In this document: in pieces, positions 1 through 64,000 of the stretch
Numbering within the stretch: the first letter of the stretch is position 1
How the letters are laid out: each line of letters starts with the position of its first letter
Source: a virus
Lineage: Duplodnaviria; Caudoviricetes
IMG/VR virus record: IMGVR_UViG_3300042891_001512
Span: 1-64,000 of that record
Reading direction: 5' to 3' (one strand)
DNA: 64,000 nt
Program-made: the position numbers and the translations under genes
The notes under the pieces: generated by a model
The model's database searches: none
The model's input: only the letters and a program-made list of their open reading frames with translations
Told to the model about the DNA's origin: nothing

Positions 1-190
1 ATTCAGGAAAGTCTAGGTCATCATTGTTGTAGTGTCTGTACACTTCTTGAAATGCTTTACTGGCAGACAATGGGTTATTGCGTAAGCGACGCTTGATCTT
101 TTCTTGCTCAATGCCGCGCACAATGCCGATTACAAAGCCAGTGATAGCACTAAATGCCATGTAGCCCCAGAATAGTTTCTTATAGTTCAT
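1..190 (-). CDS. hypothetical membrane protein, partial (runs off window)
   Basis: ATG at 190 with AAGGA RBS; MNYKKLFWGYMAFSAITGFVIGIVRG has a hydrophobic N-terminus; frame open to the window edge. Confidence 0.55.
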   Translation of the reverse strand, partial: MNYKKLFWGYMAFSAITGFVIGIVRGIEQEKIKRRLRNNPLSASKAFQEVYRHYNNDDLDFPE

Positions 191-224
191 GATTATTTTC
201 CTTTTAAGGGTAGTTTAGACATAG

Positions 225-680
225 TTAAACCTTAGATCTGCACATTTCGATAAAAGCTTTCTGAAAATCATATTCAGAGTCATTATAAGGAATAGTGTAG
301 TTATTTAAAGTTAAATCTGTTTTACCTGATTGAAAATAAGTGTTATATGCAACCAGGAAATCAAAGATAGCGTTTACATAAGCAAACTGATAATCGGATA
401 GAAGTGGTACGTCAAGAGCACGAACATAAGAACGAACTGCTTCCATAGCATTTGTTTCGTCTTGCCATTCTTTGGTAGTAGGAACAGATCCTCTGTTTAA
501 AGAAATTTGTTCTTGAATATCAATTAAACGATTTAATTCGCGAACAGAATTGAGGTTACAATCTGTTCCATAATTGATGGTAGTTACAGTAGTTTCTACT
601 GCAACTGGCTTGCTGTTACCGCAAGAAGCTACAACCATAACGAGTATAGATGTAGCTAGAATAGTTTTTAAGATTTTCAT
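225..680 (-). CDS. putative lipoprotein
   Basis: Signal peptide with lipobox-like VVASC (MKILKTILATSILVMVVASCG). Confidence 0.65.
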   Translation of the reverse strand: MKILKTILATSILVMVVASCGNSKPVAVETTVTTINYGTDCNLNSVRELNRLIDIQEQISLNRGSVPTTKEWQDETNAMEAVRSYVRALDVPLLSDYQFAYVNAIFDFLVAYNTYFQSGKTDLTLNNYTIPYNDSEYDFQKAFIEMCRSKV

Positions 681-875
681 GATTTATCTTTCTTGAATAG
701 TTTCATTTTCTTGATGTATATTGCTAAGCCGGCAATAACAAATGCTATTGCTGTAGTGATGGTTGTAAGCTTTTTCACAAGGTTCCTTTCATTGTTTTAT
801 TAAATATTTTGCGAAGCCACACCATCATGGTGATACTGCCTGCTGCAAATGATATTGAGATTAGTCCGAATGTTT

Positions 876-1181
876 TCATGCTGCTTGATCCTTTTCGCTA
901 ATATAAGCATTGATCATGTTGCCATACATTTCTACAACAGCCTTGCCCTTTTCAAAGGTTTCAATTACTGGCATAGTGTATGTAAGATGGTCTGATGAGT
1001 CTGGTGAAAAACCACTAGGGCTTTGAACACTGTATTCAATTTGATTAGTGCCATCTGACAATTGCTCAACGCGCATTGAACTAATCATGCCTTTAGGAAG
1101 TGAACGACCATCACGGTTGTAAACTCTAAAGCCATAATACTTTACATAATCGGTTGTTTCTTCAAATTTTTCTACTTGCAT
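876..1181 (-). CDS. hypothetical protein
   Basis: 101-aa ORF with GAAAGGT RBS, same orientation as neighbours. Confidence 0.65.
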   Translation of the reverse strand: MQVEKFEETTDYVKYYGFRVYNRDGRSLPKGMISSMRVEQLSDGTNQIEYSVQSPSGFSPDSSDHLTYTMPVIETFEKGKAVVEMYGNMINAYISEKDQAA

Positions 1182-1349
1182 GGTTCTACCTTTCAGTGTA
1201 GTGTTAGGGTTTTATCTTGTAGGGTATGGAAATCTTCTAAGCACCAATCTTCAGTGGTGATGATAGGACTTCCTTTGGATGTAATGGATACTGTTACTGT
1301 GAGTTTGGTCTTGTGACATATGGCACACAAACCTTTGCGTGGTATGTCA

Positions 1350-1592
1350 TCAATCATTTGTATTTTCATGGGTTATTCCCTCCCGACTTATTCCTTTAGA
1401 ATAATACTCAATGTCTATGTCCCTGTGACATACGCCACAATAAATTCCACGACAATCTATTTCCTCAAAGTAGAACTGGTGGTTCATACAACGATGTAAT
1501 TTCCATGGGTTGCCGGCAACATATCGCACAATCCCGCGAACGAAGACTGCTGATATGAGGATTAGAATGCCTAAAGGTAAGATGAGATCCAT
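1350..1592 (-). CDS. small membrane protein with Cys/His motif
   Basis: N-terminal hydrophobic helix, HxCxxH and CxxC; coupled to upstream ORF (TAATG overlap). Confidence 0.55.
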   Translation of the reverse strand: MDLILPLGILILISAVFVRGIVRYVAGNPWKLHRCMNHQFYFEEIDCRGIYCGVCHRDIDIEYYSKGISREGITHENTND

Positions 1593-1870
1593 TAGTAGTC
1601 TCCATGTTTAGCTGCATCGAGAGATTCGAGGCAAGGGTTGCTTCCACAGCATTGGCAAGGCTTGAGATTATCAAGTGCATCCTGTAAAGAAATAACTTTA
1701 TCGGACAACTGCTCAATAAGTATTTGGTGTGATTCACAGATCTCAAGCAATGAGTCTGTACGACGGTTCATTTCCTTGACCGTTTCTAGCAAAGTCATCT
1801 GGCTAATCTTTATTAGACCTTCTTTAGTCGCAATAAGATTAACATCAAATGAGTCATCTTGAATTCCCAT
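1592..1870 (-). CDS. hypothetical coiled-coil protein with C-terminal Cys cluster
   Basis: 92-aa ORF, AAGGA RBS, CQCCGSNPC motif. Confidence 0.55.
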   Translation of the reverse strand: MGIQDDSFDVNLIATKEGLIKISQMTLLETVKEMNRRTDSLLEICESHQILIEQLSDKVISLQDALDNLKPCQCCGSNPCLESLDAAKHGDY

Positions 1871-2123
1871 AACAATCCTTTCAATTGATTATTTACACAG
1901 ATTTCTTGCTTTTTTAGCTGCTTCTTGAGCTGCTGTCCATGTTGGAAACCAAGATAGACATTCTTGACAAGTAGCGTCATGATGTTCTACGCTTTCAAAT
2001 TCGCAAGGATCAGGTGCTGCTGTTCCGCAAATGTAAGGTTCACTCATGCTATTCTCCTTTTCTCCGACTTATTCCTAAGGATTAGAATACTAGGAACAAA
2101 AAAAAGATTAGGGAACTAGTTGC

Positions 2124-2180
2124 AAAAAAAATGTCAGCCAAGCCGATGTATGCGGGGGACATACACCGACCTGACTGACA
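2124..2180 (-). terminator. rho-independent terminator after putative SSB gene
   Basis: Minus strand TGTCAGTCAGGTCGGTGTATG-loop-CATACATCGGCTTGGCTGACA followed by a T run. Confidence 0.75.
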
Positions 2181-2201
2181 AAACGGGCTAAAACTAAAGT
2201 G

Positions 2202-2729
2202 TCAGAAAGGCACTTCAGCAGTAGCAGTGGATGTAACAACTGGCGCAACCAAAGCAGCACCACGGAAGTCAACGAGGATATCGAGGTCATCGATATTGCC
2301 ACGCTGAGGGGAAACAGCCAACTCGGCAATGTCATAAGTCAAAGCCGTGTCGTCCTTCAACCAAATGGTCTGGTTGGTCACAGTGTATGTGCCACCAAAC
2401 TTGTTGGTCAATTCCTTCGTCCGCAGTTCGCCCGCAGTAAAGCACTCGCTGTCGTTGAGTACAGCAAGACGGCAACTTGGGTGATACAGTTCACCGTTAC
2501 TGTCAGTGGCTGTGCCATCAATGAATGCCTGAGCAATCGCGACGACTTTGCTTGCACGAGCAGCGTCCATCCAGATAGTGTAGTTCACACCAATCTGAAA
2601 GCCTGCTTCCTCACCGAACTTGGCCTGTAGTGTTACAGGAATTTCGGTCTTGTTGAACGAGCCTGAGCCGTCCTTCAAGTTATGTGTGTGCGTTGTAGGT
2701 GCACCAACCTTAGTGATGAGAAGAGTCAT
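2202..2729 (-). CDS. putative single-stranded DNA-binding protein
   Basis: Beta-rich ~175 aa, low-complexity linker and C-terminal ...EVPF resembling SSB acidic-PF tails; GGAAAGGGG RBS before ATG 2729. Confidence 0.4.
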   Translation of the reverse strand: MTLLITKVGAPTTHTHNLKDGSGSFNKTEIPVTLQAKFGEEAGFQIGVNYTIWMDAARASKVVAIAQAFIDGTATDSNGELYHPSCRLAVLNDSECFTAGELRTKELTNKFGGTYTVTNQTIWLKDDTALTYDIAELAVSPQRGNIDDLDILVDFRGAALVAPVVTSTATAEVPF

Positions 2730-2958
2730 TAGACCCAACCCCTTTCCGTGACCGTAGTCACATAAACTACCAGCAACCCGATGTTACCAGTAGGCGAAGT
2801 CCCGAAAGACCCCGACTTATTCAACGGCCAGACCCGTGATGGGGGCCAGACCGCGGAAAATCTCTTGAACCGTGTTTAGAATCAAATTGGAACCAAGTCT
2901 TGGGGACTAGGCAGAGCACGGTGCTTGTTTAGAATATAACATTAAGATAATACTTATC

Positions 2959-5634
2959 CTAGAGGCCCAGATCCTTGAGCCCCTGGATAAGCAGATCCAT
3001 CATTGATTTCTGCCCACGCTTGCCGGCTTGGAACATTACACGGTCAACTAGACCATAACGCAGATGAGCATTGGCCTTGATGTATTCGCCACGACCTTCG
3101 TGATACACCCTCTCGTAGCTCATCTTTGGATCAGTCATCCAGCGATAGATAGCAACAGCCATCTTGGTTGGTGACTTGGACGTTTCAATCTCATCGACCA
3201 TCATCTTGACAATGGCTTCCAACTCGGTTGAAGAATACACAGCGTTCCATGCCTTGAAGTAGCGGCTTGACCACTTTGTCTCTTCTGCCTTAGCTTCTGC
3301 CTTACGCTCGTCAAATGCACGCAACATGTGGATATACTTGGTGTTGAATGCTTCACAGACAGCCTGTGTTTGATCTGACAGTGTAGGGATTAACTGTTGC
3401 AGTTGAGGGATTAACTCAGAACGCATGCGGAGATAGATGGTGTTCTTCTTCTCTTCGCGTACATCCTTGAGTACCTTGATGTAGTGCTCACTGAGCTCTG
3501 CCAATGGTCCATCATAGACATTACCTTCCAACTCATGCTTGAACCGATCAGGGATACGACTCATCATGTAGCTGTCAATCTTGATATCTTGTTTGATGAT
3601 ATCATCGATCATTGATTGCCACATGGTTGATACGCTGCCACTGATAAAGCGGAATGCCTCAATGTTTGCTGTTTGAGAGCTTGCATCGATAATGTCATTA
3701 CCACTAGCTGGCATGTAGGTTGGATAGCTTGGACCAAACACATTTGCATGTACCATCATGAAGTTCGAGAATGAACCAAATCCAGGGTTGTGCAATTGTG
3801 CATCAATCATGTGCTTGGCGTTATCTCGTGTGAATCCCCTCTTGCTGTACTGCGTTGAGTTCAGGATTTCATTGAGCTTAGTGTCAACAATGGTGTCTTT
3901 AAGCAGTGTGCTCATTGGCAGTGTTGCTTTGCTAAGGTCAATTACCTGTACCATCTCTTCGTTTACACGCATAAATGGCATTGTCTCTGCATCGTAACGC
4001 TCGATTGAATAACCACCAGGTCCGTTTGGTGAACGAATGATAACAACCATGTCGATTGCTTCTTCTGGTGTGGTTGGTACTTCCAGGTCAGCTGGGATAA
4101 CAAATCCATCCCTGAATTCCTGGTGTGACAACCCATAGAGAGTTACAACTGGCGAAGAGCTCCACAATTTAATGCGGATGAACCTAGCCATGTCACCATC
4201 TTGGTCCCATGTGTCGTGAAGGTCTGCTGTCTCAACAAAGCGGTTGCCTGGGATGATTGCACCGAAGCGCTTGTCATACCATACAACATTTGACTTTGAC
4301 TCTGGCAGCTCTTGTCCACCCATGATTTGCAATGCCTCATGAGTAATGACAGGAGCCATGAATGCATTAAACATTGGCAACCAGATGTTACCACGCTTAA
4401 CTGATGCACTCATGCGATTAGCAAGCTGACCGTACGCCATGTGGATGAAGTTTGAGCTGTCATACAATGAGAACCCAGCCTTTTGCCACTTAATGTAGTT
4501 TGCTTGCCACTCTTGGAGTTCATTGTCTTCGTTGACTACTCCATGATCCTCTTGATCATCCATGCTAACAGTCATCCATTCTGGCATATTGCCCACTTCG
4601 ATTTCTTTCTTGAAGTCAGACAAAAGACTGTCACATGTAGCTGTGAGGTGTTCAGTGGTGTACAACCATGGATTGTTGATCATTGATTGATCGTCAATCG
4701 TTACTTCGTACAGAGTTGGCATCGGCCACGCTACAAATGTATAATTACCATCTGTGGTGGACAATTCCTTCTTTTCCATTGATTCGTGGTACACAATGTC
4801 TGCTGGGATTTCATCATCCTCAACAATGTGCAACAAGCCCTTAAGCATGAAGCCTTCCATTTTCATACGGAACAACCAAGTACGATTGTCACCGTGCACA
4901 CCACCAATCATTCTGCCTCTTACTTCCGCATCTTTGATAGGGAAACAAGCTTTGATGAATGCTGATTTGCGCATAAAGGCTGGTCCATCAAACATCACCT
5001 CATCTGCTGGATCATACTTCAACCCATAGCTAGAGTAGTATTGCTCAAGCCATTCGTTTGTATAAGCCTTAGTGGTGACTGACTTCATTGACCTTGAACG
5101 ATATACCTGAGTAAACCGTGTGATTTCTTGAAGTCGCTTTGATGTCTTCTTCATGTCGATTACGCTGACACCAAGATCATCCAATGACCAGTTGTTGTCT
5201 TCACGCATCTTCAAGAAGAAAGCATGTGTTGCATTAGCCCAGGCAAAGTTGGATTCTTCGATGAGTGCATCTAAGTCTCCGTTGTCCTTGCTGATCCACT
5301 GCTTCAGCTCATTGATTGTAATCATCTTAAGCTTGAACTTCTTACCGCGGCTGTTAAGCTTGTGCTCCAAGAGTCCATACTTCCAAGTAGGGTTGTTGTT
5401 GATTGGCATAAGCCAGATATGGTGGTTGTATGCACCATTCTCACCAGTGCGAACTGTTGTCCCCATCTTGAATGGTTTGCCCGTCTTCTTTACGGTTGAA
5501 TAGGCCAATGACTCACGCTCTGTTGGGTCGTTGGTGATGGTGTGGAAGAAGTCATGCATGAATGCAATCACTTCTGCTCCTTTCTGTTGAGGCTCTGTCG
5601 TTAAACGATTGAGCTTTTGTTGTGGTGTTTCCAT
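2959..5634 (-). CDS. putative single-subunit double-psi-beta-barrel RNA polymerase (YonO/QDE-1-like)
   Basis: Motifs FDGP, FRMKMEGFMLKG, LHDTWDQDGD (DxDGD) and IIRSP; ~890 aa; GGGAGG RBS before ATG 5634. Confidence 0.6.
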   Translation of the reverse strand: METPQQKLNRLTTEPQQKGAEVIAFMHDFFHTITNDPTERESLAYSTVKKTGKPFKMGTTVRTGENGAYNHHIWLMPINNNPTWKYGLLEHKLNSRGKKFKLKMITINELKQWISKDNGDLDALIEESNFAWANATHAFFLKMREDNNWSLDDLGVSVIDMKKTSKRLQEITRFTQVYRSRSMKSVTTKAYTNEWLEQYYSSYGLKYDPADEVMFDGPAFMRKSAFIKACFPIKDAEVRGRMIGGVHGDNRTWLFRMKMEGFMLKGLLHIVEDDEIPADIVYHESMEKKELSTTDGNYTFVAWPMPTLYEVTIDDQSMINNPWLYTTEHLTATCDSLLSDFKKEIEVGNMPEWMTVSMDDQEDHGVVNEDNELQEWQANYIKWQKAGFSLYDSSNFIHMAYGQLANRMSASVKRGNIWLPMFNAFMAPVITHEALQIMGGQELPESKSNVVWYDKRFGAIIPGNRFVETADLHDTWDQDGDMARFIRIKLWSSSPVVTLYGLSHQEFRDGFVIPADLEVPTTPEEAIDMVVIIRSPNGPGGYSIERYDAETMPFMRVNEEMVQVIDLSKATLPMSTLLKDTIVDTKLNEILNSTQYSKRGFTRDNAKHMIDAQLHNPGFGSFSNFMMVHANVFGPSYPTYMPASGNDIIDASSQTANIEAFRFISGSVSTMWQSMIDDIIKQDIKIDSYMMSRIPDRFKHELEGNVYDGPLAELSEHYIKVLKDVREEKKNTIYLRMRSELIPQLQQLIPTLSDQTQAVCEAFNTKYIHMLRAFDERKAEAKAEETKWSSRYFKAWNAVYSSTELEAIVKMMVDEIETSKSPTKMAVAIYRWMTDPKMSYERVYHEGRGEYIKANAHLRYGLVDRVMFQAGKRGQKSMMDLLIQGLKDLGL

Positions 5635-5681
5635 GGGTTTTACCTCCCCATTTGTTGTTGGTTGATTATTTGATTGATTTA

Positions 5682-6482
5682 CTACAGACACGCGATGCAT
5701 CCGTTCATGAATACCTCAGTGCCTGATCCGCCCATTTCTTCTGGCTGATACTTAGTGCCACATACATGACATTCAACTTTGCCAAATGGCTCATCCTCAT
5801 CGATAACTTGGACAGGCTTAACGGGCTTAGGCTTGTATGCCTTGAGCTTGTCAATGGCTGCTGATGCCCACTTGGTGGTGAGTACATTTGTTCCATCGAT
5901 ATGTGCTTTCATCTTTGTTGTCAAAGACTCCTGCTCATCAATTGTCATGTTTGATTTAACTTCCAAGAACAAAGACCGGATAAACTTTATCTGCTTATCT
6001 GTCATTGGCTTGTTCTTTGGTGCAAGTTGAGCCAGTTGCTCTCCACACAGTTCACAATAAACTGCCTTGTAGTCTGTGTTTACTTGTCCTGGAATTAATT
6101 TCCAATCCCAGACTTGGTGTTTGCATTGCTTCATCGGATTTACCTCCCGAATTGTTGTTGGTTGATTTGACATGGCTTCTTTCCTTTCGTTGTTTGTTGT
6201 TTCTTGATTGACATTTTCTTGCGGTACTAACTCAATTGCGGTAGACCCCTGTAGACCGTGCAAAGGACGCTCTGGGTAGTAACCAAGTTGTGGGACTGGA
6301 TCCCAGTTAATAGATACGGTATAACCTCCCTTTGGTATCTTCTGGACATAGTTCCATTTTCCACGTGAATTTTGCCTATTAACAGATACTCCATTGGGTT
6401 CAAACCTAACCCACTTTACAGTGCCTGTTATATGAGGCTTTGCCTTGGAACGTACCTTGTCCCCTGGATTGAATGGCTTCAT
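5682..6482 (-). CDS. hypothetical protein (SH3-like N-terminus, zinc-finger motifs), likely with internal starts at 6173 and 6134
   Basis: FNPGDKVRSK beta-barrel-like start; CELCG, CHVCG and CIAC motifs; internal RBS+ATG sites. Confidence 0.55.
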   Translation of the reverse strand: MKPFNPGDKVRSKAKPHITGTVKWVRFEPNGVSVNRQNSRGKWNYVQKIPKGGYTVSINWDPVPQLGYYPERPLHGLQGSTAIELVPQENVNQETTNNERKEAMSNQPTTIREVNPMKQCKHQVWDWKLIPGQVNTDYKAVYCELCGEQLAQLAPKNKPMTDKQIKFIRSLFLEVKSNMTIDEQESLTTKMKAHIDGTNVLTTKWASAAIDKLKAYKPKPVKPVQVIDEDEPFGKVECHVCGTKYQPEEMGGSGTEVFMNGCIACL

Positions 6483-6484
6483 GA

Positions 6485-6736
6485 TTACTTTCCTCCCTCG
6501 TTGAATAGTGATAGTTGGTTGTCTTTCATTGTTTGCTTTGCTTGAGATACTAGTTTCTTCTTCTCGACCCTAGTTTCACTGCCTGCTTTGCATTCGGTGC
6601 ACCATATGCGCCTTACTGGGTAAAACGTAATCCAAGCATTAGCTATGTGAACATAGTGTTTGCCTAGAGCACACCACACCTCTTTCTCTGAATCCCGAGC
6701 AAAACGGGAATAGTTCTTCCAATGTAACCTTGCCAT
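6485..6736 (-). CDS. small Cys/His zinc-binding protein
   Basis: WCALGKH...WCTEC, ends QLSLF (resembles a beta-clamp-binding motif); coupled ORFs. Confidence 0.55.
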   Translation of the reverse strand: MARLHWKNYSRFARDSEKEVWCALGKHYVHIANAWITFYPVRRIWCTECKAGSETRVEKKKLVSQAKQTMKDNQLSLFNEGGK

Positions 6737-6963
6737 TACTCCCCCTTTATGTTTTCTTCTAGGAATTGTTTTGCATTTTTCTCACACCAACCACACGAAC
6801 CACATTTCTGAATGTGCGTGTTTAATTTCCAGATTATGAGATGCTTTTCTAACTGTTTCTGCTGGCGAGAACTTAAAAGATATCCGCCATTGTTCTTTTC
6901 GCAGAAATCAAAGTATGCTTGCCTGTCTAAATCAAGCACACCTAATTTGAATATATCACTCAT
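6736..6963 (-). CDS. hypothetical protein
   Basis: 75 aa, HxxxCxxCxxC; AAGGAG RBS; coupled. Confidence 0.55.
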   Translation of the reverse strand: MSDIFKLGVLDLDRQAYFDFCEKNNGGYLLSSRQQKQLEKHLIIWKLNTHIQKCGSCGWCEKNAKQFLEENIKGE

Positions 6964-7490
6964 TACTTTTCTCCTTGGTTGTTGTTTGTTACTCGTAATT
7001 CAATTTCCATGTCTCGGCATGTCAATTCAAGGTTTGCGTTGAGGTTAAACCGATCAATTATGGCTTCAATGAATTCCCTTGAAAATCCATACAAAGTATT
7101 ATTAACGTTAACCTCGGTGTATTGAATACCGCTATTGGCAGTGTGGACTGATGGCCTTCCACTCCATGGTCCGGTAAGAACCCTGTGTGATCCATCTTGC
7201 ATTGTCAATTCAAATGACTGGCCTCCATAACCACGACCAATTTTATTGGATCCATCATGGATAAAGCCATTAACAATTGCACCATCATCTGAAATGCCAA
7301 CAAATGAATATGATGATTTTGTTTCATCACACACATTTTCGTATTGGGTATACGTCAATGCTCCACTTGTTAGCCGATTGTCATTTGATTGGATTTTAAC
7401 CTCATGCCATTCTCCCATGTGATGTAACACAATTTCAGCTTTTGAGATTAAATCCAGCCTTGACTGGAATTTATTATTGTTTTCTAACAT
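6963..7490 (-). CDS. hypothetical phage protein
   Basis: 175 aa with GYGG...LTGPWS motif; AAGGAG RBS. Confidence 0.65.
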   Translation of the reverse strand: MLENNNKFQSRLDLISKAEIVLHHMGEWHEVKIQSNDNRLTSGALTYTQYENVCDETKSSYSFVGISDDGAIVNGFIHDGSNKIGRGYGGQSFELTMQDGSHRVLTGPWSGRPSVHTANSGIQYTEVNVNNTLYGFSREFIEAIIDRFNLNANLELTCRDMEIELRVTNNNQGEK

Positions 7491-7550
7491 TACTTGTCTC
7501 CTTTGTTGTTTTTTGGCTTACTGTTTTTCTGTTGATTGCAAAAATCTATC

Positions 7551-7754
7551 TTAGAGCATTCGGCCTTTCGTCAAGACCATAATTGCATTCCAGTAGATGT
7601 CTGCATCTTTTTCTTGCTTGTTGGCCTCTGCATCGTTCAATGCAAAAACCAATTCATTGATGAGTGCTTTCTTGCTTAGTTTTTCTTGTAGTATTTTTGC
7701 TACAATTTCTTCGGCAGTGAACACTCTTGGTTTTGGTACATTTTCTTCAGACAT
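7551..7754 (-). CDS. hypothetical protein
   Basis: 67 aa; AAGGAG RBS. Confidence 0.55.
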   Translation of the reverse strand: MSEENVPKPRVFTAEEIVAKILQEKLSKKALINELVFALNDAEANKQEKDADIYWNAIMVLTKGRML

Positions 7755-7790
7755 TCGTTTCTCCTTTTGGATTGTTGTTTGTTGACATGT

Positions 7791-8108
7791 TTACTTTCCT
7801 CCGTTTTCTGTTGGTAGTTTAATTGATTCAGCAATGCGCAAATAACGAGTCTTCAATTCTGGATTGAGTTCTACGATATCGTTAACCATTACTGTGGTGC
7901 TATTGCCGTAGCAATTGGCCTTGGCTATACTCCAAAGAGTATCTCCTTCGTATGCAACAACTGAACTTACGTGACAGTATGTTGGCTTGTTGGTTAGCTT
8001 GCCCATTGTAACTAAAGCCGCAATTGCGACAATAAGAACAACGAACATTTTTGTTGCTTTACTCACTGCTTTCTCCTTTGTGTTGATTGATGTTTTCATT
8101 TGAGCCAA
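7791..8108 (-). CDS. LysM domain membrane-anchored protein
   Basis: TM helix then VAYEGDTLWSIAK...IVELNPEL...LRIAESIKLP, matching the LysM consensus; true start may be downstream. Confidence 0.8.
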   Translation of the reverse strand: MAQMKTSINTKEKAVSKATKMFVVLIVAIAALVTMGKLTNKPTYCHVSSVVAYEGDTLWSIAKANCYGNSTTVMVNDIVELNPELKTRYLRIAESIKLPTENGGK

Positions 8109-8368
8109 TCTCCTTCTGTGTTGGTGTTTTCATTTGATGTGTTACCGTATTCCCATACACGCTTACCTGCATAGCCGAGACCCGCAAGCAAGATGATTGC
8201 CACACCTGTAGCATTAAGCATGCTGAGGATAAAGCCCAATACTTCAAATACAGCACTGAACAGTATGCCTATAGCACCGAATGCTACAGATACTAGTGGG
8301 GTGAATAGAACAAGCGTTATGCCCACAGCCACTTTGTGGTTGAGGATCCAATTCTTGATCGTATACAT
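8096..8368 (-). CDS. small membrane protein
   Basis: Two long hydrophobic segments; AGAAGGT RBS. Confidence 0.65.
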   Translation of the reverse strand: MYTIKNWILNHKVAVGITLVLFTPLVSVAFGAIGILFSAVFEVLGFILSMLNATGVAIILLAGLGYAGKRVWEYGNTSNENTNTEGDWLK

Positions 8369-8478
8369 GATTATTTACCTTCTTTCGTTAGGTATTACTG
8401 CTCACACGATGTGAACATCAAACACCACGAAACCTAAATCCCATGGTGTTTACAACTCACATCAGAGTTGATTATTTA

Positions 8479-8977
8479 CTTGTTGTCCGGGTTTTGCTTA
8501 CTTACTTAACTTGTTAATTAACTCAGAAAAAGAATTAAGATTTTCCTTAATTTCTTTCCAAGTATATTTATAGCTACTAAATTGACCATGATACAGAGAA
8601 TCTTTTTCATATATCATCTCCATGATGGCATTGTTATCCCAATCCCACAAAAAGTATGGACGGTCATACTCCCACTTTTTGCAGAACTTAATACGAAAAT
8701 CCATGTCGTATGCTCGAGATTCTAATACTCGAATAAGCTGATTATGAAGACTGGATTCTAACTCTTTGCGCTGACGATCCCAGAATTTAGCAAATGGGGT
8801 TAAAACTTCAACCCTTTCTGCATTATTGAAATTCTTTGGTATTAACGCAAAGACTTCTTCTGCTGACAATTTTATTGACAGGTTTGTTTTTGATTCCCAC
8901 CTGTCTACTCTAGTTTCTTTTATCATGTTTTTCCCCGTTGTTTGTTTAAGTTGATTTTCTTAAACCCGGACAACAAG
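8479..8977. repeat. 16-bp perfect inverted repeat flanking ORF 8498-8926
   Basis: CTTGTTGTCCGGGTTT at ~8479-8494 and AAACCCGGACAACAAG at ~8962-8977. Confidence 0.8.
8498..8926 (-). CDS. hypothetical protein (AT-rich insert)
   Basis: 142-aa ORF, visibly more AT-rich than its neighbours. Confidence 0.6.
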   Translation of the reverse strand: MIKETRVDRWESKTNLSIKLSAEEVFALIPKNFNNAERVEVLTPFAKFWDRQRKELESSLHNQLIRVLESRAYDMDFRIKFCKKWEYDRPYFLWDWDNNAIMEMIYEKDSLYHGQFSSYKYTWKEIKENLNSFSELINKLSK

Positions 8978-9058
8978 AAACTTAATTCAATGTTTTACTT
9001 GCCAGAATAATCGCAAGGTTCATGTTATTTAACGTCCACCAATGGACAATGTACTTGA

Positions 9059-9412
9059 TTAGCAGTTAGTGCCGCACAAGGCTTTAATGCCTGTAGGAGA
9101 AGCCTTTACTGACTCTTCCCATAGGTTTACTGAATGAAGGGTCCAGCGGTAGCCCCACATGCGTGCACGTGAATCCCATGAACGCTCACCTAGAAGGCGA
9201 ACAATCTTCCCATTGTACATCTTGTTCATGTACTCTGGGATGTTATGGGTGTGTGTGAATGTATGGCTATCAGATGCACCGCACCCATCAAGCTGTATCC
9301 ACACTGCCTGGCCATCATGGCACACGTACTTGCCAATAACCTCGGCATACTGTGCATGTGTGTTGTACGCCTGAGCCATCTGCTCACACGTGGTTAGTGT
9401 TACTGGTGACAT
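9059..9412 (-). CDS. hypothetical protein
   Basis: 117 aa; GGGAGG RBS. Confidence 0.55.
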   Translation of the reverse strand: MSPVTLTTCEQMAQAYNTHAQYAEVIGKYVCHDGQAVWIQLDGCGASDSHTFTHTHNIPEYMNKMYNGKIVRLLGERSWDSRARMWGYRWTLHSVNLWEESVKASPTGIKALCGTNC

Positions 9413-9672
9413 GGTTACTTTCCTCCCTTATTGGTGATTGATGTTTCTACTAGGTATGCCCTTACATAGGCACATGTCTTTGCATTTACTGGTATGTTGT
9501 GCTTTACACAATGCAGTAGGTACTTACGGTACGTACGTGCATATGATGTCCTGTTATGCTCCATGATTATCTCCTTTGTATGAGTTGAATAAAGCCCAAT
9601 GTTTTACATACCATGGCTATCGTATGGTTCATGTTGTTTAGTGTCCACCAATGGACAGTACTACCACCTGTA

Positions 9673-9903
9673 TTACAGGCTAATAATAGGACGTACCTTA
9701 TTATTAAACTGCATGAAGTATTCCTTACCTGTGCCACCCTCTGTGCAGAAGAAAAGGTTACCTTCTGTCCTGTGATTAATGATGTTTATATCTCTTAGTG
9801 CTACATCACCATTCTCTTTAAAGAAAGATACAGTTGTACTCCAATTATATTGAGTAACAACTATCCTTCCATTCTTATTACCTGTGTATGTTATTGATGA
9901 CAT
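9673..9903 (-). CDS. hypothetical protein, first gene of leftward block
   Basis: 76 aa ORF. Confidence 0.45.
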   Translation of the reverse strand: MSSITYTGNKNGRIVVTQYNWSTTVSFFKENGDVALRDINIINHRTEGNLFFCTEGGTGKEYFMQFNNKVRPIISL

Positions 9904-10225
9904 GATTGTCTACTTTCTTGTTAGTTAAGACCCCATACCCGGGTGGGCACGTTAAAAGTCTTAAGGGTCTACATATACCCACTAGTGGTGGCCCATATTT
10001 TTTCCATATTTTTAGCCTATTAGTTTTTTTTATATATGTTTTTACATCAAAAATTTTTCCTTTATTTTTATACCTATATAGGAAATCGCCCGCAAAAAAA
10101 GTTTGGAATATATTGCTATAGAGGTTGTCAAAGGTAAACATGCTTTGCTATTATCTTTGTTGTCATATAGATATCATGTACAAGAATCATATAACCATCA
10201 ATGCCTAGTACAAAAGGATAAGAAA

Positions 10226-10420
10226 ATGAGTAAGAACAAGAATACGTTGACAAAAGAATCCCAGGATGATATTCAACTGGATATGTTCGAGGATTATGAG
10301 GGGTTGGACGTGGAAGATGATATCTTCTATCAATTTAACTCTAAGACATATTATGGAGCTAAGTCAGCTTATGTTGATGTTGAAGATTATGATTTCGACA
10401 ACTATGGTTACAACGACTAA
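10226..10420 (+). CDS. small acidic protein
   Basis: AAGGA RBS before ATG 10226; Asp/Tyr-rich; followed by a terminator. Confidence 0.55.
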   Translation: MSKNKNTLTKESQDDIQLDMFEDYEGLDVEDDIFYQFNSKTYYGAKSAYVDVEDYDFDNYGYND

Positions 10421-10440
10421 TATTTAACCTATATAAAAAG

Positions 10441-10473
10441 AAAAACCCCCTGGATATACCGGGGGGTTTTTTT
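10441..10473. terminator. bidirectional rho-independent terminator
   Basis: AAAAACCCCCTGG-atata-CCGGGGGGTTTTTTT between convergent genes. Confidence 0.85.
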
Positions 10474-10493
10474 ATATCCTTATATAAGTATTA

Positions 10494-10814
10494 TTAAAGA
10501 TCATCTAAGTCGTTAGGAAACTCTCTAGGATCGATCACCCAGGACTCAATACCATCCTCTTCGGATAATCCTTCTATAATAGAAAATTTATCCCTACCGG
10601 TAAGCTCGGAAATATCATCGATCATTTCCCATACCTCAATACTAAAAACATTAAATACCAAGTTACCGTTACCATCAGGATGGAAGGTGACTACGCTTTC
10701 GGTCTCCAAGTCTTCGTCGTCAAGTAAGAAGACCTGTTCTTCTAGCTCTTCCCCGTTTTCCCTATTATAGATAATAAGTTCAAACAATTTTTTAAAAAAG
10801 TCCATAAACATCAA
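10494..10814 (-). CDS. hypothetical acidic protein
   Basis: 106-aa ORF, D/E-rich. Confidence 0.6.
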   Translation of the reverse strand: MMFMDFFKKLFELIIYNRENGEELEEQVFLLDDEDLETESVVTFHPDGNGNLVFNVFSIEVWEMIDDISELTGRDKFSIIEGLSEEDGIESWVIDPREFPNDLDDL

Positions 10815-10897
10815 TTCGCTAGATGATACTCTTATAGTAATCTGTTAAAAAATAAAAAAATAATTTTCGCCGCGAAATGCGCCGGGAAGGCAATGAT

Positions 10898-11065
10898 CTA
10901 ATCTTTAACTTCTTTTATGTAGTTCTCTTCCCACGAATCACCACAATCCCTACACTTAACAGAAAAACGTTCTACACGTTTATCTTTAGAACCAAGTTTA
11001 GTAGCTGAGTGATTCGGTGGGAATGAACAATCGGAGCAGGCGGTTGATTCAAACCCCTGGCTCAT
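10898..11065 (-). CDS. small zinc-ribbon protein
   Basis: 55 aa, CSDC...CRDCG; overlaps recA stop (ATGA). Confidence 0.55.
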   Translation of the reverse strand: MSQGFESTACSDCSFPPNHSATKLGSKDKRVERFSVKCRDCGDSWEENYIKEVKD

Positions 11066-12033
11066 ATGTTATTCTTTTCCTTAATTAACGCTATAAGTTT
11101 TTCGTCTAGCTTTAGCTTCTCTACAGCATTATCTCTACCTTGAGCAAAGTTTTCGCCATCAAGATAAACCCAAGCACCTTTTTGGGTAAAGATACCTTGA
11201 CCTAAAGCAAGATCGAACAAACAACCGAATTGATCTACACCCTTACCATAAAGAATATCAAATTCTGTAATCTTTAATGGTGGGGCCATCTTATTCTTAA
11301 TAATCTTAGCTTTAACTTTAATACCTATAGCTTCGCCAGACTTGTCCTTAAGATCTTCCTTCTTACGCAAATCTATACGAACCGAAGCAGCATACTTAAG
11401 AGCCATACCGCCAGGAGTAGTTTCCGGGTTACCGAACATAATACCAATTTTATTGCGCAACTGGTTTATAAACAATAGGAGCGTTTTTGTCTCGGATGCG
11501 GCCGAAACTAGCTTTCGCATCGCTTTGGCCATTAGACGAGCTTGTAGGCCCATCTGAGCCGATTCCATCTCACCTTCCAGCTCTGCTTTCGGAATAAGTG
11601 AAGCAACAGAGTCAATCACAACAACTCCCACTTCGCCAGATCGAACAAGGCGGTCAACTATCTCCAAAGCTTGCTCGCCGTAATCTGGCTGAGAAAAAAT
11701 TAACTCATCCAAGTCTACGCCTAGTGCGGTCATGTAGATTGGGTCCAAAGCATGCTCAGCATCAATGTAAGCACACTTCAGACCCATCTTCTGAGCTTCT
11801 GTAATAACAGTCAAAGCAATAGTAGATTTACCAGAAGATTCTGGTCCATATATTTCTACTATTCTTCCTCTAGGTAAACCACCAATACCTAGAATCTTGT
11901 CTAGCGTGGGAGCGCCAGTCGGAACAGAAGGCCATTTTTCTACATTGGTAGACCCGAGAGTAATCACGGATCCGGCACCAAACTGACGCTCTAATTGAGC
12001 GATAATAACATCTAAAGCTTTTGAATCATCCAT
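11062..12033 (-). CDS. recA: RecA recombinase
   Basis: GPESSGKST Walker A, IDAEHALD, VIDSVA, FINQLR, GNPETTPGG ALKY. Confidence 0.98.
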   Translation of the reverse strand: MDDSKALDVIIAQLERQFGAGSVITLGSTNVEKWPSVPTGAPTLDKILGIGGLPRGRIVEIYGPESSGKSTIALTVITEAQKMGLKCAYIDAEHALDPIYMTALGVDLDELIFSQPDYGEQALEIVDRLVRSGEVGVVVIDSVASLIPKAELEGEMESAQMGLQARLMAKAMRKLVSAASETKTLLLFINQLRNKIGIMFGNPETTPGGMALKYAASVRIDLRKKEDLKDKSGEAIGIKVKAKIIKNKMAPPLKITEFDILYGKGVDQFGCLFDLALGQGIFTQKGAWVYLDGENFAQGRDNAVEKLKLDEKLIALIKEKNNI

Positions 12034-12039
12034 AAAGAT

Positions 12040-12048
12040 ATTCTATCA
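12040..12048 (-). promoter_or_regulatory. extended -10 promoter, leaderless recA
   Basis: TGaTAGAAT 6 nt upstream of the recA ATG with no RBS. Confidence 0.6.
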
Positions 12049-12225
12049 CACTTTCAATGCTAAAGCTTCTTGAACTTCCTTCATCTTCTCTACAACCTTG
12101 GCTTCAACAAATCTAAGTTCAGCTTGGGTTTGTGGATCTTGACCAAGCATTGATTGTCTTACTTGTTCGCGCAATTTAGTTAACTGCTTAAGATAAGCAA
12201 ATGATGGCTTTATTGTTTTACTCAT
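12046..12225 (-). CDS. small hypothetical protein
   Basis: 59 aa, AGGAG RBS, helical. Confidence 0.5.
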   Translation of the reverse strand: MSKTIKPSFAYLKQLTKLREQVRQSMLGQDPQTQAELRFVEAKVVEKMKEVQEALALKV

Positions 12226-12594
12226 TGTGAGGTACTCCTAATCTTGATGGTATAATTACTAGAAGAAATTATATACAGATGGGATACAAAATGCAACGCA
12301 GAATAGAATTAGATGAGAATTTTTACAGAGCAGTGTTCTTGCTTAAGAATAGATTTAACAACGTAAATGACCTCGTAAAGTATTGGGCATATGCAGGACC
12401 TTGTGATGAAGGTCAACCGCAAATAGAAAACATAAAAAAAATTGGCAAGTGACTTGAAGTAAAGAAAGAAAAATAGTAGACTGGGATTTTACCCCCTACC
12501 CCCTACCCCCTTACTATATACATATATGTTATAAATAATATGTATATATATAATAATATATTATATTAATATATAGAATCTTAATTTTTAAAAC

Positions 12595-14025
12595 ATGATC
12601 GGAGCACAAATGAAGATATATCAGATATACGTTCCGGATCTTAACGCATACGTTAAATACAAAGTATTAGAACCAGAAGAAATAGAGTCATTCGTTTCGC
12701 AGCTAAATGCTAAGACTGAAAAAGAACGAAGAAGAAAAGTTCTTCAATATGTAATCTTTAACTTAAAAACAGAAATATCTCAAGCATTAGGATTAATGTC
12801 CAGACCCGATGCAGAAAGATGCGTAGAAGCATTGTATACGGGATGTGTAATGTTGAACCCTGGTTTAGACATAGATTACTGGGTTGCTATTGCCTATTCA
12901 TTTGGTGCCGAAGAATATGATCTATCTACAGATAGAAACTTTGAAGAACTAAAAAATATACTTAGTAAAGTAAAAGACAAAAAAGGTTCTAAAGGACAAG
13001 ATAAAGCAGTTCAAGTTGCCAAGAAGATAAGTAAACAAAAGTTCCTTGGATTGGAACATCATCTTAAGAATAATATTATTGGTCAAGATGAGGCAGTTGA
13101 ATCCATCTGCGAAGCATTAATTAGATCTCAGGCTGGTTTAAATGATTCCAACAGACCATTGGGGGTCTTTATGTTTGCCGGCGCTTCGGGTGTAGGCAAG
13201 ACACATTTAGCAAGAACTTTGCACGAATATTTGTTTACATTAGATTATCCGATGGTAAGAATAGATTGCGGTGAATTCCAACAAAAACATGAGAATCAAA
13301 AGCTAATAGGTTCACCCCCAGGTTATGTTGGACACGATGAAGGTGGCCAATTAGTTAATCAGATTCAAAAGAATCCTAACTCAGTAGTTTTGATAGATGA
13401 AGTAGAAAAAGCTCACCCAGATATTTGGAATACATTCTTGAGAGTATTTGACGAAGGAATTATTACTGATGGCAAAGGTGAAAAAGTAGACTTTAGAAAT
13501 ACCATAATAATATTAACAACTAACCTTGGTAACGAAAAAACGGTAGATCATATGATCGGTACCGGGACAGGTTTTAATAAGAATGTAAACTACCAAGGAT
13601 CAACATCTGCAATTCCATTGAAGTCTATGGTTGAAAGAAATACTATGGATGCAGCAAGAAAATACTTTAGACCTGAATTATTAAATAGAATTGATAAAGT
13701 TGTTGTGTTTAATCATTTAACTAGAGCTGACTGCGAAAGAATAGCTGAATTAGAAATGCGAATAATTTCTGACAAATTAAACAAAAAAGGTTTTAATATT
13801 GAATATAATCAAAATGTTATCAATGGTTTGATTGATAGAGGAATTGATACTGTCAAGGGGGCAAGAGGATTGGCTCAAGTTCGTAGAGATAAGATAGAAA
13901 CTTCATTAGCCAAGACGATAGTTAACACGTCCGTTCCCAAGGGAACAACATTTACTTTAGACTATTTGGATGACAACTTTCACTTTACGGTTATTAAACC
14001 AGCTAAAAAAGTAAAAACCACATAA
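12595..14025 (+). CDS. ClpA/ClpB-like AAA+ ATPase (single D2-type module)
   Basis: IIGQDEAV, GASGVGKT, RIDCGEF, LIGSPPGYVG, VLIDEVEKAH, FRPELLNRID, GARGL. Confidence 0.92.
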   Translation: MIGAQMKIYQIYVPDLNAYVKYKVLEPEEIESFVSQLNAKTEKERRRKVLQYVIFNLKTEISQALGLMSRPDAERCVEALYTGCVMLNPGLDIDYWVAIAYSFGAEEYDLSTDRNFEELKNILSKVKDKKGSKGQDKAVQVAKKISKQKFLGLEHHLKNNIIGQDEAVESICEALIRSQAGLNDSNRPLGVFMFAGASGVGKTHLARTLHEYLFTLDYPMVRIDCGEFQQKHENQKLIGSPPGYVGHDEGGQLVNQIQKNPNSVVLIDEVEKAHPDIWNTFLRVFDEGIITDGKGEKVDFRNTIIILTTNLGNEKTVDHMIGTGTGFNKNVNYQGSTSAIPLKSMVERNTMDAARKYFRPELLNRIDKVVVFNHLTRADCERIAELEMRIISDKLNKKGFNIEYNQNVINGLIDRGIDTVKGARGLAQVRRDKIETSLAKTIVNTSVPKGTTFTLDYLDDNFHFTVIKPAKKVKTT

Positions 14026-14032
14026 CTATACC

Positions 14033-14040
14033 ATTACTAT
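14033..14040 (+). promoter_or_regulatory. putative late promoter ATTACTAT
   Basis: Same motif about 30 nt upstream of several late-gene starts. Confidence 0.5.
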
Positions 14041-14069
14041 TAATATTAAGTATTGGATTAGGAGTTTTA

Positions 14070-14276
14070 ATGGGAGAAGGAACAAGGCTTTCCGGAGCAA
14101 TCGCTCACACAAAAACTAGTGGTAGATCAATTGGCGCAGCCATCAAAAAAAACCCTAAGAAGAGCATGGCCATTGGAGCTGGAGCAGTTTTTGGCTATGG
14201 GGCCATGAGGGGCCGTAGAGGTTCTGGAACTGGGCAAAGAATGCCAGGTTCACAAAGAGGAATAAGGAACTACTAA
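14070..14276 (+). CDS. small basic Gly-rich protein (possible virion core protein)
   Basis: AGGAG RBS; K/R/G-rich with one hydrophobic segment. Confidence 0.6.
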   Translation: MGEGTRLSGAIAHTKTSGRSIGAAIKKNPKKSMAIGAGAVFGYGAMRGRRGSGTGQRMPGSQRGIRNY

Positions 14277-14277
14277 C

Positions 14278-14637
14278 ATGCCGGCTTTACCGGGTAAAAA
14301 ACTTCCATACGTTTTAGATAAGCTTGGTTTAGGCGCAGGCGCAGCCGGGAGATACCTTGATACTCCACGCGGAGCAAAAATAGCAAACAGAGTAGAACAA
14401 AAAATGTTCAGAGGTGTAGGGAAAACTCTACACCCAATGGATAGATATAGCCCAGAATTTGCCGCGAAGCATAGAGCACAATCAATAGCTGCAAGGCAAA
14501 GACAAGTCGGTGGAAGATACGCAGCTGGAGCTATTGGCCTTGGAACGATGGGCATGTATAATGGTAGAAGTAGTGGATCAAGAGGTGGCCCAAGTCCAAT
14601 GACAAGGGCAAGACCAGGATCAGGTAGAAATCCATAA
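14278..14637 (+). CDS. basic Gly/Arg-rich protein (possible virion core protein)
   Basis: Composition and C-terminal PGSxR similar to the upstream ORF. Confidence 0.6.
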   Translation: MPALPGKKLPYVLDKLGLGAGAAGRYLDTPRGAKIANRVEQKMFRGVGKTLHPMDRYSPEFAAKHRAQSIAARQRQVGGRYAAGAIGLGTMGMYNGRSSGSRGGPSPMTRARPGSGRNP

Positions 14638-14656
14638 ATAAAACAAGTTAGGAAAT

Positions 14657-15073
14657 GTGATGAATGATTGGAAGAGTTATACAGATGTTAATGGTGATTT
14701 TCAACTAGCAAATTTTTTGTATAAAAGTATTAATGAATTGATGAAAAATTCTTTAGACATGGGGACATTATTGTCTAATGATCAATATAAGCTGAGGGCT
14801 TATAAAGAGCAAACAAAAAAATTGTTTAAGAACAAATGGTTGAACATAGCAGATGCGTTAGAGTATTTTGACATTCTAGAAAAATGTGTTTGCTACGTTG
14901 ATAGATCAGAACCTTACTGTGATGTTTGTAAAGGTTCAAGATATAAAATATCTTCGTATTTATCTCCAGATGAAATGAGAGAAGTAAGCACTTTTGTTAA
15001 CGCTATGCAAGATAGTGAGATCCAAGAGAAACTTCAAAAAGGTTTAATGAAGCTTCTAGAAGATATTAATTAA
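14657..15073 (+). CDS. hypothetical protein with zinc finger
   Basis: CVC...CDVCKG. Confidence 0.7.
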   Translation: MMNDWKSYTDVNGDFQLANFLYKSINELMKNSLDMGTLLSNDQYKLRAYKEQTKKLFKNKWLNIADALEYFDILEKCVCYVDRSEPYCDVCKGSRYKISSYLSPDEMREVSTFVNAMQDSEIQEKLQKGLMKLLEDIN

Positions 15074-15075
15074 TT

Positions 15076-15258
15076 ATGTTTTGCCCTCGTTGCGATTATC
15101 GCATGGAGTTAATGACTGAAGAAAGATTTGTCGAATATGGAAAACTTTCGGTCGAATCTAAGAAAGAGTACTTTTGTAATAATTGCGTTTGTGCTTTAAT
15201 AGAATGTTTTAAAGGTTCCGAATTTTATAGCTCTGATTGGATTGATTTTAATGGCTGA
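15076..15258 (+). CDS. small zinc-ribbon protein
   Basis: MFCPRCD...YFCNNC. Confidence 0.65.
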   Translation: MFCPRCDYRMELMTEERFVEYGKLSVESKKEYFCNNCVCALIECFKGSEFYSSDWIDFNG

Positions 15259-15991
15259 TATACAAAAGTTTAATGATAAAGAACAATTTTTAAAAAGCTT
15301 TGAATCACTCCGTCCAGATTTATTTTTTCCAGAAAATTGGACTGATGAAGAAAGAACAAAAGCTGTTGAATTAATAAGACCTCAAAAAACTAGGTCAACA
15401 ATGTTTTCTTCAATACCTATGAATTGTGAATCTATCAAATGCATTTTTGCAGCGACATGTCCTTTATTAAAAGAAAATCTTGCTCCGAAAGGAAAACCAT
15501 GCCCGATAGAGATGGCTATGGTTGCACAGTTTACTGCTGAATATATGGAGCAGTTAGATGTTCATTCTGATAATTTGATTGAAGTTTCAATGATTAGAGA
15601 TCTTGTGGATCAAGAAGTGCAATACCTTCGTAAGACAAAGTTATTGGCTAAAGAGCACTTTATTCAAGAAAACATTATTGGTGTTGATCAAGAGGGTAGT
15701 CCAATATTAAAGAAAGAACTACACATGGCAGTTGAGCTGGAAGATAGATTGCATAAGAGAAGAAAAGATTTACGTAATCAACTTCTTGCAACCAGAGAAG
15801 CTAAAGCTAAAGCTGGTCAAATGCAAGCAGACAGCGCACAGGCTATATCTGATATTCTATATAAGGTACAATCTGTGCAAATTGAAAAAGAAAAATTGTT
15901 AAGACAAAAACTTGGAACATATGAAGTTGATGATTATATTGAAGCATCTAGTAAAGAATTAGAGGCTCCGCCAAATGGCGATAATCAATGA
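15251..15991 (+). CDS. Cys-rich coiled-coil protein, candidate terminase small subunit
   Basis: C-x4-C-x5-CP...CPIE followed by helical/coiled region ending LLATRE.K; lies upstream in the packaging module. Confidence 0.5.
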   Translation: MADIQKFNDKEQFLKSFESLRPDLFFPENWTDEERTKAVELIRPQKTRSTMFSSIPMNCESIKCIFAATCPLLKENLAPKGKPCPIEMAMVAQFTAEYMEQLDVHSDNLIEVSMIRDLVDQEVQYLRKTKLLAKEHFIQENIIGVDQEGSPILKKELHMAVELEDRLHKRRKDLRNQLLATREAKAKAGQMQADSAQAISDILYKVQSVQIEKEKLLRQKLGTYEVDDYIEASSKELEAPPNGDNQ

Positions 15992-18900
15992 CTTCAGCAC
16001 GCATCCGTCTAATTTATTAGCTAACGCACTGCGCAATACTGGAACTAAAGGTTCTTTTTTTGGCAGGATAAGTAGTTCATCTGCTAATAGTGTTTACCGG
16101 AACAGGTAAAGATTTTTTGGAAAGATATTCTCAATTTGAGAAAAGGTATCAGTCAGAACTTTTAAAAAATTTAGATGTTGGCAAAGCGCAAGGTGTTGAT
16201 TTAGATTTTATAATGAATGGTGGCGCAATAAATCTAGATATTTTAAACGCGGAAGCAAAGACCATGCTTGAAAGAGAATATAGAGAAGATGTTCTCAGGC
16301 TACCAAAAATATTTAGGGATATAGGCAATCCTGGTATACAAATGCCTTCTAGTAACAGATACAGACATGCATTTAGATATGGCGTAGACACAGAAGAACG
16401 GATTATTGAATCCAGCTCAAGTTGTTTTGAATAGAACAATGTTTAACGTAAATCCAAATAAATCTGGTTTTGAAGCATTTAATGTTGGAACTTCTAATCT
16501 TATGGGACATAGAGCTTTAAGCCAGATGTTTAAGGTGGATGAAATAACCGGTGAAACTGTATTGAGGAATATGTCAGAAGTTATTGCTGGTAGATCAGTA
16601 AAAATGTTTGACGTTGAAACTTCTGGAATATTTAGAAATTCACAAATAGTTCAAATGGCTACAGCGGATATAACAAGCAGTGGAAAGATATCAGCAGGAT
16701 TAAATACAAGTTTTAAATCACCGCAACTCAATGGGTTAATGTATGGAGAAGGTAATCCTTTTGTAAACTTATTTTCTTCTGGAAAAGTTGTTGGTTCAGA
16801 AAATGGTGGAAAAGACTTTCTTGATGAAGGAGTAAAATTAATCAATAATTTAGTTGAATCCAATTCAGTTATTGCAGGTCATAATATTAATTTTGATATT
16901 CAAAAGTTAACTGGAACAATGAAACAAATGGGGGGTTACTCTTCTCATTCTGAAGCAAAAGCTGCAATTGAAAGATTGCATTCTAGAATTAAAAGTGGGG
17001 AAACTTTACTTGTTGACACACTAGAATACAATAGATCATATATGAATGATTTAGTTAATAAAGCTGTTGATGATGAATTTGCAAGAACTGGTATAACAAG
17101 AACTGATTCTAAAGTAGCTGAACTTCATAGACAGTTTATGTATTCTCCGGAAACAATGGCTGATGTAAAAGTTGGTGGCGGAGCAGCATATTCATCTGTA
17201 GAAGCAATGTCTTTAAATACCGATCTCACAGCTAGAATAGTAAGAGATGCAGAAGCCGGAGATGAAGCAGCAATAATGTTACTTGACAAAATGCAAAGAG
17301 GTTCTCACTTAGCAGATAATGACACACTTTTGCAAGGTTTTATTTTTAGATATACATCAACATCTGATCACTCAGATAGACTTCAATTGGCTAGGCCAGG
17401 AGGAGGAAGAAGTAGTTCCGTATACGAAGCTTTGTCAGAAGATGCAAAGCAAATAGCCGACAATATGAGAAGAAAAATTTATAGATCTAGCGCTAATGTT
17501 CCAACTAAAAATATAGCTGATGTACAACATTTGTCTGAAGCAACTTTTAATTATCTTTTAACAGATGAAGGAACTAAAAGTGTAACAATGTTTGCAGATA
17601 AAGATGTAACAAAAGGTTACATTAGGTATGATACAACTCAAGCTAAATTTGTTCAACATTCTCCAGAAGGCGTTGTGGACTACATGGGCGGTAGTGCAGA
17701 CAGAGGAGCATATGAGGTTAGAAAAACTATAGCAGCAGCAAGGGCTGGTAATGCAGACGCAATAAATTCAATTGCTAACTTTGGCATTACATATGGTCAA
17801 GAAAGTAGAATACAAGAAATAAGAAAAATAACACAAGCTGTTGGGGAATCAGCTTCTGGAGAAATAACCAAAGAAAGCATACTCGGATCTATAGGAAAAG
17901 TATATAAGAATTTTTCTTCTGCTCCAACTTTATCTGAAGCAGTAAAAATAAGCATAGGCGGAAGATCAGCAGAAACGCCTTTCCAGCTCGGTTTTGGTGT
18001 CAATAACCTAGATGACTATTTGGTGAGAACACTAGATGCATCGAAAGCAGCTGGCAAAAGTGGAATCGGTTATGATTTCCTTGACGCAAAAAGTAGAGTG
18101 TTTAGTACGATTATGTCGGAAGGTACACAAGCTAACGCAGAGTTAGCTAGAACAACTATTGCAAATAAACTTACTCAAGAAGGAGTAAGTGAGGAAGTAA
18201 AAGCATCTTTGAAAGCTCAATTGGAAAGTCTAAATTATTCTTCTTATATGGACATATTATCCGAAACAGGTGTATCACATTTCCAAGCACAAAAAGAAGC
18301 TTACCTCGGATTAAAAACTTCAACAGGATCTTCCATAGAAGTTGGATCAAGAGTATTTTTGCCAACAGAAGTTTTGCAAGATGTATTAAATAGTGAATCA
18401 ATAAAATCTACTATTGGCGAAAACGCAATGCAAAAAGGAAAAGTTTCTTTAAGCGTACTTAAAAATAATGAAAATCAAAATACAATAAATCTTTTTTGGC
18501 AATTAGGTTCAGAAGCAAAATCTACAGATTATGAAGCAATAGCAGCGCAACTTGTAGATGACGCTTTGGCAGCACACACGGCAAGAGCAACAGATGTTGG
18601 AGTAGAAGAAGGTGTTAGTAAGGTAAGAGCTCTCCAAAATTTAGGGGCAGAATTTCAAGCATCTATGGATTTATCTGGGAAAGATAAAGGTCATTTAGTT
18701 TCAGTTTTGGCGTCAAGCTTCCAAGAAGGAGGAATAGGATACGCTACTCAGAGTGGAGCAAGAGCAGAAGGAACAATTAAGAGTTTATTAAGAGCTGGCT
18801 GGGATTTAATCAACGATAAACTAATAACAGAAAGAGCATCACACCTAGATGTAGTTGGCGATACCGTTAGGGTTTCAGCTTTTGCCGATGAAACAACATT

Positions 18901-19372
18901 GGCAGCAGCTGGAGTTTCCGGAAGAATGGAAGAAACCAATAAAGGTGTCATCAACTCGCTTAATAAAGCAGCAGATATTTTAAGCCAGGATGGTACGGCT
19001 GCAGAAGCTAGAAAAATTATGACTAGATCTAGGCTTGGTTTTGGTGAAAATAAAGCTTTAAACTTTTTTATAGAAAATAAAAAATCAATTTATGGGACTG
19101 GTGCCGGCATACTTGCAGCAGGAGTTGGTTACTATATGTATGGTAAGCATAAAGAAAACCAAATTTACGACGAAACAATACAGCAACAGCCAATAACACA
19201 AAAGGTGTCTAATGGTGAAATGATGAGACAAACAATGCAGCCTCAAGCTAGCCTTTCTTCATATAGAAGAGATCCGCTTGTTACTGCTGGAGTTGTTGGG
19301 AATTTAGATAGAAATAAAATTGGCCATCATAATATGAGTTCAAAAAAACACGCTCATTTATTTGGAGGATAA
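15975..19372 (+). CDS. large (~1131 aa) protein with DEDDh 3'-5' exonuclease-like domain; needs two +1 frameshifts (C16098, C16399)
   Basis: ATG 15975 frame joins ORF 16090-16434 and then ORF 16406-19372 at CGG-A sites; FDVETSG, IAGHNINFDI, VDTL and HLADND motifs; C-terminal hydrophobic GAGILAAGVGYY segment. Confidence 0.75.
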
Positions 19373-19377
19373 ATTAA

Positions 19378-20091
19378 ATGGGTTTATTAAATGTTGGAGC
19401 AAAAGTTGGAAGTAAGTTTGGCGGAACGACTGGCTTAGCTATGGGCGCAATTGGTTTGGCCGGCGTCGCAAAGGGCATAGGTCCATCAGCTAAAGAAGCA
19501 GTTTTAGATGCAGCCTTCAACGATCCGTATGCAGATGAAACATTCATGGGGAGACCTATGTCTAGTGGATTTTTGGGAGCAGCAGCGACTCACGGTACAG
19601 CTGGTGCTGTTGGCCTTGGCCTTGGAGCTATGGCAATTGGTGGATTAATTGGTGGTGGGGCAGCCGCAAAATTAATACCTAAAAATTCATTTAGAGGAAC
19701 TATGATCGCTGGAGCAGGAGCAATAGGAGCAGCGGTTGGAGCTTCAGGCGGTGGCATGAGTGAGACTTTAAGTGTTTATGGTCCAGATCCTACCGTTGGT
19801 GCAAATCTTGCTACAGCAGGCATCGGGACAGCTTTAGGCGGGGCGATAGGTGGTTTGGGTTATGGTTATGGAAAAAGTTTTAAAAAAGCAGCCATAGGAA
19901 CTGCAATCGGGGCAACAATAGGCGGCCTCGGGGGCGCTGCTGTAGTGCCTGGCATGGCAATGTCAAGAGTAAGAGATAATAGACAACTACTATCAAGTAG
20001 CCCATACAGCACCTCACTTGCAACAGCTCAAGCATTAAACGCTTCAGGAGATATAGTTCTCGGAATGCATAATTCAAGGAAGAGTTACTAA
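19378..20091 (+). CDS. Gly/Ala-rich hydrophobic virion protein (possible ejection/DNA-entry protein)
   Basis: Multiple GxxxG hydrophobic segments. Confidence 0.65.
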   Translation: MGLLNVGAKVGSKFGGTTGLAMGAIGLAGVAKGIGPSAKEAVLDAAFNDPYADETFMGRPMSSGFLGAAATHGTAGAVGLGLGAMAIGGLIGGGAAAKLIPKNSFRGTMIAGAGAIGAAVGASGGGMSETLSVYGPDPTVGANLATAGIGTALGGAIGGLGYGYGKSFKKAAIGTAIGATIGGLGGAAVVPGMAMSRVRDNRQLLSSSPYSTSLATAQALNASGDIVLGMHNSRKSY

Positions 20092-21497
20092 TGCCAATTG
20101 ATCCAATGACAGGAATGCCAAAGCCTTATACTCAAGACGAGATGCTTGAAACTCCTCTGTATGCAAGAACGTTAGAAAATCTTCCTGGGATAACTGCGGG
20201 TATTGGGTTCCAGGCTGGCCGTGGTGCTAGAACAATTATGGCTGGCGGCGGATTCATGGACGACGCCTCGAGGTTTGGGGTAGACAAAAAGGCTCAAAGG
20301 TATGGAGCTTTTAGAAGTGGGGCAATGAGTCTTGACCCAAATGATTTGAGTTCTGGACAACAATTTCTTTCTTTTGGCAGGAGAAGTGGAAGAGGAGCTA
20401 GACTCGCAGGGGAAGCAGGAAGACAACCAATTTATTATGGTGCAAGAGTTAACACTGTAACAGCTAGACCTAGAGCACTAAGAAGGATGTCAAGCTTAAG
20501 TGCATTTGCTGAAGACCAAAGAACGTACACTTATGCACAAGGTATAAGGGGACCTCTTTCTAAGGCAAGATTCGGTCCTTTGGGAAAATTAGCAGAAGCA
20601 AGTGGAACGGCAAGAGATGAAGCTCTTCTTGGCCCTGGTTTGTTTTCTGGAATAACCGCTGGAAGAAAAATGGATTTATTAGAACGTAAAGCGCTAAGCG
20701 GAAATGCAAGAGCCATGTCAAGATTGAGTCAATCAGATATCGGTATACAAAGAATGGCTGGAATGAATAATGCACGAATGACGACAATGACAATGGGGTC
20801 TCCAGCTGGAATACCGATGCTTGAAAGAATGACAAGTTCTGGAACAGCATTATCAGAAGGAATGGTGGCTGCAAGAAGTGGTGAGATTGGAGCTAGGGGA
20901 AACCTATTGGCATCTTCTATGGCAGGTAAAGGTACCCGCTATATGTCTGGGTACTTTAGAGGAGCACAAGGATTTGCTGGTGTAGCTGGGCTTGAAGGCG
21001 AAGCTTTCGCTGGTGCTCAAAAGGCGATAGCCAACATGACTAGTGCTTTAGGCACAGAGGGAATTGCTGGTAAAGCTGGAGAAAAACTTGCAGGAGAAAC
21101 TGCTGCAAAACAAATTCTTAAAGAAGGTGCATTCAAAACTCTTGGAGCAAAAGGTACGATGGAAGCCTTTAGTACTAAAGCCGGCATGAAGGTGCTTGGG
21201 GCAAGAGGTGCAGCAATGGCTATCCCTGGGCTTAATTTATTAGCTACAGCATCTTTAGTTTATGATATTGGCAAAATGGGTGGCGAAGTAATCAAAAGTG
21301 GTATAAACTTAGCTAGAGACGCAGAAAAATCCTTACAAGGATCATTTAGTAAACCTATGTTTGGGATGGGATATAGAGACACTGAAGCAGCTGCTACATC
21401 GAGGTCAAGAGGCGTTATGGCTATACAAAATTCTAGGTTAAATGCAAGAAGCGCATTGGGTTCGGAAGCGTCTATGATGGCAGCTCATTTTGGGTAA
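20091..21497 (+). CDS. Gly/Ala/Arg-rich virion protein (tape-measure or ejection-like)
   Basis: Low-complexity composition, AIPGLNLLA motif, next to terminase. Confidence 0.6.
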   Translation: MPIDPMTGMPKPYTQDEMLETPLYARTLENLPGITAGIGFQAGRGARTIMAGGGFMDDASRFGVDKKAQRYGAFRSGAMSLDPNDLSSGQQFLSFGRRSGRGARLAGEAGRQPIYYGARVNTVTARPRALRRMSSLSAFAEDQRTYTYAQGIRGPLSKARFGPLGKLAEASGTARDEALLGPGLFSGITAGRKMDLLERKALSGNARAMSRLSQSDIGIQRMAGMNNARMTTMTMGSPAGIPMLERMTSSGTALSEGMVAARSGEIGARGNLLASSMAGKGTRYMSGYFRGAQGFAGVAGLEGEAFAGAQKAIANMTSALGTEGIAGKAGEKLAGETAAKQILKEGAFKTLGAKGTMEAFSTKAGMKVLGARGAAMAIPGLNLLATASLVYDIGKMGGEVIKSGINLARDAEKSLQGSFSKPMFGMGYRDTEAAATSRSRGVMAIQNSRLNARSALGSEASMMAAHFG

Positions 21498-21499
21498 TT

Positions 21500-23350
21500 A
21501 TGGATCATAAAACTAAAGAATTTAGAAGAAGACTAGAAAAACTTTCTAGAGAAGATCTTTTAGAATTAATTAAAGATCAAGATATAGAATTGTTTAAACA
21601 GGTTAATAGAATTGAATGGGTTTTTGAAAATAAACTACAACACATTAACTGGGCTGATGGGACACCCATAACTGGAAGACCTCTAACTAATAGAGAATTA
21701 TCTTTCTTAATTGATGAACCATTTGAGATAGATAGAGAACTTTTAGATGTTGGAATATCTGGCGAACAACAAAGGCAAATGCATTTAGCTAAAGATCCTG
21801 TTGTTTGGGCAAAAAACTTTTTACAGGTTCAACCTAGAGTTTATCAAATATTAATACTAAGAGATCCATCATTAAGAAAAGTATTAAGAGCTGGTCGTCG
21901 TTTAGGAAAAACCTTCACACTTGCTATCACACTTTTGCATTATAGCTATACACATAAAGATGGAAGATGTCTTGTTATTGCTCCAATGAAAACACAGGTA
22001 GAACTTATTTACCAGGAAATCGGAAGAATAGCTGGAAAAAATGAAGTTGTTATGAATTCAATAACAAGAAAAGTTAGCAGTCCTCAATTTATGATGGAAT
22101 TCTCCAACGGGTCAACTATTAGATTCTTTACATCTGGCATGCGTTCCGGCGGTAAGTCAGACGTAGCTCGTGGTCAAGAAGCACACGTGATTGTGTTAGA
22201 CGAAATGGACTACATGCATACAGATGACCTAGACGCATTGTATGCCATGTTGCAGAAAACTGCGGAAGATCAACCAGATAAAATGATGATTGGCGCTTCT
22301 ACTCCAACTGGTAGAAGAGAAAAATTTTGGGAATGGTGTAGGTCTGAAAGATTCCAAGAATTTTGGTTTCCATCATATTGCAACCCTTATTTTTCTAAAG
22401 ATCAAGAAGATGAATTTAGAGAACAATACACCGAAATGGGTTATCGCCATGAAATAGAAGCAGACTGGGGCGAAGACTCAGAAGGCGTATACCCAAGAAA
22501 ATTTGTGGACAAAGCATTCCTTAGTCCTTCGTGGACTTATGAGCCAGAGATAACTTCGGCAAGATCTTTTCATGTTATAGGCGTTGACTGGGACAAGTAC
22601 GGAGCTGGAACCAACATAGTCGTTGTTGAAGCATGCTCTGATAACCATGAGGATCCAAGGTTTAGAGGAAGATCTAGAGTGGCATATAGAGAAGAAATAG
22701 ATAGGTCTGAATATACTTTAACTAAAGCTGTAGATAGAATATTTGAACTTAACGAAATATTCAAACCAAAACATATTTATGTTGACAGAGGATTCGGAGA
22801 AGTACAGGTCGAACTACTGCACAAATATGGTGTTGAGAATCCTAGATCTGGCCTTAAAGAAAAGGTTAAAGGCGTATCTTTTGCTGAAGCGATAGAGGTA
22901 AGAGACCCATATACTAAAATGTTGGTTAAGAAAGAAATAAAACCATACATGGTGGATAATCTTCGTCAGTTCTTAGAAAAAGAAAAAATAGTTTTTCCAG
23001 AATCGGACGAAGAACTTTATCTCCAATTAATTTCATATGTTGTGATAAGAACAACTCAAATTGGAAGACCAATATTTGAAGCAAGCGGAACCGCAATGGA
23101 CCACGCGCACGACGCTTTAATGTTGGCACTTTTAGCCATAACCCAAAACTATGGAGAATTTTCAAAAGGTAACTATGCTATGAATACCGAAACTTTCTCT
23201 AACGACTTTTACATGCCAAAGGTTAATACGGTCCAAGATGAAGAAGAAAAACCAAAGTATGCAATAGTTGGCAGAAATGATGGTTTGGCTGCAACTAAGT
23301 TTAGAAAAAAAAGTTCTGTTATATCTAACGGTAAAAGAAAGATGTTTTAA
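21500..23350 (+). CDS. terL: terminase large subunit
   Basis: RAGRRLGKT Walker A, IVLDEMD Walker B, ASTP coupling motif, nuclease IGVDWD...YVDRG...DHAHDAL. Confidence 0.95.
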   Translation: MDHKTKEFRRRLEKLSREDLLELIKDQDIELFKQVNRIEWVFENKLQHINWADGTPITGRPLTNRELSFLIDEPFEIDRELLDVGISGEQQRQMHLAKDPVVWAKNFLQVQPRVYQILILRDPSLRKVLRAGRRLGKTFTLAITLLHYSYTHKDGRCLVIAPMKTQVELIYQEIGRIAGKNEVVMNSITRKVSSPQFMMEFSNGSTIRFFTSGMRSGGKSDVARGQEAHVIVLDEMDYMHTDDLDALYAMLQKTAEDQPDKMMIGASTPTGRREKFWEWCRSERFQEFWFPSYCNPYFSKDQEDEFREQYTEMGYRHEIEADWGEDSEGVYPRKFVDKAFLSPSWTYEPEITSARSFHVIGVDWDKYGAGTNIVVVEACSDNHEDPRFRGRSRVAYREEIDRSEYTLTKAVDRIFELNEIFKPKHIYVDRGFGEVQVELLHKYGVENPRSGLKEKVKGVSFAEAIEVRDPYTKMLVKKEIKPYMVDNLRQFLEKEKIVFPESDEELYLQLISYVVIRTTQIGRPIFEASGTAMDHAHDALMLALLAITQNYGEFSKGNYAMNTETFSNDFYMPKVNTVQDEEEKPKYAIVGRNDGLAATKFRKKSSVISNGKRKMF

Positions 23351-23352
23351 TT

Positions 23353-24918
23353 ATGTCTATTAACAACATCGAAAATAATTTTGGTCCAACCAGTGACATA
23401 TTTGGTGGCTATAAAACGGACGTATCTTTTTTTGAAGAAGAAACAAGAGACGACATTACTGTAAATAAATACGCCAATAGTATCCCAACAAATCTTGATT
23501 ACAGCTTAATACCAAGTATGACAGTTGATTTAAACTTTTTAAAAAATCAATCTTTTCAAACATATAATTACATTCAAGAAACGATTAAGTCCATAGATAA
23601 TATATTATATAAAGTTTATCTAGATCAAAAATTAACTCCAAATATGGAAGAATGTCACACAAAACTTTGGGAGGAATTATGCAAATATAACGACGTCAAA
23701 CTGCCGGAACCAGACTTTGTTTCCTTTGAAGAATATAAATACGCCGAAAGATCTATGTCTACGGTTGCCAGAAGATTTATAGCCGAGTTTAACCAAATTT
23801 GTTCACAAAGCGTTTTTTCTTATTTGTTAAATTATAGGAATTTATTAAACGCAATGTTAAATGAAGCTTTTTATATTAAAAATTTTATATTAATAAATTT
23901 CCAGGAGCAGTATGAAGATGACTCACAAAAAGAAGTTGCAGTACAATTTGACGCATGGGCAAAGGTCGCAGCACAATGCACGAAACGCATTGTCCAATCG
24001 ATCTCATCATCACCAGGAGAAATCACAGCTTCCGAGTTGGATCAAATCACAGAAAAACAAGCCGTTGAATTCCAAGCATTTTTTTCGATTAGACTAGAAG
24101 CTTTAAATGAAGAAATCGCAAGTTTATTAAACAACCTAAAAAGAGATTATGTAGACAACTGCAGTATTTTTTATGACAGATATTTATCGCAAACATTAAA
24201 TTTTAAAACAAAGATAGTTTCCCCCATGGAGGCAAACTTCTATACAACAACATTTGCGTCTAGATTTCCGACTTTAACAGAAGAGTTAGTTATAGCCACA
24301 AATGTGATAAACGCAAACTTTGGGATGATACTTAGTGACTTGATACAAAGAAATCAAATTATAAGATCTAGAGTAGAAAAATTATTAGATTTAATTCAAC
24401 AAAAAAGAAGATATTCTAATTATATATTTCAACTTTCATTTAAGGGACAAAATAAAAAAGTTATTCGCAAAACAATAACAGAAGATAATTATTCTGAAAT
24501 ATATAAGAATTCTCATATAACTTATAAAGATCAAAGTGATTTAATTTCTGATCATGCAAGCTTACATAACCTAACTGAAAATCATCACCCACAATATTTA
24601 CTAAAAGATGGCGGAACAATAACTGGGAATATTTCCGTTGATCCTGGCATGAGGATAGACGGAGTTTCACTATCTGGTCACGCGCATACGGGTAATGACG
24701 GTAGCCAAAAAATTAAATCAACAGACATTGATTACGATATTGTAAGAACAGATACTACTGTGGTCATACCTAAGGCTAAGTCTATACAGATTACGAACAT
24801 ACAACAGGATATAATAGATGGTGGAGTACCAGTCGTCGATGCTGTAATAACGATAGAGATAGAAGATGGCGATGTTGCTGCCAATCACGAATACGAAGTT
24901 TTTGTTTATGAGGTTTAA
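23353..24918 (+). CDS. putative virion structural protein
   Basis: 521 aa; C-terminal HPQYL..GGTITG...DGVSLSGHAHTG typical of tail/spike proteins. Confidence 0.6.
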   Translation: MSINNIENNFGPTSDIFGGYKTDVSFFEEETRDDITVNKYANSIPTNLDYSLIPSMTVDLNFLKNQSFQTYNYIQETIKSIDNILYKVYLDQKLTPNMEECHTKLWEELCKYNDVKLPEPDFVSFEEYKYAERSMSTVARRFIAEFNQICSQSVFSYLLNYRNLLNAMLNEAFYIKNFILINFQEQYEDDSQKEVAVQFDAWAKVAAQCTKRIVQSISSSPGEITASELDQITEKQAVEFQAFFSIRLEALNEEIASLLNNLKRDYVDNCSIFYDRYLSQTLNFKTKIVSPMEANFYTTTFASRFPTLTEELVIATNVINANFGMILSDLIQRNQIIRSRVEKLLDLIQQKRRYSNYIFQLSFKGQNKKVIRKTITEDNYSEIYKNSHITYKDQSDLISDHASLHNLTENHHPQYLLKDGGTITGNISVDPGMRIDGVSLSGHAHTGNDGSQKIKSTDIDYDIVRTDTTVVIPKAKSIQITNIQQDIIDGGVPVVDAVITIEIEDGDVAANHEYEVFVYEV

Positions 24919-24920
24919 TT

Positions 24921-25865
24921 ATGGCTTGGTTTAGATATTATGATTTAGATGGAAATTATGTTTATCCTAATTTAAGGAAAAAAATAACTTTTCCAATAGC
25001 TAAAGAAAACATTGTTAAAGACTCTTGGCTTTTTATTGATGTAGAAAATTTAGATGTTGACATTTACTATGCTTTAAATAAACAAGGATCAATTTTTACC
25101 AAAACAGCTTCCGTTGATCCAGATTCTTATTTAGTTGTTTATGAAGATAAGTCTTCTGAAAATTATGATTCAACTCCGGTAATAACTCAAATTGTTGATA
25201 ATCTTTTATATTTTAAAGCAGCGGAAAATCACTCAAAGGATATTGATATTAATAAACAATATAGTTTATATTATAAAACTCCAAATTTAAAATTAATTAA
25301 AAAGAGAACCCAAGATAATCAGTATCAAGCTTGCGAAGAGTCAGAATCACAATTTGTTTCTTCTGAAGAAGATGTAAATGTTTCTTCATATATAAGGGAT
25401 TTAAATTCAAATAATTACTATAATTTATCATTTGTCAACAGTGAGTCTAATTGGGATTCTGGTGTTTCTAAAAATCCAGGGGCTTCTTTAATAGGAACTT
25501 TTACTGGACCAAACATAAAGATATACTCTGACAAAGGTCCTGACTACGGTAAGTTCAGAATAAGAATTATGCCGTATGGATCTGATCAAAATGCAGATAA
25601 TGAGATTGTTTTAGATTATTGGGAAGAAATTGATCTGTACAATCAAAACAAAAGCACAGATGCGCTAGTCTTTTCTAAGACAGATTTATCGTATAAAAAC
25701 TATGTATTTGAAATAGTTTCTAACTATGAAAAAAATATACTATCTTCAGATGGAAAAATAAATATAAAAAAATATAGTTTTTCTTTAAATAATTATTTAA
25801 CTTTAAATAAAGAGGAAGTAAGTTCTTCATTATTAGGAAGAATCGTCACAGGAGCAACTTTGTAA
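24921..25865 (+). CDS. putative virion protein with beta-sandwich domain
   Basis: FTGPNIKIYSDKGPDYGKFRI...IDLY motif of jelly-roll domains in tail proteins. Confidence 0.55.
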   Translation: MAWFRYYDLDGNYVYPNLRKKITFPIAKENIVKDSWLFIDVENLDVDIYYALNKQGSIFTKTASVDPDSYLVVYEDKSSENYDSTPVITQIVDNLLYFKAAENHSKDIDINKQYSLYYKTPNLKLIKKRTQDNQYQACEESESQFVSSEEDVNVSSYIRDLNSNNYYNLSFVNSESNWDSGVSKNPGASLIGTFTGPNIKIYSDKGPDYGKFRIRIMPYGSDQNADNEIVLDYWEEIDLYNQNKSTDALVFSKTDLSYKNYVFEIVSNYEKNILSSDGKINIKKYSFSLNNYLTLNKEEVSSSLLGRIVTGATL

Positions 25866-27964
25866 TGGCTGAGATTATAAAAAAAATTGAAAACTTAAAA
25901 CCAGGCAAGAATTATATATTTAGTGTCAGAACCAAAAATACCGACATTAACGCTTATTCAGAAAGCGTAGATTCTATATTAGTTTCAATTCCTAAAGATA
26001 CCACGATACCAGACGCCATATCTAATTTAGCTCTATATGCATCATTTGAAAATGTCATGTTTGTTTTTGACTTTAGTAATGATTTAGATATAGACAAATA
26101 TGAATATGAATTATACGACAATGGTGCCGGCACGGGGACAGCTACTTCAACAGGTTTTAGTTCCGCAAACGTTTTTACGGTAGCGGTACCAAACAGTACA
26201 GACACGGTCGCTAAAACTTATTGGGGCAGAGTTAGATCAGTAGACACGACTGGCAATCTTGGTCCATGGACAGCTTTAACTCAAACTGATCAATCAACAC
26301 CGCTAATTGATAGCCAATATATCAGCAGCTTAACTGCATCAAAAATAACAGCTGGAACAATAGGCGCACAAACAATAACCTTGTCTGGGGCTAACTCCAT
26401 TCTAAAATCTAACAACTATGCCGCAGCGAATACTACATTTGGTGGAACCGGTTGGAAGATAAGTGGAGATGGAAAAGCTGTATTTAATGACGCTAGCATT
26501 AGATCTAGTTTAGACATTGGTGAAGATCAAGGAACATCAGACGCCACGTCATTCCATGTTGATTCGAATGGAAACATGTGGAGCGGTTCAAATAGCACTA
26601 GCTTTTCTATAGCTCCATTTAGAGTCACTAACACTGGTGATGTTACAGCCAATAGTCTCACTTTAACAGGTAGGACATCTTTAAACAATAGTGGAAACGC
26701 TTCTATATTTTTGACCAATAATGTTGATGGCATAGGTCTTTATAGTGATGCGAATACAGCATTCTATGTTGATGCTACTGACAAGTTTTCTTTGGGCAAT
26801 AAGCTAACATGGGCAAATAGCATATTAACAGTACAAGGTGTATTGAAGCTTAGCGATGGCTCAGATGTAGTCGACGCAGAAGAAGTTGGCAATATAGCTC
26901 AAGATCTTGTTGATGAATTTGGTAACTCCATATATGATGATGGTTTTATAGGTGGCTTAACAATATCTGCTAGTAAAATGTATTATGGTGCTGGGGCTTT
27001 TGCTAGCAGCAATACAGCCTTTTATGTTGCAAAAAATTTAAGTACTGGTCAAGCTGATTTTTCTCTAGGCAATAAACTAACATGGGATGGAACAACTTTA
27101 AGCATAACTGGTAACGTTGCCATTACCGGCGGGACAACCTATACCACAATTCAAAATGCATATGATGAAGCAAACAGCGCATCCGATTCAGCAGGGCTAG
27201 CTTACTCAACTGCTATAGATGCCTATGGAATAGCAATCAGTGCCCAAGGCACTGCAGACGACGCCTATTCGGAAGCCATAACAAAAATAGGGCCAGGAAC
27301 ACTGATTGCAGAGATTAATGGAGCAGCTACAAAAATTACTGGAGATCAAATTGAATCAGGCACGATAAGAGCTAGTACATCTTTTATAGCAGAAGGATCT
27401 GGAATTTTTAGAAATTCAGATTCATCATTTTATGTTGACGCTGGTGGCGGTGTTTCAACTGATAACATACTATCATCTAGAGGTAATTTAGCTATAGACA
27501 TAGCTTTAAACGATGAATGCAATATGGTAAGATTGGGTAATCCAGTTACGACCGGGACTTTTACTGTTTTTGGAAACTTAAGATATAAAACAGCTTCTAC
27601 ATATTCCGATAAAAGAATAAAGAATACAATAACACCTATTGAATCTTCAATTAATTTTATAAATAAATTAGAACCAGTTAGTTATTATTTAAATCATTTT
27701 AGCCATGAAGATACTTTAAATAGCATTACCACAGATAACACTGGAAAAAGAAAACATTTTGGCCTAGTAGCTCAAGACGTAAAAGCAGCATTGGATAATT
27801 CAGGTTATCCATCTTCAGAGTATTCACTTTGGAAAGGTAGCGAGCCAGGAGAAGAAGACCGTCTTCAGTCAGTTTCCTATGATGAAATGGTACCCCATTT
27901 AGTTAAAGCGGTTCAAGAATTGTCAGCTAAGATAGAAGAACTTGAGTCTAGACTAAACTCGTGA
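25865..27964 (+). CDS. tail fibre/spike with FN3-like domains and C-terminal intramolecular chaperone (peptidase S74)
   Basis: LKPGKNYIFSVR, RVRSVDTTGNLG; YSDKRIKNTI...LEPVSY...GLVAQDV...LVKAVQELS. Confidence 0.85.
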   Translation: MAEIIKKIENLKPGKNYIFSVRTKNTDINAYSESVDSILVSIPKDTTIPDAISNLALYASFENVMFVFDFSNDLDIDKYEYELYDNGAGTGTATSTGFSSANVFTVAVPNSTDTVAKTYWGRVRSVDTTGNLGPWTALTQTDQSTPLIDSQYISSLTASKITAGTIGAQTITLSGANSILKSNNYAAANTTFGGTGWKISGDGKAVFNDASIRSSLDIGEDQGTSDATSFHVDSNGNMWSGSNSTSFSIAPFRVTNTGDVTANSLTLTGRTSLNNSGNASIFLTNNVDGIGLYSDANTAFYVDATDKFSLGNKLTWANSILTVQGVLKLSDGSDVVDAEEVGNIAQDLVDEFGNSIYDDGFIGGLTISASKMYYGAGAFASSNTAFYVAKNLSTGQADFSLGNKLTWDGTTLSITGNVAITGGTTYTTIQNAYDEANSASDSAGLAYSTAIDAYGIAISAQGTADDAYSEAITKIGPGTLIAEINGAATKITGDQIESGTIRASTSFIAEGSGIFRNSDSSFYVDAGGGVSTDNILSSRGNLAIDIALNDECNMVRLGNPVTTGTFTVFGNLRYKTASTYSDKRIKNTITPIESSINFINKLEPVSYYLNHFSHEDTLNSITTDNTGKRKHFGLVAQDVKAALDNSGYPSSEYSLWKGSEPGEEDRLQSVSYDEMVPHLVKAVQELSAKIEELESRLNS

Positions 27965-27976
27965 TATACTAATAGA

Positions 27977-28183
27977 ATGTCTAGAATAAGAGCAGGTGAA
28001 AATTTGACGCCTTCAAGCATTCAAAATATTAATGATGAAGATTCAAACTTAGATGTTAATATTATAATAGCAACTTTTCAAGAAAAACTTAGCAGCTTAA
28101 TGACCGAATTGGTTATTAAGGAAGCTACAATTAAACAGCAATCAAACATTATAAGAAAACTAAAAGGACAAAATTATGAGTGA
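27977..28183 (+). CDS. small coiled-coil protein (leaderless)
   Basis: TGATATACT promoter-like element 6 nt upstream of ATG. Confidence 0.6.
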   Translation: MSRIRAGENLTPSSIQNINDEDSNLDVNIIIATFQEKLSSLMTELVIKEATIKQQSNIIRKLKGQNYE

Positions 28184-28361
28184 TGTAGTAGAAACAACTG
28201 AAGAAAAGAAAGATTTTTCTGTAGAGATTAAGATCAGTGAACAGAACCTTTCTTATAGAAGCGATTTCGCTGAAGCCGAAACCGTTTTTTGGCTTGAAGC
28301 AGTAAAAGATCTTATTATTAAGAATGCCTTTAATAAAGCTGGCCTTGAGCAGGGTAACTAA
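28176..28361 (+). CDS. small hypothetical protein
   Basis: AAGGA RBS, coupled. Confidence 0.6.
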   Translation: MSDVVETTEEKKDFSVEIKISEQNLSYRSDFAEAETVFWLEAVKDLIIKNAFNKAGLEQGN

Positions 28362-28418
28362 CTTATAAAAATATAATCTAATAAGTACTATTCTATTAGA
28401 TTTATACGGGAGCCCCAA

Positions 28419-30113
28419 ATGCCATTATTAGACTATTTACCATTTCGTCAGATAGACGATTTTAACAGTGGTAACTTTGTAGCAAAAACTATAGAGCCTG
28501 AAGACGTAGGCACTTTGGGTAAGGTTATGAGAGTGGCATCGCTCGCTCTTGGCTATCATGGTTCAGTTTACTGGTATAACACTAGAGCAACATTTGAGCC
28601 ATCTCCATATGACTTTGACAGAATTATGCAAGCGGTAGATACCGATTCATATATCCGTCAAGCGATGAATAAATATAAAGATTTATTCTGGAAAGAAAAT
28701 TGGAAGATAGTTGGGGAAAACCCTGAAGCAGTAGCTTATCTGTATCAAAGAATAGACTTCTTGGAAATGACCATGAAGAGACCATTTTTGGACTTCTTAA
28801 TAGAAGTTTCCGATCAACTCTTTAAGTACGCTAACTGTTTTGTAGTTAAAGCTAGAGGAGATATTTCTGAATATTTTCCAGATAAGTTAAATCCAGTTTC
28901 AGCTGAACAAACAGTAATAGGATACTATTTAATCCCGACAGAACAAGTAAGAATTCTTAGAGATAGATACAATAGGCCTAAGTCATATGAGCAAAGAACT
29001 GACCCTTTAACTTATTCTCCTTCTGTTAAAACTCCAGTTTGGTCAGCAGATAGAGTTATCCATCTTCATTTTGACAAAAAAGCCGGCAGAGCTTTTGGTA
29101 CGCCGTTTTTAACAAACGTCTTGGATGACGTAATCGCCCTAAGACAATTAGAAGAAGATATTCAAAATCTTGTTCACAGAGAATTATTCCCTCTTTATAA
29201 ATACAAAATTGGAACAGCTGAGCAACCAGCAGAGCCAGAAGAAATATCACGCGCTGCAGCAGAAATTGAAAACCTCAGAACAGAAGGTGGTCTAATACTT
29301 CCGTTTAGACATGATATTGAAGTTGTTGCATCAGGCAATCAATTACTTGACGCTTCAAATTATCTTGAACACTTTAAGGAAAGAGTTGCTGTTGGTTTAG
29401 GTTTAGCTCCGCATCACCTTGGTATGATGATGAATGGTGGCAATAGATCTGTAACAGATAGATTAGATATAGCTCTTTATGACAAGATCAAACAGTACCA
29501 AAAACAATTCGCTGAAATTGTTAGAGTTAACATTTTTAACGAACTATTGTTTGAAGGTGGTTTTGACCCGATTAAGAACCCAATTGATGATGGGGTGTCA
29601 GACCGTTGTTACTTTAAGTTTAATGAGATTGACGTAGACACTCAAGTTAAAAAAGAAACGCATGTAATACAGAAATATACTAACTCTATTATTTCTTTGT
29701 CTGAAACTAGAAAAGAATTAGGCCTTGATCCAGAAATTGATGAGTCAGAACTGTTTGGCGCTATACAAGCTAGAATCCAAATGGATATAGCAACTCACCA
29801 AGCAGACGTTCAAGCCGCTGTAGCCCCTCAGCAGAGTGCAGTGACTAAAACTTCAGCAAGTGGTGGAACCACGCAGACTGCACCACCAAAGCAACCTAAG
29901 TCTACAAACCTGCCAAATAATACAAAAGGACCAGGTAACATTATTAGACCAACAAATCAACAAGGTACAAGAACATCTCCAAATATTAGAAGAGCAGATG
30001 ATTTAAGTTGGTTGTCAGTAGTTGAAAATCTTTTGGAAAAAGAGTATACTGTCATAGAGACAGATGACTTAATGTCAGATATTCCAAAGGATGATGATGG
30101 GCTTAATAATTAA
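28419..30113 (+). CDS. portal protein
   Basis: 564 aa; VIHLHFDK..G..FGTP, YKYKIG, EGGLILP..HDIE, ISLSETRKELGL; sits between terminase and protease/MCP. Confidence 0.85.
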   Translation: MPLLDYLPFRQIDDFNSGNFVAKTIEPEDVGTLGKVMRVASLALGYHGSVYWYNTRATFEPSPYDFDRIMQAVDTDSYIRQAMNKYKDLFWKENWKIVGENPEAVAYLYQRIDFLEMTMKRPFLDFLIEVSDQLFKYANCFVVKARGDISEYFPDKLNPVSAEQTVIGYYLIPTEQVRILRDRYNRPKSYEQRTDPLTYSPSVKTPVWSADRVIHLHFDKKAGRAFGTPFLTNVLDDVIALRQLEEDIQNLVHRELFPLYKYKIGTAEQPAEPEEISRAAAEIENLRTEGGLILPFRHDIEVVASGNQLLDASNYLEHFKERVAVGLGLAPHHLGMMMNGGNRSVTDRLDIALYDKIKQYQKQFAEIVRVNIFNELLFEGGFDPIKNPIDDGVSDRCYFKFNEIDVDTQVKKETHVIQKYTNSIISLSETRKELGLDPEIDESELFGAIQARIQMDIATHQADVQAAVAPQQSAVTKTSASGGTTQTAPPKQPKSTNLPNNTKGPGNIIRPTNQQGTRTSPNIRRADDLSWLSVVENLLEKEYTVIETDDLMSDIPKDDDGLNN

Positions 30114-30390
30114 TTCAGAGATTAGCAAGCAGTTCTTGCTAGAAGAAGACGCTGTTCAAGGATTCAAGAAGGCAGTTGCCAATAATCAACAACAACTTGC
30201 TTTGAAGGTTCTAACAGAAATAATCGATACTTTCATGGAAGCATTTGATCTTCTAATTGAAACAGAAGACGACTCGGCAACAGAAGAAGAAGCTGTTGAA
30301 CCTAAAGCTGAAGAAGTAAAAGAAGAAAAAAAGCCAGCAGCAAAAAAGGCTGATGTAAAAGAAGAAAAAGTACAAACTGAAGAAAAATGA
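30097..30390 (+). CDS. hypothetical acidic/Lys-rich protein
   Basis: ~97 aa; charged low-complexity tail. Confidence 0.6.
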   Translation: MGLIINSEISKQFLLEEDAVQGFKKAVANNQQQLALKVLTEIIDTFMEAFDLLIETEDDSATEEEAVEPKAEEVKEEKKPAAKKADVKEEKVQTEEK

Positions 30391-31163
30391 AATTAATAAT
30401 TGGCTGTCCAATTTATAAAAGAGATTGGATTCTTCCGGAATGGATTAGGTGTATTATTAATCAATCCATTGACATGAACGATGTTGGTTTGATTTTTGAA
30501 ACATCACCTGATGATTTTGAAACTACTAACTCTTTATTAACTTGGAAAAGATTAGACAAAAGATTCCAAACTTTTGAGATTAATGAGAGAAAAGATATAC
30601 CTCATTTTGAACATGAGAATAACGGAAGACAATGGACTATGTCCAAATATCATAATATGGTGTCTTTAAGGAATTCAATACTTCAAAGAGTAAGAGAGTA
30701 TCAGCCAGATTTTTATTTGAGTTTAGATTCTGACATCTTGCTGCAAAATCCAAATACAATAGAATTATTGATAGCACACATTAAAGACGGGGCAGATGCA
30801 GTGTCACCTTTGATGTTTATGACTCCAGTGGACACAAGATTCCCCAGCGTAATGAGCTGGAAGGATGAGGAACATAATATAGCTTATAGAAAAGAAAAGT
30901 ATCCTTTAGGGGAATATTTCCAATCAGATATTATTATGGCCGCAAAAATGATGTCTAAAGATGTTTACAATAATGTAGATTATCAATTCCATAAACAGGG
31001 TGAAGATCTTGGTTGGGCAAAAAACGCCACAGAAAAAGGCTATAAACTATATAGCGCATCCTACATCTATGCTCCACATCTAATGTCTAGAGATATGTAC
31101 CAGCATTATCTAGTAAACGGAGACAATAGGGGTAATATTAAAACTAGTCAAGTTTTGGTGTAA
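30387..31163 (+). CDS. glycosyltransferase (GT-A fold, GT2-like)
   Basis: IIGCPIYKR, LRN, SLDSD (DxD), QGEDLGW. Confidence 0.8.
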   Translation: MKLIIGCPIYKRDWILPEWIRCIINQSIDMNDVGLIFETSPDDFETTNSLLTWKRLDKRFQTFEINERKDIPHFEHENNGRQWTMSKYHNMVSLRNSILQRVREYQPDFYLSLDSDILLQNPNTIELLIAHIKDGADAVSPLMFMTPVDTRFPSVMSWKDEEHNIAYRKEKYPLGEYFQSDIIMAAKMMSKDVYNNVDYQFHKQGEDLGWAKNATEKGYKLYSASYIYAPHLMSRDMYQHYLVNGDNRGNIKTSQVLV

Positions 31164-31166
31164 CAC

Positions 31167-31751
31167 GTGCTTAAGGAAATAGGTCCTGTTGGTTCAGGAA
31201 TATATTTCGGTCAATTATTTAGTAAAAGACTTGCTTCTGCTTTTATGGAACAGTTAGATAAACTTGAATCAAATATTCCATCAGAAACAGATAAAAACAA
31301 ATTCAAAACTTATTCGGTAAATGAATCAGCTACTGTTAGCGGATTTTTATTAACGTCTGTCCTTGGGTCTATATATTCCCGACTGACAAATCAGTACTCA
31401 TTAATGACAGGAATAAAACTTGTTATCCCATCATTCCCAAATCCAGGTTTCGTAATCAAAACCCAAATGACTGGACAAATACACGGTGTGCATAGTGACG
31501 GCAATAACTTAGATTATGAGGGGAGTAGAGTTTTGCATACTTCAGCTATATGCATGAATGATAACTATGAGGGCGGTCATACGCAATTTTATCTTAGTGG
31601 AACAATGGAAAAACCAAATATCGATATAGATATAAAACTAAAAGCGGGACAAGCACTAATATTTAATTCAAACTTAAATTATCATGGCATTACAGAAGTT
31701 ACTTCTGGGTCTAGGATTACTTTACTCCAACTTTGGAGAGAGTGGTTATGA
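31167..31751 (+). CDS. 2OG-Fe(II) oxygenase (prolyl-4-hydroxylase-like)
   Basis: HSD...NDNYEGG...HGITEVTSGSR. Confidence 0.85.
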   Translation: MLKEIGPVGSGIYFGQLFSKRLASAFMEQLDKLESNIPSETDKNKFKTYSVNESATVSGFLLTSVLGSIYSRLTNQYSLMTGIKLVIPSFPNPGFVIKTQMTGQIHGVHSDGNNLDYEGSRVLHTSAICMNDNYEGGHTQFYLSGTMEKPNIDIDIKLKAGQALIFNSNLNYHGITEVTSGSRITLLQLWREWL

Positions 31752-31917
31752 ATAAAAATAAAGGTAACAGGTTTTAACAATTATTTGACAAAATCCAATA
31801 ATAGGAGTAGTATTAAAACTAGTCAAGTTTGATAAACTATGATATATTCATATAAGATTGTTTAATCTTATAAAAACAAATTTACTATATAGCTGATCAG
31901 TAATAAAGGAACAAATA

Positions 31918-33598
31918 ATGGCTTTTGACTTTGTAGAAAATTTCACTATAGAAATGCCCAAGTTCTCTGATTCCAACTATAATTTTATGGAATCATTTGA
32001 TAATAAGCAAGGGCTTATAATCGAAGTTGCCGCTATACATGAGCGGATTAACAGCTAACTACAATAACTATTCAGCAATAGAATTAGAAAAGGCTCTCCA
32101 GTCTTGGGTCGAGCCATACCCTAAGCCTATCATCCTTAACCATGATCTTAATTCTGAGCCAATTGGTCGTGTTATGGCCGCAAGAATGGACAAAGAAGAA
32201 GATGGTTCGTCTTTTGTCCGTTTGCAGATTGCCGTGACCGACCCTGTTGCTGCACAAAAAATAGCCGATAAAAGATATATGACCGGTTCCGTGGGTGGAA
32301 GAGCGGGCAAAGCTGTTTGTTCGATATCTGGCGATGATCTAGCATCAGAAGACGCAAGCGGCAAACCAAACGTTGCTAAATTTAAAAGAGGCAAAATCTA
32401 CAAGGGCAAAATGGCTTTTGTTGATATGCAAGACATTTCCTTTAAAGAATACTCATTTGTTAACCAACCAGCAGATCAAAGATCTGGGGTAAGAGGTTCT
32501 AAGTCTGTAGAGGGCAAAGCACCAGTTGCCGACTCAGAGAACTGGGTTGCTAGAAGCTCAGCTTTTGTCCTGCACATGGACAATGATGATATTGTTTCAA
32601 TAAATGAAAATGAATCAATGTTTAAAAATATGAAGAAAAAAGAATCAAGACCAGTTTACCTGCATCTTAAAGGAGCATTCCTTAGTGCGATGGCTGTCCA
32701 AGAGAGTGAAAATGTAATTAACGAAGAGTCTTCATTACTATCTAATGAAGACTCTATTGAGAAAAAATATGAGGAGAATCTTAAAATGGATGATACTGCA
32801 GTGAATGAAGACATCCTCGCCGTCGCTCAAGAACTTAGCGAAGACCTTTCAACATTGGCGAGCGCTTCTAAGGAAGAGGAATCAGCAGAACAAGTAGCTG
32901 ACGAAGCAAACGAATCAGCAAAAGCTGAAGTAGAAGAAGTAAAACCTCTTGAAGAACAAGAAGAACTAGTCGCAGTTGAGTCAGATGACGAATTAGCAAA
33001 AGCTAAAGCCCGCATAGTTGAACTTGAAGCACAGATCGCTTCTGCAGCACCAGCCGCAGAACAAGATTCTACAGAAGTTGCAGATGCAACAGAAGAACAG
33101 AGTGAAGAAGCAGTTGTTGATTCTGTTAAAGCTGAAATTTCTGAAGAAAATAAAGATACTGAAGGAACAGAAGCAGAGCTCACTGGTGAAAAAGTTGCCC
33201 CTGAGCAAAATGCTGATGATTCAGTCAATAAACTTCAGGCTCTTGAAGAAGAAAACCAGAAGCTTAGAAGTGCATTACATAGAACTCTTGCAGAAAGAGT
33301 TGTTGATGCAAAGATTACAATTGGTATTGAATCATACGAAGCTAGAGAAGCATTAGTAGCTGACCACGTTAAGCGTACAGCTTCTTCTTTAGCTGATTCT
33401 TTAAGAGATCTTGCAGGTATGCCAGCAGCCAAAAAAGCAAAAGCAAACTTGCCAGAAATTAATTCTGAAATCGAAGCTAGCGAGAATGAGACAGGTGTCA
33501 TAACTCTCGATAGAAAAGACGAAGAAAAAGAAACAGTAGAGTCAACACCACTTGAGGACATCTTTGTAGATGCTCTTATGGGCCGTCGTAAACTTTAA
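31918..33598 (+). CDS. prohead protease-scaffold fusion (~559 aa); needs +1 frameshift at C32044
   Basis: AAAGGA RBS before ATG 31918; joined reading IEVAAIHE-GLTANYNNY...PIILNHD...PIGRV...TGSVG...EYSFVNQPAD, then an acidic scaffold region. Confidence 0.85.
32786..33598 (+). CDS. nested scaffolding protein (internal start)
   Basis: GAGGAG RBS before in-frame ATG 32786, with ATTACTAT motif at 32734. Confidence 0.55.
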   Translation: MDDTAVNEDILAVAQELSEDLSTLASASKEEESAEQVADEANESAKAEVEEVKPLEEQEELVAVESDDELAKAKARIVELEAQIASAAPAAEQDSTEVADATEEQSEEAVVDSVKAEISEENKDTEGTEAELTGEKVAPEQNADDSVNKLQALEEENQKLRSALHRTLAERVVDAKITIGIESYEAREALVADHVKRTASSLADSLRDLAGMPAAKKAKANLPEINSEIEASENETGVITLDRKDEEKETVESTPLEDIFVDALMGRRKL

Positions 33599-33628
33599 AA
33601 AAAATAATATCTTAAGGAGATAACTTAA

Positions 33629-34405
33629 ATGAGTTTAGCAAAATTTCGTAAAGTTGGCACCAAAACCGGTGCTGGTCGCTTTGTAGTTTCGCAGGGTATC
33701 GCACCTGCAGCCTACTTGCTCACACACCCAGGTCTTCCAACCTGGTACACAGATTCAGAAGATGATCGTTTTGAAGTAGTAATAACCAAGGGAACAATCC
33801 TTTCGGTAATTGCTGATAGCAATGGCGACGCACGCGTTGTCCCTGCAAACGGTACAGCATCAGACAAGGATTATGGAGACAATATGCCTTCAACCTGGGA
33901 TCCAATGAATGGCGCAACGCCAAACTATTCAGGATCGGGCGCAACTGACACAGTAACTGTGCCTGCTCGCTCCATCCCAATCGGTGTTGCGCAGTATGAC
34001 CTTTATCGTCCATTTGATAAGGGCACATCACAAGGTGCAGGTTTCATTACCCATGGTTACGTAGAGTACCCAATGGTTAGTGGATTGAACGCTGACGTAA
34101 CTGTTGGTTCGCTCGTAAGATCGGATAGCATGGGACGTCCAGTTAAGGCAGCGGCAGCGAATTTCTTAAATTCGACTGACGTTTATTCTTACCTCCAGGT
34201 TGGTAAGGTTATTGAGGTAGAAAAGTTTGCAACCAACTTTGATGATGGTCTGCTTTCCTACATGCAATTGCCGTCAGATCCAGGTGCTTTGAAGACTGTA
34301 TACGAGCTCACACGCTCGGGTTCATTCTCGGGTAAATTGGGTATACGTTCTAACTTGGACGTTACAAATGTGATTGGTGCATTCCGCGTCAATCTCACAC
34401 TTTAA
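33629..34405 (+). CDS. capsid-associated (decoration/minor capsid) protein
   Basis: Strong AAGGAG RBS, high-expression codon bias, directly upstream of MCP. Confidence 0.65.
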   Translation: MSLAKFRKVGTKTGAGRFVVSQGIAPAAYLLTHPGLPTWYTDSEDDRFEVVITKGTILSVIADSNGDARVVPANGTASDKDYGDNMPSTWDPMNGATPNYSGSGATDTVTVPARSIPIGVAQYDLYRPFDKGTSQGAGFITHGYVEYPMVSGLNADVTVGSLVRSDSMGRPVKAAAANFLNSTDVYSYLQVGKVIEVEKFATNFDDGLLSYMQLPSDPGALKTVYELTRSGSFSGKLGIRSNLDVTNVIGAFRVNLTL

Positions 34406-34434
34406 GAAACAATAGCAGGAGGAAAGATCCTAAG

Positions 34435-35499
34435 ATGAGTAAGACAATCCAAGAGCTCCTCTCGGGTCTCCCAGCATGGGAGACTGTATTAACCGAGGAT
34501 GGGCACATCGACGAAAACAATAGAGTGACCATCAAAGAGGCTTTTGCATCACCAGATGCAGCAGCACTTTTTCCTAAGGTCATCTCTCGTACACTTAGAG
34601 AAGCAGCAGAGCCACAGTTACTCGTGACTCCACTATTATCAACAGTGCGACTAGGAAAAGGACGCTCCTTGGAGTTTCCAGCCGTAAACGCAATTCAAGC
34701 AGCAGAAATTCCAGAAGGACAAGAGTACCCAGAACAGGCACTCGCATTTGCTAAGCAGATTGAAGGCAAAGTCTCGAAGAAGGGCGTTAAGCTCTCCTTC
34801 ACAGAGGAAGTCATCGCAGACTCCCTTTGGGATATTGTAGGTCTTCATGTTCGCGCAGCAGGTCGTGCAATGGCCCGTTTGAAGGAACAAATTGCCCTCA
34901 GCCGTTTCAAGGACGCAGCAACAATTGTGTTCGACAACGCTGGTGGCGGTTACGATAGCACAACCGGTAGAGGGATCGATGGCGAGTTCAACGACACTCT
35001 TCACTGGGATGATGTTATCGACATGGCTGCTGTTCTGATGGCAGAAAATCATGTCCCAACAGACTTTATCCTCCACCCATTGATGTGGTCGGTATTCTTG
35101 AAGGATGCGATTTTCCACACTGGTGGATCCGCTGCAGCTGTTAACACAAGCTGGGGCTACCGTCCAGACTCACCAAGTGGTGCACTCAATTCGACAGCCC
35201 CAATGGGTCTGAATGTAATTGTCACACCATTCGTAAGCTTCACTGCTAAGTCAGGTGCAACGCCAGCTAAGTCTGACGTGTTCTTGATTGACCGCAACGA
35301 AGTGGGTACCCTCCTTGTCAAGGATGAAATGAGCACAGATCAGTTTGATGATCCAACTCGTGACATTCGTCAGATGAAGATGAAAGAACGCTATGACATT
35401 GTAATGCTCGGTGACGGTGAAGGAATCACAGTTGCTAGAAACGTTAACCTTGCTCGTAACTACGAAGTTCAGGTTACCAACGATATTACAGTATCATAA
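34435..35499 (+). CDS. major capsid protein (HK97 fold)
   Basis: 354 aa; EIPEGQEYP, KKGVKLSFTEEVIADS, AAGRAMARLKE, ILHPLMW, KERYD; AGGAGG RBS; followed by a terminator. Confidence 0.92.
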   Translation: MSKTIQELLSGLPAWETVLTEDGHIDENNRVTIKEAFASPDAAALFPKVISRTLREAAEPQLLVTPLLSTVRLGKGRSLEFPAVNAIQAAEIPEGQEYPEQALAFAKQIEGKVSKKGVKLSFTEEVIADSLWDIVGLHVRAAGRAMARLKEQIALSRFKDAATIVFDNAGGGYDSTTGRGIDGEFNDTLHWDDVIDMAAVLMAENHVPTDFILHPLMWSVFLKDAIFHTGGSAAAVNTSWGYRPDSPSGALNSTAPMGLNVIVTPFVSFTAKSGATPAKSDVFLIDRNEVGTLLVKDEMSTDQFDDPTRDIRQMKMKERYDIVMLGDGEGITVARNVNLARNYEVQVTNDITVS

Positions 35500-35537
35500 G
35501 ACCTTAGGGTTAGTTATAGTTACGAATCCCTAGAGAA

Positions 35538-35573
35538 TGGGGGGTGTGAGAGAAATCTCCACCCCCTATTTTC
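35538..35573 (+). terminator. rho-independent terminator after MCP
   Basis: GGGGGGTG..GAGA-TCTC-CACCCCCT hairpin then ATTTTC. Confidence 0.7.
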
Positions 35574-35629
35574 ATATTTACGTTTTGTTTATTACTATTG
35601 ATACTAGTTAATAATTTTGGAGAATAATT

Positions 35630-36397
35630 GTGGCCCTATTTCTCATTGATCAAGCCAAAGTAAATGCGTACAGTGCGTCTATAAAATTTGGTAGAACAAT
35701 AAAAATATCTTCATTAAAAAATGAAAACTTTAAAGTCTATACAGATGCAGCTACTCCGGCACAGGTCACCGCTCCATTTGAAATTATTAATACAATAAAA
35801 GATTATAATCAGATTTCTAGAATTATAAGTCTTTATTGGAAAGCTAATTTAATTGATGGTCAATCTTATTTTATAAGAATTGAAAACATTGTAGACTCAG
35901 CTGGGTCTATAGTGCCATATGAAACGGTAAAGTTTACATATGTTTCTTCAGCCACCCCATCAGATAAAGAATTTGTAGATCCAGGTATTATTCCTGTTCT
36001 AATTGAAGATAAATCGATAAGAACAGAAGTAGACATTAGTTATAATATTATAGCTAAAAATCCTTTATTCTATATAGAAAATATTGACCCGATTGACGGT
36101 GATTTTTATTTATCAAATGATTACAATTATGGAAGAGTAACTGTAACATTTAATGAAAAACCAGCTTCAAACTTTTTGAATAATAAATATTTTTTATGCC
36201 AAAGAAAGAAAATCCAAAAAAGTCCTTCTAGGTGGGAAAATATTACGACGAGTGTAAGTACCCATTCGTGGAAGGCAGAAGTGTATATTGATTTCCCTTC
36301 ACTTGATGCAACTCCATCGTACTTTACTCCTGATAAAGATTATTTTGAACAAGGTTATAAATATAGAATTAAAATATCTAAAGATATTGGAATTTAA
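35630..36397 (+). CDS. virion structural protein (Ig-like)
   Basis: GGAG RBS and GTG start; beta-rich; VTVTFNEKP. Confidence 0.65.
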   Translation: MALFLIDQAKVNAYSASIKFGRTIKISSLKNENFKVYTDAATPAQVTAPFEIINTIKDYNQISRIISLYWKANLIDGQSYFIRIENIVDSAGSIVPYETVKFTYVSSATPSDKEFVDPGIIPVLIEDKSIRTEVDISYNIIAKNPLFYIENIDPIDGDFYLSNDYNYGRVTVTFNEKPASNFLNNKYFLCQRKKIQKSPSRWENITTSVSTHSWKAEVYIDFPSLDATPSYFTPDKDYFEQGYKYRIKISKDIGI

Positions 36398-36398
36398 T

Positions 36399-36812
36399 AT
36401 GGCAAATTTTATATATAAAAAAGCTAAAGAATCTTTATTAAATGGTGAATTTAATTTAAGTTCAAATAATTTAAAAGTTCTTCTTGTAGACAAATCTTTA
36501 TATGCGCCAAACGAAAATTTAGATCAACATATATCAGATATACCAGCGAGCGCTATAAAAAAAAGATCAAGCAATATGACTAATGTAGTTAACTCTTTGG
36601 GTGTATTAGATGCAGACAATGTTTCTATGGCCGATTACAACGGGCAGTCTTTTGATGCAATAGTTTTGTATCAAAGTGGAACTTCAGATTCTAATTCAAA
36701 GTTAATATTTTTTATAGATAATTCAAGTGGTTTACCATTTATCGGCTCCAATAGCAACACTCCTGTTACTATAATTTGGAGTGATTCAAATACTAAAATA
36801 CTTTCTATTTAG
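36399..36812 (+). CDS. virion structural protein
   Basis: MANFIYKKAKESLLNG...GVLDAD...GLP motif seen in actinophage minor tail/structural proteins; ATG 36399 more plausible than 36288. Confidence 0.7.
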   Translation: MANFIYKKAKESLLNGEFNLSSNNLKVLLVDKSLYAPNENLDQHISDIPASAIKKRSSNMTNVVNSLGVLDADNVSMADYNGQSFDAIVLYQSGTSDSNSKLIFFIDNSSGLPFIGSNSNTPVTIIWSDSNTKILSI

Positions 36813-36820
36813 GAGTTTTT

Positions 36821-37159
36821 ATGGCAACAAATTACCCATCATCATTAGATAATTTTGTAAACCCAACAGCTAATGATACCTTAAATTCAATTACAGTACC
36901 ACATCACCAGCAACATACAGATCTAAACGATGCAGTAGAAGGAATGCAAACTGTTTTGGGAATCAACCCAGCAGGTTCTCATCTTACTGTTAAAGATAGA
37001 ATCATTGCGGCAGAAACAAATATTTCAACTCAATCAGTTCTAAATGGAATGACAGATGTTACTATAAGCTCAGCTGCGAGTGGTCAAGTATTAAGATATA
37101 ACGGCTCTCAATGGATTAATTATGCAGAGTCAAATCTTGTTGATGGAGGGAATTTTTAA
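36821..37159 (+). CDS. short tail-fibre-related protein
   Basis: MATNYPSSLD...H...NDAV; DVTISSAASGQVLRYNG..W repeat; ends DGGNF. Confidence 0.7.
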   Translation: MATNYPSSLDNFVNPTANDTLNSITVPHHQQHTDLNDAVEGMQTVLGINPAGSHLTVKDRIIAAETNISTQSVLNGMTDVTISSAASGQVLRYNGSQWINYAESNLVDGGNF

Positions 37160-37161
37160 AA

Positions 37162-38400
37162 ATGGCTAATACGCTAAGAATTAAAAGAAGGTCTAGCGCT
37201 GGAGCAGCAGGTGCCCCAGGAAGTCTTGAGAACGCTGAATTAGCGTTTAACGAAGCCGACAATACCCTTTATTATGGAACTGGAACTGGTGGGGCTGGTG
37301 GGACTGCAACTTCTGTAATCGCTATTGCTGGTTACGGTGCGTATACTACGCTTGGAACAGATCAAACAATATCTGGTAATAAAACTTTTTCTGGAACAGT
37401 AATAGTTCCAACACCAACTGCAAACACGCATGCAGCTACTAAATTATATGTAGATCAAGCAATTGGTGTAGTTGCTACTTCATTTACTGTAGCTGCTAAT
37501 ACTGGCTCTAATTTAACAATATCTAGTGGAACTGACACATTTACAATTGTTGGTGGAACCGGGATAACCACTGCAGCTAGTGCTACAGACACCATAACTA
37601 TAACAAACCAAGGTGTTATCTCTTTGACCGGGACAGCTAATGAAGTTTCTGTTTCCGCATCGAATGGTTCGGTAACTTTAAGTCTTCCGTCAAATGTAAC
37701 TATACCAAATAATCTTACCGTAACAGGCGATTTGGTTGTTAACGGCAATACAACAACGCTCAACACAGCAACTTTAGTGGTTGAAGATAAGAATATAGTT
37801 TTATCTAACACAGCATCTCCAACAGATATAACAGCAGATGGTGCTGGTATCACTGTTCTTGGTGATACGAATAAAACATTCAACTGGGTTGACTCAACAG
37901 ATTCTTGGACATCATCAGAGCATATAGATATAGCATCAGGTAAAGTTTATAAAATTGATGGGACTTCAGTATTAAGTAATACTACTCTTGGTTCTGGTGT
38001 TGTTAACTCAAGCTTGACATCATTAGGCACAATCACTGTAGGCACTTGGAATGGCACCACAGTAGGTGTATCCTATGGTGGTACTGGAGCAACAGATGCA
38101 GCAAATGCAAGAATTAATTTAGGTTTAGTAATTGGCACAAACGTACAAGCTTACGATCCAGAGTTGGCAGCAATTGCTAGCTTAACCTCTGAAGCCGATA
38201 AAATTCCTTATTTTACTGGAGCGAATACAGCGGCTCTTGCAACTTTTACCACATTTGGAAGAAGTCTTGTTGATGACGCAGATGCATCTACAGCTAGAAC
38301 CACATTAGGTCTTGGAACAATTGCAGTGCAAAATTCGAATAACGTTTCCATCACCGGTGGTTCTATAGACAATCTAACATTTGACGGCGGAACCTTTTAA
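37162..38400 (+). CDS. tail fibre protein
   Basis: MANTLRIKRR...LENAELAFNE N-terminal domain; T/G-rich beta repeats; ends DGGTF. Confidence 0.8.
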   Translation: MANTLRIKRRSSAGAAGAPGSLENAELAFNEADNTLYYGTGTGGAGGTATSVIAIAGYGAYTTLGTDQTISGNKTFSGTVIVPTPTANTHAATKLYVDQAIGVVATSFTVAANTGSNLTISSGTDTFTIVGGTGITTAASATDTITITNQGVISLTGTANEVSVSASNGSVTLSLPSNVTIPNNLTVTGDLVVNGNTTTLNTATLVVEDKNIVLSNTASPTDITADGAGITVLGDTNKTFNWVDSTDSWTSSEHIDIASGKVYKIDGTSVLSNTTLGSGVVNSSLTSLGTITVGTWNGTTVGVSYGGTGATDAANARINLGLVIGTNVQAYDPELAAIASLTSEADKIPYFTGANTAALATFTTFGRSLVDDADASTARTTLGLGTIAVQNSNNVSITGGSIDNLTFDGGTF

Positions 38401-38415
38401 TTAGGAAAGGTTTTC

Positions 38416-41148
38416 ATGACAATACCAAATTTAGTAAAAGGGCAAATAGCCTTAGATCCAACTAATGATTTATTGTATTATGTAAATGAATCTAACACGA
38501 TAGTTTCTACATCTTTATCTTGGGTAAAAAATAATAGCAATATATCTACAGCAGAAAATGTTGTTATAAGTGGAGACTTAACCGTATCTGGTTCAACGGT
38601 AACGGTAAATGTTGAAACTCTTCTAATAGAAGATAATATTATAGTTTTAAATACTGGGACTACCGGGTCTCCTAGTCTCAATGCAGGTGTTGAAATCGAA
38701 CGTGGCACATCAACAAACGTTCAATTGCGCTGGAACGAATCAACAGACAAATGGCAGTTCACAAACGACGGAACAACATTTTATAATATAATTGGCGAAG
38801 GAAATGATATAACTGCTAACATTGCCGGAACCTTAACTGGTAACGTAGTAGGTAACGTAGCCGGCAACGCAGACACCGCAACAAAATTAGCTACCGCTAG
38901 AACCATACAGTTAACTGGTCCAGTCACTGGTTCTGCATCTTTTGATGGTTCGTCAAACATCTCTATATCAACTTCACTCACTGCTGAATCTACAACTATA
39001 GGTAATTTATCAGATGTAACTATATCTTCTGCTGCCAATGGTGATTTTTTAAGATACAATGGTTCAGCTTGGATTAACGACGCGGTAGACCTTGGCACTG
39101 ACACTACTGGAAATTTTGTTTCGGATGTAACTAGTGGCAATGGTATTACAGTTACACATACTCCTGGTGAAGGTTCTTCAGCGGCTGTTGCGGTAGACAC
39201 CTCGGTTGTCGCTACGTTGAATGATAGTCAAATTTTAACAAATAAAACTTTAGCTACTCCAAGTTTTACTGGAGTTTCTCCAAAAATAACTTTGGGTGGG
39301 GATTTATACGGTAATGTAACTTTATCTAACCTGCAAAATGGCACACTTGACGCCTACTTACTTCCAGAAAGCGTTACTTTGGGAGTCCAAACTAGCGGAG
39401 ATTATGTAAGTCATTTGTATGCTGGTGCTGGAGTACAGATACAATTTGACAACAATAGTGCTGTTGGGTCTAATGCAACACTCTCTATAGGCCAACCAGT
39501 TGGCACAGGTGCTACCCCAAATTTTGTATCAGTAACAGCACAAAATTTTTATGGAAATGTTACAGGTGATTTAGTTGGAAATCTTACAGGAAACGTTTAT
39601 AACGCAACTGACGTAAATACAACAAACTTGTCAATAAATAGTTTTGGAATTGATCCAACTGGAGCGTTAGATGGAAAAGTATTAAAATATAGTTCTTCAT
39701 TGGGAAGATTTGTCCCAGCAGATGACAACGTTGCTACAGCAGGGTCTTTGAGTGTGAATGACTTAAGCGACGTTGACACAACAGGTAAAATAAATGGTCA
39801 TTATTTAAGGTGGAACCAAACGTCGAGCAACTGGGTGCCCGATATTGTTGACATGCCATCCAACATAGCATTGGGCACTAATACAATTGGTGCTTATGTG
39901 AAATCAGTTGAAGCCGGAAGTGGAATTACATTATCAAATAACTCAGGTGCAGCAGGTGCTACTCCAACATTTTCTGTTAACACCTCGGTTGTTGCAACAT
40001 TGAATGATAATCAAACTCTAACACAAAAAACGCTTACAAGTCCAACTATTACTGGCATCTCTCCTGTGATTACTTTAGCTGGAGATTTAACTGGTTCAGC
40101 AGCTTTAACAAACCTTGGTGATGCAACGCTAACCGCCGCAATAGCAGCCAACTCTGTTGCACTAGGAACTGATACAACTGGCGACTATGTATCCTCACTT
40201 GTTGCAGGAACCGGAATTACACTTGCGAATAATTCTGGAGAAAATTCAACGCCAACGATCTCTATAGGTCAAGCAGTCAATACAAACTCTAATGTTACTT
40301 TTGATACTGTCACAACTACTGGGAGTATAACAGTTGCTGGAAATATAAATGTTTCAGGTTCGCTTGTAACGACTAATCAAACAAGTTTGTCTATTGAAGA
40401 TCCAATTATTTACTTAAATAACGGAGCCACTCCTAGTGACCCAGATCTAGGTTTTGCTGGGAACTATAATGATGGCACCTATCGACATGCAGGTTTATTC
40501 AGTGACGCATCTGACGGCCACAAGTTTAAATTCTTTAAGGGTCTCACTATTGAGCCGACTCATCCAATCAACACATCACACGCATCATATGCTGATGGTG
40601 ATGTTGTTGCTAACACTTTTGAAAGCAAAGTTGCAACTGGTTCAGCACCTTTGGTGATAGCTTCAACGACATTAGTTCCAAATCTAAATGCCCAGTTTTT
40701 AAATGGTCAAGCCGGCACATATTATGCTCCAACAGCTTCTCCAACTTTTACTGGCACTGTAACTTTACCATCCAATACTGTTACAAATTCCATGATAGCT
40801 TCAAACACTATCGACTACTCTAAACTAGCTAGCGGACCAGCAACATCTAACTTTAATATTATTTTTAATGATCAAGTTGGTGCTTACACGTTAGTCACTG
40901 GAGATTTGGCAAAAATGGTAACAATTAATAGCGCTTCAACCACGGTCGTCACAGTGCCAAACATTCTTAATACTGGAGATCAAATTACTGTTTTGTCAAA
41001 AGGAACAGGAACAGTAGAACTTAGAGGGGATACTGGAGTAATCGTAAACGCTACTCCAGGTCGCTACTTGCGAGCACAGTGGTCTTCTGCTACACTAGTA
41101 AAACTAGGAAATAATAGCTGGTTGGCTATCGGAGATTTGAAAGCATAA
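38416..41148 (+). CDS. long tail fibre protein
   Basis: Repeated modules (EDNIIVLN..NAGVEIERG..WNE, DVTIS...LRYNG.AW, YV.SL.AG.GI); C-terminal LRAQWSSATLVK...W.AIGDL domain. Confidence 0.82.
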   Translation: MTIPNLVKGQIALDPTNDLLYYVNESNTIVSTSLSWVKNNSNISTAENVVISGDLTVSGSTVTVNVETLLIEDNIIVLNTGTTGSPSLNAGVEIERGTSTNVQLRWNESTDKWQFTNDGTTFYNIIGEGNDITANIAGTLTGNVVGNVAGNADTATKLATARTIQLTGPVTGSASFDGSSNISISTSLTAESTTIGNLSDVTISSAANGDFLRYNGSAWINDAVDLGTDTTGNFVSDVTSGNGITVTHTPGEGSSAAVAVDTSVVATLNDSQILTNKTLATPSFTGVSPKITLGGDLYGNVTLSNLQNGTLDAYLLPESVTLGVQTSGDYVSHLYAGAGVQIQFDNNSAVGSNATLSIGQPVGTGATPNFVSVTAQNFYGNVTGDLVGNLTGNVYNATDVNTTNLSINSFGIDPTGALDGKVLKYSSSLGRFVPADDNVATAGSLSVNDLSDVDTTGKINGHYLRWNQTSSNWVPDIVDMPSNIALGTNTIGAYVKSVEAGSGITLSNNSGAAGATPTFSVNTSVVATLNDNQTLTQKTLTSPTITGISPVITLAGDLTGSAALTNLGDATLTAAIAANSVALGTDTTGDYVSSLVAGTGITLANNSGENSTPTISIGQAVNTNSNVTFDTVTTTGSITVAGNINVSGSLVTTNQTSLSIEDPIIYLNNGATPSDPDLGFAGNYNDGTYRHAGLFSDASDGHKFKFFKGLTIEPTHPINTSHASYADGDVVANTFESKVATGSAPLVIASTTLVPNLNAQFLNGQAGTYYAPTASPTFTGTVTLPSNTVTNSMIASNTIDYSKLASGPATSNFNIIFNDQVGAYTLVTGDLAKMVTINSASTTVVTVPNILNTGDQITVLSKGTGTVELRGDTGVIVNATPGRYLRAQWSSATLVKLGNNSWLAIGDLKA

Positions 41149-41151
41149 TTT

Positions 41152-51149: not shown

Positions 51150-51773
51150 ATGGAGAATCAGCAAATAAACCCGTTGGAAATACCAACAGTTGAATACTAT
51201 GATGAATCTATATATGATTTAAACCTAGAGTCTTTAGACGGAGAAGAAAACATCTTTGAAAAGAATAAAGGCAAAGTTACAATGCTCGTTAATGTTACCG
51301 GAGAATGTGCTAATTCCCCACAGTATGTAACTATACAAAATTTATATGATAAATATAAAGATTTGGGTTTTGAAGTGGTAGCGGTTCCAAGTACGGATTT
51401 TTGTGACCATGCATATGGAGATTTTAAGGACTCAAATGCAAGCCCAGAACTTATGCGTAGCCATATGAAGGAATTGTATAAAACAGATTTACCATTTGCT
51501 AAAATGGCAGCAATCGTAGAAGATTCAGCAACAGGTTTGCCAGTTCATCCGTTCTATGAAAAAGTTCAAGAAAATAAAGATCCTATTCAAGGTAATTTTG
51601 AAAAGTTTATTATTAGCAAAGATGGCAAAAAGGTAGTTAGATACTGCAACTCGGATCTGCTTGACCTTGCATATAATTCAGGGAATAGAACGATTAATTC
51701 CGAAACAGCGTTGAAAAGTATTACTGAAACTATAGAGCATTTTCTTGGTGAATCAGATATAATAGTTGAATGA
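51150..51773 (+). CDS. glutathione peroxidase-like protein
   Basis: KGKVTMLVNVTGECANSPQY, LYDKYKDLGFEVVAVP, NFEKFII. Confidence 0.85.
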   Translation: MENQQINPLEIPTVEYYDESIYDLNLESLDGEENIFEKNKGKVTMLVNVTGECANSPQYVTIQNLYDKYKDLGFEVVAVPSTDFCDHAYGDFKDSNASPELMRSHMKELYKTDLPFAKMAAIVEDSATGLPVHPFYEKVQENKDPIQGNFEKFIISKDGKKVVRYCNSDLLDLAYNSGNRTINSETALKSITETIEHFLGESDIIVE

Positions 51774-52474
51774 CTAAAGTTACCTTAACAAAGACAACTC
51801 AAGACGCACCAGAAATACGCCAGTCACGAATAAAGCGTGAGTGGATGGACAACACCTATAACAAGCATGCCTACCAGTGTTTGCCTATGACGTATGCAAA
51901 CGTTTATGGCTGGGAATTGATTCTGCCGCAAGATGTTGTCGCTCAGTGGGATGGTGGCAATACAGTGCCTAAGATCCTTGAAGGGGCAGAGTACAAGGGT
52001 AGACAAATAGCTTACGGTGGAATCATTGGAATGGTTTCCTTTTCTACTGGATGGGCATTCGGCACTGAAGACGGTTATGAAACCTCAATTGGAGGTTCTC
52101 CAAATTACATGGTAGATGGAGCTTCTCCTTTGTCGGCAATAATACCGAGCAGCTGGTGGCCAGATGAATTCCAAATGAATTGGATGATAAATAAAATTGG
52201 GGAACCAGTTGTCTTTGAAGCAGGAATGCCCTTTATGTTTTTTAATATTTTTGATAGCACAGTTACAAATAACGTAGAATTCAAAGTAGAAAATTTGTGG
52301 GACAAACCAGAGCTAATGAACTCTAGGCAAAAATATGGCGATATGAAAATGAAAAATAATCAAGAAAATCCTTGGACATGGACAAAAGGAATAAGAACTG
52401 GAGTTGATGCAGACGGCAATAAAATCGGACCAAGTTTTACCGGTTTACCAAAGTTAGATGAACCAAGTTTATGA
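51770..52474 (+). CDS. DUF6065-like protein
   Basis: REWMD.T..KHAYQCLPM..AN.YGW...F.MNW...F..GMPF. Confidence 0.7.
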   Translation: MTKVTLTKTTQDAPEIRQSRIKREWMDNTYNKHAYQCLPMTYANVYGWELILPQDVVAQWDGGNTVPKILEGAEYKGRQIAYGGIIGMVSFSTGWAFGTEDGYETSIGGSPNYMVDGASPLSAIIPSSWWPDEFQMNWMINKIGEPVVFEAGMPFMFFNIFDSTVTNNVEFKVENLWDKPELMNSRQKYGDMKMKNNQENPWTWTKGIRTGVDADGNKIGPSFTGLPKLDEPSL

Positions 52475-52629
52475 ACGCAAAAGATAAAGCAATAATTTAT
52501 TTAGATAACTCTATTAAGAATTTGTCTGAATTAATAAAAAAATCAAATTTTGATTCTTTAGTAAAAAACGCAGAACAATCTTTGTTAAACCAAAAAAACG
52601 CTTTGAAGGAAATTAAAGATGGAGCCTAG
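52471..52629 (+). CDS. small helical protein (paralogue of 60727)
   Basis: MNAKDKAIIYLDNSIKNLSELI vs AKDQAKSFLEKSIQTLSLLL. Confidence 0.55.
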   Translation: MNAKDKAIIYLDNSIKNLSELIKKSNFDSLVKNAEQSLLNQKNALKEIKDGA

Positions 52630-52825
52630 ACAAATCAGTGAAGAATTAATACATGAATTTACGGAAACGATGGACGATGCTATCCCTGTTTATTCTGATG
52701 AAGATCAAAATATCATAATGCCAAATGGCGGGACAACAAGGGAGTATGTTTTGACTGAAGTATTTGCTGAAATGAATAAGTATGTGATACTCCCATTATC
52801 TCCATCTGTGGATGATCTAATATGA
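52619..52825 (+). CDS. small acidic protein (weak paralogue of 60939)
   Basis: AAGGA RBS; MEPRQ vs METRQ. Confidence 0.55.
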   Translation: MEPRQISEELIHEFTETMDDAIPVYSDEDQNIIMPNGGTTREYVLTEVFAEMNKYVILPLSPSVDDLI

Positions 52826-53121
52826 AAACCTACAATGCGGAAAAAGACTTAGAATATATTAATGAGCAATTATATTTATATTTATATATAATTGGTTTAA
52901 ATCCTAAAAATATTGACGAGTATTCAATAGACCAAATAATAAATTCTGCAAGAAATATATCAATAGCTCCTATAAGCGAAGTTGAGTCAGGCTCTATGGA
53001 TCTTTCAAATGATCCTCTTTATTTATTTTTAAAAAACCAAAGAATATCTTTAATTGGAAACATTAGAAGAATTTGGTACATGCGACAGTTAGCAATTGGA
53101 GCAATCAAAAATGCAGTATGA
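52822..53121 (+). CDS. small protein (paralogue of 61126)
   Basis: YNAEKDLEY...YIIGL...IDQII...IRRIWY vs YRPLEDLEH...FILGI...IDDVI...VRRAWF. Confidence 0.65.
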   Translation: MKTYNAEKDLEYINEQLYLYLYIIGLNPKNIDEYSIDQIINSARNISIAPISEVESGSMDLSNDPLYLFLKNQRISLIGNIRRIWYMRQLAIGAIKNAV

Positions 53122-53809
53122 AGTAGATTATTTTGATAATTTAGTTAAATTAATAAAATACAATGATATCGAATCAGTTGAAGATTCTATATCAAAAAGT
53201 AAAATAATAAATGAATACTTAGAGGCTTTTTCTATAGATAAAAGAAAAATAGCTGCTGGTATGGATTTTATGATTTGGTATTTTGATGTCTTTAGTAAAG
53301 AAAGTCATTTTTGGAATGTCAATCCTGCCTACTTCTATGCGGCTAATACGCATGAATTTGGTTTTCTAACAGCTAATCCAAAAACTTCACTAATGACACT
53401 CCCGGCTTTTAATACTGGTTTAGCGAGATTAATGGAGAAGAAATCAAAGCTTTCTTTATTAAATAACTATCAGCTACATTTATTTGAGCACTATATAGGT
53501 GATGAACCGTGGTCTTACGACACTGTTACAATGCAGGATGTACAATCTGGCAATGGTGGCTACTATGATTTCATATGTATGAGCATTCATGACGTTATCC
53601 ATGATCCAGATTTAGTTATAGATTTTTTTAATTTATTAAACAAAAATGGAACAATGATGATGCTATATACTGGCACTGATCAGCTTTATAAAAATGGATC
53701 AATATATACTGATTTTTATGAAGTTCACAGAAATTTAATTAATATTAAAAATTCATGCGTTTATCATAACCCTACAGGAGCAGCTGTTACTTATGCAGTT
53801 AGTTTATAA
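53111..53809 (+). CDS. divergent class I methyltransferase-fold protein
   Basis: YDFICM...FNLLNKNGTMM...YHNP.G...TYAV; paralogue of 61397. Confidence 0.55.
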   Translation: MQYEVDYFDNLVKLIKYNDIESVEDSISKSKIINEYLEAFSIDKRKIAAGMDFMIWYFDVFSKESHFWNVNPAYFYAANTHEFGFLTANPKTSLMTLPAFNTGLARLMEKKSKLSLLNNYQLHLFEHYIGDEPWSYDTVTMQDVQSGNGGYYDFICMSIHDVIHDPDLVIDFFNLLNKNGTMMMLYTGTDQLYKNGSIYTDFYEVHRNLINIKNSCVYHNPTGAAVTYAVSL

Positions 53810-53812
53810 AAG

Positions 53813-54490
53813 ATGATTATTATAGATGATTTCATAAAAGATAAAAATTTATTAGAAGAAATAGAGTTAACTCCAAATTTCTTTCCAGAATCAATGGGCG
53901 ACGAAGAAAAAATAGCTACAGTTCTAAATGGTTATCACGATGGACAATGTGATTGTTTTGCGCCGTATATGTTTTGGGATGGTTGGTTAAAATCTGAGGC
54001 AGATACTCCAAGAAAAAGATTAATTAAAAAAATATGGGAGAACAATCTTCCATTCCCAGTAGAAGACGTTTGCGGTTTTGAGTATTGGACTAGAACTTTT
54101 AAGCCTGGACAATTTCTTGATACTCACGTAGATGAAGATACATTTCTTTACGCAGATAAAAAAATATTTAGAGGACCAAGAATAGGTTGTGTATATTATC
54201 CGCACACCAATGATGTGGTTGGTGGATTTTTAGAGATGCATCCTACAGCTATTTCAGAAGATACAGCTAACGCTTTAGAGAAAGAAAATATAGATCATTT
54301 AATAGTTCCAGTAGAGTTAAGAGAGAGAATATCTTGTAAGCCAAATAGGCTAATAATTTTTGACGCTGGACATGTCATACATAACACGACTCCACCGATT
54401 AAAGGTGTTAGAAGAGTTGTGGTGGTAAATGTGTGGCATAAAGATAACCCACCATCAGCTTTAAAAACTGGTGAATTTTATTATGAATGA
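53813..54490 (+). CDS. 2OG-Fe(II) oxygenase-like protein
   Basis: GFEYW, THVDED, GGFLE, PNRLIIFDAG..IH...R. Confidence 0.8.
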   Translation: MIIIDDFIKDKNLLEEIELTPNFFPESMGDEEKIATVLNGYHDGQCDCFAPYMFWDGWLKSEADTPRKRLIKKIWENNLPFPVEDVCGFEYWTRTFKPGQFLDTHVDEDTFLYADKKIFRGPRIGCVYYPHTNDVVGGFLEMHPTAISEDTANALEKENIDHLIVPVELRERISCKPNRLIIFDAGHVIHNTTPPIKGVRRVVVVNVWHKDNPPSALKTGEFYYE

Positions 54491-55079
54491 AAAAATTGAT
54501 TTATTTACATTAAGTATATGTAAAACTTTTTTACAAAACATTGACAATGATAAGTTGTTGAAGGAAATAGAAAAATTTGACACAACACCAAATGTAAAAG
54601 ATCCATCACCGGCTCATACTTTTTACGAAGATAAGCTTTATCCTTTTGGTCAACCAGAATCAATGAAGTTAATTGATGAAATAACTAATTCTGTCAATCA
54701 TTTTACTAACTTAGATATGGTTATGGATTCTATTTGGACTATAACTCTAGAAAAAGGCCAGTCTGTTTTAAGCCACACGCACAAGGTAAACACTCAGCTT
54801 TATCCAGAAGAATATTATTCTGTTTCATACTATGTAAGCGCACCAGAAGATAGCGCAGATTTAATATTTGTTACCACACACTGTAATACAATAGAGAGAG
54901 CAACTTCAGTTAAAACAGAGACAGGAATGTTGTTGATATTTAACTCTTACATTCCTCATATGACAAATAGGCAATATTCCGAAGAAAAAAGAGTTGTCGT
55001 AAGTGCAAACTTTAGTCCTAAAACACCGAACACTAACCCTACCGCAGATTGGTCGGAATATAGGGTGCCAAATAGGTAA
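54483..55079 (+). CDS. putative 2OG-Fe(II) oxygenase (TIGR02466-like)
   Basis: W.....G.SV.SHTH...SVSYYV...GMLLIFNSYIPH...RVVVSANF. Confidence 0.8.
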   Translation: MNEKIDLFTLSICKTFLQNIDNDKLLKEIEKFDTTPNVKDPSPAHTFYEDKLYPFGQPESMKLIDEITNSVNHFTNLDMVMDSIWTITLEKGQSVLSHTHKVNTQLYPEEYYSVSYYVSAPEDSADLIFVTTHCNTIERATSVKTETGMLLIFNSYIPHMTNRQYSEEKRVVVSANFSPKTPNTNPTADWSEYRVPNR

Positions 55080-55139
55080 AGAAATAAGTTTTTAAATACT
55101 ACTATTATTGTGGTATAATTATTATTTAGGGAGATTTTT

Positions 55140-56249
55140 ATGACTGTAACAAAAGAAACTTACAAAGAATTCATAGGCAATATAAAGATTAATGACATAG
55201 AGCCTATCATCAATGCCCCAGAAGTGGATTTTGCTGCGGTTGACCATGTTGTTAAAACTAATTTTGATATAATGTTTACTTGGGATTATTCTTTAGCTCG
55301 CACACAATTAAGAAAGCTTTACGAAAAAGCTAAAAATAATCAATGGAATGGAGAAACTGCATTAGACTGGTCTACTCCTGTTGATATAGAAAAGTCTGTA
55401 GCTGAGGACTATGCAAATTTTGGATCGACTAGAGAGATGTCAGTCTATGAGGGTAGCCCTATAGAAAATTGGGGCGATAAAGAATGGCTGCAATTTGGCT
55501 TAGAAAGCAGAAGGTGGATGATCTCACAGTTCATACACGGAGAGCAAGGTGCTCTGATTTGTTCTGCAAAACTAACACAAACATGTCCATGGTACGATGG
55601 CAAACTTTTTGCTGCAACACAAGTTGTAGATGAAGCTCGACATGTTGAAGTTTTTGCAAAGTATACTAATGAAAAATTGGGTGGAACACTTCCTTTTAAC
55701 TGGCATATCCAAGGCTTGGTTGACGATACTATTGCCGACAATCGTTGGGATATAACCTATCTAGGAATGCAGATTATGGTTGAGGGGCTCGGCCTTGCAT
55801 CGATGGCGTATATGCGTGAATTAACAAATGAACCGTTGTTGAAGCAATTGTTGCGTAATGTTATGGCTGACGAAGCGCGTCATGTTTCATTTGGTATTAT
55901 CTCACTCAAGGAGATCTATGCGGAAATGACCGATTCAGAGATTATGGAGCGTCAGCAGCTTGCCTATGAAGCTAGCATAAAGCTTGGGGAGCGAATGCTG
56001 CAACAAGAGGTATACGAAAAGATGGGTGTTAAGACAAAAGACATTGCCCCGTTCTTATTGAACGATCCAGCACAGGCTTGGATTAGAAAGATGCTTGCGG
56101 CTAAGATTGTCCCAAACCTTAGCAAGCTAGGGTTGCTAGATAGAAACGGTGCTTGGTTGCGTAGAAAATTTGAAGAAATGGGAACAATAGAATTTGAAAA
56201 CCTTGGAGATTCTGAAGAGGAGTTTTCAGCTTTTATACATAGTTACTAA
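55140..56249 (+). CDS. ferritin-like di-iron oxygenase (AurF/N-oxygenase-like)
   Basis: HGEQGAL, VDEARH, QIMVEGL, ADEARHV: two ExxH di-iron motifs. Confidence 0.88.
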   Translation: MTVTKETYKEFIGNIKINDIEPIINAPEVDFAAVDHVVKTNFDIMFTWDYSLARTQLRKLYEKAKNNQWNGETALDWSTPVDIEKSVAEDYANFGSTREMSVYEGSPIENWGDKEWLQFGLESRRWMISQFIHGEQGALICSAKLTQTCPWYDGKLFAATQVVDEARHVEVFAKYTNEKLGGTLPFNWHIQGLVDDTIADNRWDITYLGMQIMVEGLGLASMAYMRELTNEPLLKQLLRNVMADEARHVSFGIISLKEIYAEMTDSEIMERQQLAYEASIKLGERMLQQEVYEKMGVKTKDIAPFLLNDPAQAWIRKMLAAKIVPNLSKLGLLDRNGAWLRRKFEEMGTIEFENLGDSEEEFSAFIHSY

Positions 56250-56251
56250 TT

Positions 56252-56917
56252 ATGAAAACACCTAATGATTATAATGTAGATAGAGTTTATTCCTATGAAA
56301 GCTCTGAAGATCTAAAGAGATATTATAATGATTGGGCGGATGAATATGATAGTTATGCAAAAGACGTAAACTACATCTTGCCAGAAAAAGTATCCGAAGT
56401 ATTTTTTAAGTACGTTTCTAATAGTAATTATAGTGAAACAAAAAAAAATAGCATATTAGACATAGGTTGTGGTACCGGCTTATTGGGTGAGAGCTTGTCT
56501 TTTATTGATGATAATCTTTGGATTGAGGGCGTTGATATATCTTCTTCAATGATAAGGATAGCTTCTTTAAAGAGAAGAAAAAATTTTTTACCTGTATATG
56601 ATTGGATGATGGTAGACGATCTGACTAGCCCAAAGTTAATGCTAGAAAGTTATTATGATTACTTTATAAGTTCTGGAACATTTACTCTTGGTCATCTTGG
56701 TTCTAGTGATTTAATTAATTTATTAATTTATTTAAAATCACAAGGTATAGCAGTTATATCAATAAAAGAAGACCATTTTATTCATGATAACTTTAAAGAA
56801 ATTTTTGTAGAATTAGAAAAAAACAAAACAATACAAGATATAATGTATTACAAGGTGAACTCTTACGAATCAAATTTTAAAGCAGATTCAATAATTGTAA
56901 AGTTTAAAAAAGTTTAA
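56252..56917 (+). CDS. class I SAM-dependent methyltransferase (WBSCR27/METTL27-like)
   Basis: YNDWADEYD, ILDIGCGTGLLG, GVDISSSM, SSGTFTLGH. Confidence 0.9.
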   Translation: MKTPNDYNVDRVYSYESSEDLKRYYNDWADEYDSYAKDVNYILPEKVSEVFFKYVSNSNYSETKKNSILDIGCGTGLLGESLSFIDDNLWIEGVDISSSMIRIASLKRRKNFLPVYDWMMVDDLTSPKLMLESYYDYFISSGTFTLGHLGSSDLINLLIYLKSQGIAVISIKEDHFIHDNFKEIFVELEKNKTIQDIMYYKVNSYESNFKADSIIVKFKKV

Positions 56918-56921
56918 ACTA

Positions 56922-57818
56922 ATGAATAATTTAAATTTTTGTTTTAAAAATTTATCTTTTAATCAAATATTAGAAAATAAAAAATTTTATCAAAAAAAAC
57001 TAATTGATAATAAATTAGTTGGTTTTAAAAAAATAGAATTATCAGATAGTGAATATGAAAAAATTTGCACTGTTGTTTCGGGGGTTGACCAGTTGTATTG
57101 GTTAAAAAAAAAGAATCACTCCACTTTGTATCAGCCAGATAAAGAAACTCTTACGGAAAAAAGTATAAAAAATTTTAGAGATTGGTGTATGCATTTAGAC
57201 GTAACTCCAGTAATTGATGGCATGAATAATAACCTTGATAATTATGGGCATACATCTTATGTTTCAATGAATATGAAGACATTTAAGTGTAACAAAAAAT
57301 ATGGAAAAACTGTTTTTTTAGATTTAATAAAGTTAAACAATTCTTGTCCAGATTATTTTAAAGAAAAATTGTTAGAATCTAAATTAGAATATCACATAAG
57401 TAAAGCTAAAGATTTTAATATTGATGCACCAAAAAAGCCACCAGTTAACAGAGCAGACTATAATTCAGATCTAGAGGCAGAAATAGCCAACGCAAAGATT
57501 GATCCTCTTTCTGGAATCTTTTATCCATTTAGAACTCATCCTATAACAAAAGAAACAATTTTATTTTGGCCTACATATTTAAGCTCTCAATTAGTCGGCG
57601 GCTCTAAGCCTTGGTTTGAAGAATTTAAGTTATGGATAAAAAATTATCTTGACGAAAAAAACAATTGGGACGAATGGGAGTGGAGTAAAAACGATATTAT
57701 AATTTTCGACAACAGATGTATGCTTCACTCGTTTACTCCTGGCTGGAAGCCAAAAGAAAGAATTTTTGATCAAATTATTTTAGGTTCTAGTGTACAAATT
57801 TTTGAGGGTTTAAGATAG
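56922..57818 (+). CDS. TauD/TfdA-family dioxygenase
   Basis: MHLD...RTHPITKE...W..NDIIIFDNRCMLH...R. Confidence 0.85.
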   Translation: MNNLNFCFKNLSFNQILENKKFYQKKLIDNKLVGFKKIELSDSEYEKICTVVSGVDQLYWLKKKNHSTLYQPDKETLTEKSIKNFRDWCMHLDVTPVIDGMNNNLDNYGHTSYVSMNMKTFKCNKKYGKTVFLDLIKLNNSCPDYFKEKLLESKLEYHISKAKDFNIDAPKKPPVNRADYNSDLEAEIANAKIDPLSGIFYPFRTHPITKETILFWPTYLSSQLVGGSKPWFEEFKLWIKNYLDEKNNWDEWEWSKNDIIIFDNRCMLHSFTPGWKPKERIFDQIILGSSVQIFEGLR

Positions 57819-57819
57819 T

Positions 57820-58554
57820 ATGATACCAAAAATAATATGGCAAACTCATAGTTTCTTACTTGAGGATCTCCCCCTCTTTGCTAAGGGCCCCATGCTATCT
57901 TGGATTGAGCAGAATAAAGATTATACCCATAATTATGTAAACCATTTTGAAAGAGAATCTTTTATATATAATATTTTTGGAGAAGATTGGCTTAACTTCT
58001 ATAAGCAATGTCAGTCGCAAGTTTTTCAAGCTGACATGTGGAGAGTCTTATGTCTGTACGAACACGGTGGCATATACGCAGACATGGATACGATATGTCT
58101 GTCTGGTATAGATTCTTTTTTAGATTTAAATAAAGATTTTATTTGTGAAGCTGGTTTTCCAAAAACACATGGGTGGATAAATACTTCAATTTTTGCTAGC
58201 GAACCTAAAGGAAAGTTTATAACAAAATTAAAAGATCTTTTGTATAAAAGATGCAAAGAGAAGGATGGAGAACCAATAACGGTTGAAGATTGTGGACCGT
58301 TAGCATTTAGTGAAGCAATGGATAAATATATGGATGACGGATGCGACATGTCGGACATTAGTTTATGCGAGTTTAATTATCCAGTTAATAATAAAGAATC
58401 TGTTTTACAAATTTTTGGGTCGACTACTTGGAATGATGTTAAATGGGGTTTTGATTTTTCTTATTTAAATGAAATATATAGTTCAATTATAAAAGATTCA
58501 AAAACAGATATTAAAATTTATACCAAAACAGGTCATGGTGGCTGGAATGTTTGA
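57820..58554 (+). CDS. glycosyltransferase family 32 (OCH1-like, DxD)
   Basis: MIPKIIWQT, QADMWR..LYEHGGIYADMD, CGP. Confidence 0.9.
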   Translation: MIPKIIWQTHSFLLEDLPLFAKGPMLSWIEQNKDYTHNYVNHFERESFIYNIFGEDWLNFYKQCQSQVFQADMWRVLCLYEHGGIYADMDTICLSGIDSFLDLNKDFICEAGFPKTHGWINTSIFASEPKGKFITKLKDLLYKRCKEKDGEPITVEDCGPLAFSEAMDKYMDDGCDMSDISLCEFNYPVNNKESVLQIFGSTTWNDVKWGFDFSYLNEIYSSIIKDSKTDIKIYTKTGHGGWNV

Positions 58555-59557
58555 TGAAGATATTCTTAAAAAATTAAAAACAAATAAAATAACTAATTTA
58601 CAGATAGATCCTTTTGGCTATTGTAACGCAAAATGTTGGTTTTGCCCTGTGGCATATAGAAAAATGCCTGCGCGTACCGCAAAGCATATGAGTCCAGATT
58701 TATTTGAAAAAATAATTCAAAACATAGTGCATGAAAAAGAAAAACTTAATGGAATTGTTTCTACTAATTTTAATCATTTTTATACAGCACATTATAATGA
58801 AATCTTATTGTATAAATATTTAGAAGAAATGTTAAATACAGCTCAAAAATATAATCTAAAAACATCAATTTTATCTAATGGAACAAATTTTACTGAAAAA
58901 AAAATTGAAATATTAAAAAAATATGAAAACACAATAGCTGGCATTTATTTAAACATACCAGCTTTTGAAGAAAGCCTTTGGAAAGAAAGATCAGGAATAA
59001 AAAATAAATCATTTGAAGATTTAAGAAAAAATATTATTAATTTAATGAAAGTTTTTCCAGAAATGGTAAAGGAAAAAAAAATATGTGTTGGAGTTAATAT
59101 ACCCAATGAGCAGTCCGTAGACAGTTTATCGCTAGGAAAAAATGCACCTAGCATTGACATCTCGCAATATGGTGAATCTTTTAATCAAATAAAAATGGCT
59201 AAAAAAATGTTTGATGGTTTAACGGTTTATTCTTCTCCAAATTTAACTGATCGTTCTGGATTTTTATCTAAAGAAAAAATAATAGATAATAATAAACTTA
59301 TACAAATAAATAAATATTCAAAAAAAGAAGTTAAAGATTGTAACCTAGGAGAAGACGGAAGATTGTACGGTTGGGTGCATGTAAATTCGCTAGGAGAAAC
59401 ATTTATATGTTGTAACGATTATGACTATGAGTATGTTTTTGGTTCATTACAAAATAAAGAATTAAGTGAAATTTGGTTTAGCAAAGAACATATTGAAACA
59501 ATTAAAAGATCATTAGAAACAATGTGTAAAAAATGTTGCAACGCAGTGTGGGAGTGA
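58547..59557 (+). CDS. radical SAM protein with SPASM/Twitch domain
   Basis: CNAKCWFC (CxxxCxxC), SNG, C-terminal C...G..FICCND...GSL....L.EIW...CKKC. Confidence 0.9.
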   Translation: MFDEDILKKLKTNKITNLQIDPFGYCNAKCWFCPVAYRKMPARTAKHMSPDLFEKIIQNIVHEKEKLNGIVSTNFNHFYTAHYNEILLYKYLEEMLNTAQKYNLKTSILSNGTNFTEKKIEILKKYENTIAGIYLNIPAFEESLWKERSGIKNKSFEDLRKNIINLMKVFPEMVKEKKICVGVNIPNEQSVDSLSLGKNAPSIDISQYGESFNQIKMAKKMFDGLTVYSSPNLTDRSGFLSKEKIIDNNKLIQINKYSKKEVKDCNLGEDGRLYGWVHVNSLGETFICCNDYDYEYVFGSLQNKELSEIWFSKEHIETIKRSLETMCKKCCNAVWE

Positions 59558-59563
59558 AAGTAT

Positions 59564-59932
59564 ATGGCTTATGAGATGATAGGCGAGAGTCCAACATCCG
59601 CAGTGGGGCTGTGTGTTAGATTAAATATTTGGAAATGGTATGAGTTTGTCAGAATGATTAGCTATTTTAATATAATCTCTGATTTAGAAATTTCGTCCTG
59701 GATGACAAATGATCAGGTTGAATTGTCCAGTGAGGAAGCAATATTATTATCGGAAAATATAAAATCAAATCTTGATAACTTTGATTATTTTATAAATGAA
59801 CTTTACAAAGAAGACATCCCCTATTCACACATGCCGTGGCACAGAGAAGTTTGTTGTCCAATTTTAAATGGATCTGACATCAAATATGTGCTATTATTTT
59901 TAGAATCATGTGGTGGGTTTAAGGTTAGATGA
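59564..59932 (+). CDS. hypothetical phage protein
   Basis: 122 aa ending FLESCGGFKV. Confidence 0.65.
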   Translation: MAYEMIGESPTSAVGLCVRLNIWKWYEFVRMISYFNIISDLEISSWMTNDQVELSSEEAILLSENIKSNLDNFDYFINELYKEDIPYSHMPWHREVCCPILNGSDIKYVLLFLESCGGFKVR

Positions 59933-60693
59933 AGGTGGAAAGAATGTATAAGCCGAGAATAATTGTATTTACCGATTTTCTACCAAAGGAAGATTGGGAA
60001 GTTGTAGATAAGTATTGTAGAGATAATAAAGAAAAATTTCCATATGTCGGTTACGGTTCTCCGGTTAGATGGAAGATAGAGGAGCATTCTAAAAATCCAG
60101 ATATTAAATATATTCGTTCTTTTTTAATTTCAGAAGAAGAATACGATCTATACATGAAGGGTGAAATACCGGAGCCTTATCCAAACGATACAAAGCATGG
60201 CGACAACTATGTAATGTCGGTAGAAGAGATCCAAAAGGTTGAGGAAGAGCCACCTGTAACTGCACTCATGCACCATTCTAAATGGCCAAATAGCTTACTG
60301 CAAAATAAAACATTTGACATTATAAGCGGTTACCTGTCTGGTGTCGTAAGTATAGTAAAAGAAGTATATGGCGAAGATTGTTTCAGTGAAAGTGGCCCTT
60401 GGATAGCGGTAGCTAGAGAAGGTGGCTATATGAATATGCACTGTGACGGAACGTTTATACATAACAGGGACGCCATTACACAGTATTCTAGCGTGTATTA
60501 CATCAATGACGATTATGAGGGCGGCGAATTCAATATGCCGCTGATGGGCTTTAAGCTTAAACCTAAAGCAAATTCGCTTCTTATTTTTACCCATTCTTCC
60601 CATGAAGATATGGCGCATGAGGTAACACCAGTTTTATCTGGTGATCGTTTTGTTTCACAAGGATTTTTTGCCATTACAAAAACCAATAGCTGA
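59929..60693 (+). CDS. 2OG-Fe(II) oxygenase (prolyl-4-hydroxylase-like)
   Basis: MHCD...YINDDYEGGEF...AHEV..V.SGDRF. Confidence 0.9.
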   Translation: MKVERMYKPRIIVFTDFLPKEDWEVVDKYCRDNKEKFPYVGYGSPVRWKIEEHSKNPDIKYIRSFLISEEEYDLYMKGEIPEPYPNDTKHGDNYVMSVEEIQKVEEEPPVTALMHHSKWPNSLLQNKTFDIISGYLSGVVSIVKEVYGEDCFSESGPWIAVAREGGYMNMHCDGTFIHNRDAITQYSSVYYINDDYEGGEFNMPLMGFKLKPKANSLLIFTHSSHEDMAHEVTPVLSGDRFVSQGFFAITKTNS

Positions 60694-60726
60694 TGTGGTA
60701 TAATTAAAAAGACAAAGGAGACAAGT

Positions 60727-60936
60727 ATGCAACTCAATAATTACGATTCACAAAAAGCTAAAGATCAAGCTAAATCTTTCTTGGAAAAATCAATACAGAC
60801 TTTAAGTTTGCTGCTGGATGTAAACTATGAAAATTTAAATAAAGATTCAAAAAATCCATTTAGCGAAAGCCTTCCTCAGCACAACGCATTTAATTGTCTT
60901 ATAGATGAGATAGTTTCTTATAGGAAAATAGTTTAA
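60727..60936 (+). CDS. small helical protein (paralogue of 52471)
   Basis: TGGTATAAT promoter and AAGGAG RBS upstream. Confidence 0.65.
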   Translation: MQLNNYDSQKAKDQAKSFLEKSIQTLSLLLDVNYENLNKDSKNPFSESLPQHNAFNCLIDEIVSYRKIV

Positions 60937-60938
60937 TT

Positions 60939-61133
60939 ATGAGTAGTATAGGTGAGCCAAATAGTTTTGGAATGGAAACAAGACAAGGGGAATCTATAAC
61001 TGATACCCCAGACTGGGACAACGAAATTATAGAGTGGGACTCTGCGACTGGGATATATTATGTTGCCGGCAAACCGGTCAGCATGTGTCAAGGTGTTGCA
61101 ATGTTTAAGGAAGAAAAAAAAGAAGATGAATAA
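60939..61133 (+). CDS. small acidic protein
   Basis: 64 aa, coupled. Confidence 0.55.
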   Translation: MSSIGEPNSFGMETRQGESITDTPDWDNEIIEWDSATGIYYVAGKPVSMCQGVAMFKEEKKEDE

Positions 61134-61407
61134 GTATAGGCCGCTAGAAGATCTGGAGCACCGTTCCCAACACTTGGCATCTTTTTTGTTTATTCTTGGA
61201 ATTGATGAAGATGATTTTGAATCTACCAAAATAGATGATGTTATAAATCTTATTAGGAATAGATACGTGTACAAACACAGCCATCCAGATTACAATATAG
61301 CGGTTCAAGAATACGTTAAAAAACAAAGTATTGTTTTAAATAGGGGAGTTAGAAGAGCTTGGTTTGATGTGCAAGTTGCTTCGTACGAGGTGCAAAATGT
61401 CGGGTGA
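61126..61407 (+). CDS. small protein (paralogue of 52822)
   Basis: Similarity to 52822; ATG 61126 more plausible than the ORF-track start. Confidence 0.65.
   Translation: MNKYRPLEDLEHRSQHLASFLFILGIDEDDFESTKIDDVINLIRNRYVYKHSHPDYNIAVQEYVKKQSIVLNRGVRRAWFDVQVASYEVQNVG

Positions 61408-64000: not shown

Follow-up and report, generated by a model that had tools for sequence, protein, structure and literature searches.

Known two-barrel polymerases and the gene described here

Two-barrel polymerases are the oldest known transcription enzymes, and the single-chain forms found in phages are proposed kin of the eukaryotic RNA interference polymerases, such as QDE-1 of Neurospora and RDR2 of plants. 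Among the phage enzymes, YonO of the Bacillus prophage SPbeta and gp99 of Bacillus phage 0305phi8-36 are also single-chain two-barrel polymerases (YonO-like phage polymerases are treated in the available text of Iyer et al. 2021, PMC7824862), and Thermus phage P23-45 encodes two very divergent paralogs, the non-virion gp64 and the tape-measure-fused virion polymerase gp96 (PDB 8f72, 8f5m, 8h2n; PMC10770324, available part). In YonO, gp64 and gp99 an [RK]xP motif stands before DxDGD, as [RK]SP about 45 residues upstream in YonO and gp99 and as NRRP before ADYDGD in the 616-aa gp64, and RxP likewise precedes the Asp loop in QDE-1 and RDR2. The header of Supplementary Data 4 of PMC10770324 gives this order as a motif filter for two-barrel polymerases, '[RK]xPx{20,100}DxDxD', which YonO, gp64 and gp99 each match.

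The gene analyzed here comes from lake metagenomes and lies in a 64,000-nucleotide stretch of viral DNA (the window; positions 1 to 64,000 of IMG/VR record IMGVR_UViG_3300042891_001512), on a contig that is ~53% complete. The source, an uncultured jumbo-type lake phage, carries the gene in its leftward block of non-structural genes, where a RecA gene also lies. A single open reading frame on the minus strand, 2959..5700, translates to 913 aa and is open to the ATG at 5700. We regard the second in-frame ATG, at 5634, as probably the true start, because GGGGAGG (5649-5643) lies 8 nt before it and because a 99%-identical database cluster, P0002, is 891 aa long. The features of the gene are as follows, with residues numbered on the 913-aa translation.

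2959..5634, minus strand: polymerase gene, probable start ATG 5634-5632, 891 aa
5134..5151, minus strand: KKTSKR basic motif, residues 184-189; K185, K188 and R189 invariant
4981..4992, minus strand: FDGP, residues 237-240; D238 and G239 invariant
4837..4872, minus strand: first-barrel basic motif FRMKMEGFMLKG, residues 277-288; R278, K287 and G288 invariant
4192..4218, minus strand: predicted metal-binding loop HDTWDQDGD, residues 495-503; D499, D501 and D503 invariant
4000..4056, minus strand: Arg-x-Pro hairpin MVVIIRSPNGPGGYSIE, residues 549-567, after the Asp loop
3763..3789, minus strand: helix motif N638-x3-G642-x3-N646; Q635, N638, G642 and N646 invariant
3685..3702, minus strand: GNDIID, residues 667-672; nearly invariant
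2959..3375, minus strand: C-terminal long helices and small beta unit, residues 776-913
2767..2793, minus strand: terminator-like hairpin ~170 nt downstream of the polymerase stop codon, from a consensus scan only

Conserved motifs

The initial annotation, made from the letters alone, had named four motifs in this gene, and all four were found where it had placed them, on the minus strand and in the one reading frame 2959..5700, with DTWDQDGD at exactly 4192-4215. The fourth, IIRSPNG, corresponds to residues 554-560 within the MVVIIRSPNGPGGYSIE hairpin, with R556 encoded by bases 4033-4035. Conservation of the Asp residues had been put forward as a check, and we observe that D499, D501 and D503 are invariant in 30 homologues, together with R556, P558, N559, R278, K287, G288, D238 and G239. 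A more diverse set of 79 homologues keeps all three Asp (D499, D501 and the third) as well as R556 and P558 without exception (79/79 for R556 and P558), and 49 of these 79 contain a DxDD variant instead of DxDxD, the clade of the window having DxDGD. Judged from these alignments, motif conservation exceeds chance.

Several of these motifs have likenesses in the known phage enzymes. YonO and gp99 have an R..KG strand and an [IV]D[FA]xK/S-T motif similar to those of the protein: the strand resembles FRMKMEGFMLKG as VRLPWVKG in YonO, IRFGFTKG in gp99 and, in gp64, FRAWKG (by motif likeness, not superposition), and GNDIID occupies the same order along the chain as [IV]DFAKT in YonO and gp99. The N638-x3-G642-x3-N646 motif resembles NIGEYSNN of YonO, presumably also has a counterpart in the RDR enzymes, and is a candidate counterpart of the bridge helix.

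Predicted fold

The AlphaFold model of the full-length protein (pLDDT 84.9, pTM 0.83) was compared with several structure collections. Foldseek against the PDB returned 24 matches at E <= 0.001, the best of them to QDE-1 (7y7q_B, E 2.6e-7), with others to maize RDR2 (7w82, E 2.8e-7) and to gp64-type chains (8f72, E 2e-4; 8f5m, E 2.4e-4). In a VIA search of 48,161 chains only four reach Z >= 8, and every one is a two-barrel polymerase: RDR2 (7w84, Z 11.7, 607 residues aligned), QDE-1 (7y7p, Z 10.7, 604), gp62 (8f5m, Z 10.1, 389) and gp96 (8h2n, Z 8.1). BFVD gave two uncharacterised proteins of uncultured phages (E 1e-36 and 5e-34) and then P23-45 gp64 (E 7e-4), and PF05183 is assigned to 23 of the 30 nearest ESM Atlas clusters.

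The best structural matches, QDE-1 and RDR2 (PDB 7y7q, 7y7p, 2j7n, 7w82, 7w84), align over 604-607 residues with positions 40..913 of the model, and share with it a single chain, two barrels, DxDGD (in the clade of the window) and a C-terminal helical part. They differ in sequence (10-13% identity), in the position of RxP relative to the Asp loop, and in the ~70-80 extra residues present here between the Asp loop and the N-x3-G-x3-N helix. These best matches are enzymes that also copy RNA, an observation that runs against reading the product as a phage transcriptase.

The initial annotation had proposed a divergent single-subunit two-barrel polymerase, to be checked by AlphaFold and Foldseek, and the model does contain the two-barrel arrangement of solved polymerases, its fold matching QDE-1, RDR2, gp64/gp62 and gp96 and its Asp residues being conserved. 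On the strength of this model, the gene product is very probably a single-chain RNA polymerase with the catalytic core of the cellular RNA polymerases. The second barrel folded alone (residues 437-600) is predicted with pLDDT 92.1; Foldseek found no match to it at E <= 0.001, and VIA found weak matches to canonical barrels (Z <= 2.7) that are too weak to fix its topology. Ten of the 14 chains at Z >= 2 in this VIA search are RNA polymerase large subunits or phage two-barrel polymerases, the other four being the N-domains of UFD1 and Sec18p, which we take to be double-psi barrels, and two unrelated chains.

Reversed order of the Arg-x-Pro motif and the Asp loop

As the initial annotation had noticed, R556-x-P558 (RSP) comes after the Asp loop in this protein; it lies 53 residues further along the chain. 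The reversal is genuine and family-wide, unlike the arrangement in YonO, gp64 and gp99: 165 of 187 full-length relatives show it, and the protein itself, P0001, has no match to [RK]xPx{20,100}DxDxD. The canonical pattern occurs in 11 of the 187; nine of these also have the reverse order, the canonical match lying at another place in the chain, and the other two have R-T-P just after the Asp loop, outside the reverse pattern used. The circular permutation suggested at first fared less well. The elements predicted for the second barrel run E H E E H up to the Asp loop and E E E after it, which no cyclic shift of the canonical order E E H E E E H E would yield, and the prediction thus gives no support to a simple circular permutation.

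The two strands of the hairpin (549-555 and 564-567) are predicted in both models, full-length and second barrel alone, and the pair formed by residue 563, in the RSP turn, and residue 496, in the Asp loop, is the second strongest of all in covariation (mean-field direct coupling analysis, 115 sequences, effective number 82; the strongest pairs alone are quoted). A closed six-strand ring drawn from weaker strand-strand covariation is a possible arrangement that we do not trust at a depth of 115 sequences.

We consider it reasonably likely that the protein is a two-barrel polymerase of the QDE-1/RDR/YonO/gp64 class, with the usual active site differently connected, which serves as the DNA-dependent RNA polymerase of the phage. 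D499, D501 and D503 would bind the catalytic Mg ions, K287 and R278 would stabilise phosphates, and R556 would stand in for the Arg that all characterised relatives carry on an [RK]xP strand upstream of the Asp loop.

A less likely reading, although one with several points in its favor, leaves nothing permuted and the protein still a two-barrel RNA polymerase: the barrel strands would run in ordinary order, the canonical Arg-x-Pro strand would be residues 446-453 (AFMAPVIT), having lost its Arg and Pro, and the RSPNGPG hairpin would be an extra after the last barrel strand, comparable to the hairpin of bacterial beta' (..ILSPANGEP..) that follows NADFDGD. Strand 504-513, a short helix at 527-531 and a hairpin with an S-P-x-G turn do follow the Asp loop in the beta' order, the downstream motifs are colinear with YonO and gp99, and a non-significant BLAST segment (15 bits) pairs FNAFMAPVITH with FAAFRSPLIHK of gp99 and puts the Asp loops in register with one 7-residue gap. 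However, P450 varies across the family, whose consensus at this site reads NAFxATVxT, and the helix directly after strand 446-453 fits the first barrel half and not an Arg-x-Pro strand. The weak VIA alignments, moreover, place the start of the model on the first barrel strand of gp62 (chain 239) and Pol II Rpb1 (chain 350) rather than on the RxP strand, the Asp loop comes after only three strands instead of the expected five, and R556 and P558 show the same invariance as the catalytic Asp residues, in a hairpin whose turn covaries with the Asp loop.

The family retains the fold, but two hallmark motifs come in the opposite order and the metal loop differs in most members; it therefore shows how much the active-site scaffold tolerates. 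A broader proposal is more tentative, and we hold it as somewhat doubtful: that this is the first natural case of a rewired universal catalytic barrel, with the Arg-x-Pro strand moved beyond the Asp loop and the loop mostly DxDD, still active as the transcriptase of widespread lake jumbo phages, often in two paralogs and in some members fused to template-handling domains.

Extent of the family

Clustering at 50% identity divides the family into 306 clusters, each of them metagenomic and none with a name, and the two UniProt members encountered carry the label 'Uncharacterized protein'. Searches of Pfam and PHROG with the protein gave no match, and PDB sequence searches (phmmer and profile) gave nothing relevant. 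The Pfam RdRP model PF05183, which covers the eukaryotic RDR/QDE-1 enzymes and some YonO-like phage proteins, did not match even at E <= 1, unlike the control gp99 (E 1.2e-18, 67.6 bits); the proven polymerases YonO and gp64 likewise fail it, and the model is therefore narrow. Similarity to the known phage enzymes is undetectable at the sequence level: tblastn of P0001 and two distant relatives against 50,697 phage records gave no match, hhalign of family profiles against gp64, gp99 and YonO gave a probability of <1%, and BLASTP against YonO and gp99 gave E >= 5. Since the family is missed both by Pfam and by the [RK]xPx{20,100}DxDxD filter, motif-based surveys under-count such enzymes.

Of two pattern scans of prokaryote genomes, the first found no relatives and the second found two. 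Each of these lies on a ~5-kb contig assigned to a metagenome-assembled genome, and both are probably phage DNA that was binned there. Our literature search found no paper on the family or on the reversed motif order. The words RSPNGPG, WDQDGD, SPNGPGE and WDLDD are absent from ten supplementary files of PMC10770324; the family may be among the 23 published two-barrel families.

Some members carry additional domains. Among 24 long or distant members scanned, five have an N-terminal PIF1-type helicase, three have NADAR and two have DUF4326; P0012 also has NADAR on record, and in close relatives the N-terminal domain weakly resembles a 2OG-oxygenase, at a level below the cut-off (E 0.0026). If the proposal of a rewired transcriptase is true, the PIF1 helicase, NADAR and 2OG-oxygenase-like fusions would couple polymerisation to unwinding or to removing DNA lesions or defence marks.

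Genome context and predicted role

Complete relatives of the window phage are ~210 kb and carry Pol III alpha, primase and DnaB. Across five related large phage contigs, DNA_pol_B and DNA_pol_A are each absent (0/5) and DNA_pol3_alpha is present in four (3/3 of the complete ones), and three of the five have a second, distant polymerase paralog, an arrangement also seen in P23-45, whose gp96 differs in being tape-measure-fused, neither copy here being fused to a tape measure protein. The window phage has a terminase and a major capsid protein related to those of 0305phi8-36 (27.6% and 37.8% identity, respectively), and gp99 may for this reason be the positional counterpart of the gene in a virus lineage that is related.

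In the complete relative G001, none of the 104 open reading frames scanned gave a T7-type or beta/beta' Pfam match. Because complete relatives have no other recognisable RNA polymerase, the likeliest predicted role of the protein is that of the phage's own transcriptase, an enzyme that would be made early and would transcribe a later gene class from DNA. Relatives also contain two WhiB-like genes and a weak sigma-like match, which suggests that the host RNA polymerase is used too.

A role in DNA replication or repair instead of gene expression, whether as an RNA polymerase resembling primases or as a DNA polymerase resembling PolD, appears improbable. The helicase, NADAR and DUF4326 fusions, the weak oxygenase-like domain and the RecA gene in the same block would all suit such a role, and PolD proves that the fold can make DNA (PMC7708050, available part). 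However, G001 already has Pol III alpha, a primase (phrog_16345), a DnaB-like helicase, SSB and RNase H, and the window's own protein is without a helicase or repair domain; the absence of a chain of PolD, the archaeal two-barrel DNA polymerase (DP2), among the matches listed by Foldseek and VIA carries little weight either way. That the protein is instead an RNA-dependent RNA polymerase like QDE-1 or RDR2, copying phage or host transcripts (e.g., into double-stranded or antisense RNA), is very improbable: its top fold matches are cellular RdRPs and its nearest ESM Atlas clusters are named RNA-dependent RNA polymerase, but the characterised phage members YonO (PMC5467207) and gp64 and gp96 (PMC10770324) are DNA-dependent in the available parts of these papers, QDE-1 also accepts DNA templates (PMC9508822, available part), and template choice is not fixed by fold similarity.

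A promoter-like word upstream of genes

The initial annotation had also suggested that the enzyme could transcribe late genes from ATTACTAT, but this 8-mer shows no significant overall enrichment (9 occurrences where 4.6 would be expected, with 8 of 100 shuffles reaching 9). Its core, TTACTAT, is the top-enriched 7-mer upstream of genes both in the window phage and in G001: 9 of 29 sites on this contig fall within the 6.6% of DNA that is intergenic, as do 22 of 46 in G001 (8.8% intergenic), where only one of the 22 intergenic sites lies inside the ~58-kb block holding both polymerase genes. No terminator-promoter cassette array is evident in 1-12,700, the repeats there being ribosome-binding sites and start codons. 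Intergenic sites in the window that fit (A/G)TTACTAT(A/T) are as follows.

35591..35598, plus strand: promoter-like site, intergenic
10834, minus strand: further site
12511, 14033, 31882, 36766, 41750 and 47137, plus strand: further sites

These sites lie 20-139 nt before the next start codon, with the exception of 41750 (494 nt to the next called open reading frame), and TTACTAT(A/T) stands 20-50 nt upstream of many structural genes. The conserved TTACTAT(A/T) is the best promoter candidate; it may serve either the polymerase described here or the host RNA polymerase, and TACTAT resembles a host -10 hexamer. The predicted enzyme is compact (~890 aa) and, with a candidate promoter to hand, is open to direct in vitro study.

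Motifs and predicted fold of the polymerase

Translating window 2959..5700 on the minus strand gives a single open frame of 913 codons that fills the interval. This confirmed the polymerase gene as real, together with all four motif positions assigned to it by the initial annotation. The motifs in the encoded protein (P0001, numbered on the 913-aa frame) are, from translation of the ORF:

Residues 237-240, minus strand: FDGP
Residues 277-288, minus strand: FRMKMEGFMLKG
Residues 495-503 (bases 4192-4218), minus strand: HDTWDQDGD, the metal-binding Asp loop
Residues 554-560, minus strand: IIRSPNG, the Arg-x-Pro motif

The end coordinate of that annotation, 5634, is the second in-frame ATG and is the probable start of the polymerase, since GGGGAGG lies 8 nt upstream, the first ATG (5700) falls within the end of the preceding ORF, and a database cluster 99% identical to P0001 is 891 aa long.

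Searches with P0001 of Pfam, PHROG and PDB sequences found no match, as did tblastn against 50,697 phage records, and P0001 fails the sequence tests for both PF05183 and YonO-likeness. Homologues form 63 clusters in a collection of 5.8 billion proteins, and a 30-sequence profile run against 1.84 billion entries retrieves 306 representatives at E <= 0.001, of which 109 reach E <= 1e-30; no homologue cluster found carries a name.

AlphaFold, given the 30-sequence alignment, predicts the structure with confidence (pLDDT 84.9, pTM 0.83), and Foldseek against the PDB places the model closest to the two-barrel polymerase QDE-1 (E 2.6e-7), with further matches to maize and Arabidopsis RDR2, to gp64/gp62 of P23-45-type Thermus phages (E 2e-4) and, weakly, to gp96 and crAss-like gp66 (E 0.05-0.09). 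The independent VIA comparison reached Z >= 8 with only four of 48,161 chains, i.e., RDR2 (Z 11.7, 607 residues aligned, rmsd 6.1), QDE-1 (Z 10.7, 604 residues), gp62 (Z 10.1, 389 residues) and gp96 (Z 8.1, 305 residues). BFVD returned two uncharacterised uncultured-phage proteins (E 1e-36 and 5e-34) followed by P23-45 gp64, and 23 of the 30 nearest ESM Atlas clusters carry PF05183. The proposal of a single-subunit two-barrel polymerase thus holds at the level of the predicted fold, and P0001 would be expected to work like the enzymes of the YonO, gp64 and QDE-1 class. Asp residues that varied among homologues would have counted against the proposal; D499, D501 and D503 are invariant in both the 30-sequence and the 79-sequence sets.

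Reversed motif order across the family

The RSP motif (R556, P558) follows the Asp loop at a distance of 53 residues, as the initial annotation had noticed, whereas in the three reference polymerases that we inspected directly, [RK]xP precedes the loop:

P23-45 gp64: FNRRP, ~45 residues before the Asp loop ADYDGD
SPbeta YonO: ILRSPHL, ~45 residues before the Asp loop FDNDGD
0305phi8-36 gp99: FRSPLIH, before the Asp loop ADTDGD

The canonical order serves as a filter in the field: the polymerases tabulated by Chaban et al. 2024 (PMC10770324, Supplementary Data 4) are "filtered by presence of [RK]xPx{20,100}DxDxD", and P0001 fails this pattern. The reverse arrangement, defined as the Asp loop, 15-90 residues and then [RK]xPN, with P-N required, is present in 165 of 187 full-length sequences (family members and profile matches). 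The canonical pattern occurs in 11 of the 187, nine of which also show the reverse arrangement elsewhere in the chain; the remaining two (P0183 and P0198) carry R-T-P immediately behind the Asp loop, a form that the P-N requirement misses. All 79 sequences retain R556 and P558; DxDGD is confined to the 30 of the window's clade, the other 49 having [WH]DxDD. Given these counts and this invariance, the sequences indicate that the reversal is real, old and family-defining. A literature search, with 23 published family alignments outside the comparison, found no paper on the family or on the reversed order.

N-terminal additions were seen among 24 long or distant members scanned: a PIF1-type helicase in five (P0111, P0113, P0168, P0169 and P0208), NADAR in three (P0066, P0168 and P0172, with P0012 a further case) and DUF4326 in two (P0131 and P0149). 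P0003 (1117 aa, 95% identical) and the homologue in G001, a related large phage contig, are extended by ~200 residues at the N-terminus, where a 2OG-oxygenase-like match is weak and below the cut-off (E 0.0026). In place of this fused N-terminus, the window has a separate upstream ORF of 266 aa (5682-6482, minus strand), which is zinc-ribbon-like, with two Cys-x2-Cys pairs and sub-threshold zinc-ribbon matches only.

Arrangement of the second barrel

The second barrel is predicted to open with strand 446-453 and helix 454-460, which lead into strands 473-476 and 480-483, helix 485-490 and the Asp loop; strand 504-513 and a variable insert come next, and strands 549-555 and 564-567, joined by the RSPNGPG turn, bring the total to six strands and two helices. 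In this model the stretch 473-513, with its two strands, helix, Asp loop and closing strand, has the look of the usual second half, and helix 454-460 leads to strand 473 with no predicted strand in between, where RxP would canonically lie. Residues 437-600 folded alone form a compact domain (pLDDT 92.1) that Foldseek matched to nothing and that resembles solved barrels weakly in VIA (Z <= 2.7), where RNA polymerase large subunits and phage two-barrel enzymes account for 10 of the 14 chains at Z >= 2.

Covariation across 115 sequences (effective number 82) was strongest for two pairs: helix position 455 with helix position 485, and residue 496 of the Asp loop with residue 563 of the turn. Asp at 496 goes with Gly at 563 and Gly at 496 with Glu at 563, so that one of the two positions retains an acidic side chain; because the acidic residue alternates between them, the alignment suggests that the RSP turn sits beside the metal loop. 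We favour a transposition of the Arg-bearing strand, in which R556 would take over the role of the canonical Arg. In the leading alternative the barrel order is kept and the RSP hairpin is an added element, like the hairpin that follows NADFDGD in beta'; a non-significant BLAST segment pairing AFMAPVI with AFRSPLI of gp99 points to this kept order. Simple circular permutation, one of the readings initially proposed, is not borne out, the predicted order being no cyclic shift of the canonical strand-strand-helix-strand repeat.

Genome context and relatives

The window covers the opening 64 kb of a viral contig of 111 kb, with completeness rated at 53%. By terminase and major capsid protein, this contig is closest to the Bacillus phage 0305phi8-36/Moorella MTATph1 group of ~180-230-kb phages; gp99 of the 0305phi8-36 group has already been called YonO-like (Iyer et al. 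2021, PMC7824862). DNA of the polymerase gene was found in lake-water metagenomes, with at least 63% of sampled words in 20 runs, 10 of them flagged as possible sources. The gene lies in a leftward block running from 12,033 to 1 that starts with RecA; to its right, genes run rightward from a ClpX-like ATPase into the terminase, portal, capsid and tail genes. A strong terminator-like hairpin (window 2133-2179, minus strand; a 20-pair stem, then a T run) follows ORF 2202-2738 and may mark the end of the polymerase's transcription unit. Two 61-nt intergenic copies, 80% identical (window 8988-9048 and 9597-9657), also lie in the leftward block, each containing the palindrome TGTCCATTGGTGGACA (minus-strand reading).

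Five large related contigs, three rated complete, were compared. None encodes a family A or B DNA polymerase, and four encode Pol III alpha. G001, a complete 216-kb relative with a polymerase homologue 70% identical, also encodes primase, DnaB-like helicase, SSB, RNase H and RecA, so that replication is provided for. It has two WhiB-like genes and a weak sigma-like match, and no T7-type or beta/beta' polymerase was found in it; the two-barrel enzyme is its only recognisable phage RNA polymerase. We infer that P0001, a variant of a known two-barrel enzyme type with RSP after the Asp loop, is the phage's transcriptase.

The family profile also identified a second, very distant paralog in three of the five contigs, in each ~10 kb downstream of the first:

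G001, ORF 71924-74557: distant paralog, 877 aa
G002, about 160.8-162.2 kb: distant paralog
G005, about 129-130.7 kb: distant paralog

The G001 paralog (BLASTP against P0001, E 1e-7) has HDEDDY, with metal loop DEDD, and then ICRSPN; its corresponding place lies past the end of the window's contig. The ends of G001 repeat (91, 4108 and 4440 against 207468, 211485 and 211817, each pair 207,377 bases apart) despite the record's linear classification, and its unique length is therefore nearer 207 kb.

Candidate promoter word

ATTACTAT, the word from which the enzyme was initially suggested to transcribe, shows no significant enrichment as such (9 occurrences, 4.6 expected). The core of the word, TTACTAT, tops the enrichment of 7-mers in intergenic DNA upstream of genes in both the window's phage and G001, ranking above the ribosome-binding site; 7 of 39 such regions contain it here, and 13 of 113 in G001. 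Nine of 29 sites are intergenic here, where 6.6% of the contig is intergenic, and 22 of 46 in G001 (8.8%), with three G001 sites counted twice because the contig ends repeat. Most sites lie 20-50 nt before a start codon, and several are orthologous between the two phages. Sites matching (A/G)TTACTAT(A/T) are:

Window 10834, minus strand
Window 12511, 14033, 31882, 35591, 36766, 41750 and 47137, plus strand
Contig 71098

The ~58-kb G001 block with the polymerase genes holds only 1 of the 22 intergenic sites. This distribution fits a middle or late promoter; TACTAT, however, also looks like a host -10 element, and the word may serve either the two-barrel enzyme or host RNA polymerase.

Where RecA and the ClpX-like gene diverge, a CCCCCTA-type triple repeat (CCCCCTACCCCCTACCCCC) stands immediately before a TTACTATATACATATAT site (window 12486-12517) and is identical in every letter in G001 (about 47,170-47,200).

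Other features of the contig

Many 2OG-Fe(II) oxygenase paralogs are present (window 31167-31751, 49717-51140, 54471-55079 and 59929-60693; contig 63027-66746), near glutathione-peroxidase-like, AurF-like, TauD-like, radical SAM/SPASM, methyltransferase and glycosyltransferase genes, all interspersed with structural genes. Four giant ORFs, none with a Pfam match at E <= 1e-4, lie outside the window, near a baseplate J-like gene:

Contig 76150-82719: 2189 aa
Contig 82719-87626: 1635 aa
Contig 88465-99552: 3695 aa
Contig 105736-110487: 1583 aa
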